64,000 nucleotides of DNA from Acidobacteriota bacterium (GTDB lineage Bacteria; Acidobacteriota; Thermoanaerobaculia; Gp7-AA8), in contig JAFATB010000014.1 in assembly GCA_019244185.1 (NCBI GenBank), positions 32,001 through 96,000 of the forward strand, given 5' to 3'. Below are positions 1 through 64,000 of this stretch, piece by piece. Every line of letters begins with the position of its first letter. Position 1 is the stretch's first letter. Position numbers and translations under genes: made by a program. Under the pieces are notes generated by a model. The model made no database searches. It worked only from the letters and a program-made list of their open reading frames with translations, and was not told where the DNA came from.

Positions 1-218
1 GCGACGTGGTCGAGTTCTACTCCGGCGACCGCTTCCGCCGCGTCGTCGTGCAGGCGATGCCGGCGGGCAACGTCTCGAAGGAAACCGCGCGGACGATGTA
101 CCTCGACCAGTCGCCGGAGCAGCCGAAGCTCGATCCGCTGACGAGCATCCTGCGCGAGCGCGGCGCGGGACGTCCGACGAAGCGCGACCGCCGCGAGCTG
201 GACAAGCTGCGCCGCTGA
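1..218 (+). CDS. hslR: Ribosome-associated heat shock protein Hsp15 / S4-domain RNA-binding protein, 5'-truncated by the window edge
   Basis: C-terminus GAGRPTKRDRRELDKLRR is typical of Hsp15. Confidence 0.8.
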   Translation, partial: DVVEFYSGDRFRRVVVQAMPAGNVSKETARTMYLDQSPEQPKLDPLTSILRERGAGRPTKRDRRELDKLRR

Positions 219-265
219 AGCGCAGCGCGAGCGAACTTTCTCGCGGCCGCGGCGTCAATCGTTCG

Positions 266-979
266 ATGCCCGGCGCGTTCCGCCTTCGCCGCCGCTCCTT
301 CGCGCCGCACGCGTCGACGCCGCGGCACGAGCACGACTGCGCGTATTTCTGTCTGATCGCGCGCGGCGACGGACGGCAGCATTCCGGCGGCATCGCGCGG
401 ACGCGCGCGTGCGGCGAGGTGTTCTTCTATCCCGCCGGCGAGTCGCAGTCGGAGACGTTCGGCGCGGACGGCGGCGCGGTGTTCGCGGTCGATTTCTCCG
501 CGCGCGTCGACGGCCTGCCCCCGCGCTCGCACGAGGTCGACGGCGCGGCGGCGCTCCTCGTGCGGCGGCTCGCGTTGCTACAGGCGGACGACGTGCTCGA
601 CGTCGACGAGCTCGCGACGCTCGCCGCGAGCGCGCTCGCACGGATGCGGCGCGACGCGATGCCGTGGCTCGAAGCCGCGCGCGAGTACATCCACGCGCAT
701 TTCGCGTCGCCGCTGACGCTCGACGAGATCGCGGCGACGGCGAACGTGCATCCGGTGCATCTCTGCCGCACGTTTCCGCGCCGTTTCGGCACGACCATCG
801 GCAGCTACGTGCGCGCGCTGCGCCTCGACGTTGCCGCGCGGCAGCTCGCGACGACGGCGCGGCCCATCGCGGAGATCGCCCTCGACGCCGGCTTCTCGTC
901 GCAGGCGCATCTCACGCGGCATTTCACGGCGCAGATGCGCGTGTCGCCCGCGCTGTATCGCGCGTGGGTTGGGCGGTGA
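266..979 (+). CDS. AraC family transcriptional regulator
   Basis: N-terminal cupin-like HEHD motif; C-terminal double HTH (LTLDEIAATANVHPVHLCRTF...IAEIALDAGFSSQAHLTRHF). Confidence 0.9.
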   Translation: MPGAFRLRRRSFAPHASTPRHEHDCAYFCLIARGDGRQHSGGIARTRACGEVFFYPAGESQSETFGADGGAVFAVDFSARVDGLPPRSHEVDGAAALLVRRLALLQADDVLDVDELATLAASALARMRRDAMPWLEAAREYIHAHFASPLTLDEIAATANVHPVHLCRTFPRRFGTTIGSYVRALRLDVAARQLATTARPIAEIALDAGFSSQAHLTRHFTAQMRVSPALYRAWVGR

Positions 980-1127
980 GGTGGGAGGAGGTAGGCGCAG
1001 TTGTGGGGAGTGAGATGAGAGTTGGTTCGCGCCCCCGCACTGGATCGCGCGTGTGCGGATCATCGCCGGACCTGTGCTGATGATGCAGGCAGGAGGGTTT
1101 CGCGCTCGCGGCGATTCGTTGCCGCGA

Positions 1128-1422
1128 CGCACGATGGATATCGACCGACGTCAATCGTAGCCGCGCGATCGCATGAATGCGTGCGGCGAACGCACGATTG
1201 ATATGAGGCGATATCCATCGTGGACTCGGTGGTCGCGTGAATCCGTGCGGCGAGCACGAGATTGACGTGCGTTGATATCAATCGTGGCCGCGCCGATCGC
1301 ATGAACGCGTGCGGCGAACGCACAATTGATATGGGGCGATATCCATCGTGGACTCGGCGGTCGCATGAATGCGTGCAGCGAGCGCACGATTGATATGCGG
1401 GTATATCCATCGTGGTCTCGCG
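1128..1422. repeat. Degenerate tandem array of ~63-64 bp units (~4.6 copies), each with an internal inverted repeat
   Basis: Units start at about 1128, 1191, 1255, 1319 and 1383; consensus CGCACGATTGATAT-N6-ATATCCATCGTGG...TCGCATGAATGCGTGCGGCGAA. Confidence 0.85.
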
Positions 1423-1654
1423 TCGCTGATCCACGTGCACCGCCGCTGCACGCTGTTGCGCGTGCGCTTGTTCACCTCGCGCACTTCGATGCGGTGTACG
1501 CCTGCGAATGCGGAGTTGCAGACCTCGTCGTGCCGCGAGCGGAATCGAGTGGGCGTCGCGGCGTTGTCGGCGAGTGAGAGTTGGCGTGCGCGCTCGCCAC
1601 GATCGCGCGTGGTTAATCCCGTGAAAGACGCGGCGCCTCCTCGCGCGCCATCGT

Positions 1655-3145
1655 GTGCTCATGAGAAACGCGCTGCTGTTCGTCTGTTGCCTCGCCGCCT
1701 GCACCATGTCCGCCGCGATTCGCTGGGAGCCGTTCGCCCTGCCGCCGGAAGCGCGCGACCTCCACGCCGACCTCGGGCATCTCACCGTTCCTCTCAATCG
1801 CGCGCATCCGGACGCCGGCAGCGCGGAGCTCGCGTTCGTCCGCTTGCGCGCGGGCGACGGCAGCGCGAATCCGCCGATCGTCTATCTCGCCGGCGGCCCG
1901 GGCAACTCCGGCGTCGACGCGGCGCGCAATCCGTACGCGCTGCCGTCGCTCGCGCGGCTCGCACGCGTGGGCGATGTGATCCTGCTCGACCAGCGCGGCA
2001 TCGGCCTGTCGACGCCACACGTCGCGTGCAAGGCGACGCCGCTTCCGCCGCGCGAGCGTTTCATCGCGCTTCCCGCGGCCGTCGCGCGTTACGCCGAGCG
2101 CACGCGCGCGTGCGTCGCGGAGCTCGCGTCGAACGGCATCGACGTCTCCGCGTTCAACGTGCGCGAGAGCGCCGCCGACGTCGACGAGCTGCGTCAGGCG
2201 CTCGGCGTTCCGAAGGTTTCGCTCCTCGCGCACAGCTACGGCACGTACCTCGCGCTCTCGGTGATTCGCGACTACGGCGCGAACATCCATCGCGCGGTGC
2301 TCCTCGGCACAGCCGGCCCGAACGACATGCGCAAGCTGCCGCTGATGCTCGACACGCAGCTCGGCAAGCTCGCCTTGCTCGCCGCCGGGGATCCCGCGGT
2401 CGGCCGCGACGTTCCCGACCTGGCCGCGCTGCTGCGCCGCGTGCTCGACAAGCTCGAGAAGAAGCCGATCGACGTGACCGTCACCGATCGCGCGACGAAA
2501 GAGCTCGTGACGTTTCCCGTCGGCCCTGACACGCTGCGCTCGTTTCTCGTCGCCGACATCGGCGATGGCAACGACTTCCCGTTCTTTCCCGCGCTGCTGC
2601 TGACGATCGAACGCGGCGATCCGTCGATCCTCGAGTGGTTCGCGGAGAAGCGCTACAACCAGCGCGCCGCCGGCGTCGATCTCATGGTCCTCGGCATGCG
2701 CTGCTCCGCCGGCGCCACCGCCGCGCGCGATCGCGAGATCGAGCGCGAGGCGTCGCTGTCGCTGTTCCGCAACGCCGTGAACTTCCCCTTCCCCGACGCT
2801 TGCAATGCGCTCCCATCGATCGACCTCGGCGATGCGTTCCGTGCGCCGATCGTTTCGAACGCATCCGTGCTCTTCATGAGCGGCACGCTCGACAGCAACA
2901 CGCCGCCGTATCAGGCCGAAGCCGTGCGCTGGGGCATGCCGAACGCGACGCATCTCATCGTCGACAACGCGGGACACGAGGACCTCGAGCCGAACGAAGA
3001 CGTGCAGGCAATCATCGCGGACTACCTCGCCGGCAAGGACGTCGCGCAGCGGCGCGTGTCATTGCCGAAGCCGCACTTCCTCAGCGTCGACGACGCGAAG
3101 AAGCAGCGTCGCGCGTCGCGCTTCGGCAACGCCACGTCGCATTGA
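1655..3145 (+). CDS. Secreted alpha/beta hydrolase (TAP-like / tripeptidyl-aminopeptidase family)
   Basis: Signal peptide; YLAGGPG, DQRGIG, AHSYG nucleophile, D-SNTP and AGH catalytic motifs. Confidence 0.85.
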   Translation: MLMRNALLFVCCLAACTMSAAIRWEPFALPPEARDLHADLGHLTVPLNRAHPDAGSAELAFVRLRAGDGSANPPIVYLAGGPGNSGVDAARNPYALPSLARLARVGDVILLDQRGIGLSTPHVACKATPLPPRERFIALPAAVARYAERTRACVAELASNGIDVSAFNVRESAADVDELRQALGVPKVSLLAHSYGTYLALSVIRDYGANIHRAVLLGTAGPNDMRKLPLMLDTQLGKLALLAAGDPAVGRDVPDLAALLRRVLDKLEKKPIDVTVTDRATKELVTFPVGPDTLRSFLVADIGDGNDFPFFPALLLTIERGDPSILEWFAEKRYNQRAAGVDLMVLGMRCSAGATAARDREIEREASLSLFRNAVNFPFPDACNALPSIDLGDAFRAPIVSNASVLFMSGTLDSNTPPYQAEAVRWGMPNATHLIVDNAGHEDLEPNEDVQAIIADYLAGKDVAQRRVSLPKPHFLSVDDAKKQRRASRFGNATSH

Positions 3146-4249
3146 CTACGGCGCGTTGACGAAGCGGCGCATGTCGACGTTCAGGATCAGGCCGATGGCG
3201 ATGAAGAACATCATCGTCGACGAGCCGCCGTACGAGATGAGCGGCAACGGAATGCCGGTCGTCGGCAGGATGCCGATCTGCATCGACACGTTGATCATCA
3301 CGTGAAAGATGATGAACGAGATCAGCGAGATCACGAGGAAGGTTCCCCCGCGGTCTCTCGCATGTTTTGCGAATGAGAGCGCCTGGACGACTAAAAACAA
3401 ATACAACCCGAGCACGACCACGACTCCGATGAAGCCCCACTCTTCGCCGAGGACGGCGAAGATGAAGTCGGTGTGGCGGGCGGGGAGGAACTCGAGCTTC
3501 GCCTGCGTGCCGTGCTTGAACCCTTTGCCGTGGATGCCGCCGGAGCCGATGGCGATCTTCGCCTGCGTCACCTGATAGCCCGAGCCGAGCGGATCGCGCT
3601 CGGGGTTGAGGAAGATCATGATGCGCTCGCGCTGATACGGCTTGAGGAAGAAGAAGTAGCCGGCCGGAATCGAGATCAGCGCGATGAGGATCATGGCGAT
3701 CCAGACGCGCGCGCGCACGCCGCCGAAGAAGAGCGCGACGGCGAAAAGCGGGAAGAACGTTGCCGCGGTGCCGAAGTCGGGCTGGATGATGATGAGGCCG
3801 ACCGGCAAACCGATGATGCCCATGGCCACGAGGAACGAGCGCGCATCGAGATAGGCGCGGTCGTTCGAGTCGAAGTAGCGCGCCAGCATCAGCGCGGTGA
3901 AGATCTTCATGAACTCCGATGGCTGGAACTGGAAGCCGCCGATGTGAATCCACGACTTCACGTTCGCCGTGACCTTGCCCCACACGAGCAGGTAGACCAG
4001 TAACAGGTTTCCGATGCCGTAGAGGATCGGCGCGACGTCGAACAGCACGTGGTAGTCGACGACCATGAAGGTGATCATCAGCGCGAGGCCGATGGCCATC
4101 CAGAGGATCTGCTTCTTGAAGATGCCCAGCGCGGGATCGCCGTAGTAGGTCGCGCTGTAGACGAGCAGACAGCCGATGCACGCGATGACGATCGCGGTGC
4201 CGAGAAAGTTCAGGTCGACATTCGGTCGGACTCGTTCGCCGAGAATCAT
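3146..4249 (-). CDS. rodA: Rod shape-determining protein RodA (SEDS family)
   Basis: FQPSEFMK, QPDFGT, HTDFIFAVLGEEWGF, PLISYGGSS; start overlaps the mrdA stop (ATGA). Confidence 0.95.
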   Translation of the reverse strand: MILGERVRPNVDLNFLGTAIVIACIGCLLVYSATYYGDPALGIFKKQILWMAIGLALMITFMVVDYHVLFDVAPILYGIGNLLLVYLLVWGKVTANVKSWIHIGGFQFQPSEFMKIFTALMLARYFDSNDRAYLDARSFLVAMGIIGLPVGLIIIQPDFGTAATFFPLFAVALFFGGVRARVWIAMILIALISIPAGYFFFLKPYQRERIMIFLNPERDPLGSGYQVTQAKIAIGSGGIHGKGFKHGTQAKLEFLPARHTDFIFAVLGEEWGFIGVVVVLGLYLFLVVQALSFAKHARDRGGTFLVISLISFIIFHVMINVSMQIGILPTTGIPLPLISYGGSSTMMFFIAIGLILNVDMRRFVNAP

Positions 4250-6180
4250 CGTGTGGTGGGGAGCGGCAGCTCGCCTTCCTTGATCTGTTCGAGCGTCTGC
4301 GGATTGGAGAGATCGAGGCGCGCGCCGGTGACCTGGTCGCGGAAACGCGCTTCGTAGAGGAGCTTCGCAAGCGGCGCCGCGTCGGTGCCGCCGTGGCCGC
4401 CGTGCTCGATAAACACGACCACGACCATCTGCGGATTGTTCAGCGGCGCGAACGACGCGAACCACGCGTGGTCCTTGTAGCGGAACGGCAGCCCTTCGGT
4501 CTTGACCCAGCCGTGCTGGGCGATGACCTGCACGGTGCCGGTCTTGCCGGAGATATCGAGACCGTCGATGCGCGCGTTGCCGCCGGTGCCGCCTTCTTCG
4601 TTGACGACTTTCCAGAGTCCCTCGCGCACCGACTGCAGCGCGTTCGGCGCGAGCGTCACCTCGTGAATGACGCGGCTCGGCACGCGGAAGCGCTTGTACT
4701 CGCCGTTCGGCTGCACGCGGTCGACGTAACGCACGACGTGCGGCTGGAACACTTTGCCGCCGTTCGCGACGGCCGCGAGCATGTTTGCCACCTGCAGCGG
4801 CGTGACGATGAGCGGCCCCTGGCCGATGGCGACGGAGATCGTCTCGCTGGGATACCACTTGCGGTGCTGCTTGTTGGTCGCCCACGCGGTCGACGGCACG
4901 ATGCCGGGGCGTTCGCCGTCGAGATCGATGTGCGAGATCTCGCCGAAGCTCAGCTTGTGCGCGTATTCGGCGATCTTGTCGACGCCGAGCCGCGCGCCGA
5001 CGTTGTAGAAGTAGATGTCGCACGACACCTTGATCGCGCGGGCGAGATTGACGGTGCCGTGGCCTTCGCGCTTGTAGCAGCGGAAGCGGCGGCCGAAGAA
5101 GACCGCGCTGCCGCCGCAGCCGAACTCGGTGCCCGGTGAGACGACGCCTTCCGAGAGTCCGGCCATGCCCATGACGATCTTGAAGACCGAGCCGGGCGAG
5201 TAGAGACCCTGGATCGCGCGATTGAGCTCGATCTTGAACGGGTTGCTGGTGATCGTCTTCCAGACGTCGGGCGAGAAGCGTTTCGAGTAGACGTTCGGAT
5301 TGAATGCCGGCGAGGAGACCATCGCCAGCACTTCGCCGCTCTTCGGATCGAGCGCGACCGCGGCGCCGACCATCTCGTTTTCGGCGAAGTACTGCTCGGC
5401 GCGCCGCTGCAGCTCGAAGTCGAGCGTGAGATAGATGTTGTCGCCCGGCACCGGCTGCTTGCGCGCGGGGATGTACTCGCTGAGGCGGCGGCCGTCGGCG
5501 TCGTACTCCCAATACTCCGCGCCGCCGCGGCCGCGCAGGTACTGGTCGTACATCAGCTCGACGCCGCGTTTGCCGATGAGGTCACCCTGCGCGAGCTCGT
5601 TGTTCTGCTTGAGCTCTTTCTCGCCGACCTCGCCGATGAAGCCGAGGACGTGGGCGGCCATCGTCGCGTAGGGATAGTTGCGGCGCTGCACCGGCACGAC
5701 GTTGATCTCAGGGAACGCGATCGACTCGGCCTGCAGCGACGCGACCTGCGACATCGTGAGGTCTTCGGCGATCGGGAACGGCCGCGTGAACGGCACTTCC
5801 TTCGCCTCTTTGTCGTAGCGCGCGGTCAGCTCCGGCACGGGCGTGCCGAGGACCGTCGAGAGGAATGCGACCAGCTTCGCCTTGCGCGCGGGATCTGCTT
5901 TCGCGAGCGGCTTCATGACCACGCGGTCGATCTCGAGCGAATACGCCGGCTGGTTGTCCGCGAGGATCTTTCCGTGGCGGTCCATGATCAGCCCGCGTTT
6001 GGCCGGGATCTGGATCTGCCGCATCGCGTTGGCCTCGGAGAGCCCGCGATATTTCTCCGCCTGCACGCCCTGCACGAACCAGAACGAGCCGGCCAGGAAG
6101 ACGAACGCCGCGACGATGCCCCACATCACGGCGTTGATGCGGAACTGCAGGAACTTCTGATCGTCTCGATAGACGCGCAT
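4246..6180 (-). CDS. mrdA: Penicillin-binding protein 2
   Basis: RGLIMDRHG, PGSVFK (SxxK), SCD, GKTGT motifs; mre operon context. Confidence 0.95.
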   Translation of the reverse strand: MRVYRDDQKFLQFRINAVMWGIVAAFVFLAGSFWFVQGVQAEKYRGLSEANAMRQIQIPAKRGLIMDRHGKILADNQPAYSLEIDRVVMKPLAKADPARKAKLVAFLSTVLGTPVPELTARYDKEAKEVPFTRPFPIAEDLTMSQVASLQAESIAFPEINVVPVQRRNYPYATMAAHVLGFIGEVGEKELKQNNELAQGDLIGKRGVELMYDQYLRGRGGAEYWEYDADGRRLSEYIPARKQPVPGDNIYLTLDFELQRRAEQYFAENEMVGAAVALDPKSGEVLAMVSSPAFNPNVYSKRFSPDVWKTITSNPFKIELNRAIQGLYSPGSVFKIVMGMAGLSEGVVSPGTEFGCGGSAVFFGRRFRCYKREGHGTVNLARAIKVSCDIYFYNVGARLGVDKIAEYAHKLSFGEISHIDLDGERPGIVPSTAWATNKQHRKWYPSETISVAIGQGPLIVTPLQVANMLAAVANGGKVFQPHVVRYVDRVQPNGEYKRFRVPSRVIHEVTLAPNALQSVREGLWKVVNEEGGTGGNARIDGLDISGKTGTVQVIAQHGWVKTEGLPFRYKDHAWFASFAPLNNPQMVVVVFIEHGGHGGTDAAPLAKLLYEARFRDQVTGARLDLSNPQTLEQIKEGELPLPTTR

Positions 6181-6189
6181 GGGATCGGA

Positions 6190-6693
6190 TCACCAGGCCG
6201 CGCGACGCGTGGCGTCGATCGGCTCTTCTCGCAGGAACAAGGTGAGGAGCTGGTACACGAGCATGCCGAACAGCAGCGTGAAGATGGTCTTCACCAGCAG
6301 CCCCTGTTCGAACATCTCGATCTTCTGGCGGACGAGGATGTTCACGAGCAGGTAGATCACCAGCTCGTTGACGATGACGGCACCGCCGAGGCAGGCGCCG
6401 AAGGCCAGCGTGCCGCGAAGCACGAGGCGCGCGTTGATGTAGGCCACGATGTACGCGCAGACGGTGAGCGAGAACGCGTGCAGGCCGAACATCACGTTCG
6501 AGAACGCGTCCTGCACGAAGCCCGCGGCGATGCCGGCGAAGATCGCGCCGACGATGTTGCCGCCCATCGCGTAGTACGTCACGAGGATGATGTACGGATT
6601 GAAGAACGCCAGCGCGTTCGGATAGAAGCGGTCGAGCAGCGAGTGCAGCGTGAGCGCGATGAGCAGCCCGACCGCGAAGCGCAGCGCCCTCAC
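6190..6693 (-). CDS. mreD: Rod shape-determining protein MreD
   Basis: Hydrophobic 167-aa protein with GFVQD motif between mreC and mrdA. Confidence 0.85.
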   Translation of the reverse strand: MRALRFAVGLLIALTLHSLLDRFYPNALAFFNPYIILVTYYAMGGNIVGAIFAGIAAGFVQDAFSNVMFGLHAFSLTVCAYIVAYINARLVLRGTLAFGACLGGAVIVNELVIYLLVNILVRQKIEMFEQGLLVKTIFTLLFGMLVYQLLTLFLREEPIDATRRAAW

Positions 6694-7550
6694 GGCGTGT
6701 ACCTCATCACGTTCTCGGAGATTTTGTGCGTGTGGATCACGATCACTTCCTCGATCGTCCCGAAGTCGACGGACGGACGCACGGTGATGGTCTTGAAGAG
6801 CGACTGTCCCGGGTCCGCGCGCACGACCGTGCCGATCGGGATGCCTTTCGGATAGATGCCGTCGATGCCGGCGGTGAGTACGACGTCGCCCGCCTGCACG
6901 TCGGAGAGCGACGGGATGTCGAACATCTGCAGCGCGGAGGTGCCGCTGCCGCGCACGACGCCCTGGCGCCGCGTGCGCTCGATGAGCGAGCCGATCGAGC
7001 AGTTGTTGTCGGTGAGGAGCTGCACCTTGGCGAGGTCGCGCGTCGTGAGCACCACGCGTCCCACGAGGCCGTTCGCGTTGGCGATGACGTCGTTGACTTC
7101 CACGCCGTCCGCCGAGCCGCTGTCGATGATGATCGATTTGAAGCGGCCCGCGGTGTCGAGCATGATCGTCTGCGCCATCGACGTCTGCAGGTTGAACTGC
7201 TCGGAGTAGGCGAGGAGGCTGCGCAGCCGCCGCAGGTCGCCTTCCGACTGGCGCAGCTTGAGGTTCTCGGTCGTGAGCGACGCGACCTTGCGCCTCAGCT
7301 CGAGGTTCTCGTTCACCGCGCGGCGCATGTCGAGATAGCCGTGATACATGTCCTGCGCGACTCCGCCGACACGGCTCACGAGCTTCGGCACGGGCGAGAA
7401 GATGGTCATCACCGTGCGCTCGAACATCGTGCGCGTCTCGCCGACGTAACGCGTCTGCGAGCTCACGCTCATGAGGAAGAAGAGCACGGCCAGGACGATG
7501 ATGAACAGCAGCGTCGGCCGGCGTGGAATGACGTCAGTGGGTACGGCCAT
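6690..7550 (-). CDS. mreC: Rod shape-determining protein MreC
   Basis: TM helix, coiled coil, GLVGRV and TAGIDGIYPKGIPIG motifs. Confidence 0.93.
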   Translation of the reverse strand: MAVPTDVIPRRPTLLFIIVLAVLFFLMSVSSQTRYVGETRTMFERTVMTIFSPVPKLVSRVGGVAQDMYHGYLDMRRAVNENLELRRKVASLTTENLKLRQSEGDLRRLRSLLAYSEQFNLQTSMAQTIMLDTAGRFKSIIIDSGSADGVEVNDVIANANGLVGRVVLTTRDLAKVQLLTDNNCSIGSLIERTRRQGVVRGSGTSALQMFDIPSLSDVQAGDVVLTAGIDGIYPKGIPIGTVVRADPGQSLFKTITVRPSVDFGTIEEVIVIHTHKISENVMRYTP

Positions 7551-7623
7551 GATTCGTCGAGCCGGTTCAGCAGAATTCGGGCCAGAGAGACGCGAGGCAT
7601 GGACGAGCCATGCCCCACGCCCT

Positions 7624-10287
<2,664 letters not shown>

Positions 10288-10289
10288 TC

Positions 10290-12260
10290 ATGCTCAAGTC
10301 AATGCGGGACAGCTTTCACAAGCTGAAGTGGATTCTCCTCGCGGTCGTCGCGGCATTCGTCTTCGGGTTCGTGTTCATCGACATGGGCCTCGGCCGCGCC
10401 GTCGGCGCGAGCCAGACGGACCAGAACTTCGCCGCGCGCGTCAACGGCGACACGATCAGCACCAGCGAGTACTACCGCGCGCTGAAGAACTACGAGGACA
10501 TGTATCGCCAGATGTACGGCGAACGTTTCACGCCCGAGGCCGCCGAGCAGATGGGCATCCCCAAGCAGGTGCTCGACGCGCTCATCGACCAGCGCCTCCT
10601 CGAGCAGGAAGCCGCGCGCCTGCACCTCACCGCCACGCCGGAAGAGGTCCGCAAGAAGCTGCTGGCGATGCCGACGTTCTCGCCCGACGGGAAGTTCGTG
10701 GGCATGGAGCTGTACACGCGCTACGTCACCGGACCCCTCGGCTATCCGAGCGCCGCCGCGTTCGAAGAACAGCTCGGCCGCGAGATCGCGCTGCAGAAGA
10801 TGGAGAGCGCGCTGACGAGCTCCGTCGTCGTCTCGCCGCAAGCCGCCGACGCGGAGTACCGCCGCGCGAATGAAGCGGCGAAGGTGAAGTTCGTCGTGGT
10901 CGACGCGGCGCAGCAGGCCGCGAACGTGACCGTCACGCCGGCCGAAGTCGAGACGTACTACCGCAACAACCAGGCGAAGTACACGCACGGCGAGCAGCGC
11001 TCGTTCCGCTATCTCCTCGCCGACTACGCGAAGCTGCGCTCGCAGGTCCAGCCGACCGAAGCCGAGCTGCGCCGCCGCTACGAGTCGGTGCGCGACACGG
11101 AGTACAAGTCGCCCGAAGCCGCGCACGTCCTGCACATCCTCGTGAAGGTCGATCCGAAAGCGCCGCCCGCCGTCGACGCCGCCGCGCGCGCGAAAGCGCA
11201 GTCGCTCGTCGCGCAGCTCCGCGCCGGCGCCGACTTTGCGGCGCTCGCGAAGGCCAATTCCGAAGATCCGTCGTCCGCCTCGAACGGCGGCGACATGGGC
11301 TTCGTCGAGCGCGACACGACGGTCGAGCCGTTCGACCGCGCGATCTTCTCGCTGCCGCTGAACACGATCGGCGATCCGATCCGCTCCGCCGAATACGGCT
11401 ATCACATCGTGAAGGTCCTCGCGCGCCGCCCCGGCGGCTACCGCAGCTTCGAGGAAGTGCGCCCCGAGCTCACCGCCCGCGCCGCCGACGAGATGGCGAA
11501 GGAACAGGCGCGCGCGGAGATCAACCGCATCTACACGATCCTCAAGAACAATAAGCCGAAGGACGTGAACACGTTCATCGCGTATGCGAACGACAAGGTG
11601 ACGTCGAACGACAGCGGCTGGTTCGGCCGCGGCGACCAGATCCAGGGCATCGGCGCGAACCCCGTCATCTCGCAGTGGGCGTTCGCGGCGAAGGAAGGCG
11701 ACATGACCCAGCCGTTCGGCACGCCGCGCGGCATCGCCATCCCATATCTCACCGCCACGCGGCCGGCCGGCGTCTCGGCGCTCGCCGACATCCGCGCGAA
11801 GGTCGAGGAAGACGCGCGCATCGAGAAGGCGCGCGCGCTCGCGAAGTCGCAGCTCGCGTCGATGATGACCGGCGTGACGTCGATCGATCAGCTCGCGGCG
11901 AAACTGAACACGCCCGCCCGCGACGGCAACGTGAACCGCCAGGTCGGCGTCTCCGGCCTGCAGGGCGATACGTCCGCGGTGGTCGAGGCGGCGCTCACCG
12001 GCGCGCCCGGCACCGTGATCGGTCCGATCTCCACCGATCAGGGCGCGGTGGCGCTGCAGATCCTCGAGCAGAAGAAGGTGTCGCCGCAGGAAGTCGCGCA
12101 GAACCGCCCGAGCTACATCGAGAACCTGCGCTCGCAGCAGGCGCGCAATCTCCGCGGCTCGCTCGTGAAGCGCCTGCGCAATGCATCGAAGGTCGAAGTG
12201 AACGACGCGGTGCTCGCACCGGCCTCGTCGCAGTCGCAGCAGCAACAGCAGCAGGGTTGA
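10290..12260 (+). CDS. ppiD: PpiD-like peptidyl-prolyl isomerase (SurA N-terminal + parvulin domains)
   Basis: N-terminal TM, AARVNGDTI, HILVK, FAALAKANSED...GGDMG, YGYHIVKV. Confidence 0.85.
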   Translation: MLKSMRDSFHKLKWILLAVVAAFVFGFVFIDMGLGRAVGASQTDQNFAARVNGDTISTSEYYRALKNYEDMYRQMYGERFTPEAAEQMGIPKQVLDALIDQRLLEQEAARLHLTATPEEVRKKLLAMPTFSPDGKFVGMELYTRYVTGPLGYPSAAAFEEQLGREIALQKMESALTSSVVVSPQAADAEYRRANEAAKVKFVVVDAAQQAANVTVTPAEVETYYRNNQAKYTHGEQRSFRYLLADYAKLRSQVQPTEAELRRRYESVRDTEYKSPEAAHVLHILVKVDPKAPPAVDAAARAKAQSLVAQLRAGADFAALAKANSEDPSSASNGGDMGFVERDTTVEPFDRAIFSLPLNTIGDPIRSAEYGYHIVKVLARRPGGYRSFEEVRPELTARAADEMAKEQARAEINRIYTILKNNKPKDVNTFIAYANDKVTSNDSGWFGRGDQIQGIGANPVISQWAFAAKEGDMTQPFGTPRGIAIPYLTATRPAGVSALADIRAKVEEDARIEKARALAKSQLASMMTGVTSIDQLAAKLNTPARDGNVNRQVGVSGLQGDTSAVVEAALTGAPGTVIGPISTDQGAVALQILEQKKVSPQEVAQNRPSYIENLRSQQARNLRGSLVKRLRNASKVEVNDAVLAPASSQSQQQQQQG

Positions 12261-12263
12261 TGC

Positions 12264-12668
12264 GTGGGGGACACGCCGGCAAAGTGGGATGAGCCCGCAA
12301 TCCGCGTGCTGATGATGCCGCGCGACACGAACGCGCACGGCACGATCTTCGGCGGCGTGATCCTCTCGTACATCGACCAGGCCGGCGCCATCGAAGCGCG
12401 CCGCCAGGGGCTGAAGTTCATGGTCACCGTGTCGATGGACAAGGTGGTCTTCCACGAGCCCGTGTTCGTCGGCGATCTCGTGAGCTTCTGGACCGAAACC
12501 CTCCGCATCGGCACGACCTCGATCACGACCAAAGTCGTGGTCGAGGCCATCCGCTCCGGCGATCCGTCGAAACGCGTGACCGTGACCGAAGCCCAGGTCG
12601 TCTACGTGAACATCGGCGACGACCGCAAGCCGGCGCCGATCGAGCGCGTGCCGGCGAGCGCGTACTGA
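12264..12668 (+). CDS. Acyl-CoA thioesterase (hotdog fold, YciA-like)
   Basis: [21 protein letters not shown] motif. Confidence 0.9.
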
Positions 12669-12671
12669 GTC

Positions 12672-12861
12672 GACGAGGGATACCGACCAAGAGCGCCTCC
12701 GGCGGGCCGGCGCGGCCGGCAGCGCTAAGGGCTTAGCCAGTACGCACGTGCGGCTGCAGTCAACGACGTTCACCGCGACCGCACGTGCGTCTAGGCTAGG
12801 CCCTTAGCGCTGCCGGCCGCGCCGGCCCGCCGGAGGCGCTCCCGGTCGGTATCTCCTCGTC
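12672..12861. repeat. Long palindromic REP/REPIN- or MITE-like element, copy 1
   Basis: Perfect 42-bp inverted repeat at 12691-12732 / 12800-12841, plus imperfect outer and inner stems; lies between convergent genes. Confidence 0.9.
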
Positions 12862-14182
12862 ACCTCCGACGCGCGCCACGCATGCGCTCGAGCCGCTCCT
12901 TGATCGCCGCTTCGGCGCCGGCGTCTTTCGGTTCGTAGAAGCGGCGGCCGGCGAGGGAATCGGGGAGGCACTCCATCGCGGTGGTTTGCTCCTCGTAGTC
13001 GTGCGCGTACTGGTAGCCGCGGCCGTAACCGACGTCCTTCATGAGGCGTGTCGGAGCGTTACGGATGTGGAGCGGGACGGGTGGATTGTCGCCTTGCCGG
13101 ACTTCCCGAACCGCTTCTCCGTAGCCGACGTAGGCGGCGTTCGACTTGGGGGACGCGGAGAGATAGGTCACGAGTTGGGCGAGTGCGACGCCGGCTTCCG
13201 GCATGCCGAGGAAGTGCACGGTTTGCTGGACCGCGATCGCGAACACCAGCGCTTGCGGATCCGCGTTCCCGATGTCCTCGGACGCCGCGCGCACGAGGCG
13301 GCGTGCGATGTAGAGCGGGTCCTCGCCGCCTTCCAGCATGCGCACCAGCCAGTACACCGCGGCGTCCGCGTCGCCGTTGCGGAGCGACTTGTGGAGCGCG
13401 GAGATGATGTTGTAGTGCTCCTCGCCCGACTTGTCGTACATGAGCGATCGGCGCTGCAGGATCTCTTTGACTTTCGCGACGTCGATCGGGCTGTCGTCGC
13501 GTGAGGCGGTCTCCGCGACGAGCTGCAGGCTCGTGAGCGCCTGGCGCGCGTCGCCGGCGGAGGTCGCGGCGACGAAGTCGAGCGCGTCGTGCGTGAGCTC
13601 GATGCCGAACTTCTCGACGGTGGGGTGGTGCACCGCGCGTTCAACGATCGCGAGGACCTGTTCGCGTTCGAGCGGCGGGATCACGACGACCTTCGCGCGC
13701 GAGAGCAGCGCCGAGTTCACCTCGAAGGACGGATTCTCGGTCGTCGCGCCGATGAGGACGATGTCGCCGGCTTCGACGTAGGGGAGAAACGCGTCCTGTT
13801 GCGCCTTGTTGAAGCGGTGGATCTCGTCGATGAAGACGATCGTCTTCGCGCTGCGCGTCTGACGCGAGCGGCGGGCCTCTTCCATCAGCGCCTTGATGTC
13901 CTTGATCGAGCTCGAGGTCGCGGAGAACGTCACGAAGCGCGCGCGGGTCGTCTTCGCGATGATGCGCGCGAGGGTCGTCTTTCCGGAGCCCGGCGGACCC
14001 CAGAAGATCATCGACGGGATGCGGTCGTTCTCGATCGCGTTGCGGAGGAACTTCCCCTTGCCGAGGAGATCGTCGAGGCCGACGACGTCATCGAGGGAGG
14101 AGGGGCGGAGGCGTTCGGCGAGCGGCGCGTCAGCGCGGACGGGAGGATCGGGCGGCGCGGTATCGAAGAGGGAGCCGGTCAT
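12860..14182 (-). CDS. rarA: Replication-associated recombination protein A (MgsA/RarA)
   Basis: PLAERLRP, GPPGSGKTT, FIDEIHRFNKAQQD, GATTENPSF, YDKSGEEHYNIISALHKS. Confidence 0.95.
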   Translation of the reverse strand: MTGSLFDTAPPDPPVRADAPLAERLRPSSLDDVVGLDDLLGKGKFLRNAIENDRIPSMIFWGPPGSGKTTLARIIAKTTRARFVTFSATSSSIKDIKALMEEARRSRQTRSAKTIVFIDEIHRFNKAQQDAFLPYVEAGDIVLIGATTENPSFEVNSALLSRAKVVVIPPLEREQVLAIVERAVHHPTVEKFGIELTHDALDFVAATSAGDARQALTSLQLVAETASRDDSPIDVAKVKEILQRRSLMYDKSGEEHYNIISALHKSLRNGDADAAVYWLVRMLEGGEDPLYIARRLVRAASEDIGNADPQALVFAIAVQQTVHFLGMPEAGVALAQLVTYLSASPKSNAAYVGYGEAVREVRQGDNPPVPLHIRNAPTRLMKDVGYGRGYQYAHDYEEQTTAMECLPDSLAGRRFYEPKDAGAEAAIKERLERMRGARRR

Positions 14183-14194
14183 GAGGCGAGAAGC

Positions 14195-14297
14195 GAATGA
14201 AGAACGCAGAACGCAGAATGAAGAATTGAGAAACGCGCGCGCGCAGCGCGCCACCACAATTCTTCATTCTTCATTCTGCGTTCTTCATTCTTCATTC
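14195..14297. repeat. Heptamer-repeat hairpin: (GAATGAA/GAACGCA)n ... (TTCATTC/TGCGTTC)n
   Basis: Left arm 14195-14228 and right arm 14257-14297 are built from complementary 7-mers. Confidence 0.85.
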
Positions 14298-15255
14298 AAC
14301 ACAGAATCGAAAAGTCGAGGTTTCCGCCGCTGACCATGATGGCGACCGGGCCGCGCGGCTTGATCGCGCCGTTGAGGAGTGCGGCGATGCCGAGGGCGCC
14401 GGTCGGCTCGATGACGAGCTTCGTGCGGTACATCGCCCACTTGGTCGTCTCGAGGAGAACGTCGTCGTCGACGGTGACGATGTCGCGGACGCGTTCGCGG
14501 ATGATGGCGAAGTTGCGCTCGCCGATGTGGAGCGTCCGCGCACCGTCGGCGATCGTCTTCGGCGGCTCGATGGTCACGATGCGGCCGGTGCGGAACGACT
14601 GCTGGCCGTCGTTGCCGGCGGCGGGCTCGACTCCGTAGATGTCGATCGATGGATGGACGGAGGTCGTGCCGAGCGCCGTTCCGGAGAGAAGTCCGCCGCC
14701 GCCGAGCGGCGTGATGATGGTCGTGACATCGGGCCACTCGTCGACGATCTCGAGGCCCGCGGTGCCGGCGCCGGCGATGATGCGCTCGTCGTCGAACGGC
14801 GGGATCACGGAGGCGCCGTTCTTCTCGGCGATCTCGCGCGCGATCGTGTCGCGCGTGGCGGCGGTGACGCCCGCCTGCACGACTGTCGCGCCGTAGGCTT
14901 CCGTTGCCGCCACTTTCGACGCCACCGAATTCTCCGGCATCACGATCGTCGCGGGGATGCCGAGCGTCCGTGCGGCGAGGGCGACGCCCTGCGCGTGATT
15001 GCCGGACGAGAAGGCGACGACGCCGTGCTTCCGCTGCGCTTCATCGAGCTGCAGCAGCGCGTTCATCGCGCCGCGGATCTTGAAGGACCCCGCGCGCTGG
15101 AGGTTCTCGCATTTGAGGCGGACTTCGACGCCGGCGCGTTCCGAAAGCGAGCGGCTCGGCAGCAGCGGCGTGCGGTGAATGTGCGTGCGAATGCGCTCCG
15201 CGGCGGCGCGGATGTCGGCTAAGTCGATTGTGCTGCTGACGTTTGGCGAACTCAC
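14296..15255 (-). CDS. PLP-dependent threonine/serine dehydratase family enzyme
   Basis: LKCENLQRAGSFKIRGA, SSGNHAQG, PLGGGGL, SGGN motifs; no regulatory ACT domain. Confidence 0.9.
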   Translation of the reverse strand: MSSPNVSSTIDLADIRAAAERIRTHIHRTPLLPSRSLSERAGVEVRLKCENLQRAGSFKIRGAMNALLQLDEAQRKHGVVAFSSGNHAQGVALAARTLGIPATIVMPENSVASKVAATEAYGATVVQAGVTAATRDTIAREIAEKNGASVIPPFDDERIIAGAGTAGLEIVDEWPDVTTIITPLGGGGLLSGTALGTTSVHPSIDIYGVEPAAGNDGQQSFRTGRIVTIEPPKTIADGARTLHIGERNFAIIRERVRDIVTVDDDVLLETTKWAMYRTKLVIEPTGALGIAALLNGAIKPRGPVAIMVSGGNLDFSILC

Positions 15256-15365
15256 CTGCCGTAGTATAAACTCGCGTCGATTATTTGATTTCTCGAATCG
15301 AGCGGCGTAGATCGTCGGCGTGATCCGCTGACACCAAGGTCATCTTCGGGTTGGAGGTTGGGGTT

Positions 15366-16967
15366 ATGTGGAGATGGGTTACCCGCGGCCTGGTACTCAC
15401 CTTTGTTGCGGCGCTGTCCGCGCCGGCACTTTTCGCGCAGACATTTACGTTCACCGGTGACGTCGATCGCCCCGATCCGGCGAAGACGCAATCGGGCATC
15501 ATCGAGGTCCGCGGCTGGGCGCTCGATCCCGGTCAGATCTCGCGCATCGAGCTCTGGGTCGACGACCAGTTCAAGCAGAACGCGGTGATGTTCCTCCCGC
15601 GCATCGACGTCGAGCAGGCGTTCCCCGACTGGCCCGGCATCCACACCGCCCGCCCCGGCTTCATCACCGGCTTCCATACCACCGACGGTCCGCACACGAT
15701 CGAGATGCGGATCTATACGCAGGACGGCCAGGTCCACTTCCTCGGCCGCCGCGTCATCAACGTCAACAACAGCATCAACCAGCCGCCGTTCGGCTTCGTC
15801 GACATCCCCGACGGCAACGGCGTCTACAACGTGTCCGGCGCGTTCCCGGTGAACGGCTGGGCCGCGGACCTCGACGGCGTGCAGAAGGTCGAGGTGCTGA
15901 TGGACGACGGCGTGCTGCAGGGCGCCGTCTACGGCGACGCGCGTCCCGACGTCGCCGCGACGTATCCCGACTTTCCCGCCGCGGCCTTCAGCGGCTGGGT
16001 CGCGAACGTCGACACCACGCGCATCGAGAACGGCCCGCACACGCTCACCGTGCGCGTGACCGATCGCAATGGCGTCCCGGCGCTCATCGGGCGCCGCACG
16101 GTACAGGTCATCAACAACGACAACTTCCTCAAGCCGTTCGGCTTCATCGACGAGCCGCAGCGCGACGCGGTGCTCTACGGCACGCTGTGCGGCGAAGGCG
16201 ATCAGGGCGGCCCGATCGTGTCGCCGCCGATCCGTCCCACCGCGCACATCACGCCGGTCCGCGGCTGGGCACTCGACCTCGGCACGCGCGAGAACACCGG
16301 CCGCGTCGCGTACGCCGAGCTCCTCGTCGACGGCGTGCGCTGGCTCTCGACCAACAACTGCGGCGTCGTCGAAGGGGAGTTCGCGAACTGCTACGGCCTC
16401 CCGCGCTTCGACGTCGCCAAGTACTACCCGTCGTTCCCCGACGCGCCGCGCTCCGGCTATCTCTTCACGCTCGACGTCGGCGCGCTGCTGAACCTCGGCG
16501 TACGCCCCGGCAATCACACGCTTTCCGTTCGCGTCGGCGATCGCGAGGGCACGTTCTCCGAGATCCCGAACGCCGACGGCATCCCGGTCTTCTTCCAGTG
16601 CGCGGAATCGACGCTGCACTTCCCGGCGCAGGGATTCATCGAGTTCCCGGCGAACTTCGACTACGTCGGCGGCACGGTGGTCTTCCGCGGCTGGGCGCTG
16701 ACCGAGGGACCGGCCGACGTCGTGATCGGCGTGGAGCTGTTCGTCGACGGCACGTTCGTCGGCACCGCGCAGTACGGCTTCCCGCGCACGGACGTCGAGG
16801 ATCAGTTCCCGTTCATCACCGGATCGCTCAACTCCGGCTGGATGTTCCAGATGGACACGCGCATTCTTCCGAACTCGCGCCACCAGCTCACGGCGGTAGC
16901 GGTCGACAACCGCGGCACGCGCACGATCATCGGCTCGAGCTACTTCTACACCGAGAACAACAACTAG
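15366..16967 (+). CDS. Secreted protein with four Ig-like repeats
   Basis: Signal peptide; four repeats of the form G-x-x-D-x-P...GWA...VDG/VDD...RxDV; GGAGG SD upstream. Confidence 0.7.
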   Translation: MWRWVTRGLVLTFVAALSAPALFAQTFTFTGDVDRPDPAKTQSGIIEVRGWALDPGQISRIELWVDDQFKQNAVMFLPRIDVEQAFPDWPGIHTARPGFITGFHTTDGPHTIEMRIYTQDGQVHFLGRRVINVNNSINQPPFGFVDIPDGNGVYNVSGAFPVNGWAADLDGVQKVEVLMDDGVLQGAVYGDARPDVAATYPDFPAAAFSGWVANVDTTRIENGPHTLTVRVTDRNGVPALIGRRTVQVINNDNFLKPFGFIDEPQRDAVLYGTLCGEGDQGGPIVSPPIRPTAHITPVRGWALDLGTRENTGRVAYAELLVDGVRWLSTNNCGVVEGEFANCYGLPRFDVAKYYPSFPDAPRSGYLFTLDVGALLNLGVRPGNHTLSVRVGDREGTFSEIPNADGIPVFFQCAESTLHFPAQGFIEFPANFDYVGGTVVFRGWALTEGPADVVIGVELFVDGTFVGTAQYGFPRTDVEDQFPFITGSLNSGWMFQMDTRILPNSRHQLTAVAVDNRGTRTIIGSSYFYTENNN

Positions 16968-16991
16968 CTCGCGCGCAACACTCGAGACGCG

Positions 16992-17022
16992 AAAAAGCCC
17001 GGCGCGTTGCGCCGGGCTTTTT
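16992..17022. terminator. Bidirectional rho-independent terminator
   Basis: AAAAAGCCCGGCGC-GTT-GCGCCGGGCTTTTT between convergent genes. Confidence 0.9.
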
Positions 17023-17033
17023 CATTTGCGGAG

Positions 17034-19925
17034 CTAGAAGAGCTTGAGGAAGACGACGTTCGCGACGAAGCCGTCCTGCGCGTTGCGGCCGATGGTCTTG
17101 CCGATGTCGAGGCGCAGCAGCGTGCCGTACGGGCCGACGGTCTGCCCCGCGATGCCGAGACCCTGGAACGGCTCGCGGCGCAAGCCGGCGCTCGCGTCGT
17201 CGACGACGGCGTGGTCGTAGAACGCCTCCATGCGGAACTGCTCGGAGAAGACGAAGCCGTACGAGAGGTGACCGAGGATCGCGCGCTCGGCGCGGACGGA
17301 GCCGGATTCGACGCCGTGCACGCGCTGCGCGCCGAAGAAGCCGAGCTCGTACTTCGAGAAGCGGTCGAGACGCGTGCCGTCGAGATAGTTCACGTCGACG
17401 CCGATACGCTGGAACTTCGGCAGGTAAAAGCTCTTGCCGATCGACGCGCCGAAATGCGCGAACGACTTCTGGGCCGGGTCGTATTCGGAGATGCCCGGCG
17501 CGCCCCACGGCTCCCATTCGCTGCGGCGGTTGTAGTCGTAGTACGCGGAGGCGCTGTAGCCGTGCCGCGCGTACTGCGCGCTCACGGACGGCGAGAAGAC
17601 GAACGTGTCCGACGGGATGACGAAGTCGGCCGCGGTGTCTTCCGCGCGCTGATACGTGAAGTGCGCGATGCCGAGGGACGCGTCGATCTTGCCGAAGCCG
17701 AAGACGGGATGTCCCGCGCGCAGCGTGAGCGACGCCGGCAGCGTTTTCACCGCTTCGGACGGCTGCTCCTCGCCGTTGCGGAACATCGTGTTCTGGAACG
17801 GCACCGCGAGGCCGAAGAAGTCGGCGCCGACGTTCGTGCGCGTGTTGCCGACGTTCGGATCGGTGGCATTCGCGGCCACGATCACGCCCGCGAAAAAGAC
17901 ATTGGTCTGAATGCCGCGATTGAGCAGGTTGAAGTTGAAGTAGTCGATGCCGCCGAGCGGGACGACCGGGTAGTCGAGACCGGCGTCGTGATGGATGCCG
18001 CCGAGCATGAAGAGGCGCGACGTGTCGAAGCCTTCCTTCACCTCGCGCGTGCCGTCGCCGCGCTTCTCGAGGTAGCGCATGCCCTCCGGCGTCTCACGCA
18101 CCATGCGCGCTTCCGACGCGGACGCCTCGGCGTGCAGGCGGTCGTACTCCGGCGGATCGAGCCGGTAGTTGGTGAAGTCGGTCGCGCGCTCGACGACGCT
18201 CGCGCGGCCGGCGGCGGAGATCACCTGCTGCGCGTGCACGTCGGACGGCAGCCAGACGATCAAACGCGGATCGGACTTCGCGACGTCGGCGGCGCTGAGC
18301 GGCTCGTGCGTGACGCTCGCGAACGGCGCGAAGTCGACGCGCTCTTCGTTCGACAGCACTTCGCCCGTGAGATGCAGTTGCACCGTCGCGACGCGGATGC
18401 GCGCCCACGTCCGCGCATCGATGAAGACGGTGCCGCGGTACAACGGTAGGTCGGCCGGTGCATTCGGCGGCGGCTCGAAGCGAACTTCGTAGACGTGATA
18501 GCCGTTCAGCTCCGTCTCGCGCACGAGCTCGTAGCGGTAGTCGTTGGTCAGATGGATGTCGAGCGGCAGCTGCGCGACTTTCTCCGGCTGGATGAGCGGC
18601 AGCTCGGGGATGCGCCCGTACTTCCACTTCACGCCGTTGATGTAGAAGTCCTGCCAGACCCAGTCCGAGCTGCCGTGCGGGTCGGAGAAGTAGTCGCCGG
18701 CGATGGTGGCCTCGATTGCGTCGGCGCCGCTGCCGATGTCGAAGCGCAGCTTGGTCGTGTTGCGCGCAATCGTGCGCGGCACGAGGGTGTCCTGATAGGC
18801 GCGGTACGCCTGATGGTTGCGGATGATCTCTTCGACCGAGATGCCGCGCTGCGTGGCGACGCTGATCGATTCCTTCGTGACGTTGTGCTCCGGCTTCTCC
18901 GCGTGCTCGACGAGCACCGCGTACGGCGCGGTCGTCGCCGGCGTGCCGACGAGCAGGCGTCCGTTCTTCTGTCCCGTGTCGGTGATCGCGCGCTCGCCCG
19001 CGGCGTCGATGCGGCGCGGCGTCGTGTAGCGCTCGCCCGGCAGCGCGAGGATCGACGCGGACGCGGCGTCGCCGCGTGCGACGAGCAGCGTGCGCAGGTC
19101 TTCGCCGCGCACGAACGTGAGCACCGGCATGTCGATGCTGTTGCCTTTCGCATCGAGCACCGCGGTCTTGGACGTCGAGTCGAACGCCCAGTCGCCGGTC
19201 ATGGTGCGGTTGAACTGCGCGAGCGCACGCGCGTCGGCGGGGCCGGATGCGTACGCGCGCGACGCGCCGGCGGCGAGCGCCTGCGCGAGATCGAACAGAG
19301 GATTCGGCGACTGCAGGGCGGTGACGGCGTAGATCTTCTTCGAAGGATCGTGCTCGGCCAGCGTTGCCAGTGTGATCGGAACGTACTGCGCATAGACGAC
19401 GACCGCGTCAAAGTACGAGCCGGCGCCGCTCTCGAACGCGTCGATCAACTCGGAGTGGTCGTGCAGCTCCATGCTCACGTTCGCATACATCGCGTTGCGG
19501 TTGTCGAAGAGGATGCGCTGCGCCGCCTGTTGTCCCTGGGCCATCACCGAGAGCCGTTTCGTGGCGTAGGCGACGAGCGCCGGATCGGTGCTGTCGATAT
19601 GCACGCCGATCGCGTCGAACGGGCCGTGCGCCTTCGCCCAGTCGACGATCGCTTTCGTCTTCTGTTCGACGTCGTCGACGTTCGCGGCTTTGTAGTCGAT
19701 GACGACGGCGACGTTCGCGGCATTGGCCGCGGCATACGTCGCGTAGTTGCTCTCATCGAGCCGGACGAGCGCCGGCGCGACGACGCCGTCGCCACCGAGC
19801 TGGCCGACGCAGAGCGTGCAGGCGCCCGGCGTCTGCGAGGGTGCGGGCGTCTGCGCCAGCGCGGCCGGTGGGACGCCAATTTGCAAAAGCGGGACGAGCA
19901 GTAGAAGGAAGGACAGTTTTTTCAT
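17034..19925 (-). CDS. Large secreted protein, probable C-terminal outer-membrane beta-barrel; function unknown
   Basis: Signal peptide MKKLSFLLLL; aromatic amphipathic beta strands; C-terminal VANVVFLKLF. Confidence 0.65.
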   Translation of the reverse strand: MKKLSFLLLLVPLLQIGVPPAALAQTPAPSQTPGACTLCVGQLGGDGVVAPALVRLDESNYATYAAANAANVAVVIDYKAANVDDVEQKTKAIVDWAKAHGPFDAIGVHIDSTDPALVAYATKRLSVMAQGQQAAQRILFDNRNAMYANVSMELHDHSELIDAFESGAGSYFDAVVVYAQYVPITLATLAEHDPSKKIYAVTALQSPNPLFDLAQALAAGASRAYASGPADARALAQFNRTMTGDWAFDSTSKTAVLDAKGNSIDMPVLTFVRGEDLRTLLVARGDAASASILALPGERYTTPRRIDAAGERAITDTGQKNGRLLVGTPATTAPYAVLVEHAEKPEHNVTKESISVATQRGISVEEIIRNHQAYRAYQDTLVPRTIARNTTKLRFDIGSGADAIEATIAGDYFSDPHGSSDWVWQDFYINGVKWKYGRIPELPLIQPEKVAQLPLDIHLTNDYRYELVRETELNGYHVYEVRFEPPPNAPADLPLYRGTVFIDARTWARIRVATVQLHLTGEVLSNEERVDFAPFASVTHEPLSAADVAKSDPRLIVWLPSDVHAQQVISAAGRASVVERATDFTNYRLDPPEYDRLHAEASASEARMVRETPEGMRYLEKRGDGTREVKEGFDTSRLFMLGGIHHDAGLDYPVVPLGGIDYFNFNLLNRGIQTNVFFAGVIVAANATDPNVGNTRTNVGADFFGLAVPFQNTMFRNGEEQPSEAVKTLPASLTLRAGHPVFGFGKIDASLGIAHFTYQRAEDTAADFVIPSDTFVFSPSVSAQYARHGYSASAYYDYNRRSEWEPWGAPGISEYDPAQKSFAHFGASIGKSFYLPKFQRIGVDVNYLDGTRLDRFSKYELGFFGAQRVHGVESGSVRAERAILGHLSYGFVFSEQFRMEAFYDHAVVDDASAGLRREPFQGLGIAGQTVGPYGTLLRLDIGKTIGRNAQDGFVANVVFLKLF

Positions 19926-19975
19926 GAGATTCCGCGTATTTCCGGCGTTTTTCAACGCCGTGGCGTGAGCTGAAA

Positions 19976-20869
19976 TTGCCAGTCAAAGGCGTGCTGTTTC
20001 TGAATCGTTCATCGGGCGCGAAACTGCCGCCTGCCGAGGCCGAGGCGCTGCGCGCGGCGGCCGGGGAGGCGAACGTCGACGTGATCGCGCTCGCGCCGGA
20101 CGTCGACATCCCGCGCACGATCCGCGAGCACCTCGCCCGCGGCACGCGTCTCTTCATCGCCGCGGGCGGCGACGGCACCGTGCACCACGTCCTGCAGCCG
20201 CTCGTGAACACGGAGGCGTGTCTGGCCGTGCTGCCGATCGGCACGTACAACCACTTCGCGCGCGATCTCGACATCCCGCTCGACTGGCGCGCCGCGCTGG
20301 AGGTCGCGCTGACCGGCGACAAGCGCCAGATCGACGCCGCGCGCGTGAACGACCGCTACTTCGTCAACAACCTGTCCATCGGTCTCTATCCCGAGCTCGT
20401 GGCGCGGCGCGAGGAGCGCGGCCGCGATTACCCGCGCTGGAAGGCGCGCCTGTGGGCGGCGTACGTCACGCTGCGCAAGTATCCGCATGTCACGGCGACG
20501 CTCGAGTCCGAGCACCATCACGAGGTCCTGCGCACGCACGTCTTCATCGTGTCGAACAACTCGTACGACCTCTCGCGGGCCGGAATCGAAGCGCCGCGCT
20601 CGACGCTCAGCGAGGGACGCCTCTCGGTCTACTGGCTGCCGCACGTGCCGCGGCTGCGCCTCACGCGCTACATCGCGCGCTACCTCGCGGGACGCGTGCA
20701 CCAGGCGCCCGGCTTCCGCTCGTTCCGCACCACGCGCATGCGTTTGCAGTCGTCGCGCAAGAAACTCTCGGTCGGACTCGACGGCGAGCTGTTCGTGCTC
20801 GACACGCCGCTCGTCATCACCAGCGTGCCGCAGTCGCTCCTTGTCAAAGTCCCGCGTGAGGGATACTGA
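19976..20869 (+). CDS. Diacylglycerol kinase family lipid kinase (YegS/BmrU-like)
   Basis: NRSSG, AAGGDGT, LPIGTYNHFARDL, LDGE motifs. Confidence 0.9.
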   Translation: MPVKGVLFLNRSSGAKLPPAEAEALRAAAGEANVDVIALAPDVDIPRTIREHLARGTRLFIAAGGDGTVHHVLQPLVNTEACLAVLPIGTYNHFARDLDIPLDWRAALEVALTGDKRQIDAARVNDRYFVNNLSIGLYPELVARREERGRDYPRWKARLWAAYVTLRKYPHVTATLESEHHHEVLRTHVFIVSNNSYDLSRAGIEAPRSTLSEGRLSVYWLPHVPRLRLTRYIARYLAGRVHQAPGFRSFRTTRMRLQSSRKKLSVGLDGELFVLDTPLVITSVPQSLLVKVPREGY

Positions 20870-20874
20870 GCGCG

Positions 20875-22617
20875 ATGCCGGGCATCTTCGACACCGTGGT
20901 CGATCCGCGCGTGCAGTCGCTCTTGCGCCGCGAGCAGCGGCTGCTCGTCGAACTGCGCGAGACGCTCGAACGCGAACAGGGCGACGAACGGCGGCGCGTC
21001 GAGGAACTGCTGGCGACGCTCGAGGATCTCTTCACGATCGTGATCGTCGGCGAGTTCAACGCCGGCAAGTCGTCGCTGATCAACGCGCTCTTCGGCGCGA
21101 AGCTGCGCGTCGAAGGTCCGATCCCCGTCGATGACGTGATCTCGATCCTCCGCTACGGCGAACAGGCTTCGCAGAAGCGCATTTCGGATTACGTGACCGA
21201 GCAGTTCTATCCGGTCGATTTCCTGCGCAACATCACGCTCGTCGACACGCCGGGCACGAACTCGATCGTGCAGCGGCATCAGGAGATCACCGAGGATTTC
21301 ATCCCGCGCGCGGATCTCGTGCTGTTCGTAACGTCGATCGATCGGCCGCTCTCCGAGTCGGAGCGCCGCTTCCTCGAATACATCCGCGAGTGGGGGAAGA
21401 AGGTCGTCTTCGTGTTGAACAAGGTCGACACGAAATCGGACGACGAGATCGCGCAGGTGCTCGACTACCTGAAGACCAACACGCGCGCGATCTTCGGCTT
21501 CGATCCGACGATCTATCCGACCGCGGCGAAGCTCGCGCTCGAGGCGAAGCTCGGCAACGCGCCGCCGCGCGACTGGACGCGCAGCCGCTTCGAGGCGCTC
21601 GAGGACTACATCTTTCAGGTGCTCTCCGAAAAAGAACGCGTGCGCCTCAAGCTCGCCGCGCCGCTGGAGACGATCCTCAGCCTCTCGCGCAAGCAGTTCC
21701 GCATGATCGAGTCGCGGCGTGAAGTGCTCGCCGCCGATCAGGCGCGCATCACGTCGATCAACGACCAGCTCGAACGCGCGCGCGCCGATCTGCAGTCGAA
21801 CTTCCGCCAGTTCGTCATCCGCATCGACAACCTGATGATGGACCTCGAGCGCCGCGGCATCGACTTCCTCGAACGCTACGTCCGCATCCAGCACGTGATG
21901 ATGCTGCGCGACGCGCTGCGCTTCCGCGAGGAGTTCGATCGCCAGGTCTTCGCCGGCTGGAAAGGCAACATCGACGCGACCATTCAGGAAGCGGTCGACT
22001 GGATCGTGCGCGAGAACATGAAGCTCTGGTCCGGCACCGTCGAGGCGTTTCATCGCCGCGCCGAATCCGACGCGCGCAACGAGGAGATCGTCGGCCGCGT
22101 CGGACGGGAGTTCGCGTACAACCGCGAAGAGGTCTACGCGCGCATGCGCACGAACGCGGAGCAGCGCCTCGCCGCGTACGACGTGAACGTCGAATCGCGC
22201 CGCATCATCGACAACGCGATGCGCGCCGTCCTCCACTCCTTCGGCCTCGGCGCCGGCGCGCTCGGACTCGGCTATCTCCTCACGACCGCCGTCAGCAGCA
22301 CCGCCGTCGACGTCACCGGCCTCACCGCCGCGACGATGCTGCTCGTCACGAGCTTCCTCATCCTTCCGTACAAGCGTAGCAAGGCGAAGGACGAGTTCCG
22401 CCGCCGTATCGAGGAACTGCGCACGCAACTGCAGGAGTCGCTCGACCGCGAGTCGAGCACCGAGATCGACCGCATGCTCCGCTCGATCACGTCCGCGTTC
22501 GAGCCGTATCAGCGCTTCTACGCCGCGGAGTCCGAAAAGATCGAACGCTTCGCCGCGAAGCTGACGTCGATCGACGGCGAGGCGCGCGCGATCACGGGCG
22601 AGATCGAGAAGCTCTGA
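20875..22617 (+). CDS. Bacterial dynamin-like protein
   Basis: GEFNAGKSS (G1), DTPG (G3), NKVD (G4); helical stalk with hydrophobic paddle near the C-terminus. Confidence 0.88.
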   Translation: MPGIFDTVVDPRVQSLLRREQRLLVELRETLEREQGDERRRVEELLATLEDLFTIVIVGEFNAGKSSLINALFGAKLRVEGPIPVDDVISILRYGEQASQKRISDYVTEQFYPVDFLRNITLVDTPGTNSIVQRHQEITEDFIPRADLVLFVTSIDRPLSESERRFLEYIREWGKKVVFVLNKVDTKSDDEIAQVLDYLKTNTRAIFGFDPTIYPTAAKLALEAKLGNAPPRDWTRSRFEALEDYIFQVLSEKERVRLKLAAPLETILSLSRKQFRMIESRREVLAADQARITSINDQLERARADLQSNFRQFVIRIDNLMMDLERRGIDFLERYVRIQHVMMLRDALRFREEFDRQVFAGWKGNIDATIQEAVDWIVRENMKLWSGTVEAFHRRAESDARNEEIVGRVGREFAYNREEVYARMRTNAEQRLAAYDVNVESRRIIDNAMRAVLHSFGLGAGALGLGYLLTTAVSSTAVDVTGLTAATMLLVTSFLILPYKRSKAKDEFRRRIEELRTQLQESLDRESSTEIDRMLRSITSAFEPYQRFYAAESEKIERFAAKLTSIDGEARAITGEIEKL

Positions 22618-22623
22618 GCGCGC

Positions 22624-25545
22624 TCACGTCTGCGCGATCGCATCGTCGGACAACACAAAGGAGCTCTGCGCGAGATCGGCACCCGGCTCGAGCAGATCGG
22701 GGAAGACGATGCCGGGGAGCACCTGGATGTCGAAGATCTCCTGCACCGAGCCTTCGAAGCGCACGAACGCCACGATCGCGCCGCTGCGGACATCGATCGC
22801 CCAGATGCCGCAGGAGCGCTCGTCCGCGCGCAGCCGCTCGCCGAGAGGGATGTTGTCGAAGACGCGCTCGCGCACCTGCGAGAGTCCGACGAACGCGATC
22901 GGTCCCGCGAACGCGAGTCCGCGCGTGAAGCCGGGAAGCTGGGCGATGGTCTCGCGCCGTCCGCTGCGCAGGTCGAGCGTGGCAAGCGTGCCGGCGGCGC
23001 TCTCGAGGATGTAGGCCTGTCCGTTGTAGAGGCGGGGCGAGTGCGGCATCGCGAGTCCCGTCGCCACGAGCTCGCCCGTCGGGATGTCAATGACGATGCC
23101 GCCGCTCGCTTTCCGCTCGCGCCAGCCTTCGGCGGTGTCGGTGGCGCCGAGGGCGGTGGCGTAGCGCGGCACACCATCGACGATCGCGAGGCCGTTGAGG
23201 TGGCAGCGGTCCTCCGCGGCGAGCTTGCTGATGAACGGCGGACGCCAGCGCGGCAGGAAGCTGTGCTCGGAGTCGAGCGTGCAGAGCGCGGAGAAGCGCG
23301 TGTTCACGAGCCACAGCTCGCCGTCGTCCGCGAAGGCCAGCTCGTGCACGCGGATGTCGCCGGTGACGTGCATGTTGCGCGGGAGGAAGCACGCGTCGTG
23401 ACGCGCGGGATGCAGGCGCGCCGCGGCGCTCGGGACGTTGCGGTAGTCCCAGATTTCACCGAGCGTTCCGATCGCGAGGCGAGTGCCGTCGAAGGCGAGT
23501 CCCATCGGGCTCGCGAAAAAACGGAAGTGCGTGTTCAGCCGCTCGCCGTCGGCGCGCAGCAGCACGACGCGGCCGCTCTGATACGTCGAGACCGCGAGCG
23601 AGATGCGCAGCTCCGCGAGCAAGCGCGGGAAGTTCGTCGTGTGCACGCTGCGGAAGTCGGTCGCGTTTTGCGGCGGCGCATCGGCCGACGTTGGATTCGC
23701 GGCCGGCGCGCGCGCCGCCGATGCGGGCATCGTGCGCTGCCGCGGCGCGGACGCGAAGAGATCGCGCGCACGCGCCGCCGCTGGCTCGATGAGCGGCAAG
23801 AGTGGCGCGAGCTCCGTCGCATTGCGCTGCCACTTCGCGGCATCCGGCGGCGTCAGCGTGTGCCGCGACGGCGGGAGCGGCGCCGTGAGCGTGCGGTCCC
23901 AGCGCAGCCCGACGTAGTCGCAGAGCCGCTCCATCGTTTCCTGCGGCTGCTCGATCAGCGCGTCGTAACTCGCCACGCACCACGATTCCGGCGGCAGCAT
24001 TTCCAGATCGTCGAGCACGACCGTCGTCGCCGCGATCCACTGCCGCGCGACGACCTCCGCCAGCGGCCGGCCGATCGTGTCGCGCCAACCCGGCGTCAGC
24101 AGCAGCGACCACGGTTGTCCTTCCCATCCCGGCAAGTCGGGATACGTGATGAAGCGTCCCGATCGCCACGCGTCGAGCATGCTGCTGATCGTCGCCCGCT
24201 CGTCGCGGTAGAGATAGATGAAGAACGCGTCGGCGAAGAGCGCGCGCAGAAACGGGATGCGCAGCGCGTTCTTCGGCGTCTTCTCGAGAAAGCGGAAGCG
24301 ATGCGTCGCCGGCGCGCGCCCGTCGCGGTCGACGGCAGCGGAGGCGAAGCGCGCACGCAAATCGTCCGCGACGGATTCGCTCGCATCGGGCGCCGTCAGC
24401 CGGTTCGACTCCCAGCCGTGCGCGGCGGGATGCAGCGCGCCGATGCCTTCGATGAGCGCGTGACTCTCGCCGCCGATGGTCATCACCTCCGGCGCCTGCG
24501 CGAGCGTTTCGAAGAGCAGCGACGATCCGGAGCGCGGCGACGAGACGATGAAGATCGGACGATCGAATGCGTTGCGGCTGCGCGCGATCGACGGCGCCGT
24601 GCGGCGCGCGAGATCGGTGTTGAGCGCGGGACGGAGCAGGATCTGCTGCACGGCCTGCGCGGCATCGATGCCGTTCGGCAGCATCCACGCGCCGAGGTGC
24701 CGCGCGATGCGCTGCTCGGTCAGCTCGAGCAGTTCGGCGTACGCGCGCCAGCCGCGCGGCGCCGCCTCGTGCATGCGCCAGAGCGACTGCCACGCGTCGA
24801 GGAAGCGCACGACCTCGTCGCGCAGCGCGCGTCCGGCGGCGCTCGCGTCGAGATCGGCGGCGAAGATCTCGAAGAGCGCATGTTGTTCCGCCGGCGCCAT
24901 CACCACCGGGAAGTTGTGGACTTCCATGCGCGGCTCCGCGGATCGCGCTTCATCGAATGCGATCGTGGTTGCCTCGGGCGCAGGCGCGCCGGAAAACGGA
25001 TCCCAGCCTTCGTCGATGAGCGCGCGCAGGCGCGGCGAGCCGGCCGTGTCCGCGACGAGATGAATGCGCCGCGTCGGATTCGGATTGATGACGTTGTGCA
25101 GGCGCCACGTATCGAAGATCCACGTCTCGCCGGGCGCCATGTGCAGCTCGCGGTCGCCGCAGAGAAAGCGCACCGCGGGATCGGTGACGATCGGCACGTG
25201 CACGCGCACGCGCGTCTGCCAGTAGTAGTTCACGTCCACATGCGCGGTCGCCTCGGCATTGCCGTCGATGCGCATCAGCCGCGTGCGTCCGATCGGCGCC
25301 TCGAATGCGGCGAGCAACTGCCGCAGCGCCGAACAACGCGCCAGGTGCGGCGTCGCGCGCATCTCGCCCTTCACGCCATCGTCGTTGGGATCGCCTCCGA
25401 CCGCGATCAGCGGCAGCGCGAAATTGCCGGGATGACCTTCGGGATGCGGACGCCAGTCCGACTCGGCGAACGCGGACACCTCCGCCGCCAGTCGCGCCGC
25501 GTCGAAGTGCAGGGGAAGTCGAAGGAATTCAATGGGTAACCGCAT
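22624..25545 (-). CDS. Fusion of an aspartyl/asparaginyl beta-hydroxylase-like 2OG-Fe(II) domain, a sulfotransferase and a TIGR03032-family domain
   Basis: HVD...RVHVPI...FDTWRLHNVIN...RIHLVAD; IFIVSSPRSGSSLL, EKTPKN, YRD; SVHTTNFP..LAVSTYQSG, EDRCHLNGLA, GLAMPHSPR; GGAG SD before the ATG at 25545. Confidence 0.85.
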   Translation of the reverse strand: MRLPIEFLRLPLHFDAARLAAEVSAFAESDWRPHPEGHPGNFALPLIAVGGDPNDDGVKGEMRATPHLARCSALRQLLAAFEAPIGRTRLMRIDGNAEATAHVDVNYYWQTRVRVHVPIVTDPAVRFLCGDRELHMAPGETWIFDTWRLHNVINPNPTRRIHLVADTAGSPRLRALIDEGWDPFSGAPAPEATTIAFDEARSAEPRMEVHNFPVVMAPAEQHALFEIFAADLDASAAGRALRDEVVRFLDAWQSLWRMHEAAPRGWRAYAELLELTEQRIARHLGAWMLPNGIDAAQAVQQILLRPALNTDLARRTAPSIARSRNAFDRPIFIVSSPRSGSSLLFETLAQAPEVMTIGGESHALIEGIGALHPAAHGWESNRLTAPDASESVADDLRARFASAAVDRDGRAPATHRFRFLEKTPKNALRIPFLRALFADAFFIYLYRDERATISSMLDAWRSGRFITYPDLPGWEGQPWSLLLTPGWRDTIGRPLAEVVARQWIAATTVVLDDLEMLPPESWCVASYDALIEQPQETMERLCDYVGLRWDRTLTAPLPPSRHTLTPPDAAKWQRNATELAPLLPLIEPAAARARDLFASAPRQRTMPASAARAPAANPTSADAPPQNATDFRSVHTTNFPRLLAELRISLAVSTYQSGRVVLLRADGERLNTHFRFFASPMGLAFDGTRLAIGTLGEIWDYRNVPSAAARLHPARHDACFLPRNMHVTGDIRVHELAFADDGELWLVNTRFSALCTLDSEHSFLPRWRPPFISKLAAEDRCHLNGLAIVDGVPRYATALGATDTAEGWRERKASGGIVIDIPTGELVATGLAMPHSPRLYNGQAYILESAAGTLATLDLRSGRRETIAQLPGFTRGLAFAGPIAFVGLSQVRERVFDNIPLGERLRADERSCGIWAIDVRSGAIVAFVRFEGSVQEIFDIQVLPGIVFPDLLEPGADLAQSSFVLSDDAIAQT

Positions 25546-25701
25546 AGCTCCGGCAAAAAGCATCGACAGGCGGGGGTTCCGCTCCGATAATCCCATAGTT
25601 TCCAACTTTGGCCGAAACGGAGACCTTCCCTGAAACCTCGTGACCAACGCCCTTCCTCGCAGTTCGACCGGCGATCTGCGGAGATCGGCGCGCGACGCTC
25701 G

Positions 25702-28700
25702 GTGCTCCGTGACTCGAAGCCGTCAGGGTCCCTCGCCGCCGCGATCGCCGCCGGCGCCGTGACGCTCACCGCCGCCGGCGCACAGGCGGCGACCATCACC
25801 GTCAACTCGATTGCGGACAACACGACCGCCGGCGATGCGCAATGCACGCTGCGCGAGGCGCTCGCGAACGCGAATGCGAACGCCGACACGACCGGCGGCG
25901 ACTGCGTGGCGGGCAGCGGCGCCGACACGATCAACCTGACCGCGCTCGCGGGCACGATCACCCTCGGCGGCACGCAGCTGACGATCAGCGATTCGACGAC
26001 GCTCACCGGTCCCGGCGCCTCCACGCTGACCATCGACGCGGCGAGCAACTCCCGCGTCTTCTACATCTACAACAACGCAACCGCGCTCACCGTATCGATC
26101 AGCGGACTCACGGCGACGCGCGGCCGAGGGGCGACCGGCGGCAACATCGTCGCGAAGGGCGAGATCGTCACGCTGAACGGCGTCACCTTGAGCGGTGGTG
26201 TGGCGGCGACGGCGGGCGGCGGCGTCGCCAATGTCGGCGGATCGCTCACCGTTCGCTCGAGCACGATCAGCGGGAACACCGTCCAGGGCGTCGTTGGCGG
26301 CGCCGCGATCTACAACGTCGGCGGAGCGCTGACCGTCGACACGTCCGTGATCACGTCGAACTCCGCGAGCTCCCTCGCGGCGCGCGCTGGTGCGATCGCC
26401 ATCCTGTCGACCACCCAGCCCGCCAGCATCACCAATACGCAGATCACGAACAACACGAGCGTCGCAAAGGGCGCCGCCTTCGGCGTGAAAACGACGGCCG
26501 CGGGCGGAACGCTCACCATCGATCACAGCGTCATCACCGGAAACACGGCCACCGGCCGTGGCGGTGCGTTCTTCCTTTATCGGAGCGGCGGCGCGATCAC
26601 GCTGTCGCACGATCAGATCAACAACAACACGACCCAGAACCGCGGCGGCGCGATCTTTCTCTACAACGCCAGCGCGAACGTCACCATCAGCGACACCACG
26701 ATCTCCGGAAACACCGCGCCGACCGCGGCTGGAAACGGCGGAGGCATCTTCTTTTACAAAGGCAGCGCCGGCACGAAACTGTCGATCCAGCGCAGCACCA
26801 TCAGCGGCAACTCGGTGAATCGCGCCGGTGGCGGCATCTTCTTTTACAAAGGCAGCGCACAGCTGGAGATCGAAGACTCCACGATTGCCAACAACACCGC
26901 CGGCACGACCGGTGGCGGCATTTTCGACAGGGGGCCTTTCGGCGGGACCGCGTCGATCGCAATCGGTGAGTCGACCATCACCGGCAACAGCGCGGGCACG
27001 AGCGGCGGGAATCTGAGCGTCACCGCGGTTCCGATGACGATCGACAACACGATCGTCGCCAACGGCACGGCGCCGGCGAGCCCGGACATGGCCAGCGGCG
27101 CCTCCAACGTAACCATGAACTACTCGCTGCTCGAGAACACCTCGGGTGCGACGTTCACCGGAACGGGCAATATCACCGGCGTCGATCCCAGTCTCGGACC
27201 GCTGCAGGACAACGGCGGCCCGACGTTCACCCAACGGCCGAACATCGGCAGCCCGGTGCTCGACGCCGGCGATCCGTCCTTCACGCCGCCGCCCAGCACC
27301 GACCAGCGCGGTCTGCAGCGCGTCTACAACGGACGCATCGACATCGGCTCGCTCGAGCAGGGAGCGATGAGCTCCATCTCGTTCTCCACTGCCGGCGCGA
27401 CGATCTCCGAGGGTGCGGGGTCGGTGACGGTCACGGTGAATCGCGGCAGTGGCGAAGGCACGGCAAGCGTCAACTACTCGACGAGCAACGGCACGGCGCA
27501 AGCGGGCGCCGATTACACGGCCACCTCCGGCACGCTGACGTGGGGATCCGGCGACTTCACACCGAAGTCGTTCACGATTCCGATCCTCGAAGAAGCGATC
27601 TTCGAAGGGAACGAGTTCTTCAACGTGACGCTCAGTGCGCCGTCGAACGCGACGCTCGCGGCACCGGCGGCGGAGACGGTGACGATCGCGGACAACGATC
27701 CGCAGCCTGCGCTCTCCATCAACGGCGTCTCGCAGGCGGAAGGGAACTCCGGCACGACGAGCTTCCCGTTCGTGGTCTCGCTGTCGAATCCGTCCGCGCA
27801 GACGGTGACGGTGAACTACACGACCGTGAACGGCACGGCCATCGCCGGCAGCGACTACACCGCGCAGAGCGGCACGCTCACGTTCGCGCCCGGCACCACC
27901 GTCCAAACCATTCCGGTCTCCGTCCTCGGCGATGCGCTCAATGAGGCGAGCGAGACATTCACCGTGACGCTCTCCTCCCCGACGAACGCCACCATCGCGA
28001 CGACCACCGGCACGGGCACGATCGGCAACGACGATCCGCAGCCGTCGCTGTCGATCGGCAGCGTTGCGAAAGCCGAGGGAAACAGCGGCAGTACGAGCTT
28101 CGTGTTTCCGGTCACGCTCTCCGCGCCGAGCGGGCAGACGGTGACGGTCGCGTACGCGACGGCGAGCGGCAGCGCGACCGCGGGCAGCGACTACACGACC
28201 ACCAGCGGCACGCTCACGTTCACGCCGGGCACGACGGCGCAGAACATCACCGTGCCGGTGACCGGCGACACGACGAACGAGACGAACGAAACGTTCACCG
28301 TGACGCTGTCCGCGCCGACGAACGCCACCATCGGCACCGCCACCGGCACAGGCACGATCGACAACGACGACGCTGCTCCGGCGGTGTCGGTCGGCGACGT
28401 CACGCAGGCCGAGGGAAACAGCGGCAGCACGAGCTTCGTCTTTCCGGTGACGCTGTCCGCGGCCAGCGAGCAGACTGTGACCGTCAACTACTTGACTTCC
28501 GACGGCAGCGCCGTCGCGGGCAGCGACTACACCGCGGCCAGCGGCACGGTCACGTTCGCGCCGGGCGTGACGTCGCAGTCGATCTCCGTGGCGGTCGTCG
28601 GCGACACGACCAAAGAGCCGAGCGAGACGTTCACCGTGACGCTCAGCGCGCCGTCGAATGCGATGCTCGGCACCGCGTCCGCGACCGGCACGATCGTCGA

Positions 28701-31700
28701 CGACGACAGCGCGCCGGTGCTCGCGATCGGCAACGTCTCGCAGGCCGAAGGCAACAGCGGCACGACGACATTCTCGTTCCCGGTCACGCTCTCCGCGCCG
28801 AGCGGACAGACGGTCACCGTGAGCTACGCCACCGCGAACGGCAGCGCCGTCGCCGGCAGCGACTACGGTGCGACCAGCGGCACGCTCACGTTCGCGCCGG
28901 GCGTGACGTCGCAGACCGTGAACGTGCCGGTCACCGGCGATCTCACGAACGAGGCCGACGAGACGTTCACGGTGACGTTGTCGTCATCGACGAACGCGGC
29001 CATCGCAACGGCCACCGGCACCGGCACGATCGTGAACGACGACGCGCCGCCGCTGCTGTCGATCGACGACGCCTCGCAACCGGAAGGCAACAGCGGCTCG
29101 GCGAGCATGCCGTTCGCGGTGACGCTCTCGACGCCGAGCGAGCAGTCGATCACGGTCAACTACACGACGTCCAACGGCAGCGCGGTCGCCGGCAGCGACT
29201 ACACGGCCACGAGCGGCACGCTGACGTTCGCTCCCGGCGCGACGGTGCAATCGATCAATGTCCCGATCAGCGGCGACACGACGGCGGAGACGAACGAGAC
29301 GTTCACGGTGACGCTGAGCGCGCCGTCGAATGCGGCCATCGGCGACGGCAACGCGACCGGCACCATCGTGAACGACGACTCCGGTCCCGTCGTCTCGATC
29401 AGCGGCGTCTCGCAGGCGGAGGGGAGCGGCGGGACGTCCGCGTTCACGTTCAACGTGACGCTGTCGCAGGCCAGCGAAGAGACCGTGACCGTCAACTACT
29501 TGACCAGCAACGGCAGCGCGATCGCGGGCAGCGATTACACCGCCGCCAGCGGCACGCTCACGTTCGCACCCGGCGTGACGTCGCAGACGGTCACCGTGAC
29601 GGTCATCGGCGATACGACCAGCGAGCCGGACGAAATGTTCTCGGTCATGCTTTCCGCGCCGGTGAATGCGAGCGTCGGCACCGCGTCCGCGACCGGCACG
29701 ATCGTCGACGACGACACCGCGCCGGTGCTCGTCATCGGCAACGTGTCGCAGTCCGAAGGCACGGGCGGCTCGACCACGTTCACGTTCCCCGTCAGTCTCT
29801 CCGCGCCGAGCGGACAAACCGTCACCGTCCATTACGCGACCGCCGACGGATCCGCGGGCGCAGGCAGCGATTACGGCGCGACGAGCGGCACGCTCACGTT
29901 CGCGCCGGGCGTGACGACGCAGACGGTCGACGTGCCGGTCACCGGCGATGCCACGAACGAAGCGAACGAGACGTTCACGGTGAACCTCTCCGCCTCGACG
30001 AACGCCGCCATCGCCACCGCGACCGGCACCGGCACGATCGTCAACGACGATCCGGTGCCGTCCCTCTCGATCGCGGGGACGGCGCAGGCGGAAGGGAACA
30101 GCGGGCTCACGAACATGCCCTTCGTCGTGACGCTGTCCGCGGCGAGCGAACAGACCGTAACGGTCAACTACTTGACGAACAACGGCAGCGCAATCGCGGG
30201 CAGCGACTACACCGCCACGAGCGGCACGCTCACGTTCGCGCCCGGCGTCACGTCGCAGACGATCGACGTACCGATCGCCGGCGACACCACCTCGGAGACG
30301 GACGAGACCTTCACCGTCACGCTCGGCACGCCGTCGAACGCGGCCATCGCCGTCAGCAGCGCCACCGGCACGATCGTCAACGACGATGCCGGTCCGGTAC
30401 TCTCGATCGACAGCGTCTCGCAGGCCGAAGGCAACAGCGGCACGAGCAACTTCACATTCAACGTCACGCTCTCCGCGCCGAGCGAGCGCACCATCACCGT
30501 GCAGTACGCGACCGCGGACGGCAGCGCGACCGCGGGCAGCGATTATGTCGCGACGAGCGGCACGGTTGCGTTCGCGCCCGGCGTGACCTCGCAGAACGTC
30601 GTCATCGCGGTGAACGGCGACACGGCGAACGAGCCGGCGGAGACGTTCAGCGTCACGCTCTCGTCGCCGGTCAACGCCACGATCGGCACGGCCAGCGGCA
30701 GCGGCACGATCGTCGACGATGACGGCGCGCCGGTGCTCGCGATCGGCAACGTCTCGCAGGCCGAGGGCAACAGCGGCACGACCACGTTCTCGTTCCCGGT
30801 CACGCTCTCCGCGCCGAGCGGCCAGACCGTGACCGTGCAGTACGCGACCGCGAACGGCAGCGCCGTCGCCGGCAGTGACTACGGCGCGACGAGCGGCACG
30901 CTCACGTTCGCGCCCGGCGTGACCTCGCAGAACGTCGATGTGCCGGTCACCGGCGATCTCGCGAACGAAGGCGATGAGACGTTCACGGTGACGCTGTCGT
31001 CGTCGACGAACGCCGCCATCGCCACGACCACGGGAACCGGCACGATCGTCAACGACGACGGCGGTCCCACGGTCACGATCGCCGACGCATCGCAGGCGGA
31101 AGGCGACAGCGGCAGCTCGAATCTCTCGTTCGCGGTGACGCTCTCCGCGCCAAGCGAGCAGACCGTCACCGTCAGCTACGCCACCGCGAACGGCACCGCG
31201 ACCGCCGGCAGCGACTACACCACGACGAGCGGCCTGCTCACGTTCGCGCCCGGCGTGACCGCGCAGACGATCGACGTCCCCGTCATCGGCGACACGAACA
31301 TCGAGCCCGACGAAACGCTCTCGCTGCAACTCTCCGGCGCGACGAACGCGACGATCATCCGCGCGCAGGCGACCGGCACGATTCTCAACGACGACGGCGC
31401 GGTCACGCCCGCGATCTCCGTCAGCGACGTCTCCGTCCTCGAAGGCAGCGCCGGTACCACGCCCGCGACCTTCACCGTGACGCTCAGCGTTCCGACGACG
31501 CAGACGGTGACGGTGCACTACACGACGACGTCGGGCAGCGCGCAGGCGGGCGCCGACTTTGCGCCCACGCAGGGCACGCTCGTCTTCGCGCCCGGTACGA
31601 CCTCGCAGACCGTGACCGTCGGCGTCGTCGGCGACACTGACGTCGAAGCCAACGAGACCTTCACCCTCGATCTCTCCGCGCCCGCGGGCGCGACGATCGC

Positions 31701-32769
31701 GCGCGCACGTGGCACGGCCACGATCGTGAACGACGACTACGCGGCGCCGCCGTCAACGCTGCCGGCGCTTCGCATCAGCGACGTGCGCGTCGCGGAAGGC
31801 GATCGCGGTCTCAGCGACGCCACGATCGTGGTGACGCTCAGCGCGCCGAGCGCCACCGACGTCACCGCCGACTTCAGCACCGCCGACGGCACGGCGACCG
31901 CCGGCGTCGATTACGCCGCGACGTCCGGCTCGGTCGTCGTTCCCGCCGGCACGCTGTCGCGCGCGATTCACGTGCCGATCGTCGGCGACACCGCGGTCGA
32001 AGGCGACGAGACGTTCCACGTCCGCCTCTCCGGCGCGAACGGAGCGACGATCGCGTCCGGCGATGCGACGGTGACGATCGTCAACGACGATGCGGCCGCC
32101 ACGGAAACGCGCGCGTACATCGCCGTCGCCGGCGCGACGCCCGGCGCATTCGGCTCGTTCTTCCGCACGACGCTCCAACTGCACAACGACAGCGACGCCG
32201 CGGCGTCGGGCAGCATTGTCTTCCATCTGATGACCGGCGGCACGCCGGCCACCGTTCCGTACACGCTCGCGCCGCACGAGACGAAGGTGCTCGACGACGC
32301 GGCGCTGTCCGCCGGCATCGGCACCGCGGATGTCGTCGCGGAAGTCGGCGCGCTGCCGCTCGCGGTCGTGCGCATCACCAGCACGTCGCCGTGTGGCACG
32401 GTCGGTCTCGCGACGGAGTCGCTCGATCCGGTGCGCGACGCGCTCACGGTTTCCGACCGTGCGATTCTGCTCGCGCCCTCCGACCTCGGCACGTCGCGCT
32501 TCAACATCGGCGTCCGCGCGATCGGTCACGACGCGACGCTGCACCTTACGCTTCGCGATCGCAGCGGCAACGTGAAGACGCGCGTCGATCGCCAGTTCGA
32601 CGCCGACACGCTCGTCCAGGTCGCCGCCTCCGATCTCCTCGGCGTCGCCGTCGCCGCGGACGATTCCGTGCTCGTCGAAGTCACGTCCGGCACGGCCATC
32701 GTCTACGCCTCCACCACCGACAACTCCTCGCAGGATCCGGCCATCCAGCTCGCCCGTCCGCTCCCCTGA
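25702..32769 (+). CDS. Giant surface protein/adhesin: CSLREA-like motif, beta-helix with choice-of-anchor-Q-like end, 14 Calx-beta repeats, C-terminal domain
   Basis: CTLREA; GGAIF/GGGIF repeats; LGPLQDNGGPT...TDQRG...DIGSLE; 14 ~112-aa repeats ending in NDD/DDD/DND; start may lie upstream (in-frame CTG at 25630 after GGAGA). Confidence 0.9.
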   Translation: MLRDSKPSGSLAAAIAAGAVTLTAAGAQAATITVNSIADNTTAGDAQCTLREALANANANADTTGGDCVAGSGADTINLTALAGTITLGGTQLTISDSTTLTGPGASTLTIDAASNSRVFYIYNNATALTVSISGLTATRGRGATGGNIVAKGEIVTLNGVTLSGGVAATAGGGVANVGGSLTVRSSTISGNTVQGVVGGAAIYNVGGALTVDTSVITSNSASSLAARAGAIAILSTTQPASITNTQITNNTSVAKGAAFGVKTTAAGGTLTIDHSVITGNTATGRGGAFFLYRSGGAITLSHDQINNNTTQNRGGAIFLYNASANVTISDTTISGNTAPTAAGNGGGIFFYKGSAGTKLSIQRSTISGNSVNRAGGGIFFYKGSAQLEIEDSTIANNTAGTTGGGIFDRGPFGGTASIAIGESTITGNSAGTSGGNLSVTAVPMTIDNTIVANGTAPASPDMASGASNVTMNYSLLENTSGATFTGTGNITGVDPSLGPLQDNGGPTFTQRPNIGSPVLDAGDPSFTPPPSTDQRGLQRVYNGRIDIGSLEQGAMSSISFSTAGATISEGAGSVTVTVNRGSGEGTASVNYSTSNGTAQAGADYTATSGTLTWGSGDFTPKSFTIPILEEAIFEGNEFFNVTLSAPSNATLAAPAAETVTIADNDPQPALSINGVSQAEGNSGTTSFPFVVSLSNPSAQTVTVNYTTVNGTAIAGSDYTAQSGTLTFAPGTTVQTIPVSVLGDALNEASETFTVTLSSPTNATIATTTGTGTIGNDDPQPSLSIGSVAKAEGNSGSTSFVFPVTLSAPSGQTVTVAYATASGSATAGSDYTTTSGTLTFTPGTTAQNITVPVTGDTTNETNETFTVTLSAPTNATIGTATGTGTIDNDDAAPAVSVGDVTQAEGNSGSTSFVFPVTLSAASEQTVTVNYLTSDGSAVAGSDYTAASGTVTFAPGVTSQSISVAVVGDTTKEPSETFTVTLSAPSNAMLGTASATGTIVDDDSAPVLAIGNVSQAEGNSGTTTFSFPVTLSAPSGQTVTVSYATANGSAVAGSDYGATSGTLTFAPGVTSQTVNVPVTGDLTNEADETFTVTLSSSTNAAIATATGTGTIVNDDAPPLLSIDDASQPEGNSGSASMPFAVTLSTPSEQSITVNYTTSNGSAVAGSDYTATSGTLTFAPGATVQSINVPISGDTTAETNETFTVTLSAPSNAAIGDGNATGTIVNDDSGPVVSISGVSQAEGSGGTSAFTFNVTLSQASEETVTVNYLTSNGSAIAGSDYTAASGTLTFAPGVTSQTVTVTVIGDTTSEPDEMFSVMLSAPVNASVGTASATGTIVDDDTAPVLVIGNVSQSEGTGGSTTFTFPVSLSAPSGQTVTVHYATADGSAGAGSDYGATSGTLTFAPGVTTQTVDVPVTGDATNEANETFTVNLSASTNAAIATATGTGTIVNDDPVPSLSIAGTAQAEGNSGLTNMPFVVTLSAASEQTVTVNYLTNNGSAIAGSDYTATSGTLTFAPGVTSQTIDVPIAGDTTSETDETFTVTLGTPSNAAIAVSSATGTIVNDDAGPVLSIDSVSQAEGNSGTSNFTFNVTLSAPSERTITVQYATADGSATAGSDYVATSGTVAFAPGVTSQNVVIAVNGDTANEPAETFSVTLSSPVNATIGTASGSGTIVDDDGAPVLAIGNVSQAEGNSGTTTFSFPVTLSAPSGQTVTVQYATANGSAVAGSDYGATSGTLTFAPGVTSQNVDVPVTGDLANEGDETFTVTLSSSTNAAIATTTGTGTIVNDDGGPTVTIADASQAEGDSGSSNLSFAVTLSAPSEQTVTVSYATANGTATAGSDYTTTSGLLTFAPGVTAQTIDVPVIGDTNIEPDETLSLQLSGATNATIIRAQATGTILNDDGAVTPAISVSDVSVLEGSAGTTPATFTVTLSVPTTQTVTVHYTTTSGSAQAGADFAPTQGTLVFAPGTTSQTVTVGVVGDTDVEANETFTLDLSAPAGATIARARGTATIVNDDYAAPPSTLPALRISDVRVAEGDRGLSDATIVVTLSAPSATDVTADFSTADGTATAGVDYAATSGSVVVPAGTLSRAIHVPIVGDTAVEGDETFHVRLSGANGATIASGDATVTIVNDDAAATETRAYIAVAGATPGAFGSFFRTTLQLHNDSDAAASGSIVFHLMTGGTPATVPYTLAPHETKVLDDAALSAGIGTADVVAEVGALPLAVVRITSTSPCGTVGLATESLDPVRDALTVSDRAILLAPSDLGTSRFNIGVRAIGHDATLHLTLRDRSGNVKTRVDRQFDADTLVQVAASDLLGVAVAADDSVLVEVTSGTAIVYASTTDNSSQDPAIQLARPLP

Positions 32770-32770
32770 G

Positions 32771-32803
32771 CGGACGGCGACCGGACGGCGACCGGACGGC
32801 GGG
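32771..32803. repeat. Three 11-bp tandem repeats CGGACGGCGAC (third imperfect)
   Basis: Directly visible between the adhesin stop and asnS. Confidence 0.7.
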
Positions 32804-32838
32804 CTGGCGGCGCGAACGTTGATAGAATCCGCCGCCTC

Positions 32839-34137
32839 ATGGCCACGACCACCGTTCGAATCAAGGATTTACCGCAGTACGTCGGCGAGACCGTCACGGT
32901 CAACGGCTGGCTGTACAACAAGCGCAGCTCCGGCAAGCTGCAGTTCCCGATCGTCCGCGACGGCAGCGGCGTCGTGCAGTGCGTCGTCTCGAAGAAGGAA
33001 GTCGACGAGACGTCGTGGAACGATTCCGACCGCGCCACGCAGGAGTCGACGCTCGCCGTGACCGGCAACGTCGTCTCGGAAACGCGCGCGCCCGGCGGCG
33101 TCGAGCTGCACGTGAAGGAAGTGCGCCTCATCGGCCTGGCCGATGCGTATCCGATCTCGCCGAAGGAACACGGCACCGACTTCCTCATGAATCACCGCCA
33201 TCTCTGGCTGCGCTCGATGAAGCAGCATCACGTGCTGCTCATCCGCAACGAGATCGAGAAGGCGATCCGCGACTTCTACTACGACCGCAACTTCGTCCTC
33301 ATCGACTCGCCGATCCTCACCGCGAACGCCGCGGAAGGAACGTCGACGCTCTTCGAGACCGATTACTTCGGCGACAAGGCGTACCTCTCGCAGTCGGGGC
33401 AGCTCTACCTCGAGCCCGCGGCCGCGGCATTCGGAAAGGTCTACTGCTTCGGTCCCACGTTCCGCGCGGAGAAGTCGAAGACGCGCCGGCACCTCATGGA
33501 GTTCTGGATGGTGGAGCCGGAAGTCGCGTTCCTCGACTTCGACGGCTTGCAGGCGCTCGCCGAGGAGTTCATCGAGTACATCGTGGGGCGCGTGCTCGAG
33601 CGGCAGATGGAATCGCTCAAAGAGCTCGAGCGCGACATCACGAAGCTCGAACAGGTGAAGCGGCCGTTCCCGCGCATCACGTACCGCGACGCCATCGAGC
33701 TGCTGAAGTCGAAAGGCATGCCCGCGAACTTCGGCGACGACATCGGCGGCGATGAGGAAACCGTCATCGCGAACTCGTACGACCGTCCGGTGATCATCAC
33801 GCGCTATCCCGCCGCGATCAAAGCCTTCTACATGCAGCCCGATCCGAACGATCCCGAGCTCGCCCTCGGCATGGACATGATCGCGCCCGAAGGCTACGGC
33901 GAGATCATCGGCGGCTCGCAGCGCATCCACGATCACGACCTGCTGCTGCAGCGCATCCAGGAGCACGGCCTGCCCGTCGACAAGTTCCAGTGGTACCTCG
34001 ACGTCCGCAAGTACGGCACCTTCCCGCACTCCGGCTTCGGCATGGGCGTCGAACGCGTCGTCGCATGGATCAGCGGCGTGCCGCACCTGCGCGAGACGAT
34101 TCCGTATCCGCGCATGCTGAACAGGATCTATCCGTGA
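32839..34137 (+). CDS. asnS: Asparagine--tRNA ligase
   Basis: [56 protein letters not shown]. Confidence 0.95.
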
Positions 34138-34234
34138 ACGATGATTGCTGAACGATGAACGATGAACAGGTACCGATGAGCGAGCACGCGACCAGCGACG
34201 ATCGTTCATCGCTCATCGTTCCTCGTTCCTCGTT
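34137..34234. repeat. Heptamer-repeat hairpin (GAACGAT)n ... (ATCGTTC/CTCGTTC)n overlapping the rnj start
   Basis: Left arm ~34137-34168, right arm ~34201-34234. Confidence 0.75.
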
Positions 34235-35858
34235 GCGCGTCATCCCCCTCGGCGGCCTCGGCGAGATCGGGATGAACCTCATGGTCTACGAGCTCGGCGA
34301 CACCGCCATCCTCGTCGACTGCGGCATGATGTTCCCCGACGCCGCCACGCTCGGTGTCGACGTCATCGTTCCCGACATGACGTACCTCTTCGACAATGCG
34401 TCGAAGGTCAAGGCGCTCTTCCTCACGCACGGCCACGAAGACCACATCGGCGCCGTGCCGTTTCTCGTCGACGAGCTGCCGCTGCCGGTCTACGGCACGC
34501 CGCTTGCGCTCGGCTTCGTCGCCGACAAGCTCGCGGAGTTCGGCATCGAAGGCATCGAGCTGCGCGAGATCCAGCCGCGCGAGACCGTGACCATCGACGA
34601 CTTCCGCATCGAGGCCATTCGCGTGACGCATTCGATCGTCGACGCCGTCGGCTACGCCATCTCGACGCCCGTGGGCACGATCATCCATACCGGCGACTTC
34701 AAGATCGATCACACGCCGATCGATGCGAAGCCGACCGACCTCGCGCGCTTCGCGCAGTACGGCGAAGACGGCGTGCTGCTGCTCGTCAGCGACTCGACCA
34801 ACGCGCTCGTGCCGGGACACGGACCTTCCGAGAAGAGCGTCGGCGGCGCGCTGGATCGACTCTTTGCGAATGCGAAAGGCCGCATTCTCGTGACGACGTT
34901 CGCGTCGCACATCCATCGCGTGCAGCAGGTCATCGACCTCGCGCGCAAGCATCGCCGCAAGGTCCTGCTCGTCGGCCGCTCGCTCGTCGACAACGTCGAA
35001 ACCGCGGAGCGCCTCGGCTACCTCAAGTTCCCGCGCGAGACGCGCGCATCCGGCCCCGAACTCGCGCCGCGCGACCTCGTCATCATGACCACGGGGACGC
35101 AGGGCGAGCCATCGTCCGCGCTCGCGCGCATGGCCGTCGGCGAGCACAAACAGGTCTCGATCGAACGCGGCGATCTCGTCGTCATCTCCGCGCGCACGAT
35201 CCCGGGCAACGAGCGCGCCGTCGCGCACGTCATCGACAACCTCTATCGCCGCGGCGCCGAAGTCGTGCATCACGAGCAGCCGGACGTCCACGTCTCCGGC
35301 CACGCGTGCGAGGAAGAGCTGAAGCTGATGCTGAACGTCACGCGGCCGCGCTTCTTCATCCCCATGCACGGCACGCTGCGGCATCTCATCCACCACGCGC
35401 GTCTCGCCGAAGCGGTCGGCGTGCCGCACGGCGTCGTGATCACGAACGGCCAGGTCGCCGAACTGGACGGCGACGCGATCCACGTCCTCGAAGACCGCGT
35501 CGCGCACGGCAAAGTCTTCATCGACTCGGAAGCGGAGGAAGTGCCCGACGTCGTCGTGCGCGACCGCCAGCACCTCGCCGAAGACGGGTTCGTGATCGTG
35601 GTCGTCGCCGTCGACAACAACGGGCGCCTGATCCGCGATCCGGAGATCATCACGCGCGGTCTCGTGCACGTCGATGCGAGTCAGGAAATCCTCGCCGAGG
35701 TGCGCACGCTGCTCGTTGGCATGTTTGACGAAAGTCCGGCGGACGAGCTGCGCGACTCCGATCTGCTGCAGGAGAAGATGCGCGCGCTGCTGAAACGCTA
35801 CTTCCGCAAAAGCATGGGACGGCGACCGATGATCCTGCCCGTGATCTGGGAGATGTGA
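34176..35858 (+). CDS. rnj: Ribonuclease J
   Basis: IPLGGLGEIGMN, THGHEDHIG, GDFK, HVSGH, PMHG; start could be 34155 or 34176. Confidence 0.95.
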   Translation: MSEHATSDDRSSLIVPRSSLRVIPLGGLGEIGMNLMVYELGDTAILVDCGMMFPDAATLGVDVIVPDMTYLFDNASKVKALFLTHGHEDHIGAVPFLVDELPLPVYGTPLALGFVADKLAEFGIEGIELREIQPRETVTIDDFRIEAIRVTHSIVDAVGYAISTPVGTIIHTGDFKIDHTPIDAKPTDLARFAQYGEDGVLLLVSDSTNALVPGHGPSEKSVGGALDRLFANAKGRILVTTFASHIHRVQQVIDLARKHRRKVLLVGRSLVDNVETAERLGYLKFPRETRASGPELAPRDLVIMTTGTQGEPSSALARMAVGEHKQVSIERGDLVVISARTIPGNERAVAHVIDNLYRRGAEVVHHEQPDVHVSGHACEEELKLMLNVTRPRFFIPMHGTLRHLIHHARLAEAVGVPHGVVITNGQVAELDGDAIHVLEDRVAHGKVFIDSEAEEVPDVVVRDRQHLAEDGFVIVVVAVDNNGRLIRDPEIITRGLVHVDASQEILAEVRTLLVGMFDESPADELRDSDLLQEKMRALLKRYFRKSMGRRPMILPVIWEM

Positions 35859-36683
35859 ATGTCCATCCTCGAAGCGATCGTCCTCGGCCTCGTGCAGGGC
35901 CTCACCGAGTTCATTCCGATCTCGTCGAGCGCGCACCTCAAACTCGTCCCCGAGCTTCTCGGCTGGGGCGATCCCGGCGCCGCGGTCTCCGCGGTCATCC
36001 AGTTCGGCACCATCGTCGCCGTGATCATCTACTTCGCGCGCGACATCCTGCGGCTCATCGCCGGCTTCTTCCGCGGCCTCGTGACCCGGCGTCCGTTCGC
36101 CGATCAGGATTCCGCGGAAGCGTGGTACGTGATCGTCGCCACGATCCCGATCCTCGTCCTCGGCGTGCTGCTCAAGGACTTCATCCACGGCGTCTTCCGC
36201 AGCACGTGGGTCATCACGATCCAGCTCGTGACGATCGCGGTGCTGCTGCAGCTCGCGGAAGCGTACGCGCGGCGCCGCGGCTTCCGCACGCGTGAGGACT
36301 TCAACATCAAAGACGCCGCGATCATGGGCGCGGGGCAGTGCATCGCGCTCATCCCCGGCTCGTCGCGCAGCGGCTCGACGATCATGACCGCGCTCTTCCG
36401 CCGCATGACGCACGACTACGCCGCGCGTTTCTCGTTCCTGATGAGCATCCCCGCGATCACCGCCGCGGGCGTGTACGAGCTCTTCTCCGAACGCGCCGCG
36501 CTCGCGAAGATCGGCACGACGCCGATCGTCGTCTCGATCCTCGTCGCCTTCGTCTCCGGCTGGGCGTCGATCTGGTTCCTGCTGCGCTACCTGCGCACGC
36601 ACACGACGCACGTTTTCATCTATTACCGCTACGTGCTCGCCGTCGTCGTCGCGATCGCGTTGTGGACGGGCTACATGAAATGA
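35859..36683 (+). CDS. uppP: Undecaprenyl-diphosphate phosphatase
   Basis: LGLVQGLTEFIPISSSAH and PGSSRSGSTI motifs. Confidence 0.95.
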   Translation: MSILEAIVLGLVQGLTEFIPISSSAHLKLVPELLGWGDPGAAVSAVIQFGTIVAVIIYFARDILRLIAGFFRGLVTRRPFADQDSAEAWYVIVATIPILVLGVLLKDFIHGVFRSTWVITIQLVTIAVLLQLAEAYARRRGFRTREDFNIKDAAIMGAGQCIALIPGSSRSGSTIMTALFRRMTHDYAARFSFLMSIPAITAAGVYELFSERAALAKIGTTPIVVSILVAFVSGWASIWFLLRYLRTHTTHVFIYYRYVLAVVVAIALWTGYMK

Positions 36684-37321
36684 AGCGCGCCACCGCGATC
36701 CTCGTTCTTCTGGCATGCTGCACGCCGATGCCCGCCGCGCCGCACGCCCGCTATCTCGCCCTCGGCGACTCGTACACGATCGGCGAGAGCGTCGCGGCGT
36801 CGGAACGCTTTCCGATGCAACTCGCGGCGCTGCTGAAGCTCGGTGAGCCGGAGATCATCGCTAAGACCGGCTGGACGACCGACGAGCTGAACGCCGCCAT
36901 CGACGCCGCGAAGCCGCACGGTCCATACGAGCTCGTCACGCTGCTCATCGGCGTCAACAATCAATACCGCGGCCGCGACACGGAGCAGTACCGGCGCGAG
37001 TTCGCGGCGCTGCTGCAGCGCGCGATCGGCTTCGCCGGCGGCAACGCGAAGCACGTCGTCGTCGTCTCGATTCCCGACTGGGGCATCACGCCGTTCGCCG
37101 AAGGCCGCGACCGCGCGAAGATCGGCCGCGAGATCGATCGCTTCAACTCAATCAATCGCGAGGAAACGCAACGCGCCGGCGCGCACTATGCGGACATCAC
37201 GCCGGTCTCGCGCCGCGAGACGACGCTCATCGCGCCGGACGGACTCCATCCGTCGGGAGCGATGTACACGAAGTGGGTGGATGTGATCGCGCCGGAAGCG
37301 CGGGCAGCGCTCGCGCGCTAA
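36680..37321 (+). CDS. SGNH/GDSL hydrolase, secreted or lipoprotein
   Basis: LALGDSYT, IGVNN, DGLHPS; start overlaps the uppP stop. Confidence 0.9.
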   Translation: MKRATAILVLLACCTPMPAAPHARYLALGDSYTIGESVAASERFPMQLAALLKLGEPEIIAKTGWTTDELNAAIDAAKPHGPYELVTLLIGVNNQYRGRDTEQYRREFAALLQRAIGFAGGNAKHVVVVSIPDWGITPFAEGRDRAKIGREIDRFNSINREETQRAGAHYADITPVSRRETTLIAPDGLHPSGAMYTKWVDVIAPEARAALAR

Positions 37322-37833
37322 TCGGACAAAACCTGCACTTCGGGGATGTTGCGGTACTTCTCCGCGAAGTCGAGGCCGTAGCCGATCACGAACTGCGGGT
37401 CGATGCTGAAGCCGACGTACTCGGGCGTGAACGGCACCTTGCGCGCCTTCGGCTTGTCGAGGAACGCCGCGGTCTTCACTTTCGCCGCGCCGCGGCTCTC
37501 GATGTAGTTGTGCACCTCGCGGATGGAGAGGCCGCTGTCGATGATGTCCTCGACGATCAGCACGCTCTTGCCGCGCATGTCGAGCTGCGGCTCCTTGAGG
37601 ATCGTGACCACGCCCGACGAGTATTTCTGGTTGCCGTAGCTCGAGATCTGGATGAAGTCGAGCGCGACGTCCATGGTCATGTTGCGCACCAGATCGGCGC
37701 AGAAGAACATCGCTCCTTTGAGCACGCAGAGCGCGATCAGTTCCGTGCCGGCGAACTCCGCTTCGATCTCGCGCGCCATCTCGGCCACGCGCCCGTCGAT
37801 CTGTTCACGAGAGATTAACGTCGTCTGTGCCAT
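37318..37833 (-). CDS. hpt: Hypoxanthine phosphoribosyltransferase
   Basis: VLKGA, VLIVEDIIDSG, FVIGYGLD..EKYRN. Confidence 0.95.
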   Translation of the reverse strand: MAQTTLISREQIDGRVAEMAREIEAEFAGTELIALCVLKGAMFFCADLVRNMTMDVALDFIQISSYGNQKYSSGVVTILKEPQLDMRGKSVLIVEDIIDSGLSIREVHNYIESRGAAKVKTAAFLDKPKARKVPFTPEYVGFSIDPQFVIGYGLDFAEKYRNIPEVQVLSD

Positions 37834-37864
37834 TCGTGCCAGAATCATAGCATCGGGTTTCAAC

Positions 37865-39427
37865 GTGTCCGTCGCTGACGTCGAAGCACTCCATGCACGC
37901 TACGTGAGGGTCGCCGATCGCTTCAAAGCGATCTGGACGTACCACCAGTTCGCGACGGGAATCTTCCGCAATCTGCTCGACCGGCCGGCGCCGTATCAGC
38001 TCGATTTCAAGCGCGTCTACGAACGCATCCGCAAGGCCGGCGGGAAGCTGAATGAAGCCGAAGCCGCCGACGCGCGCGACGCCCTCGATGCCGCCGCACG
38101 CGCCCTCGACGACGCCACGAAAGCGCTCCTCGGCGCCGACGACGCCATCGCCACCTCGCTCGTCCGCCGCTTCTTCGACAAGCTCAATCTCAAAGACGAA
38201 GAGATCATCTACTTCCTCATCAAGTTCTATCTCTACGCGGACGCCGTCGAAGGCGACCGCCGCGACAAGCTCGATTTCTTCTTCACGCGCATCGGCGAGG
38301 AACTGCTGCCCGAGCGCGGCGCCTACATCTCGCGCGAGTCGCTCGAGTTCCGCGAGCGCGTCATCGCCCTCGTCTCCGCGATGCGCACCGCGCCCGCGCC
38401 GCGCGACGAGGTGCTGCGCATCATCCGCGCGATCCGTTCGATGCGCGACGAGATGCAGCAGGCCACGACGTTCGAGGACCTGACCGACCGTCACCTGCTG
38501 AAGAACGCGCGCACGTTCAAGCACCGCATCGGCGATCTCTACTTCGACCCCGACGTGCTCCTCGCCGTCGTCGAGCTGAATGTCGCCGCGAAGAACCGCT
38601 TCATCGAGCTCTATCAAATCGAGGAGCAGCGCATCCTCGAGGACTCGCAGAAGCTCCTCGCGCACGGCGACGCGATCGAGCGCAACTTCGGCGAGACGAA
38701 CCCCGAGCTCGCCGAAGCGATCGGCCGGTTCCGCGAATACAAGGAGCGCTTCGACGCGCTGCGCGCGGAGTCGAACGTGAAGCACGACCTCGTGACGCAG
38801 CTCAAGACCAGCATCGGCGAGGTGCTCTCGCAGCTCGACCGCGGCCTCGCGCAGGACTCGGCCAGCATCGACGACGACGTCGAGGAACTGCCGCCGGCGT
38901 TCTTCGACGAACAGCAGCAGGTCGAGACGATGAGCGAGCGCTTCGGACGCCACGATCCGCTGCTGCCGCAGCTCGTGCGCATCGCGTCGGCGCTCGACTA
39001 TCTCTCCGTCGAGATCGCACCCGAAGAAGTGATCGAGCTGCCCGCCGCGCGCGAGCTGCGCCTCGAGGCGTGGGAAGTGGCCGCGTATCAGAAGCTCTTC
39101 GAGCGCCGGCCGCCCGACGCGGAAGAGGATACCGAGGAGCTGTGGATGCTGTTCGTGCGCGCGGCGGCGCTGCGGATCAAGGTGGACGAAGAGGCGACGA
39201 TCCTCGCCACGACGATGGCCGCCGGCGTGAGGCCGGAACCGGAGCTGCTCGCGCGCGCGAAGAAGAGCCTCGACCTCGCGAAAGAGCTCGACGAGCAGTT
39301 CGGCGACTTCCTGCAGGAGGCGGTCTACTACTCGAACCGGCCGATCCTGCACCAGCTCTACCGTTCGCGTTTCCGGCTGCTGCGCGGCTTCTCGGGGCTC
39401 TGGCTGATTTATGATCGCCAGTCGTGA
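37865..39427 (+). CDS. Hypothetical alpha-helical protein
   Basis: Long ORF with coding-like codon usage, overlapping the next gene; GTG start inferred. Confidence 0.7.
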   Translation: MSVADVEALHARYVRVADRFKAIWTYHQFATGIFRNLLDRPAPYQLDFKRVYERIRKAGGKLNEAEAADARDALDAAARALDDATKALLGADDAIATSLVRRFFDKLNLKDEEIIYFLIKFYLYADAVEGDRRDKLDFFFTRIGEELLPERGAYISRESLEFRERVIALVSAMRTAPAPRDEVLRIIRAIRSMRDEMQQATTFEDLTDRHLLKNARTFKHRIGDLYFDPDVLLAVVELNVAAKNRFIELYQIEEQRILEDSQKLLAHGDAIERNFGETNPELAEAIGRFREYKERFDALRAESNVKHDLVTQLKTSIGEVLSQLDRGLAQDSASIDDDVEELPPAFFDEQQQVETMSERFGRHDPLLPQLVRIASALDYLSVEIAPEEVIELPAARELRLEAWEVAAYQKLFERRPPDAEEDTEELWMLFVRAAALRIKVDEEATILATTMAAGVRPEPELLARAKKSLDLAKELDEQFGDFLQEAVYYSNRPILHQLYRSRFRLLRGFSGLWLIYDRQS

Positions 39428-40107
39428 AGACGTATCGCTTCGAGCACAACGGCCGCATCTCCGAATCCTCCGAGCTTCCTGAAGGCGCGCGACTCCTCGC
39501 GCCGGTCACGCCGTCGAAGATCGTCTGCATCGGCCGCAACTACGCCGATCACGCGAAGGAGCTCGGCAACGAGGCGCCGTCCGAGCCGATCATTTTTCTC
39601 AAGCCGCCGAGCGCACTGCTCGATCCCGGCGCGACCATCGTGCGTCCGGCGATGTCGCAGCGCGTCGACTTCGAAGGCGAGCTGGCGATCGTCATCGGAC
39701 GCACCGCGAAGAACGTGAAGGCGGCGCAGTGGCGCGGCGTCGTGCGCGGTTTCACCTGCGCGAATGACGTGACCGCGCGCGATCTGCAAAAGAAGGACGT
39801 TCAGTTCACGCGCGGCAAAGGCTTCGACACGTTCTGCCCGCTCGGCCCCTGCATCGAGGACGATCTCGACGTTGCCGATCTGCGCCTCACGACGCGCGTC
39901 GACGGCGCGACGCGGCAGGACGGCCGCACGTCGCAGATGATCTTCGCCTGCGATTTCCTCGTCGAGTTCATCACCTCCATCATGACGCTCGTGCCCGGCG
40001 ATGTGATCCTCACCGGCACGCCCGCTGGCGTCGGCCCGCTGCAAAGCGGCGAGACGGTGGAGGTGGAAATCGAAGGCGTCGGCGTCCTGCACAATGACGT
40101 TCGATGA
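39424..40107 (+). CDS. Fumarylacetoacetate hydrolase family protein
   Basis: KIVCIGRNY, FLKP, DFEGEL, NDVTARD, GDVILTGTPAGVG. Confidence 0.93.
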   Translation: MKTYRFEHNGRISESSELPEGARLLAPVTPSKIVCIGRNYADHAKELGNEAPSEPIIFLKPPSALLDPGATIVRPAMSQRVDFEGELAIVIGRTAKNVKAAQWRGVVRGFTCANDVTARDLQKKDVQFTRGKGFDTFCPLGPCIEDDLDVADLRLTTRVDGATRQDGRTSQMIFACDFLVEFITSIMTLVPGDVILTGTPAGVGPLQSGETVEVEIEGVGVLHNDVR

Positions 40108-41186
40108 CGAATTGGCGTGAGCAGCTCACGCAACTCTTCCCCGCGCTCGCGCATCTGAGCGACGACTCCTACGTCGTCGGCGGCGCGATCCGCGATCTCC
40201 TCCTCGGACGCACGCCCGCCGACGCCGACGTGGCCTGTCTCGACCCTCTCACCGCCGCGCGTCGCGTCAGCCCGCGCGTGATCCGCCTCGGCAATCAGGA
40301 GCACCTGAGCGCATACCGCGTCGTGCTCCCGAATCACATCTACGACTTCGCCGCGCTCCTCGACGGCCACATCGACGCCGATCTCGCGCGCCGCGACTTC
40401 ACGATCAACGCGATGGCCGTCGATCTTCGCGCCGATGAGCTCCTCGACCCGCACGGCGGCCAGCGCGACGTCGCCGCGCGCACCGTGCGCATGGTTCGCC
40501 CCGAGAACTTCGACGACGATCCGCTGCGGACGCTGAAAGCGATCCGCATGGCCGTGAAGTACGACTTCACCATCGACGACGCGACGATCGCCGCGATCCG
40601 CTCCCGCGCGCATCGCATCACCGAGGTCGCCACCGAGCGCGTGCTCTACGAGCTGACGGTGATCCTGTCCTCGAACGCGCTCCGCAAAGCCGTCGCACTC
40701 TTCGACGCCACCGCTCTCGCCGAACCCCTCGGCCTCCACCTCCGCGCACTCCACGCCGACGAAGTCCCCCTCGCCGCCGCCCTCGCGCTGCTCGTCGACG
40801 ATCCGCGCGCATCCGCCGAACGCTGGCGCTGGAGCGATGCGCTGCTCCACGACGTGCTGGCCCTGCAGCACCTCGTCGACCATCACGACCGCATCGCCCT
40901 CTTCGACGCCGGCGAATCCGTCGCGCGCCAGCTGCCGCCACTCCTCCGCGCCCTCGGCCGCGACGACGCGCTCGACTTCCCCGACTTCACGACGCGCGCG
41001 CTCCTCACCGGCAACGAGATCGCACAACTCGCGAACGTCCCACGCGGCCCCGAACTCGGCGCGCTCAAACGCGCCCTTCTCGAAGCGCAACTGCGCGGCG
41101 AGGTGGTGACGCGTGCCGACGCTGAGAGATACGTTGGGGAGTCGACCGTGAGGCCTCCGGCGGGCCGGCCCGGCCGGCAGCGCTAA
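40104..41186 (+). CDS. Class II tRNA nucleotidyltransferase, possibly CC-adding type
   Basis: VGGAIRD, DADV, RRDFTINAMA, DDPLR; no HD domain. Confidence 0.85.
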   Translation: MTNWREQLTQLFPALAHLSDDSYVVGGAIRDLLLGRTPADADVACLDPLTAARRVSPRVIRLGNQEHLSAYRVVLPNHIYDFAALLDGHIDADLARRDFTINAMAVDLRADELLDPHGGQRDVAARTVRMVRPENFDDDPLRTLKAIRMAVKYDFTIDDATIAAIRSRAHRITEVATERVLYELTVILSSNALRKAVALFDATALAEPLGLHLRALHADEVPLAAALALLVDDPRASAERWRWSDALLHDVLALQHLVDHHDRIALFDAGESVARQLPPLLRALGRDDALDFPDFTTRALLTGNEIAQLANVPRGPELGALKRALLEAQLRGEVVTRADAERYVGESTVRPPAGRPGRQR

Positions 41187-41298
41187 GGGCCTAGCCGCGA
41201 CGCACGTGCGGCTGCCGTGAACGACGTTAACTGCAGCCGCACGTGCGGATAGGCTAAGCCCTTAGCGCTGCCGGCCGCGCCGGCCCGCCGGAGGCCTC
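41150..41298. repeat. Long palindromic REP/REPIN- or MITE-like element, copy 2 (inverted relative to copy 1)
   Basis: Arms 41150-41190 / 41258-41298 are nearly identical to copy 1 arms. Confidence 0.9.
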
Positions 41299-41319
41299 TC
41301 GTCGTCTCCTCGTCGTCCC

Positions 41320-41985
41320 TCAGCGACTCAGCGTCACGTTCACTTCGCCGACGGTCGTGTGCACGTTCACGTGGGAGCGGCCGCCGGTGGGGTTCACGAA
41401 GTGCGTGCGGCCGGGGAGGATGCCTTCGCGGTCGACGAGTTGGGTGCCGAGGTTGGCGTGGACCTCGCCGATGCGGCTAGAGGCGTTGAGCTCGTGGACG
41501 GAGTCGCGGGGGACGTTCACGCGGATCTCGCCGGCGCGGAGGCCGATCTCGAGATCGCCGAAGTTGCCGTCGACGTCGATCTCGCCGGCGGAGGTGGCGA
41601 ACTCCACGTCGACGCCGGGCGGGAGCTCGATGCGGACGTCGATGCCGGTGAACTTGCGCGCGCGCCAGCTGTCGGCCTGCGGGCCGAACTTGCGGCGGAG
41701 GGTGGCTTGGGCGCCGTTGACGACGAACTCGATCGACGTGTCGTCGACGACCTTCTGCGCCCAGTCACGTTCGTGCTGGCCGTCGTAGTCGCGGGACGCG
41801 ATGCCGGAGAGCGCAAGGCGATCGGCGGTGCCGTTGCGGACGGTGAACGTGCCGAAGGGGACGTCGATGAGGACGCGCTGGACCTGGCCGCGGGGGACGG
41901 TGGATTGGAAGCGGTGTTCGACGTCGACGGCGAAGGCGGACGACGCGAGGAGGAGCGAGACGGTGGCGGCGAGGAGGATGCGCAT
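41320..41985 (-). CDS. Secreted beta-strand-repeat protein (DUF4097-like)
   Basis: Signal peptide; repeated (S/T)xxGEI/GEV motifs. Confidence 0.6.
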   Translation of the reverse strand: MRILLAATVSLLLASSAFAVDVEHRFQSTVPRGQVQRVLIDVPFGTFTVRNGTADRLALSGIASRDYDGQHERDWAQKVVDDTSIEFVVNGAQATLRRKFGPQADSWRARKFTGIDVRIELPPGVDVEFATSAGEIDVDGNFGDLEIGLRAGEIRVNVPRDSVHELNASSRIGEVHANLGTQLVDREGILPGRTHFVNPTGGRSHVNVHTTVGEVNVTLSR

Positions 41986-42026
41986 GATGTCAGTTACGCG
42001 GCGACGGCGCGAAAAGTTGCGAGAGC

Positions 42027-42058
42027 AAAAAAGAAAGGCCGGCTTACGCCGGCCTTTC
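42027..42058 (-). terminator. Rho-independent terminator
   Basis: Minus strand GAAAGGCCGGC-GTAA-GCCGGCCTTTC followed by TTTTTT. Confidence 0.85.
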
Positions 42059-42091
42059 AGTACGACTCCCCAAAGGTTCGGTGATGATCGC

Positions 42092-42181
42092 TTACTTCTT
42101 CTTCGACGACTTCTTGCTGCTGCTGCCGCCGCTGGACTTCTTCGACGAAGACTTGGAACCGCCCTTCTTCGAGGCTGCCAT
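42092..42181 (-). CDS. 29-aa Lys/Ser-rich basic small protein MAASKKGGSKSSSKKSSGGSSSKKSSKKK
   Basis: ATG..TAA in frame; AAAGGTGGTGAG SD-like sequence upstream; promoter upstream and terminator downstream; below the ORF-track size cutoff. Confidence 0.75.
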   Translation of the reverse strand: MAASKKGGSKSSSKKSSGGSSSKKSSKKK

Positions 42182-42366
42182 TAGTGCTCACCACCTTTCA
42201 TGCCGTACGGGACCTCCCGGTCGCGCTTCTTGGCATAACGCGCCGGATCGCTCCGGCAAACTCGTTACCGATGTGCGGGGGAACCGGGGAAGTGGAGATA
42301 CGGGTGATGACGACCTGCGACTTGACTGAATCTTTCATCCAGTAGGCGATCATCATGTACTGATCA

Positions 42367-42395
42367 AAAGTAGGATCGTTAATCCATATTGTCAA
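42367..42395 (-). promoter_or_regulatory. Near-consensus sigma70 promoter
   Basis: Minus strand TTGACA-N17-TACTTT within an AT-rich patch. Confidence 0.75.
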
Positions 42396-42422
42396 GCGAT
42401 TTGTTTATCGAAATCGTAATTC

Positions 42423-43448
42423 TCACCCGTTGTTCCACGATGTTCCACGCTTTCGCGCCTCTTCGTACGCTTCCGCGGTGCGTTCCGCGCATCGTTTCCA
42501 GGTGAAGACGCGCGCGCGCGCGACGCCGCGAGCGGCTAGTTGCGCGCGCAGCGATGCGTCCCGCGCGACGCGCAGCATCGCATCCGCGAGCACGTGCGCA
42601 CCGCGCGCGTCGGCGTGCAGCGCGGCGTCGCCGGTGACTTCGACGAGCGCGGGCGCGAGCGAGGTGATGACCGCGGTGCCGCACGCCATCGCTTCCGCGG
42701 CAGGAAGTCCGAAGCCTTCTTCACGCGACGGCATCACCAGCGCGAGCGCGCCGCGGTAGAGCGCGAACAGTTCGTCGTCGCTGACGCGGCCGCGCGCGAC
42801 GACGCCGTCGACATGCGCGAATCGCGCGAACGGCGCGCCCGCAAGCACGAGCCGCACGTCCGGCAACTCGCGGCGGACGTGCGCGAAAGCCTCGACGAGG
42901 GTGCCCACGTTCTTGTGCGGCTTGTCATTGCCGACGAAGAGAAAGTCGCGGCCCGGCGACGCGACGCCGGCGGGCACGTCGACGCCATTCGGCGTGACGA
43001 CCACCTCGCGCGCGCCGAGCTCGCGCTCGAGCTGGAGGCGCACGCTCTCGCTCACTGTGAGCACGCGCGCGGCCTTCCGCACCGCCCGCCGCAGCATCGT
43101 CCGCGCGTACACGCGAGCCAGCGGATGCAGCGGCTGGTGCAGATGAATGAGGTCGTGGATCGTGACCACGACCGGCAGCCGCGTGAACGGGACGACGTAG
43201 TGCGGCGCATGCAGCACGTCCACGCCCGCGCGCTCCGCCGCGCGTCCGACGACGAGCAACTCGCGCACCGAGTAATGCGGCGCATCGACGACGACGTGCT
43301 CGACACCGTCGGGAAGCGCCGCGTCCGCTGGCGCGAACGCGACGTACGTGTCGCCACGCTCCAGCGCGACGAGCCCGCGCAGCAGGCCGCGGATGTACGT
43401 GCCGATCCCAAAGTCGGCGATCTTGCGCGCGTCGATGCCTACGCGCAT
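42423..43448 (-). CDS. Glycosyltransferase family 4 (GT-B)
   Basis: MRVGIDAR, VTIHDL, PHKN, EGFGLPAAEAMACG. Confidence 0.9.
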   Translation of the reverse strand: MRVGIDARKIADFGIGTYIRGLLRGLVALERGDTYVAFAPADAALPDGVEHVVVDAPHYSVRELLVVGRAAERAGVDVLHAPHYVVPFTRLPVVVTIHDLIHLHQPLHPLARVYARTMLRRAVRKAARVLTVSESVRLQLERELGAREVVVTPNGVDVPAGVASPGRDFLFVGNDKPHKNVGTLVEAFAHVRRELPDVRLVLAGAPFARFAHVDGVVARGRVSDDELFALYRGALALVMPSREEGFGLPAAEAMACGTAVITSLAPALVEVTGDAALHADARGAHVLADAMLRVARDASLRAQLAARGVARARVFTWKRCAERTAEAYEEARKRGTSWNNG

Positions 43449-44440
43449 CGCAGTAGCTCCGCCATCGTTCGCGCGCTCGGCTCCCACCCGAACCGCCGCG
43501 CGCGTTCCGGTCCGCGCGCGCGCAGGTCGCGGCGCAGCGCGGCGTCGCGCAGGACGCGCGTGAGCGCGTCGCGCAGCGCGTTGCGGTCGCCCGGTGGCAC
43601 GAGCAGCGCGGCGTCGCCGGCGAACTCGGGGATCGCGCCGGTGCGCGTGGCGATCACCGGCGCGCCGCACGCCATCGCCTCGAGCGGCGGAATGCCGAAG
43701 CCCTCGTAGTGGGACGGGTAGACGAACGCCTTCGCGCCGCGGTACAGCGCGCGCAGGCGTTCGCGCGGCACGTAGCCGGTGCGCTCGATGCCGTCGTCGT
43801 TCGCCACCTTCGTCTTCCAGCCGGCGTCGCCGCAGAGCACGAGGCGGGGGCGGGGGCGGGGCAGCGAGCGCCACACCGCGAGCAGGTCGTCGATGCCTTT
43901 GCGCGGCTCGAGCGTTCCGGTGAAGAGCACGTAATTCTCTTCCTCGCCGCCAGGCGTGAAGAAGTCGTCGACGCCGTTCGGCACGAGCTCGAGCTTCGCG
44001 GCGTCGACGCCGAAGCCGCGCATCGCCTCGTCCGCGACCGCGCGCGAGACGCACGCGATGCGCGATGCGAGTTCGAGGCTGCGGCCGATGAACAGGTTGA
44101 ACGAGAGGATCGTCTGCGCGCGGTGGCGGTGCGGCATGGTGATCGACGTGAAGTCGTGCAGCGTCACGACCGACCGTTTCTTCCACGCGACCGGCAGCGT
44201 TCCGTGCGGTCCCCACAGCACGTCCGCGTCGATGCGCGGCAGCGCGAGTTGTTGCCAGAGGACGCCGAGCGGCATCGGGTCGACGCGGAAGGTGCAGCGT
44301 TCGAGGCCGGAGCGATCCGCGATCTCCGCGTGCGAGGCGATGAGCGGCGGGTCCGGCAGCCGCCGCGCGATCTCGGCGGTGTGCACGCCGATCCCGGTGC
44401 GATGTCCGACGAGCGGGCGGCCGTCGATGAGAACGTTCAA
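43439..44440 (-). CDS. Glycosyltransferase family 4 (GT-B)
   Basis: RTGIG, VTLHD, GTLEPRKG, YEGFGIPPLEAMACG; TTG start inferred. Confidence 0.9.
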   Translation of the reverse strand: MNVLIDGRPLVGHRTGIGVHTAEIARRLPDPPLIASHAEIADRSGLERCTFRVDPMPLGVLWQQLALPRIDADVLWGPHGTLPVAWKKRSVVTLHDFTSITMPHRHRAQTILSFNLFIGRSLELASRIACVSRAVADEAMRGFGVDAAKLELVPNGVDDFFTPGGEEENYVLFTGTLEPRKGIDDLLAVWRSLPRPRPRLVLCGDAGWKTKVANDDGIERTGYVPRERLRALYRGAKAFVYPSHYEGFGIPPLEAMACGAPVIATRTGAIPEFAGDAALLVPPGDRNALRDALTRVLRDAALRRDLRARGPERARRFGWEPSARTMAELLRCA

Positions 44441-44444
44441 CTCG

Positions 44445-45653
44445 TCAGAGTCTAGCGGCCCGCCGCAGCACCGCCAACGTTTCGTCCGCCGCGCGCGACC
44501 ACTGGAACTCCGCGGCACGCGCGCGCCCGCGCGTCGCGAGCTCCGCGCGCAGCGCGTCGTCATGCAGCACGCGCGCGAGCAGCGTCGTCAGCGCATCGAC
44601 GTCGGTCGGTTCGAAGTACAACGCCGCGTCGCCGCCGATTTCCGGCAGCGACGAGCTCCGCGCGGCGATCGACGGCACGCCATGCGCCATTGCCTCGAGC
44701 AGCGGAAAGCCGAAGCCCTCGTAGAGCGACGGAAAGACGAACGCCTCCGCGTGCTGATAGACCGTCGCCAGCTGCGACGCGCGCAGATAGTCGAGGTGCA
44801 CGATGCCGGGTCCTCGCAATCGTCGCGCGATCGCTTCCGACTTCCAGCCGATCTTGCCGACCACGACGAGCTTGCCGTCATAGCTCGCGCGGATGCGTTC
44901 GTACGCATCGAGCAGCGTGCCGAGGTTCTTGCGCGGCTCGATCGTGCTGACGAAGAGGATGTAGCGCGAGGGCAGTCCGTCGACCGGCTCCGCGGGCGGG
45001 AGCGCGCCGAGGCCGGAGTGGATCGCGAAGGCGCGCGAGGGATCGACGGCGTAGTAGGCGAGGAGATCCCGGCGCGTCGACTCGGAGACGCAGACGATCG
45101 CGTCGGCGACGGCGATCTCGCGCAGCATCTGCCGTTCGAGATTGTCGAGGGTCTCCTTTTGCAGCAGCTCGGGAAAACGCTTGTAGGTGAGGTCGTGAAT
45201 CGTGATCACGCGACGCCGCGCGACCGCGCCGTGCAGCCGCGGCAGAAAGTAGTTCGCGCCGAAGAAGACGTCGCAGCCGGCGAGCGCGAGCCACGCGACG
45301 TACGCGGCGGCGGTGAGCGGGCGATCGAAGCGGCCGATGCTCTGTCCGCGCAGATCGAACGTGCAGAGCCTCGCGTTCGCAGGAAGCGAAGCATGCAGAT
45401 GCGGCCCGAGATCCGTGGCGCGCGCGTCGCCGAAGAGCAGCAGCTCGATGTCGTCGTGTTTCGCGAGCTCATGCAGCAGGTGATGGAGGTACCAGCCGAC
45501 GCCGGTGAGCGGCTCGTAAAACGGGCGGATGTCGACGCCGATGCGCAGCTTGCGCTCGCGGCGCGACGCCGCACCCCATGCGCGGCGCGCGCGATCGGCG
45601 AGCGCCTGGCGTAGAGTGTGAACGACGACCACGGCTGTTCCGCGCAGCGACAT
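44445..45653 (-). CDS. Glycosyltransferase family 4 (GT-B)
   Basis: IGVDIRP..TGVG, TIHDL, STIEPRKN, YEGFGFPLLEAMAHG. Confidence 0.9.
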   Translation of the reverse strand: MSLRGTAVVVVHTLRQALADRARRAWGAASRRERKLRIGVDIRPFYEPLTGVGWYLHHLLHELAKHDDIELLLFGDARATDLGPHLHASLPANARLCTFDLRGQSIGRFDRPLTAAAYVAWLALAGCDVFFGANYFLPRLHGAVARRRVITIHDLTYKRFPELLQKETLDNLERQMLREIAVADAIVCVSESTRRDLLAYYAVDPSRAFAIHSGLGALPPAEPVDGLPSRYILFVSTIEPRKNLGTLLDAYERIRASYDGKLVVVGKIGWKSEAIARRLRGPGIVHLDYLRASQLATVYQHAEAFVFPSLYEGFGFPLLEAMAHGVPSIAARSSSLPEIGGDAALYFEPTDVDALTTLLARVLHDDALRAELATRGRARAAEFQWSRAADETLAVLRRAARL

Positions 45654-45673
45654 CGGCGCGGGATCGTAGCAGC

Positions 45674-46900
45674 ATGCGCATCGCCCTCATCATTCTGATC
45701 GTTCTCGCGCTGATCGCCGGCGGGCTCGCCGCGTATCTCGCGTTCACGACGCCGCACGCCGCGGCGCCGCTGCGGATGCCGCTCACGAACGCGCAGCGCG
45801 CGCTCCTCGCGCATGCCGGTGCGGACGCCGACACGCTCGCGTACATCCCGCGCGCGGCGGTGCTCCGCGCGAAGCTGCTCGCGAATCCGGTCACGCGCGA
45901 CGCCGTCGAGCGCTGGACCTCCGCCGAGTCCACCCCGCCGCCCTGGCTCCTCGGCGGCGCCGACGTCGTGCTGTGGCACAGCGAGAAGCGGACGAGCTAC
46001 GCCGTGCGCCTCGACGCGTTGCGCGCGTGGCTCGCGCGCGCGTGGCTCTCGTTCGCGACGAATGCCGACGCGCGCTGGGACGGCGACCTGCTGCTGATGA
46101 ATGCTCCGGTCGAGCCGATGATCGGCGACGCCGCGCTCGCGCCGATTCTGCAGCTCGCGAGCGGCTTGCCCGAGGGAGACGTGTTCATCGTGCAGCGCGA
46201 AGGCGGGCGCGGTGCGTTTCCGCCGATCGCGCGTCCGGCGGTCTCGTCGGTGCGCGTCGCCGCGAGCGATCTCGTCGTGGTCTCGCGCGCGAACGCCGAC
46301 GAGACGAACAGCGCGCCGCACGCGCCGGTGGTCGCGCGTTTCCCGCGCGGCGCGCTGCTCTCCGCGACCTTCGCCGCGCCGCCGCGCATTCTCGGCGACG
46401 TCCGCCGGCTGCTCCTCGGTATCGACATTCAGTCGCTCGTCGACGACGGCGGCTCGATCGCGCTCTACGACGTCGACGCCGGCACGCTGCTGCCGCGCCC
46501 GAACGGCGTCATCGTCATCCCCGCGAACGAGAAGACGCGCGCCGCGGTCGACCCGATCGTCCGCGCGGCCGAGCTCGTCGGCGAAACGCGCGATACCGGC
46601 AGCGAGCTCCTCGTCGCGGTCGACCGCACCAGCCTTCCCCTGTATTTAAAGGATACGTTCGTCCCCGCGACGTGGCCGGCCAACGGCTGGGCGCTGCGGA
46701 TCGACCCGAAACGCTTCGTTCCGCTGCTGGGAAAGCTCGGCGACAACACGGGCCTGCGCTTCGCCGCGCCGCGCATCCATCGCGCCGCGCGCGACCTGCG
46801 CCGCTGGATCGGCGCGCTCGAGCAGGCCGAGGCGATCGAGGCGGCTGACTCCGTCAACGGCGGCGTCGAGGAACTGCGCGTGCGGGTTGCATCGAAATAG
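45674..46900 (+). CDS. Hypothetical membrane-anchored protein
   Basis: N-terminal TM MRIALIILIVLALIAGG; long ORF upstream of yceD. Confidence 0.6.
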   Translation: MRIALIILIVLALIAGGLAAYLAFTTPHAAAPLRMPLTNAQRALLAHAGADADTLAYIPRAAVLRAKLLANPVTRDAVERWTSAESTPPPWLLGGADVVLWHSEKRTSYAVRLDALRAWLARAWLSFATNADARWDGDLLLMNAPVEPMIGDAALAPILQLASGLPEGDVFIVQREGGRGAFPPIARPAVSSVRVAASDLVVVSRANADETNSAPHAPVVARFPRGALLSATFAAPPRILGDVRRLLLGIDIQSLVDDGGSIALYDVDAGTLLPRPNGVIVIPANEKTRAAVDPIVRAAELVGETRDTGSELLVAVDRTSLPLYLKDTFVPATWPANGWALRIDPKRFVPLLGKLGDNTGLRFAAPRIHRAARDLRRWIGALEQAEAIEAADSVNGGVEELRVRVASK

Positions 46901-46945
46901 ATTGGCCTCCCGGCCAGTTACGGCTTCGGCTCAGCCGGACGCAAC

Positions 46946-47506
46946 ATGAACGACATCATCAGTTTCGACGAGATCGACGAACACGGGTCGCAGACCGTGC
47001 GCGGCGCGTACGACGTTCCGCCCGCGGAGCTCGACCGCGACGAGGCGGCCGGCGGTGCGCGCGTCGAGATCCAGGCGACCGTCGCGAAGGGCGATCTCGA
47101 AGGGGAGTACGTCGCCGACGGCACCGCCGTCGTCACGGCCGACCTCGAGTGTTCGCGCTGCGTCGAGCCGTATCCGTTTGCGAACACTTCCGGCTTTCAC
47201 GTAAGATTCCGCCCTCGTCTCGAGGTCTCCGAGGAGAACGAGGAGATCGAGATCACCGACAAGGAAGAGCTGGACGTTGAGTTCTACACGGAACGAACGA
47301 TCCCGCTGCGCGAGTTCGCGCTCGAGCAGGTCCAGCTGGCGATCCCGATGAAGCCTCTGTGCGACGAGAACTGCCTCGGCCTTTGCCCCACATGCGGCGC
47401 CGTCCGCTCGCGCGAGAAGTGCTCGTGCGAGAACTCCATCGTCGATGAACGATGGGGCGCGCTGCAGGGCATTCGCGAGGAGCTGTCGAAGAAGAAAGAC
47501 GTTTAA
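46946..47506 (+). CDS. yceD: DUF177/YceD family protein
   Basis: CSRC, PMKPLCDENCLGLCPTCG, DERW; precedes rpmF. Confidence 0.9.
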   Translation: MNDIISFDEIDEHGSQTVRGAYDVPPAELDRDEAAGGARVEIQATVAKGDLEGEYVADGTAVVTADLECSRCVEPYPFANTSGFHVRFRPRLEVSEENEEIEITDKEELDVEFYTERTIPLREFALEQVQLAIPMKPLCDENCLGLCPTCGAVRSREKCSCENSIVDERWGALQGIREELSKKKDV

Positions 47507-47527
47507 CCTCAATCAGGAGTCATCACC

Positions 47528-47713
47528 ATGCCGAATCCCAAACGACGCCATTCGAAGGCGAGAACCCGCTCGCGCCGCGCGCACGACTTCCTCGACGCGA
47601 AGTCGCTCTCGACGTGCCCGCAGTGCCACGAGGCGAAGGAGCCGCACCGCGTCTGCCCGAAGTGCGGGTACTACAAGGGCCGCGAAGTCCTCACCGTCAA
47701 GGACGCGCTCTAG
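47528..47713 (+). CDS. rpmF: 50S ribosomal protein L32
   Basis: MPNPKRRHSK..RRAH, CPQC..PHRVCPKCGYYKG. Confidence 0.97.
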   Translation: MPNPKRRHSKARTRSRRAHDFLDAKSLSTCPQCHEAKEPHRVCPKCGYYKGREVLTVKDAL

Positions 47714-47725
47714 TTCCTCGACGCG

Positions 47726-48781
47726 ATGGCTGCTGACGGAACGCCTGCCGTCCGCATCGCGCTCGACGCGATGGGAGGCGACAACGCGCCCGACGAGATC
47801 ATCAAAGGCGCGTTGCTCGCCGCCGGCGAGTCCCCCGTGGCCATCACGCTCGTCGGCCGCGAAGAAGTCATCGCGGAGAAACTGAAAGCCTTCGCCGGCG
47901 GCAATCCGTCGTCCGCGATCGACATCGCCGACGCGCGCGAAGTCGTGGAGATGGGCGACACCGCGCTCGCGCCGTTGCGCCGCAAACGCAACTCGTCCAT
48001 CCGCATCTGCGCGAACCTCGTCGCCGAAGGGAAAGCGGATGCGATGGTCTCCGCGGGCCACACCGGCGCCGCGATGACCAGCGCGTACAAGGTCCTCGGC
48101 ACGATCGAAGGCGTGAGCCGCCCCGCGCTCGCCGCCATTCTGCCGAGCGCGAAAGGGCATACCGTGCTGCTCGACGTCGGCGCGAACGTCGACTCGAAGC
48201 CCGCGTATCTGCGCGAGTTCGCGGTCATGGGCCACTTCTACGCGCAGATGATCTTCGGCATCGAGGCGCCGCGCGTCGGCCTGCTCTCGATCGGCGAGGA
48301 AGAAGGCAAAGGCAACGAGCTCACGAAAGAGACGTTCCGCGTTCTCAAGGAAACGGGACTCAACTTCATGGGCAACGCCGAAGGGCGCGACGTCTTCAAC
48401 GGCAACGCGGACGTCATCGTCTGCGACGGCTTCATCGGCAACGTCGTGCTGAAGGCAGGCGAAGCCCTCGGCGAGATGGTCAGCAAGATGCTGCGCGCCG
48501 AAGTCACGCGCACGCCGGTGCGCAAGGCCGGCGCGCTGATTCTCCGCGGCGCGTTCGACGACATCAAGAAGCAGATGGACTACTCCGAATACGGCGGCGC
48601 GCCGCTCCTCGGCGTCAACGGCGGCTGCATCATCTCGCACGGCCGCTCGAACGCGAAGGCGGTGAAGAACGCCATCCGCGTCGCGCGCGAGTTCGCCTCG
48701 AACCGCGTCGACGCGAAGATCCGCGCGAAGATCGGCGACCTGCACACGCGCGAGCACGCGTCGGCCATCCTCGCCCAGTAA
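47726..48781 (+). CDS. plsX: Phosphate acyltransferase PlsX
   Basis: IALDAMGGDNAP, SAGHTGA, DVGAN, CDGFIGN, GGAPLLG. Confidence 0.96.
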   Translation: MAADGTPAVRIALDAMGGDNAPDEIIKGALLAAGESPVAITLVGREEVIAEKLKAFAGGNPSSAIDIADAREVVEMGDTALAPLRRKRNSSIRICANLVAEGKADAMVSAGHTGAAMTSAYKVLGTIEGVSRPALAAILPSAKGHTVLLDVGANVDSKPAYLREFAVMGHFYAQMIFGIEAPRVGLLSIGEEEGKGNELTKETFRVLKETGLNFMGNAEGRDVFNGNADVIVCDGFIGNVVLKAGEALGEMVSKMLRAEVTRTPVRKAGALILRGAFDDIKKQMDYSEYGGAPLLGVNGGCIISHGRSNAKAVKNAIRVAREFASNRVDAKIRAKIGDLHTREHASAILAQ

Positions 48782-48819
48782 GCGCGGGAAGCCGCGGGCC
48801 GCGCTATCATCCGCGCGCC

Positions 48820-49749
48820 ATGGAACACAACACCGCCTTCGTCTTTCCCGGCCAGGGCAGCCAGTACGCCGGCATGGGGAAAGACGTCGCCGAAAAATAC
48901 CCGGCTGCGCGCCGCGTCTTCGACGAGATCGACGCCGCCCTCGGCTTCTCGATCTCGCAGCTCTGCTTCGAAGGTCCCGACGAGCAGCTCAAGCTGACGC
49001 AGAACACGCAGCCGGCCATTCTCGCCGTGTCGAGCGCGATTCACGCCGTGCTCGAAGAACGCGGAGCCGCACGACGCGATCTCGTCGCCGGGCATTCGCT
49101 CGGCGAGTACAGCGCCATCGTGAGCGTCGGTGGACTGACGCCGGCGGACGCCGCGAAGATCGTCCACGCGCGCGGCACGTTCATGCAGGACGCGGTTCCC
49201 ATCGGCACCGGCGGCATGGCCGCGCTCATCGGCCCGAGCGTCGACGACGCGCGCGCGATCTGCGAGGAAGCGGCGCAGGGCGAGATCGTCTCCGTCGCGA
49301 ACATCAACGCGCCGGGACAGATCGTCATCGCCGGCACGAAAGCCGGCATCGAGCGCGCGATCGAAGTGGCGAAGAAACGCGGCGTGCGCCGCGCGCTGCC
49401 GCTGCCGGTCTCCGCGCCGTTCCACTGCGAGCTGATGAAGCCCGCGGAAGAGCGACTGCGGCCGATCCTCGACGACGCGCCGTTCAAGGACCTCTGGACC
49501 TCGCTCGTGTCGAACGTCGACGCGTCGCCGATCGGCACCGCGACGGCCGTGCGCAATGCGCTGCTGCGGCAGGTCGCGTCGCCGGTGCGCTGGGTCGAGT
49601 CGGTGCAGAAGATGGTGTCGATGGGCGTGAGGCGTTTCGTCGAAATCGGCCCCGGCAACGTGCTCACGGGACTCATCAAACGCATCGATCCGAACGTGGA
49701 GCTCGTGAACGTCTCGGACGTTCCGTCGCTCGAGGCATTTCTCGCATGA
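48820..49749 (+). CDS. fabD: Malonyl-CoA-ACP transacylase
   Basis: FPGQGSQ, GHSLGEY, SAPFH. Confidence 0.96.
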   Translation: MEHNTAFVFPGQGSQYAGMGKDVAEKYPAARRVFDEIDAALGFSISQLCFEGPDEQLKLTQNTQPAILAVSSAIHAVLEERGAARRDLVAGHSLGEYSAIVSVGGLTPADAAKIVHARGTFMQDAVPIGTGGMAALIGPSVDDARAICEEAAQGEIVSVANINAPGQIVIAGTKAGIERAIEVAKKRGVRRALPLPVSAPFHCELMKPAEERLRPILDDAPFKDLWTSLVSNVDASPIGTATAVRNALLRQVASPVRWVESVQKMVSMGVRRFVEIGPGNVLTGLIKRIDPNVELVNVSDVPSLEAFLA

Positions 49750-50474
49750 ACATCGATCTCACCGGAAAGACCGCTCTCGTCACCGGCGCCTCGCGCGGCA
49801 TCGGCGAAGCCATCGCGCGCGGGCTGGCGCAGTCGGGCGCGCACGTGCTCTGCGCCGCGCGCTCCGCGGAGCGCGTGAACGAGCTCGCCGCGCAGCTCGG
49901 CAACGCCACCGGCGTCGCGCTCGACATCGCCGCGCCCGACGCGCGCGAACGCGTGGCCGCGCTGGTAAAGGAGCGCGCCGTCGACATCCTCGTCAACAAC
50001 GCCGGGATCACCGAGGATGATCTCTTCATCCGCATGAAGCCGGAGGCGTGGACAAACGTCATCCGCACGAACCTCGACTCCGCGTTCGCGGTCACGCAGG
50101 AAGTGGTCAAGAAGATGATCCGCGCTCGCTGGGGCCGCGTCATCAACATCTCGTCGGTGGTCGGCCTGATGGGCAATCCCGGCCAGGTGAACTACGCGAG
50201 CTCGAAGGCGGCGATCATCGGCTTCACGAAAGCGCTCGCGCTGGAGATCGGCTCGCGCAACGTGACCGTCAATGCGATCGCGCCCGGCTACATTCAGACC
50301 GCGATGACCGACGCCCTCGGCGACGACGCGCGCGAGAAGCTCGCCGAGCGCATCGCCCTGAAACGCCTCGGCACGGTCGAAGACGTCGCGAACGCCGTCG
50401 TCTTCCTCGCGAGCGAGCAGGCCGGCTACATCACCGGCACGGTCGTCAACGTGAGCGGCGGCCTGTACACGTAG
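49746..50474 (+). CDS. fabG: 3-oxoacyl-ACP reductase
   Basis: TGASRGIG, NNAGIT, GNPGQVNYASSK. Confidence 0.95.
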   Translation: MNIDLTGKTALVTGASRGIGEAIARGLAQSGAHVLCAARSAERVNELAAQLGNATGVALDIAAPDARERVAALVKERAVDILVNNAGITEDDLFIRMKPEAWTNVIRTNLDSAFAVTQEVVKKMIRARWGRVINISSVVGLMGNPGQVNYASSKAAIIGFTKALALEIGSRNVTVNAIAPGYIQTAMTDALGDDAREKLAERIALKRLGTVEDVANAVVFLASEQAGYITGTVVNVSGGLYT

Positions 50475-50489
50475 CGCTATACGTAGCGC

Positions 50490-53400
50490 TCACATCGCGG
50501 TGGCCATCTCGACGTAGCGGCACAAGCCGTTGACGAGCTTCATCTGCTCCGGCGTCTTGCACGCGACGTCGAGCAGCCGCGGATTCGCGACGACGACTGC
50601 CAGACAGCGCGCGCGGGAAATCGCGACGTTGAGCCGGTTGCGGCTGAAGAGAAAGTCGATGTCGCGCGGCAGCTCCGCGCCGCTCGACGTGGCCATGCTG
50701 AAGAAGACCACCGGCGCCTCGCGGCCCTGAAACTTGTCGACCGTTCCGACCGGCACGTCTGCGAGGCCTCGCGCGGCGAGCGCCTGCGTGAGATGCCGCA
50801 CCTGCGCGTTGTACGCGGCGACGACGAGAAAGCTCGTCGCGCGCAGCGGCGCCGTCGCGCCGTCGCTGTTCGTGAATGCGCCGCGGATCATGCGCGCGAT
50901 CTCGTCCGCGATGCGCGCTGCTTCCTCGTCGGACGACTGCGTGTTGCCTTCGTGCGCGACGGCGAGGAAGCGCAGGCCGGTCGCGCGCGCGCCGTCGATC
51001 GTCACCGCCTGCCGCGCGCAGCTCTCGTGCGAATGCAGCCGCGACTCGTAGACGACTTCGGAGACGAACGCGCAGACGTCGGGATGCATGCGCCGCGTGT
51101 GCTCGAGGAAGATGCCGCGCGACGGCCGCACGGTCGCGTCGTCGCCGAGGAGATGTTCGAGGACCGAGCACGCGGCGCCGTCGGGATGCGAGCCTTGCGA
51201 AACCTGCGCGAGCTGCAGCGGATCGCCGAGGAGCACCACGTTGCGCGCGGACGTCGCGACGGCGAGCGCGGTCGCGAGCGACATCTGCCCCGCTTCGTCG
51301 AGAAAGAGATAGTCGAGCGACGCATCCATCGCGTCGTCGGAGAAGAGCCACGCGGTGCCCGCGACGAGCTGCATCGCGCGGTCGGCGCACTCCTTCGTTT
51401 CGCTGGTGGACTCGATCATCGGATTCGGCAGCTTCGAGACGAAGCGCGTCCGCGTGTCGGAGCCTTTCTTGAGGCCGCGCAACCAGTAGCCTTGCGCGCG
51501 TGCGACGTCTTCGACGGCATGCAGCAGGTTGTGAATCGCGGCGTGCGAGTTCGACGTCACGCCGACGCGCTTGCCGGCGCGCAGCAGCTTCACGATCGCG
51601 TGTGCGCCGTTGAACGTCTTGCCGGAGCCGGGAGGTCCTTGCACGAAGATGTACGAGTCGTCGAGCCGCTGCGCGGCGCTCGTGACGTCGTCGCCGAGCG
51701 CGCCGTCGCGAACGCGCGGCTCGCGTGCGAGCAGGATGTCGTACGCGGCGCGGTACGTCGTCGCATCGCCGTCGCGTACGATCGACGTTGCCAAGCGCTG
51801 CAACGCTTCGCGAATGGGCGCGGTGGAGATGTCGGGCTTCATGAAGAGCGCGTCGGGCGGCGGCAGGTCCTTCAGTTTCGGTCCGCGCCGCAAGCGCACG
51901 ATGCCCTTCGCGTCGTCAATCGATTCGATCGTGCCCGCGGAGTTCGCGCGGTCGTGCACCGCGTCGCCCGGATCGAGCTTGTGCTCCTGCGGCGGAAACG
52001 TGTACGTGACGATGACCGACTTCTTGACCGGCTCGTCCGGCGTGTTCGGATCGGGCGCGAGTCCGCCGAGGCATTCGCTGTCGGCGATCAGCTCCTCGTC
52101 GGTCATGTTCGTGCGGCGGTCGAACCAGCGCCACCACGCCGGCCGTTCCTCGCGCCGGTGGTAGTAGAGCAGTTGGGCGAGGAGCGGCATGCCGCGCGCA
52201 ACGAGCTCCTGGAACAGCGCGTCGTTGCGCTGCTCCTCGGCGATGCGATCCTCGGCGCGCTCCTGCGCCGGCGGCGGCTCTTTCCACGCCACGTCGTCGG
52301 GGCGGATCGACACGAGCCAGCGCCGCATCTCCACGATCGAGACGCAGTCTTCGCGGTTGTACGACTCGATCTCCGCGAGCATCGCGCGGTCGTTCGTCTC
52401 GAGCCACTGCTCGTACGCGAGCACGGCGCCGCCGGCGTCGGCGACGCCTTCCGACTTGCGCGTGAAGTAGAACGTCTCGATTTTCTTGAGGCCGTAGCTC
52501 GCGTGCGAGACGCGCATCCCCTGGCGGACGATCGACGCGAGGTCGACGAACGCCTCGCGGCGCAGCAGATCGTCGAGCTGCGCCTCGCGCGTGCCGTGCC
52601 GTCCCATCAGCCGCTCGAGCGACGACTTCTCCAGGCCGCCGTAGTGGTAGATGTGCGCGCCCGCTTCAGCGGTGAGCCGCGCGACGAGGAAGTCCATCAC
52701 CGACTCGAATGACGCGCGTTCTTCCGCGGCGTCATGCGCCCACCACGCGCGGTACTGCGTCGAGCCGTTTTCCTCCCACGCCGCGCCGAACAGATACGTG
52801 ATGCCGTCGCCGAGGAACGGATCGCCTTCGAGATCAAGAAAGACGTCGCCGGGGGAGGGGCGGGGCAGACGAAAGAAGCCGCGGTCTTTCTCGCGCGGCA
52901 GCAGCTCGAACGTGTGCTCGCCGGTGCGGCGCTGCTGCAACTGCAGGCGCGCCTGTTCGTGCAGCGTGACGAACGACTCCTCGGGCAGCTTGGCGATGCG
53001 CGTCGTCAGCGGCGACTCCGCGAGCGCGGTGAGCGTGTGGATGTCGCCGCGTTCGAGCCGCGTCACCTGCGCGCGCTGGATGTTCGCGACGAGTGAGAGA
53101 TGATCGACCGCGCGCCAGTGCGCGGAACAATGCGCCCACCAGTCGCACAGCGCGCAGAACTCGACGGGATACGGCGCCGGCGCCCGGCCGTTCGCGACGA
53201 AGTGTTCGAGCGACGTCCGCACGTGCCGGTAGTACGCGGCAAAGTCGGCGACGCGAAACGACTGCCGCTCCTCGGTGCCGATGACGACGTGCATCGACTC
53301 CGGCGCGACGCCCTGCAGCCGCGCGAGATGCATGCTGTAGTCGGCGAGCTGCAGCAGAAAGTGTGCGCGGACGCTGCGCGCGAGCTTCGTGTCGATGACC

Positions 53401-53810
53401 TCGTAGCCGTACGCGCCGAACGCCGGCGAGGGACGCTCGACGCGCATCAGCAGATCGGCGTAACCGATCCAGCGTCCGTCGAAGAACGCGGCCTGATAGA
53501 CATAGTCGGCGCCGGCCCGCATCGCGGCGAGCGTCTGCGTTTCCGCGCGGCGCAGCGCCTCGGGAGTCCACGGCGCGGGCTCGATCGCGACGACGCGCTT
53601 GCCGTCCGCGCGCAGCTTGTCGACGTACGCGCGCTCGTGCTCCTCGCCCTTGCGCGCGATCAGCTCGTCCATGGCGGACGGCGGCCGGTACGCGAGCGGC
53701 GCGACGCTGCCGCTGAGCGTGCCGCGATCGAGGAACGTCGCGTGATCGCAGCGCACGAACTTCGTGAGGTCGCTGGTGGCGAGAACGAGGTCATTGCCGA
53801 AGAGCCGCAT
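50490..53810 (-). CDS. TM0106-family RecB-like nuclease fused to an RNase H-like domain and an SF1 helicase
   Basis: GYADLL...VIDTKLA (PD-D/ExK), CALC..C, FLDLEGDP, YNREDC, QGPPGSGKT, DEAGQ, RLNVAISRA. Confidence 0.88.
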   Translation of the reverse strand: MRLFGNDLVLATSDLTKFVRCDHATFLDRGTLSGSVAPLAYRPPSAMDELIARKGEEHERAYVDKLRADGKRVVAIEPAPWTPEALRRAETQTLAAMRAGADYVYQAAFFDGRWIGYADLLMRVERPSPAFGAYGYEVIDTKLARSVRAHFLLQLADYSMHLARLQGVAPESMHVVIGTEERQSFRVADFAAYYRHVRTSLEHFVANGRAPAPYPVEFCALCDWWAHCSAHWRAVDHLSLVANIQRAQVTRLERGDIHTLTALAESPLTTRIAKLPEESFVTLHEQARLQLQQRRTGEHTFELLPREKDRGFFRLPRPSPGDVFLDLEGDPFLGDGITYLFGAAWEENGSTQYRAWWAHDAAEERASFESVMDFLVARLTAEAGAHIYHYGGLEKSSLERLMGRHGTREAQLDDLLRREAFVDLASIVRQGMRVSHASYGLKKIETFYFTRKSEGVADAGGAVLAYEQWLETNDRAMLAEIESYNREDCVSIVEMRRWLVSIRPDDVAWKEPPPAQERAEDRIAEEQRNDALFQELVARGMPLLAQLLYYHRREERPAWWRWFDRRTNMTDEELIADSECLGGLAPDPNTPDEPVKKSVIVTYTFPPQEHKLDPGDAVHDRANSAGTIESIDDAKGIVRLRRGPKLKDLPPPDALFMKPDISTAPIREALQRLATSIVRDGDATTYRAAYDILLAREPRVRDGALGDDVTSAAQRLDDSYIFVQGPPGSGKTFNGAHAIVKLLRAGKRVGVTSNSHAAIHNLLHAVEDVARAQGYWLRGLKKGSDTRTRFVSKLPNPMIESTSETKECADRAMQLVAGTAWLFSDDAMDASLDYLFLDEAGQMSLATALAVATSARNVVLLGDPLQLAQVSQGSHPDGAACSVLEHLLGDDATVRPSRGIFLEHTRRMHPDVCAFVSEVVYESRLHSHESCARQAVTIDGARATGLRFLAVAHEGNTQSSDEEAARIADEIARMIRGAFTNSDGATAPLRATSFLVVAAYNAQVRHLTQALAARGLADVPVGTVDKFQGREAPVVFFSMATSSGAELPRDIDFLFSRNRLNVAISRARCLAVVVANPRLLDVACKTPEQMKLVNGLCRYVEMATAM

Positions 53811-53869
53811 GCCCGCTTTCGACACGCCGCGCAACCGCTTGTGGCGCGCGCCACCTTTCGCGCGGAAGC

Positions 53870-56083
53870 GTGTCGTCAAAGCGGGGGGAGTTCTTGGACA
53901 TCGCAAGGGGATCCGCCGCACCGACGCGGCTCGAGCGCATCCTGCAGGCGTCGATCGACCGGAAGCGCAAGCTCGAAGCGCTCGCGCGGCAGGCCGCCGA
54001 AGTCGTCGCGCCGCCGCAAACGCAACCGCGCGCCGCGACGACTGGCGAGTGGCTGCCGCGGGGAACGAGCGCCGGCGTGCACGGCTTCGCCACCGGCGAC
54101 TTCGTCTACGTCGGCAACAAGCTGCGCGCGCTGAACGGCTACGGCGTCGAGCCGTCGCTCATCAATCCCGCGCTCCTCGTCGACTCGACGAACGCCGACG
54201 CCTCGGGCAGTGACGTCTCGTACTGGCCGTCGTACACGAACCTCTCGCCATCCAGCCGCCGTGCGTATCTGCAGTGGCTCGCGGGCGGACGCAACGATCC
54301 AGAGATCTCGATCGGCTACGTCTTCGTCTTCTTCTACGGCCTCGAACGCCGCGTCTGCGAGTACGTGCGCGATCGCGGCTCGGACGCGGACGAGGTGCTC
54401 GCGATCGCGCACGAGGTCGCGCGTCTGCTCGACCTCTACGCGACGACGAGCCATTCGTTCGCGTCGTACGCGCGGGCGCTGCTGGAATTGATTGCCACGA
54501 TCGAGCCGCGCTCGCGCACGCTGCTGCGTGGACGCGACGACGACTACACGTACGGTCCGTCGCAGCGGCTGAAGCTCGCCCTAGGCGAGCTCGCCGTCGC
54601 GCACAAGCCGATCCCCGCCGCGCTCGCGTTGCGTTGGGTTCGCGCGTCCTACGCGCGGACGACGCCGATGAAACGCTGCGCCGCCGAATTCGAGCTGCTC
54701 TTTCACGTGCGCTACGCGACGCAGTTCGGCGATGGGCTCGTGGTCAAGCCGAACAAGACGTACGTCGACGCGACCTACTCTGCGGCGAGCAGCGCGCTCG
54801 ACACGCTCGTCGTGACGCAGCAGCGCGTCCCCGACATCACGCAGCTCGCGCGTCCGATCGCGAAGCTCATCGCGCTCGCGCAGGAATGCACGAACGCGCT
54901 CGATCCCTTCAGCCGCTTTCTCGGCCGCAACCCGCAAGGGCGGCAGTCGCTTTCGGCGTTCGCGCTGTTACCCGAGGACCTCGTGGAGGCGACGCCGTCC
55001 GCGGACGCGGCGTCGCTCGCGTCGCTGGTGCGTTCGCGACTCGACGGCGACGGGCTCGCGCTGCTCGGCGCGGGCGAGCTTCTGCCCTTCGTCCGGCTCG
55101 CGCGCCCGGGCAAAGTGTCGAAGAGCGAGTCGATGTTTCTCGCGCAGGCGCTCGAGAAGCTCGGCTACGGCATCGAGCCCGACGTGCGCCTCGGCGGTCC
55201 TGCATTCGACGTCAACGGCCGCGCGATTCTGTTCCGCCGTCTGCCGGATTGTCCGTCCGTCGCATCCGTTGAATATGCGCTGGCGATGCTCTGCATGCGC
55301 CTCGGCGCGATCGTCAGCGCGGCGGACGACGACGTCTCCGCGGTGGAGCGCGCGCTCCTGCAGAAGCACATCGCCGACACGCTGCAACTCTCCGCGGGCG
55401 AACGGCAGCGCCTCGCCGCGCATCTCGCGTGGCTGCTCGAAGAGAAGCCCGGCACGAGCGGCCTGAAGAAACATCTCGCCGCGCTGACGACCGACGCGCG
55501 CCATCACATCGGCCGCCTGCTCATCACCGTTGCCACGACCGACGACGTCGTCGATCCGCGCGAGATGAAGATGCTCGAGAAGCTCTACGCGCTCATCGGA
55601 CTCGACACGGCCGCGCTCTACGCCGACCTCCACGCCGCGCTTGCGACCGACGACGAACCGGTCGCCGTCGATGCGTCGCCTGCCGTCGCGAAAGGCTTCG
55701 CCATTCCGCCGCGTGCGCCGGCGACGGCCATCGACATGAACCGCGTGCGCCTCAAGCTCGCGGAAACGCGGCAGGTGTCGTCGCTCCTCGCCGAGGTGTT
55801 CGCGGAGGAGGAAACGTCCGCGCCGGTGGCGCCAAAGGCCGCGCAGGCGAACGCGATCGGCACGCTCGACGCCGCGCAGTCGGAACTGCTGCGGCGTCTC
55901 GCGCAGCGCGCCTCGTGGTCGCGCGACGACGTCGAGCATCTCGCCGGCGAGCTCGCGCTGCTGCCCGACGGCGCGCTCGAGGCGATCAACGACTACGCGT
56001 ACGCCACCGCCGGCGAGCCGGTGTGGGAAGACGAAGACCCGCTCACCATCAACACCAACGTCGCCAGGGAGCTCATCGCATGA
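53870..56083 (+). CDS. TerB N-terminal / TerB / TerB-C domain protein (Shango SngA-like)
   Basis: EPSLINP, YWPSY..LSP..R.AYL.WLAGGR, IGYVFVFFYGLERR; TerB-like AADDDVSAVE; C-terminal LPDGALEAIND. Confidence 0.85.
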   Translation: MSSKRGEFLDIARGSAAPTRLERILQASIDRKRKLEALARQAAEVVAPPQTQPRAATTGEWLPRGTSAGVHGFATGDFVYVGNKLRALNGYGVEPSLINPALLVDSTNADASGSDVSYWPSYTNLSPSSRRAYLQWLAGGRNDPEISIGYVFVFFYGLERRVCEYVRDRGSDADEVLAIAHEVARLLDLYATTSHSFASYARALLELIATIEPRSRTLLRGRDDDYTYGPSQRLKLALGELAVAHKPIPAALALRWVRASYARTTPMKRCAAEFELLFHVRYATQFGDGLVVKPNKTYVDATYSAASSALDTLVVTQQRVPDITQLARPIAKLIALAQECTNALDPFSRFLGRNPQGRQSLSAFALLPEDLVEATPSADAASLASLVRSRLDGDGLALLGAGELLPFVRLARPGKVSKSESMFLAQALEKLGYGIEPDVRLGGPAFDVNGRAILFRRLPDCPSVASVEYALAMLCMRLGAIVSAADDDVSAVERALLQKHIADTLQLSAGERQRLAAHLAWLLEEKPGTSGLKKHLAALTTDARHHIGRLLITVATTDDVVDPREMKMLEKLYALIGLDTAALYADLHAALATDDEPVAVDASPAVAKGFAIPPRAPATAIDMNRVRLKLAETRQVSSLLAEVFAEEETSAPVAPKAAQANAIGTLDAAQSELLRRLAQRASWSRDDVEHLAGELALLPDGALEAINDYAYATAGEPVWEDEDPLTINTNVARELIA

Positions 56084-57423
56084 CGCAAAGCGAGACCGCG
56101 ATCAAACCGAAGCACCGCGAAGCCATCATCCAGTCGTTGCGCGCCGGCGTCGTGCCGCGCGCGGGGCAGCAGCACATCCAGGTCGGACGCCACGCCGAAG
56201 TGAAGGCGCTCCTCGGCGACATCGACCGCATCGCCGCGGGCGGCTCCGCGATCCGCTTCATCATCGGCGAGTACGGCTCGGGCAAGACGTTCTTCCTGAA
56301 CCTGATTCGCGCCATCGCGCTGGAGCGCAACCTCGTCGCCATCAACGCCGATCTCTCGCCCGACCGCCGCCTGCACGCGACCGGCGGCCAGGCGCGCTCG
56401 CTGTACGCGGAGCTGATGCGCAACCTCGCCACGCGCTCGAAGCCGGAATGCGGCGCGATGGCGAGCGTCGTCGAGAAATTCGTCAGCAGCGCGCTCGGCG
56501 AGGCGCGCGGCAGCGGACGCAGCGTCGACGAGATCATCCGCGCGCGGCTCGCATCGCTGCAGGAGCTCGTCGGCGGCTACGACTTCGCGCAGGTCATCGA
56601 GGCGTACTGGCGCGGCCACGACAGCGGCAACGAAGAACTGAAAGACGCCGCGCTGCGCTGGCTCCGCGGCGAGTACGCGACGAAGACGGACGCGCGCGCG
56701 TCGCTCGGCGTGCGCACCGTCGTCAGCGACGCGAACGTCTACGATCAGCTGAAGCTCTTCGCGCGCTTCGTGCGTCTCGCGGGTTACGCCGGGTTTCTGG
56801 TCGTGCTCGACGAGCTCGTGAACCTCTACAAGCTCGCCAACGCGCAGGCGCGCAACAGCAACTACGAACAGATCCTGCGCATCTTGAACGACGTGCTGCA
56901 GGGCAGCGCGGAAGGCCTCGGCGTCCTCCTCGGCGGCACGCCGGAGTTTCTCCTCGACACGCGCCGCGGCCTCTACAGCTACTCCGCGCTGCAATCGCGC
57001 CTGGCGCAGAACCAGTTCGCCGCGAACGGCTTCGTCGACTACAGCGGCCCCGTGCTCTCGCTCGCGCAGCTGACGAAGGAAGACCTCTACGTGCTGCTCG
57101 GGAACATCCGCAACGTCTACGCGTGCGGCGACGCCGCGAAGCATCTCGTGCCCGACGAGGCGCTCGAGGCGTTCATGCAGCACTGTTCGACGCGCATCGG
57201 CGACGCGTACTTTCGCACTCCGCGCAACACCGTCACCGCGTTCGTGAGCCTGCTCTCCGTGCTCGAACAAAACGCGCACGCCGACTGGCGCGAGCTCCTC
57301 GGCGCGGTGACGATCGCGCCGGAGCACAACCCCGATCTCGAAGGCGAGATCGTCGACGACGCGGCGCCGGCAGCAGGCACAGCGAAGGACGAGGACGACG
57401 ACCTTGCCACCTTCCGCATCTGA
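56080..57423 (+). CDS. P-loop ATPase, DUF2791/BrxD-like (Shango SngB-like)
   Basis: IIQSLRAGVVP, GEYGSGKTF, LDELVN, YSALQSRL, RTPR; ATGA overlap with the upstream gene. Confidence 0.88.
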   Translation: MTQSETAIKPKHREAIIQSLRAGVVPRAGQQHIQVGRHAEVKALLGDIDRIAAGGSAIRFIIGEYGSGKTFFLNLIRAIALERNLVAINADLSPDRRLHATGGQARSLYAELMRNLATRSKPECGAMASVVEKFVSSALGEARGSGRSVDEIIRARLASLQELVGGYDFAQVIEAYWRGHDSGNEELKDAALRWLRGEYATKTDARASLGVRTVVSDANVYDQLKLFARFVRLAGYAGFLVVLDELVNLYKLANAQARNSNYEQILRILNDVLQGSAEGLGVLLGGTPEFLLDTRRGLYSYSALQSRLAQNQFAANGFVDYSGPVLSLAQLTKEDLYVLLGNIRNVYACGDAAKHLVPDEALEAFMQHCSTRIGDAYFRTPRNTVTAFVSLLSVLEQNAHADWRELLGAVTIAPEHNPDLEGEIVDDAAPAAGTAKDEDDDLATFRI

Positions 57424-59599
57424 GGCGTCGTCGTCGTTCGCGCTGCTGCACGAGCGCGTGCGCCGCTGGATCTGGGACCAGCAATGGTCCGAGCTGCGCG
57501 ACGTGCAGGAGCTCGCGATCCAGACGATTCTGCGCGGCGACGGCGACGCGATCGTCACCGCGGCGACGGCGGCGGGCAAAACGGAAGCGGCGTTTCTGCC
57601 GATCTGCTCGACGCTCGTCGGCGACGCCGCGCCCGGCGTGCAGGTGCTCTACGTCGGCCCGCTGAAGGCGCTCATCAACGATCAGTGGCGGCGGCTCGAC
57701 GGCCTCTGCGAGTCGCTGGAGATTCCGGTGCATCGCTGGCACGGCGACGTCACGATGAGCGCGCGGCAGAAGCTCATCCGCGATCCGCACGGCATCCTGC
57801 TCATCACGCCGGAGTCGCTCGAAGCCTTGTTCGTGCGCCGCGGCAGCGAAGTCGGCCGCATCTTCGCGGCGCTGCGCTTCGTGGTCATCGACGAGCTGCA
57901 CGCCTTCATCGGCAGCGAGCGCGGCATGCAGCTGCAGTCGCTGCTGCACCGGCTCGAACGCGTGCTGCACCGCCGCGTGCGGCGCGTCGGCCTCAGCGCC
58001 ACGCTCGGCGACATGACCGTCGCCGCCAATTTCCTCCGTCCGCCGAACGATCGCGCGCAGGCGCCCGCGATCGTGAAATCGGAGGAAGCGGGCACCGGCG
58101 TGAAGCTGCGCCTGTACGGCTTTCGCCATCCGCTGCATGCCGATGACGAGACGAAGAAAGAGAAAGACGATCCCACGCTCGCGTCGATCGCGCGACATCT
58201 CTTCGAGCATCTGCGCGGCTCGAACCATCTCGTCTTCGCGAACGCGCGCGGCAGGGTCGAGGGACTCACCGACCGCCTGGCGCGCATGTGCAACGAGGCG
58301 AAACTGCCGCAGGAGTTCTTCGCGCATCACGGGAGCCTCTCGCGCGAGCTGCGCTTCGAAGTCGAAGATCAGCTCAAGCGCGGCGAGCGTCCGCTGACCG
58401 TGATCTGCACGAGCACGCTGGAGATGGGCATCGACATCGGCGCGGTGAAGAGCGTCGCGCAGATCGGCGTTCCTCCCGGCGTCGCCGCACTGCGCCAGCG
58501 TCTCGGCCGCTCCGGACGCCGCGGCGAGCCCGCCATCCTGCGCATCTACATTCAGGAAGAAACCGTGACCGATCGCTCCGCCCCGCAGGATGCGATCCGC
58601 GCGACGCTCGTTGAAACCATCGCCATGGTGAACCTGATGCTCGAGAAATGGGTCGAGCCGCCGCTCGCGGAACTGGTGCACGGCTCGACGCTCGTGCAGC
58701 AGCTCCTCTCGCTCATCGCGCAATACGGCGGCATCACCGCCGCCGACGCGTACGCGCTGCTCTGCGCGAGCGGGCCGTTCCGCCACGTCCCGCGCGCGAT
58801 GTTCACGTCGCTCGTCGAGCAACTCGAAACGCGCGAGTTGATTCGCAGGGAGCGCGACGGCCTGCTGCTGCACGACGAGAAGGGCGAGAAGGTCGTCAAC
58901 CATCACGACTTCTACAGCGCGTTCAAGAGTCCCGACGAATACCGCCTCGTGAGCGGCGGCCGGCAGCTCGGCACGCTGCCGATCGTGAATCCGGTCAGTG
59001 AAGGCTCGTTCCTCATCTTCGCCGGCCGGCGCTGGCGCATCGTCGCCGTCGACGCGGAGAAGCGCGTCATCGACCTCGTGCCGTCGGCCGCCGGCCGCCT
59101 CCCCATCTTCGATCCGAGCGATGGTCCCGACGTGCACGACCGCGTGCGCCGCGAGATGCTCGCGATCTACACGAGCGACGACACGCCGGTGTATCTCGAT
59201 GCCGAGGCTGCCGATCTCCTGCATGAGGGCCGCCGCAACTTCGCGCGCTTCGCGCTCGCAAACACGAACTTCATCGCCCGCGGCGACGGCGCGCTGTACT
59301 TTCCGTGGTACGGCACGCGCGCGATGAACACGCTCGCGCAGCAGCTCGCCGCGCGCGAGATCAAGGTCTCGATGGAAGGTCTCGCGCTCGTCGCGCTGCA
59401 CATCACGCCCGACGCTTTGCGCGACGCGGTCGACGCGTGCGAGCGCGAGCGCCCCATCGACACCATCGCGCTCGCGGCGAAAGTGAAGAACACGCTCGAG
59501 GAGAAGTGGGACTGGGCGCTCGATGACGCGACGCGTTTCGCCTCGTACGCGAGCCGCAAGCTGGAGCGGAATCCCATGCCGTCCGCGCGAGCGCGCTAA
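57404..59599 (+). CDS. Lhr-like DEAD/DEAH-box SF2 helicase (Shango SngC-like)
   Basis: TAAGKTEA, PLKALINDQ, TPESL, DELH, SAT, HHGSL, TSTLEMGIDIG, QRLGRSGRR. Confidence 0.9.
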   Translation: MPPSASEASSSFALLHERVRRWIWDQQWSELRDVQELAIQTILRGDGDAIVTAATAAGKTEAAFLPICSTLVGDAAPGVQVLYVGPLKALINDQWRRLDGLCESLEIPVHRWHGDVTMSARQKLIRDPHGILLITPESLEALFVRRGSEVGRIFAALRFVVIDELHAFIGSERGMQLQSLLHRLERVLHRRVRRVGLSATLGDMTVAANFLRPPNDRAQAPAIVKSEEAGTGVKLRLYGFRHPLHADDETKKEKDDPTLASIARHLFEHLRGSNHLVFANARGRVEGLTDRLARMCNEAKLPQEFFAHHGSLSRELRFEVEDQLKRGERPLTVICTSTLEMGIDIGAVKSVAQIGVPPGVAALRQRLGRSGRRGEPAILRIYIQEETVTDRSAPQDAIRATLVETIAMVNLMLEKWVEPPLAELVHGSTLVQQLLSLIAQYGGITAADAYALLCASGPFRHVPRAMFTSLVEQLETRELIRRERDGLLLHDEKGEKVVNHHDFYSAFKSPDEYRLVSGGRQLGTLPIVNPVSEGSFLIFAGRRWRIVAVDAEKRVIDLVPSAAGRLPIFDPSDGPDVHDRVRREMLAIYTSDDTPVYLDAEAADLLHEGRRNFARFALANTNFIARGDGALYFPWYGTRAMNTLAQQLAAREIKVSMEGLALVALHITPDALRDAVDACERERPIDTIALAAKVKNTLEEKWDWALDDATRFASYASRKLERNPMPSARAR

Positions 59600-61164
59600 A
59601 ACTCGCGATCGCGCAGATGGAACGGCGAGTGTCCGCGCTGGATCGCGGGCGCCCAGACGACGGCGAGCTTCTCGCGCGGTCCCGCGAAGCGATGCGCGCC
59701 GCTCGCGAGCGTACGCGCGCCGGTGAACGGCGTGCCGTCGAGCGTGCCGCGCACTTCGCCGCGCTCGCTGACGATCGTGTACTCGCCCGGCACCGCGATG
59801 GTGAACGTGCCGTCGTCGCGCAGCCATTGTCCCGACGCGCGCAGGCGTCCCATGTCGAGAAAGTTCGCGCTGAGGAACGCGCGTCCCTGCGGCGGCCACA
59901 TCGGGCCGTCCGCCTGCGCGACGTGCGTGCGCGTGCGAATCACATCCGCCGCGAGCGTGTCGGGGATCAGGCCGTGCGCCATCTGCGCGCGGGTGATGTT
60001 CTCGAGGACGTAGTAGAACGGGCGACGCCGATAGATCGTCTCGCCCTTGAGGTCGAGCAGCAGCTCGCCGGGATGCGTGAGCCGCAGCGCCTGCGCCATC
60101 ATGGTCGTGTGCCAGCGCGTGTCGTTGCGGAACTGATTCGCGTAGTGCACGAGCGCGAGCAGCAGCACGACGACGGCGATCGCGAACGCCTGCAGCGGAT
60201 TGCGCGCGCGCACGAGCATCGCCGCGACGAAGATCGCCGCGAGCGGCATGAGCGAGAGCAGGTCGCGCGGCGAGATCAGCACCCAGAAGCCGCCCAGCGT
60301 GATGACGTACACGCCGATGGCGACGGCGAAGAAGAAGCGCGCGGAGTCGTGCGTCTTCGGACGCAGCCGCATCGCCGCGTAAACCAGCGCCGCCATCGCG
60401 AACGGCCACGCCACGCGGCCGATCCAGACGCTGCGCCGCGTCAGCACGATGTTCTCGTTGAACGTGAAGACGCACCACACCAGGCGATCCCACGCGCCGA
60501 GCGCCACGAAGAGCACGACCAGGATCGCCGGCACGAGGACGAGGCCGCCCAGCAACGGCAGCAGCGGCGAGAGCGCATCGCCCCGCTTCTCGATCCAGCG
60601 CACGATCGCCGCGGCACCCGCGAGCGTCGCGAGGAGCAGCGTCGTCTTCAGCGAGACCGACATCGCGCATCCGAGGAGCAGGCCGGCGAGGAACGTCCAG
60701 CGCGGCGTCCACGGCTTCAGCGCGAGCACGACCAGTGCCGCCATCCAGAACGCGTTCCACAGATTGTCGGTGCGGTACTCGAGCGACTTGAGAAAGAACG
60801 GCGGAAAGAGCGAGAGCAGCACCGCCGCCCACGCCGCCACGCGCGCGTCGTAGAGCCGCCGCGCGAGCGCATACGTCGCCCACACCACGAAGGCGAAGAG
60901 CGCGAGCATCGGCACGCGCATCCAGAGCAGGATGTTTGCGCGCTCGCCGAACAGCGCGAGGATCGGCGCGGTCAGCAGATGAAAGAGCGGCGCGTGGTTG
61001 TCGAAGTAGTCGCGATACTGCACGAGCCCCTGCGTCCATCCCCACGCCACGTGCAGGTGCTGCTGCTCGTCGGAGTCGAAGCGGTAGCGGAAGAGCGCGA
61101 CGAGGCGCAGCACGACCGAAGCCGCGCCCGCCGCCGCGAGCAGGATGCGTTCCGCTTTGCTCAA
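59596..61164 (-). CDS. GT-C type (ArnT/PMT-like, family 39) membrane glycosyltransferase
   Basis: DSDE..H, YRDYFDNHAPL, EYRTD, many TM segments; TTG start inferred. Confidence 0.75.
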   Translation of the reverse strand: MSKAERILLAAAGAASVVLRLVALFRYRFDSDEQQHLHVAWGWTQGLVQYRDYFDNHAPLFHLLTAPILALFGERANILLWMRVPMLALFAFVVWATYALARRLYDARVAAWAAVLLSLFPPFFLKSLEYRTDNLWNAFWMAALVVLALKPWTPRWTFLAGLLLGCAMSVSLKTTLLLATLAGAAAIVRWIEKRGDALSPLLPLLGGLVLVPAILVVLFVALGAWDRLVWCVFTFNENIVLTRRSVWIGRVAWPFAMAALVYAAMRLRPKTHDSARFFFAVAIGVYVITLGGFWVLISPRDLLSLMPLAAIFVAAMLVRARNPLQAFAIAVVVLLLALVHYANQFRNDTRWHTTMMAQALRLTHPGELLLDLKGETIYRRRPFYYVLENITRAQMAHGLIPDTLAADVIRTRTHVAQADGPMWPPQGRAFLSANFLDMGRLRASGQWLRDDGTFTIAVPGEYTIVSERGEVRGTLDGTPFTGARTLASGAHRFAGPREKLAVVWAPAIQRGHSPFHLRDREF

Positions 61165-61187
61165 GATGAAGAAGCCGCCGTTTTCGA

Positions 61188-61263
61188 TGGCGCGCCCTGA
61201 GGGATTCGAACCCCCAACCAGCGGTTCCGAAGACCGCTGCTCTATCCGTTGAGCTAAGGGCGC
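61188..61263 (-). tRNA. tRNA-Arg (anticodon UCG)
   Basis: GCGCCCT/AGGGCGC acceptor stem, anticodon arm GCGGT-CTTCGGA-ACCGC, GGTTCGAATCC, encoded CCA; 76 nt. Confidence 0.93.
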
Positions 61264-61344
61264 GCAGGCGCCGCGCCATCGTACTCGACACGCCGCCGCT
61301 CCGTGAATAGAATGCGCGCCCACGCTGTTCCGGTGGTTCCTTAC

Positions 61345-61420
61345 GCCGATGTAGCTCAGTTGGTAGAGCAGCTGATTCGTAATCAGCAGGTCACCGGTTC
61401 GAGTCCGGTCATCGGCTCCA
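61345..61420 (+). tRNA. tRNA-Thr (anticodon CGU)
   Basis: GCCGATG/CATCGGC acceptor stem, anticodon arm GCTGA-TTCGTAA-TCAGC, GGTTCGAGTCC, encoded CCA; 76 nt. Confidence 0.95.
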
Positions 61421-61434
61421 TCTGCATCAACGAC

Positions 61435-61959
61435 TTAGCGCCGGCCGTGAGGCCGGCGTTCTCGTTTTCCCACAAGATTTCCCACAAAAGTCAGCAGTTC
61501 GTCGACGGCAGCATCGACGCCGGCGCACTCTTTCGCCGCGCCACCGATGCATCGTTCCGGCGCGATCGCGTACGCCGCCGCGGCCTCAGTCGGCGTTTGC
61601 GTAAGCGGCAGGTCCTGCTTGTTCACGAGGTACACGATCGGACGCCGATCCGCCGCCGCGTTGAAGAGCGTGAGCGCCGCGAGATTGTGCGCGTGCCTCG
61701 CGACTTGCGCGTCGAGCACGAAGAGCACGCCGTCCGCCGCACGATAGAACTCGACTGCCGCCGCGGCCGCGGCATCTGTGGCCGCGGCATCCAGGGTTTC
61801 GAAGTACCGGTTGCCGGGCAGCACCCGCGCGAGCTGCACGCGATGAACGCCGCGCTGGATCGACACGAAGTCGCTCGCCGTCGCGGAGGACGTCCGCGCG
61901 AGGCATTTCATGACTTCCGACCGCCCCGACATCGGCGGGCCGGCGACGGCGATTCGCAT
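61435..61959 (-). CDS. Degenerate small GTPase (MglA/Ras-like)
   Basis: MRIAVAGPPMSGRS (altered G1), ADGVLFVLDAQ, VNKQD (G4), GAAK (G5-like). Confidence 0.65.
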   Translation of the reverse strand: MRIAVAGPPMSGRSEVMKCLARTSSATASDFVSIQRGVHRVQLARVLPGNRYFETLDAAATDAAAAAAVEFYRAADGVLFVLDAQVARHAHNLAALTLFNAAADRRPIVYLVNKQDLPLTQTPTEAAAAYAIAPERCIGGAAKECAGVDAAVDELLTFVGNLVGKRERRPHGRR

Positions 61960-62036
61960 CCAACCAAGATAAGCCGCGCGTCCGTCACGCCACAAAAAAA
62001 TCCGCGCCGTGTCTCTGCACTTCCGAAGGGGAACGC

Positions 62037-62630
62037 ATGCGGAGATGGATCGGCGGTTGGATCGCTGCGGTGCTGTTGTTGTTCGCGTTCGGTGTGCCGT
62101 GGCTGCGCGCGCAGTCGAACGCGGCGCGCGTGACGACGACGCAAACGGAAGAAACCGTCGACGCGACGGGGACGGACGGGGTGCAAACCACGTCGACGAC
62201 CACCACCACGACGTCCGTCATCGAAGGCGGCATTCCGTCGACCTCCGCCGCGCCGCCGCCCGCGTGGACGCACCTCGTGCGCATCGCCGCGAACGCCGGA
62301 CCGATCGCGTTCCTGCTGCTGGCGTGGCTCATCGGCGGAATCATCCACGTGCGCATGGTCCGCCGCGAGCAGGCGCAGTTCCCGGTGCTGCGCGGCAGCC
62401 GCGCGCCGCAGACGGTGCCGATGATCGTCAGCGCGCTCCTGTTCCTCGTCCCGGCCATCCTCTTCATCGTCTTCGAGGTGCGCTCGCGCTACGAGATCCG
62501 CCGCGGCCTCGCCGGCGTCGTCGACGAATGGCAGCCGGTCACGGTGCACGCGTGGACGGCGCTCGTGATCTGTCTCGCGCTCGCGTTGATCCCGTGGCTG
62601 CTCGCGCGCCGCGCGGACACGGTCGCATAG
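62037..62630 (+). CDS. Hypothetical membrane protein: signal/TM, Thr-rich linker, three TM helices
   Basis: Hydropathy pattern of the translation; 13-bp gap to the next gene. Confidence 0.7.
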   Translation: MRRWIGGWIAAVLLLFAFGVPWLRAQSNAARVTTTQTEETVDATGTDGVQTTSTTTTTTSVIEGGIPSTSAAPPPAWTHLVRIAANAGPIAFLLLAWLIGGIIHVRMVRREQAQFPVLRGSRAPQTVPMIVSALLFLVPAILFIVFEVRSRYEIRRGLAGVVDEWQPVTVHAWTALVICLALALIPWLLARRADTVA

Positions 62631-62643
62631 GAAGGACGGAATC

Positions 62644-64000
62644 GTGGCGAACTACCTCATTGCGGTCGGCGGCACCGGCCAGCACGTCGCACTCGCGGTG
62701 GCCGATTTCATCGCGCTCGCGTACGAGATCTACACCGAAGAATTTCCGAACGTTCAGATGATTCTCGTCGACGCCGATCAGGCGGCGGACACGGATCAGC
62801 CATCAGCGTGGCAGGAGGCGCGCGCGCGGCTCAACGCGCTCGGTCTGCTCGCCGGCGACAGCTTCGAATGCGTCCCGCTTCCGGTGCACTCGCAGCTCGC
62901 CGACTCGCGGCGCATGTACGAGTTCGTGAATCGCCTCGGCGCGTCGTTCGGTCCGAACGCGGCGGACGCGCTGCTGCTGCGCGAACAGCGCGAGGTCGAC
63001 GTGACGACCGGCTTCTACGCGCAGCCACGCGTCGGCGCGATGATGGCCGAATGGCTCTTCAATGAAGTGACGCGCGGCGACGGCGTGAACCCGCAGCTCG
63101 CGCGCATCTTCGCGCTCGCCGGCGATCCGGCGAATCGCATCGTCGTCGCGGGGTCGGGCGTCGGCGGCACCGGCGCGGGCTTCGCGCCCGCGCTCGTGCG
63201 GCGGCTCTCGGCGGCAAGCGGTGGTGGCCGGCTGATGGCGCTCATGGCCACGGAATGGTTCCGCCTCTCGGGCCTGTGCGCGAACCGCCTTTCGGAATCG
63301 GTGCAGAAGAGCAACGCGAACTCCGCGCTGTGGCACGCGGCGCATTCGGGCTCGAGCGCCGTGCGCACGATTCTGTTCGGACATCCGTCCGTCTCGCGCG
63401 CGCCGGAGGAGGAATGCCAGAGCGGCGCGTTCCAGGCGCGCAAGCGCAACCTCACCATTCCGTACTATGCGGCCGCGGCGGCGCTGTCGTTCTTCGCCGG
63501 CGATGCGAATGGCGGCACGCACGTGCCCGCGGCGACGCTCGCGGGCGACGTCGTTGCGCTGCCGAAGTCGCTGCGGATCACGCCGCGTCTGACGTTGCGC
63601 GAGCTCGTCGAGTCGAACGTCGAAGCGGTCGGGCGACTGACGCTCGCATCGGAGTATCTGCGCGGTCGCTATCAGGGATTCGTGCTGCCGTTCTCGTCGC
63701 TGAGCGGCCGGATCGCGGCGCTCGATCAGACCGACCGCCAGCGCATCGACGGTCCGCTCGCCGCGAAGCGCGCGGCCTTGCGCAACCTCGGCGTCTCCGA
63801 CGAGAAGCTGCCCGTCGTGCCGCGCATTCATCGCGGTCTCGCGACGCTGCGCGGCTGGGTCAACGGCAGAGTCGATCGTCCGTACGATCTCTGGAAGGAC
63901 GTTCCGGTCGTGCCGCCGCAGACGACCGAGCGCAAGGCTGAAGCCGTCGCGGCCGACAGCGACACCGCGGCGCTGCTCATCCGCAAGATCGGTTATGCCA
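62644..64000 (+). CDS. Tubulin/FtsZ-like GTPase domain protein, 3'-truncated by the window edge
   Basis: Manual translation: (M)ANYLIAVGGTGQHV...ILVDAD...GFYAQPRVGA...IVVAGSGVGGTGAG; open to the window end; AGGAAGG SD upstream. Confidence 0.82.
   Translation, partial: MANYLIAVGGTGQHVALAVADFIALAYEIYTEEFPNVQMILVDADQAADTDQPSAWQEARARLNALGLLAGDSFECVPLPVHSQLADSRRMYEFVNRLGASFGPNAADALLLREQREVDVTTGFYAQPRVGAMMAEWLFNEVTRGDGVNPQLARIFALAGDPANRIVVAGSGVGGTGAGFAPALVRRLSAASGGGRLMALMATEWFRLSGLCANRLSESVQKSNANSALWHAAHSGSSAVRTILFGHPSVSRAPEEECQSGAFQARKRNLTIPYYAAAAALSFFAGDANGGTHVPAATLAGDVVALPKSLRITPRLTLRELVESNVEAVGRLTLASEYLRGRYQGFVLPFSSLSGRIAALDQTDRQRIDGPLAAKRAALRNLGVSDEKLPVVPRIHRGLATLRGWVNGRVDRPYDLWKDVPVVPPQTTERKAEAVAADSDTAALLIRKIGYA

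Follow-up and report, generated by a model that had tools for sequence, protein, structure and literature searches.

A hydroxylase-sulfotransferase-DUF4915 fusion linked to exported beta-helix proteins: a candidate system for decorating bacterial surface proteins before export

What might an enzyme of three fused domains do for the giant exported repeat protein encoded head-to-head with it? The question is raised by two genes in a window of 64,000 nucleotides from an Acidobacteriota bacterium (contig JAFATB010000014.1), to which all coordinates refer. The first gene (22624..25545, minus strand; 973 aa plus stop), delineated by ORF search, translation, homologue alignment and domain search, encodes in order a 2OG hydroxylase, a helical linker, a sulfotransferase and a DUF4915/TIGR03032 beta-propeller. 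The longest ORF (22624..25647, minus strand) comprises 1007 aa counted from the first TTG; we prefer the start at MRLP (ATG at 25545), for a length of 973 aa, because an alignment with 20 homologues places it there. All residue positions of the fusion nevertheless follow the 1007-aa translation (P0001). The fusion protein has no signal peptide. Its relatives among the best 120 listed matches are 55-77% identical and include Acidobacteria/Thermoanaerobaculia, Acidovorax and Brevundimonas.

The N-terminal part (24946..25545, minus strand; residues 35-234) is a 2OG-Fe(II) oxygenase domain built around a double-stranded beta-helix, as indicated by PF05118 and a structural model, and residues 98-201 match Asp_Arg_Hydrox (PF05118) with E 8.7e-11 and 42.3 bits against a Pfam gathering score of 22.6. 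The iron triad, H136-x-D138 and H184, and the 2OG-binding R194 are invariant in 21 aligned sequences and align to the HRD...H...R of the L-proline cis-4-hydroxylase 4P7W; the catalytic motifs are intact. When the model of a 326-aa construct (pLDDT 93.9) was searched with Foldseek, 4p7w, 7v4f and 1e5r led the list, with AspH and PHD2 behind (AspH at rank 10 and lower, E ~3e-7). The closest solved relatives, 4P7W, 1E5R and 7V4F, act on free amino acids or on a nucleoside antibiotic intermediate. AspH, the aspartyl/asparaginyl beta-hydroxylase of EGF domains, also belongs to PF05118, but the comparison speaks against an AspH-type protein Asp/Asn beta-hydroxylase: the fusion has no TPR domain in Pfam searches and no EGF substrate, and the free-proline and nucleoside-antibiotic hydroxylases are closer to it. 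Furthermore, human AspH reportedly binds iron with two histidines, whereas the window's hydroxylase has the full HxD...H triad. The helical linker that follows (24568..24894, minus strand; residues ~252-360) had no match in a Pfam search, and DSSP assigns helices to positions 218-325 of the 326-aa hydroxylase-linker construct.

The second domain (23896..24558, minus strand; residues 364-584) is a PAPS-type sulfotransferase, matching Sulfotransfer_3 (PF13469) with E 2.8e-24 and 87 bits against a gathering score of 27. It contains the motifs PRSGSS (371-376), EKTP (455-458, within EKTPKN) and YRD (480-482, within YRD...S), of which the first lines up with the PRSGS/T loops of CurM ST and TPST2 and the last with the RD..S of TPST2; the 5'-phosphosulfate loop and the 3'-phosphate motif are both intact. 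The best PDB sequence match is CurM ST (5.3e-7), followed by TPST2 (E 2.2e-5) and TPST1 (E 3e-4); similarity to protein tyrosine sulfotransferases is weak (E 2e-5 to 4e-4) and lies mainly in the PAPS-binding half, and CurM ST scores better. CurM ST acts on a carrier-bound polyketide, where the sulfate serves as a leaving group.

The C-terminal domain (22657..23646, minus strand; residues 668-997) was assigned to TIGR03032/DUF4915 by profile models and as a beta-propeller by structure prediction (pLDDT 95.8, pTM 0.93). DUF4915 (PF16261) matches residues 672-985 with E 2.3e-121 and 405.3 bits (cut-off 35), and NCBIfam TIGR03032 scores 406.1 bits (curated cut-off 251.5). The family is large, with 4356 clusters at 50% identity (E <= 1e-3), and is annotated as 'hypoth_equivalog' or domain of unknown function, and we found no paper on TIGR03032, DUF4915 or PF16261. 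The structural matches of the propeller model are all generic (Kelch, NHL, YVTN and designed propellers, TM ~0.5) and therefore give no lead to function. Homologue alignments revealed invariant motifs, among them DRCHLNG, MPHSPR, PGFTRGL and GLSQVRE, and near-invariant polar residues (D154, C156, H157, H210, R213, R250 and E311 in domain numbering), which in the model would sit where the inner strands of successive blades begin, the usual active-site place of propellers. The domain had initially been taken for a pure substrate recogniser; the invariant Asp, Cys, His, Arg and Glu residues are no less compatible with an enzyme than with a docking module. No signal peptides were seen by eye in 59 DUF4915-only proteins, some of whose N-termini are over-extended ORF calls, and the propeller is predicted to be cytoplasmic.

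The two genes are separated by a divergent intergenic region of 156 bp (25546-25701), in which a promoter scan found one sigma-70-like site facing the giant gene (TCGACA-17-GATAAT, 25563-25591), weak evidence by itself with 0.5 sites expected in shuffled sequences. The giant gene (25702..32769, plus strand; 2355 aa plus stop; protein P0002), characterized by ORF search, Pfam and NCBIfam, starts with a probable Sec signal peptide read by eye (25702..25788; residues 1-29, ...AGAQA|ATITV). It continues with a CTLREA motif and a right-handed beta-helix with Pmp-like GGxIF rungs (25795..27183; residues ~32-494), for which Beta_helix (PF13229) gives E 1.6e-7 and CSLREA_Nterm (TIGR04214) 19.7 bits, under the cut-off of 25, though the CTLREA motif is present. 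Next come a choice-of-anchor Q (CAQ) domain (27184..27360; residues 495-553; NF041518, 63.2 bits against a cut-off of 25), with the pattern LxxNGGxT...SP..D.G...DQRG...DIG..E in the partner alignment, and 14 tandem Calx-beta domains (27358..32073; residues 553-2124), delimited by PF03160, self-search and alignment. PF03160 matches 14 stretches (E 3e-267) with a period of ~112 aa, and the repeats end in NDD (10), DDD (3) or DND (1). The C-terminal ~230 aa (32074..32766) have no family match: neither Pfam, searched over 32062-32766, nor the NCBIfam sorting domains yielded a hit or a recognisable sorting signal.

These searches bear out the initial annotation of the pair in its architecture, that is, one chain of ~973 aa joining hydroxylase, sulfotransferase and TIGR03032 with the motifs HxD...H, PRSGSS, EKTP and YRD, each of which is present, and a 2355-aa neighbour with 14 Calx-beta repeats ending in NDD/DDD/DND across a ~150-bp divergent spacer. 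In the profile searches for which it had called, the models of the three domains (PF05118, PF13469, PF16261 and TIGR03032) all score above cut-off, and the Calx-beta array was recovered by Pfam, self-search and reading alike.

Is the pairing more than a local accident? We surveyed the best-scoring 80 of at least 598 matches, which are not a random sample, and give counts over 79 loci, with residues 1-553 of the giant protein (beta-helix and CAQ module) as the query for partners. Of the 142 ORFs next to the DUF4915 gene, 28 are homologues of this module, as are 5 of 125 at a distance of two, 4 of 112 at a distance of three and none of 410 at four or more. An adjacent partner is present in 28/79 loci, and in 24/46 where both flanks span at least 3 kb; it is missing from the other 51, including 22 of the 46 with good flanks. 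In unsupervised clustering of all neighbours, the partner family formed the largest cluster (46 proteins in 32/79 loci), followed by generic clusters of kinases (12 loci) and regulators (11 loci). The linkage is spread across the whole DUF4915 tree and seven phyla. Thus, the association with large surface proteins that had been anticipated for homologues is found, and evolution has kept the enzyme gene linked to that of a large exported repeat protein.

The survey also tells which parts of the two proteins are linked. Three-domain fusions like that in the window have an adjacent partner in 8/12 loci, and TIGR03032 genes without a fused catalytic domain, which account for 51/79 loci, have one in 16/51. 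The two loci in which a hydroxylase-sulfotransferase occurs without TIGR03032 (L075 and L078) lack an adjacent partner, and the hydroxylase-sulfotransferase module can therefore work elsewhere; the linkage goes with TIGR03032/DUF4915. Eleven loci encode sulfotransferase-TIGR03032 proteins that lack a hydroxylase, and two encode hydroxylase-TIGR03032 proteins that lack a recognisable sulfotransferase. Since the two catalytic modules are also found separately, the 'hydroxylate then sulfate' pathway proposed at the outset is not supported as an obligatory one. On the partner side, NF041518 was detected in 33 of 35 beta-helix neighbours of DUF4915 genes, and, among 34 CAQ-positive partners, Calx-beta in no more than 8 (seven acidobacterial and one from a Gemmataceae planctomycete). 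The conserved partner element is the N-terminal beta-helix plus CAQ (residues ~30-553 of the giant protein), not the Calx-beta array, which corrects the initial emphasis on the repeats. A hydrophobic N-terminal segment resembling a signal peptide was present in 27 of the 39 partners of at least 300 aa examined in a hydrophobicity screen, several of which share an RRK...AQA|ATFTV pattern, and 12 of the 39 had no obvious signal peptide. A CSLREA-like motif occurs in only 2/41 partner ORFs.

The window contains a single DUF4915 ORF and a single beta-helix/CAQ ORF, which adjoin, a placement beyond chance. The reading that we favour, with a probability that we place a little short of even and derived from gene context and domain architecture, is that the two genes form an enzyme-substrate module, the fusion being a dedicated cytoplasmic tailoring enzyme for the neighbouring surface protein as its substrate, analogous to HMW1C for HMW1 and TibC for TibA. 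The 973-aa protein would remain in the cytoplasm, where the DUF4915 propeller would engage the surface protein, most likely through its beta-helix/CAQ part, prior to Sec export. The fused 2OG/Fe(II) oxygenase would add a hydroxyl and the PAPS sulfotransferase a sulfate to the surface protein, the latter either on the new hydroxyl or on Tyr/Ser/Thr. Modification might fall on the near-invariant Asn/Asp of the CAQ motif, on the ladder residues of the beta-helix or on the acidic motifs of the Calx-beta repeats, and the propeller might either dock only or itself catalyse a step.

Precedents for such a module exist. Beta-helix adhesins receive their sugars from NGT (HMW1C-like) and BAHT (TibC/Aah) enzymes while still in the cytoplasm, prior to export, and the genes of enzyme and target often share a transcript (PMC8151025). 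As in the pairs HMW1C/EtpC with HMW1A/EtpA and TibC/Aah with TibA/AIDA-I/Ag43, the enzyme gene in the window adjoins that of a large exported beta-helix protein, and adjacency is conserved across species in DUF4915 loci too (28/79). Unlike NGT and BAHT, the window's enzyme has no glycosyltransferase domain in searches with Pfam and NCBIfam models, and its predicted chemistry is hydroxylation plus sulfation; the module shared by DUF4915 enzymes is a beta-propeller of unknown function, and the partner is a predicted Sec-exported CAQ protein rather than a type V passenger. A further common feature is that DUF4915 relatives are fused to GT41+TPR and GT9-like modules. Among 49 DUF4915 proteins chosen for extra length, the fusions comprise GT41 (8, mostly with TPR), GT2 (6), GT9-like (3, a weak match), GNAT (3), sulfotransferase (8) and hydroxylase (5). 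GT41 is a family known for protein glycosylation.

The same fusion set can be read in another way, namely that the target of DUF4915 enzymes is a polysaccharide, lipopolysaccharide or glycolipid and that the beta-helix neighbour, a secreted protein, binds or processes the same polymer, a shared carbohydrate thus linking the two; we consider this unlikely. GT2, GT9-like, GNAT and sulfotransferase modules are the usual glycan-tailoring set, PF05118 also takes in lipid A/Kdo hydroxylases, and polysaccharide lyases and epimerases classically adopt the right-handed beta-helix; the neighbours match NosD, Beta_helix and para_beta_helix models, one of them (L020) combining the beta-helix with RTX repeats, and the initial annotation, too, had allowed a glycan of the putative adhesin as the target. 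However, the partners have no catalytic lyase signatures but Pmp-like repeats and signals for surface anchoring (IPTL-CTERM, rhombotarget-like), and the GT41 fusions (8/49) point to a protein-glycosylation family. Moreover, no polysaccharide polymerase, flippase or export gene was found among the annotated DUF4915-adjacent genes of the 79 loci and a few larger outlying ORFs, and the pair in the window is surrounded by housekeeping genes (dynamin-like GTPase, tRNA synthetase, RNase J and UppP).

Less probable still is a small-molecule pathway, in which a free amino acid or metabolite would be hydroxylated, the new hydroxyl would be activated by sulfation and the propeller would then catalyse elimination or cyclisation, with sulfate as the leaving group in the manner of CurM; the giant neighbour would have no functional relation to this pathway, or just an indirect one. 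The conserved adjacency to CAQ beta-helix genes, kept by DUF4915 alone in 16/51 loci, would be left unexplained, as would the GT41 fusions with TPR, and neighbour clustering over the 79 loci showed no conserved transporter or further biosynthetic genes nearby; on the other hand, the closest solved hydroxylases act on free L-proline or a nucleoside antibiotic intermediate, the sulfotransferase finds its best match in the PDB in CurM ST, the identity of the fusion among the best 120 listed matches would fit a fixed small substrate, and the invariant propeller residues suggest catalysis. The window's enzyme would share with the CurM sulfotransferase-thioesterase the logic of sulfating a beta-hydroxyl but, unlike that megasynthase, has no carrier protein or thioesterase at its locus. 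That DUF4915 is a non-catalytic cytoplasmic chaperone, targeting factor or regulator of beta-helix proteins, with the fused enzymes present for unrelated reasons or merely modulating, seems very doubtful, even though its generic Kelch/NHL/WD-like matches are typically protein-binding modules, 51/79 loci have DUF4915 with no fused catalytic domain and HMW1C has been proposed as a chaperone of HMW1A prior to export (PMC8151025), given that D154, C156, H157, H210, R213, R250 and E311 would occupy the usual active-site place and that transferases were repeatedly recruited to DUF4915, as would be expected of reactions on a common substrate.

The pairing across seven phyla points to an undescribed system that decorates surface proteins prior to export. 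An extension of the tailoring-enzyme reading, which we regard as rather unlikely in its full breadth, would make DUF4915/TIGR03032 the docking or catalytic hub of a widespread and hitherto unrecognised modular system that marks CAQ beta-helix surface proteins while they are still cytoplasmic. Which mark is written (hydroxyl, sulfate, hexose/heptose or acetyl) would depend on the fused or adjacent enzyme, and the system would span at least seven phyla, with FG-GAP proteins as partners instead in one planctomycete clade. The window's version would then yield a bacterial surface protein that is both hydroxylated and O-sulfated, a modification that, to our knowledge, has so far been seen only in eukaryotic extracellular proteins and the small peptide RaxX. 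The link to a defined class of partners makes the orphan DUF4915/TIGR03032 domain one half of a testable enzyme-substrate pair. If the partner is modified, hydroxylation and sulfation would join the cytoplasmic pre-export modifications of bacterial surface proteins, of which we currently know only N-hexosylation and O-heptosylation, and the equally obscure choice-of-anchor Q domain would gain a function; if the substrate is a glycan or metabolite, the conserved pairing with beta-helix proteins would still need explaining.

A modified partner would also supply an experimental example for a decade-old prediction. Iyer, Abhiman, de Souza and Aravind (2010) predicted bacterial operons of hydroxylases and sulfotransferases that target co-encoded secreted proteins, the substrate being 'first hydroxylated ... 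then sulfated' (PMC2938197). Those operons resemble the window's locus in combining a 2OG oxygenase of the beta-hydroxylase family, a P-loop sulfotransferase and a co-encoded secreted protein, but their enzymes are separate, often accompanied by PAPS synthetase, and their secreted proteins are collagen-like or tail-collar proteins. In the window, the enzymes are fused to the DUF4915 propeller, the partner is a beta-helix/CAQ protein, and no PAPS synthetase, collagen-like or tail-collar genes occur among the annotated ORFs. The passages of that paper that describe these operons mention neither DUF4915 nor a beta-helix/CAQ partner. Sulfation of a secreted bacterial peptide is known from Xanthomonas, in which RaxST sulfates RaxX (PMC4646787, PMC4892823). 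Human TPST1/2 and RaxST have at the Pfam level the same type of sulfotransferase as the window's domain, which, unlike them, is fused to two other domains and is weakly similar in sequence to TPST1/2. Among the partners of DUF4915 genes in the survey, that of locus L029 carries a collagen repeat.

The minus-strand ORF that encodes the fusion protein spans positions 22624..25647 of the GC-rich (about 65-70%) window and comprises 1007 aa when counted from the first TTG. All 20 aligned homologues start at the residue matching Met35 (MRLP...) of this translation (P0001, the numbering used here for the enzyme), and we therefore place the gene at 22624..25545 on the minus strand, with a 973-aa product. 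The three domains that the initial annotation had named were each borne out by model matches in Pfam and NCBIfam: Asp_Arg_Hydrox (PF05118, residues 98-201, E 8.7e-11), Sulfotransfer_3 (PF13469, residues 364-584, E 2.8e-24) and DUF4915 (PF16261, residues 672-985, E 2.3e-121), the last also recognized as TIGR03032 (residues 668-997, 406 bits against a cut-off of 251.5). Every other detail of that observation, including the divergent spacer and the giant Calx-beta gene, was confirmed in the sequence as well.

In the hydroxylase domain, H136-x-D138, H184 and R194 are invariant in the alignment with homologues and line up with the residues that bind iron and 2OG in L-proline cis-4-hydroxylase (4P7W, E 4e-5). 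The domain looks catalytically competent. Its structural model (residues 35-360, pLDDT 93.9) is matched first by 4P7W, by 7V4F, a nucleoside-antibiotic hydroxylase, and by proline 3-hydroxylase (1E5R), with AspH and PHD2 ranking later, and these relatives give no pointer to a protein versus a small-molecule substrate. The sulfotransferase domain matches CurM ST (E 5.3e-7) and, less closely, TPST2 (2.2e-5) and TPST1 (3e-4), which are protein tyrosine sulfotransferases; the PRSGSS loop and the RD...S motif are aligned in these comparisons. No PAPS-synthesis genes were found within the window.

The DUF4915 domain is modelled with high confidence as an all-beta propeller (pLDDT 95.8, pTM 0.93). 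Foldseek comparison with the PDB returned designed SAKe proteins and Kelch, NHL, YVTN and LDL-receptor propellers at a TM of about 0.5 and 10-15% identity; these are generic propellers only, and no enzyme relative came up in this fold search. The ESM Atlas search yielded unnamed or TIGR03032 clusters only, plus one with 20% NHL, and the modelled fold gives no lead on function. An alignment of 42 DUF4915 sequences shows no variation at D154, C156, H157, R213, R250 and E311, and almost none at H109, H210, C128 and C287. According to the model, the conserved residues would map to the first strands of successive blades or immediately ahead of them, the usual place of active or ligand sites in propellers.

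The fusion protein belongs to a large, conserved, unnamed family. A word-indexed protein search with the fusion gave 2993 proteins at E <= 1e-3 among 8000 candidates scored; the best 120 of these matches all show the three-domain architecture of the query, with 55-77% identity, share 'TIGR03032 family protein' as their only name, and have Acidobacteria/Thermoanaerobaculia, Acidovorax and Brevundimonas among their sources. With the C-terminal domain as the sole query, an exhaustive HMMER search recovered 4356 representative clusters (50% identity) at E <= 1e-3, of which 1114 reached E <= 1e-30.

The fusion gene and its giant neighbour start 156 bp apart (25546-25701), and within this spacer a promoter scan placed a sigma-70-like site facing the giant gene (25563-25591); this is weak evidence because one site was found against 0.5 expected. 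The giant gene (25702..32769, plus strand) encodes a 2355-aa protein (P0002) with a probable signal peptide judged by eye (...AGAQA/ATITV), a CTLREA motif (CSLREA model, 19.7 bits, under the cut-off of 25), a right-handed beta-helix whose rungs are Pmp-like, a choice-of-anchor Q (CAQ) domain (NF041518, residues 495-553, 63.2 bits against 25), 14 Calx-beta repeats (residues 553-2124) that all end in NDD, DDD or DND, and a C-terminal tail of about 230 residues with no family match. The flanks of the pair are ordinary, with genes for a dynamin-like GTPase (convergent with the fusion gene), a lipid-kinase-like protein, a class II tRNA synthetase, RNase J and UppP, and the two genes do not belong to any larger biosynthetic island. 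The sole CAQ ORF and the sole DUF4915 ORF within the 64 kb adjoin each other.

Neighbourhoods were compared in 79 loci, which derive from the 80 top-scoring genomic matches out of at least 598 and include flanks of up to 10 kb in either direction. Their genes were called with a simple longest-ORF/GC3 heuristic, which often sets the start too far out and miscalls a few genes. The loci encode three-domain fusions (12/79), sulfotransferase-DUF4915 (11/79), hydroxylase-DUF4915 (2/79), DUF4915 alone or with other extensions (51/79), a split hydroxylase-sulfotransferase adjoining a separate DUF4915 gene (1/79), and a hydroxylase-sulfotransferase with DUF4915 absent nearby (2/79; L075 and L078). An HMM of the 14 Calx-beta repeats matched neighbours in nine loci only (L001-L004, L010, L024, L031, L069 and L076), and Calx-beta was rejected as the general conserved link in favour of the beta-helix/CAQ module. 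The CSLREA motif was likewise rejected, a CSLREA-like motif being present in only two of 41 partner ORFs.

These 41 ORFs were matched across the loci with P0002 residues 1-553 as the query, and they concentrate at the DUF4915 gene: homologues account for 28/142 ORFs directly adjacent to it, 5/125 two genes away, 4/112 three genes away and 0/410 at four or more genes. CAQ scored above the NCBIfam cut-off in 33 of 35 submitted neighbours, and Calx-beta was found in only eight of the 34 CAQ-positive proteins of the NCBIfam run. Unsupervised all-versus-all clustering of the neighbouring ORFs also produced the beta-helix/CAQ family as the largest cluster (46 proteins, 32/79 loci), followed by generic kinases (12 loci) and regulators (11 loci). 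When phmmer and CAQ HMM matches were pooled, an adjacent partner was present in 28 of the 79 loci, and in 24 of the 46 whose flanks reach 3 kb or more in both directions. By architecture, it adjoins 8/12 three-domain fusions, 4/11 sulfotransferase-DUF4915 genes, 16/51 DUF4915-only genes and 0/2 hydroxylase-sulfotransferases lacking DUF4915. The proposed linkage to large repeat surface proteins thus holds for the CAQ beta-helix partner, adjacent in 28/79 loci, and Calx-beta is an accessory of that partner, not the conserved link. Calx-beta occurs in five of the eight adjacent partners of the three-domain subfamily, and in 1/4 and 1/16 in the other classes; the five are all from Acidobacteriota, so that lineage and function are inseparable here.

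The CAQ partner of a Chthoniobacterales MAG (L029, 7410-10067) also carries a collagen triple-helix repeat, which recalls the collagen-like substrates proposed in passages of Iyer et al. 2010 (PMC2938197). Additionally, in an Alcanivoracaceae MAG (L012, 7235-20957), three CAQ beta-helix genes and two DUF4915 genes are interspersed, and of the latter one encodes a three-domain fusion and the other DUF4915 only; the two DUF4915 domains are mutually closest relatives, which indicates a locally duplicated array.

On the DUF4915 tree, the CAQ label turns up in every major clade and in seven phyla (Acidobacteriota, Actinomycetota, Verrucomicrobiota, Planctomycetota, Cyanobacteriota, Pseudomonadota and Chloroflexota), so the linkage is pervasive and not the property of one lineage. 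Clustering of the CAQ label on this tree was not found (23 changes, with 73 of 500 shuffles as low), and the tree therefore provides no evidence of subfamily-specific co-evolution for CAQ. The DUF4915 domain of the window is sister to that of a Thermoanaerobaculia MAG (L001, SH-aLRT 98), in which the divergent neighbour is a smaller counterpart of the giant with CSLREA, beta-helix, CAQ, two Calx-beta and DUF11. FG-GAP proteins adjoin the DUF4915 gene in the planctomycete loci L069 (7151-9889), L070 (2841-4595) and L076 (7853-9886), that is, 3/142 adjacent ORFs and none elsewhere, and Pfam places FG-GAP/VCBS neighbours also in L054 (3037-5325) and L039 (11184-13718); two of these five proteins also contain Calx-beta and one a cyclophilin domain. 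The FG-GAP label is clustered on the tree (four changes, 1/500 shuffles as low), and the enzyme family may have switched its partner class from beta-helix/CAQ to FG-GAP in a planctomycete clade.

Fusions were surveyed by Pfam annotation in 49 DUF4915 proteins picked for length beyond the domain, hence not a random sample. DUF4915 is fused to GT41, mostly with TPR arrays (8/49), sulfotransferase (8/49), GT2 (6/49), hydroxylase (5/49) and GNAT (3/49), and is accompanied by a weak GT9-like match after TPRs in 3/49. Among the loci, L022, L023 and L026 encode DUF4915-TPR-GT9-like proteins and L063 a GNAT-DUF4915 protein; L022 is flanked by four beta-helix/CAQ genes. The survey and the loci therefore portray one conserved domain repeatedly joined to differing group-transfer enzymes.

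A small GNAT-like protein (~165-230 aa), absent from the window, directly adjoins DUF4915 genes in 8-9 loci, mostly of Gammaproteobacteria (L034 12230-13262, L040 8252-8965, L047 2048-2542, L050 6683-7201, L055 9385-9936, L056 9345-10028, L058 11167-11676 and L070 1083-1568). Its GNAT match is marginal (E 0.004 in one member); it may represent a separate acetyltransferase partner, in line with the GNAT-DUF4915 fusions. In two unrelated loci, the DUF4915 gene adjoins a fusion of a Ser/Thr protein kinase with an FGE-sulfatase (formylglycine-generating enzyme-like) domain (L044 7308-9650, L057 11146-13158).

Signal peptides were judged by eye and with a hydrophobicity window. None was seen on the 973-aa enzyme, nor by eye at 59 N-termini of DUF4915-only proteins, some of which are over-extended ORF calls; these proteins start a few hydrophilic residues ahead of the domain. 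Both cofactor systems of the window enzyme, 2OG/Fe and PAPS, are cytoplasmic. An N-terminal hydrophobic segment is present in 27 of 39 partners of at least 300 aa, often in the pattern RRK...AQA/ATFTV seen in the giant of the window, and is missing from the other 12, several of them cyanobacterial or planctomycete by eye. With no signal peptide on the enzyme and a signal-like N-terminus on the partner, the enzyme and its presumed substrate would meet only before export.

The simplest account of gene context, fusions and topology is that the DUF4915 gene and the beta-helix/CAQ gene form an enzyme-substrate module, a reading to which we give somewhat short of an even chance. The DUF4915 propeller would engage the beta-helix/CAQ surface protein in the cytoplasm, and the attached enzyme, whichever is present, would then decorate it, in the window by hydroxylation and sulfation. 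The obligatory hydroxylate-then-sulfate chain of the initial annotation is not required, as sulfotransferase-DUF4915 without hydroxylase occurs in 11 loci against 12 with the full fusion. A complex prediction for the DUF4915 domain (alignment A2) with the P0002 CAQ region (A3) scored 0.00 against a mark of 0.32, the partner's own fold being uncertain, and weighs on binding in neither direction.

Passages of PMC8151025 describe NGT/BAHT enzymes, which glycosylate beta-helix adhesins while these are still cytoplasmic and whose genes are often co-transcribed with their targets, and these modifiers offer a direct precedent for a DUF4915 enzyme acting on a neighbouring surface protein. The window enzyme falls outside the NGT/BAHT families because it contains no glycosyltransferase; by analogy, the DUF4915/CAQ pair is filed as kin to dedicated cytoplasmic modifiers of exported beta-helix surface proteins. 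Furthermore, Iyer et al. 2010 proposed from gene neighbourhoods, in passages of PMC2938197, that bacterial enzymes first hydroxylate and subsequently sulfate secreted proteins encoded alongside them. Their cases involve collagen-like and tail-collar proteins and separate enzymes, whereas in the window the enzymes are fused and the partner is of the beta-helix/CAQ type; those passages contain no mention of DUF4915 or beta-helix partners.

The enzyme-substrate reading is weakened by the 22 of 46 well-flanked loci in which an adjacent partner is missing, and by L075 and L078, where the hydroxylase-sulfotransferase module has neither DUF4915 nor a partner beside it. The strongest alternative, though in our view unlikely, is that the enzymes tailor a glycan or an envelope polymer on which the beta-helix protein acts as well. 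For both catalytic domains, small-molecule enzymes are among the closest relatives of solved structure, which likewise counts against the enzyme-substrate reading; a self-contained small-molecule pathway, with sulfate as the leaving group and the propeller as a lyase or cyclase, seems to us improbable. That the propeller is non-catalytic, with a chaperone or targeting role, we regard as very doubtful.

The single domains are already known, and databases list the fusion under a name that conveys little. The conserved pairing of DUF4915 genes with CAQ beta-helix genes, the modular pattern of DUF4915 fusions and the implied protein hydroxylation and sulfation appear to be undescribed in the searched literature, in which queries for TIGR03032, DUF4915 and PF16261 found nothing. 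Within the portions of that literature covered, CSLREA led to unrelated Acinetobacter studies only, and choice-of-anchor, sulfotransferase, beta-propeller and polymorphic membrane protein to nothing relevant except PMC2938197.

Elsewhere in the window, a 973-aa ORF with good coding statistics and no Pfam match (17034-19955, minus strand) adjoins a diacylglycerol-kinase-like gene and a dynamin-like GTPase gene; it is unrelated to the fusion protein, and the equal length is a coincidence. Three plus-strand ORFs (37652-39427, 42540-43709 and 45509-46900) have coding-like composition and no Pfam match. Two adjacent GT4 glycosyltransferase genes (43439-45686, minus strand) and a PMT_2 (ArnT-like) membrane glycosyltransferase gene (59596-61434, minus strand) lie 10-27 kb from the enzyme/giant pair and are unlinked to it in related loci. 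Additionally, positions 50490-59599 encode a 1222-aa RNase H-like and superfamily 1 helicase protein, an overlapping, divergent TerB-N/TerB/TerB-C protein and a DEAD-box helicase, which together look like a defence or stress island.
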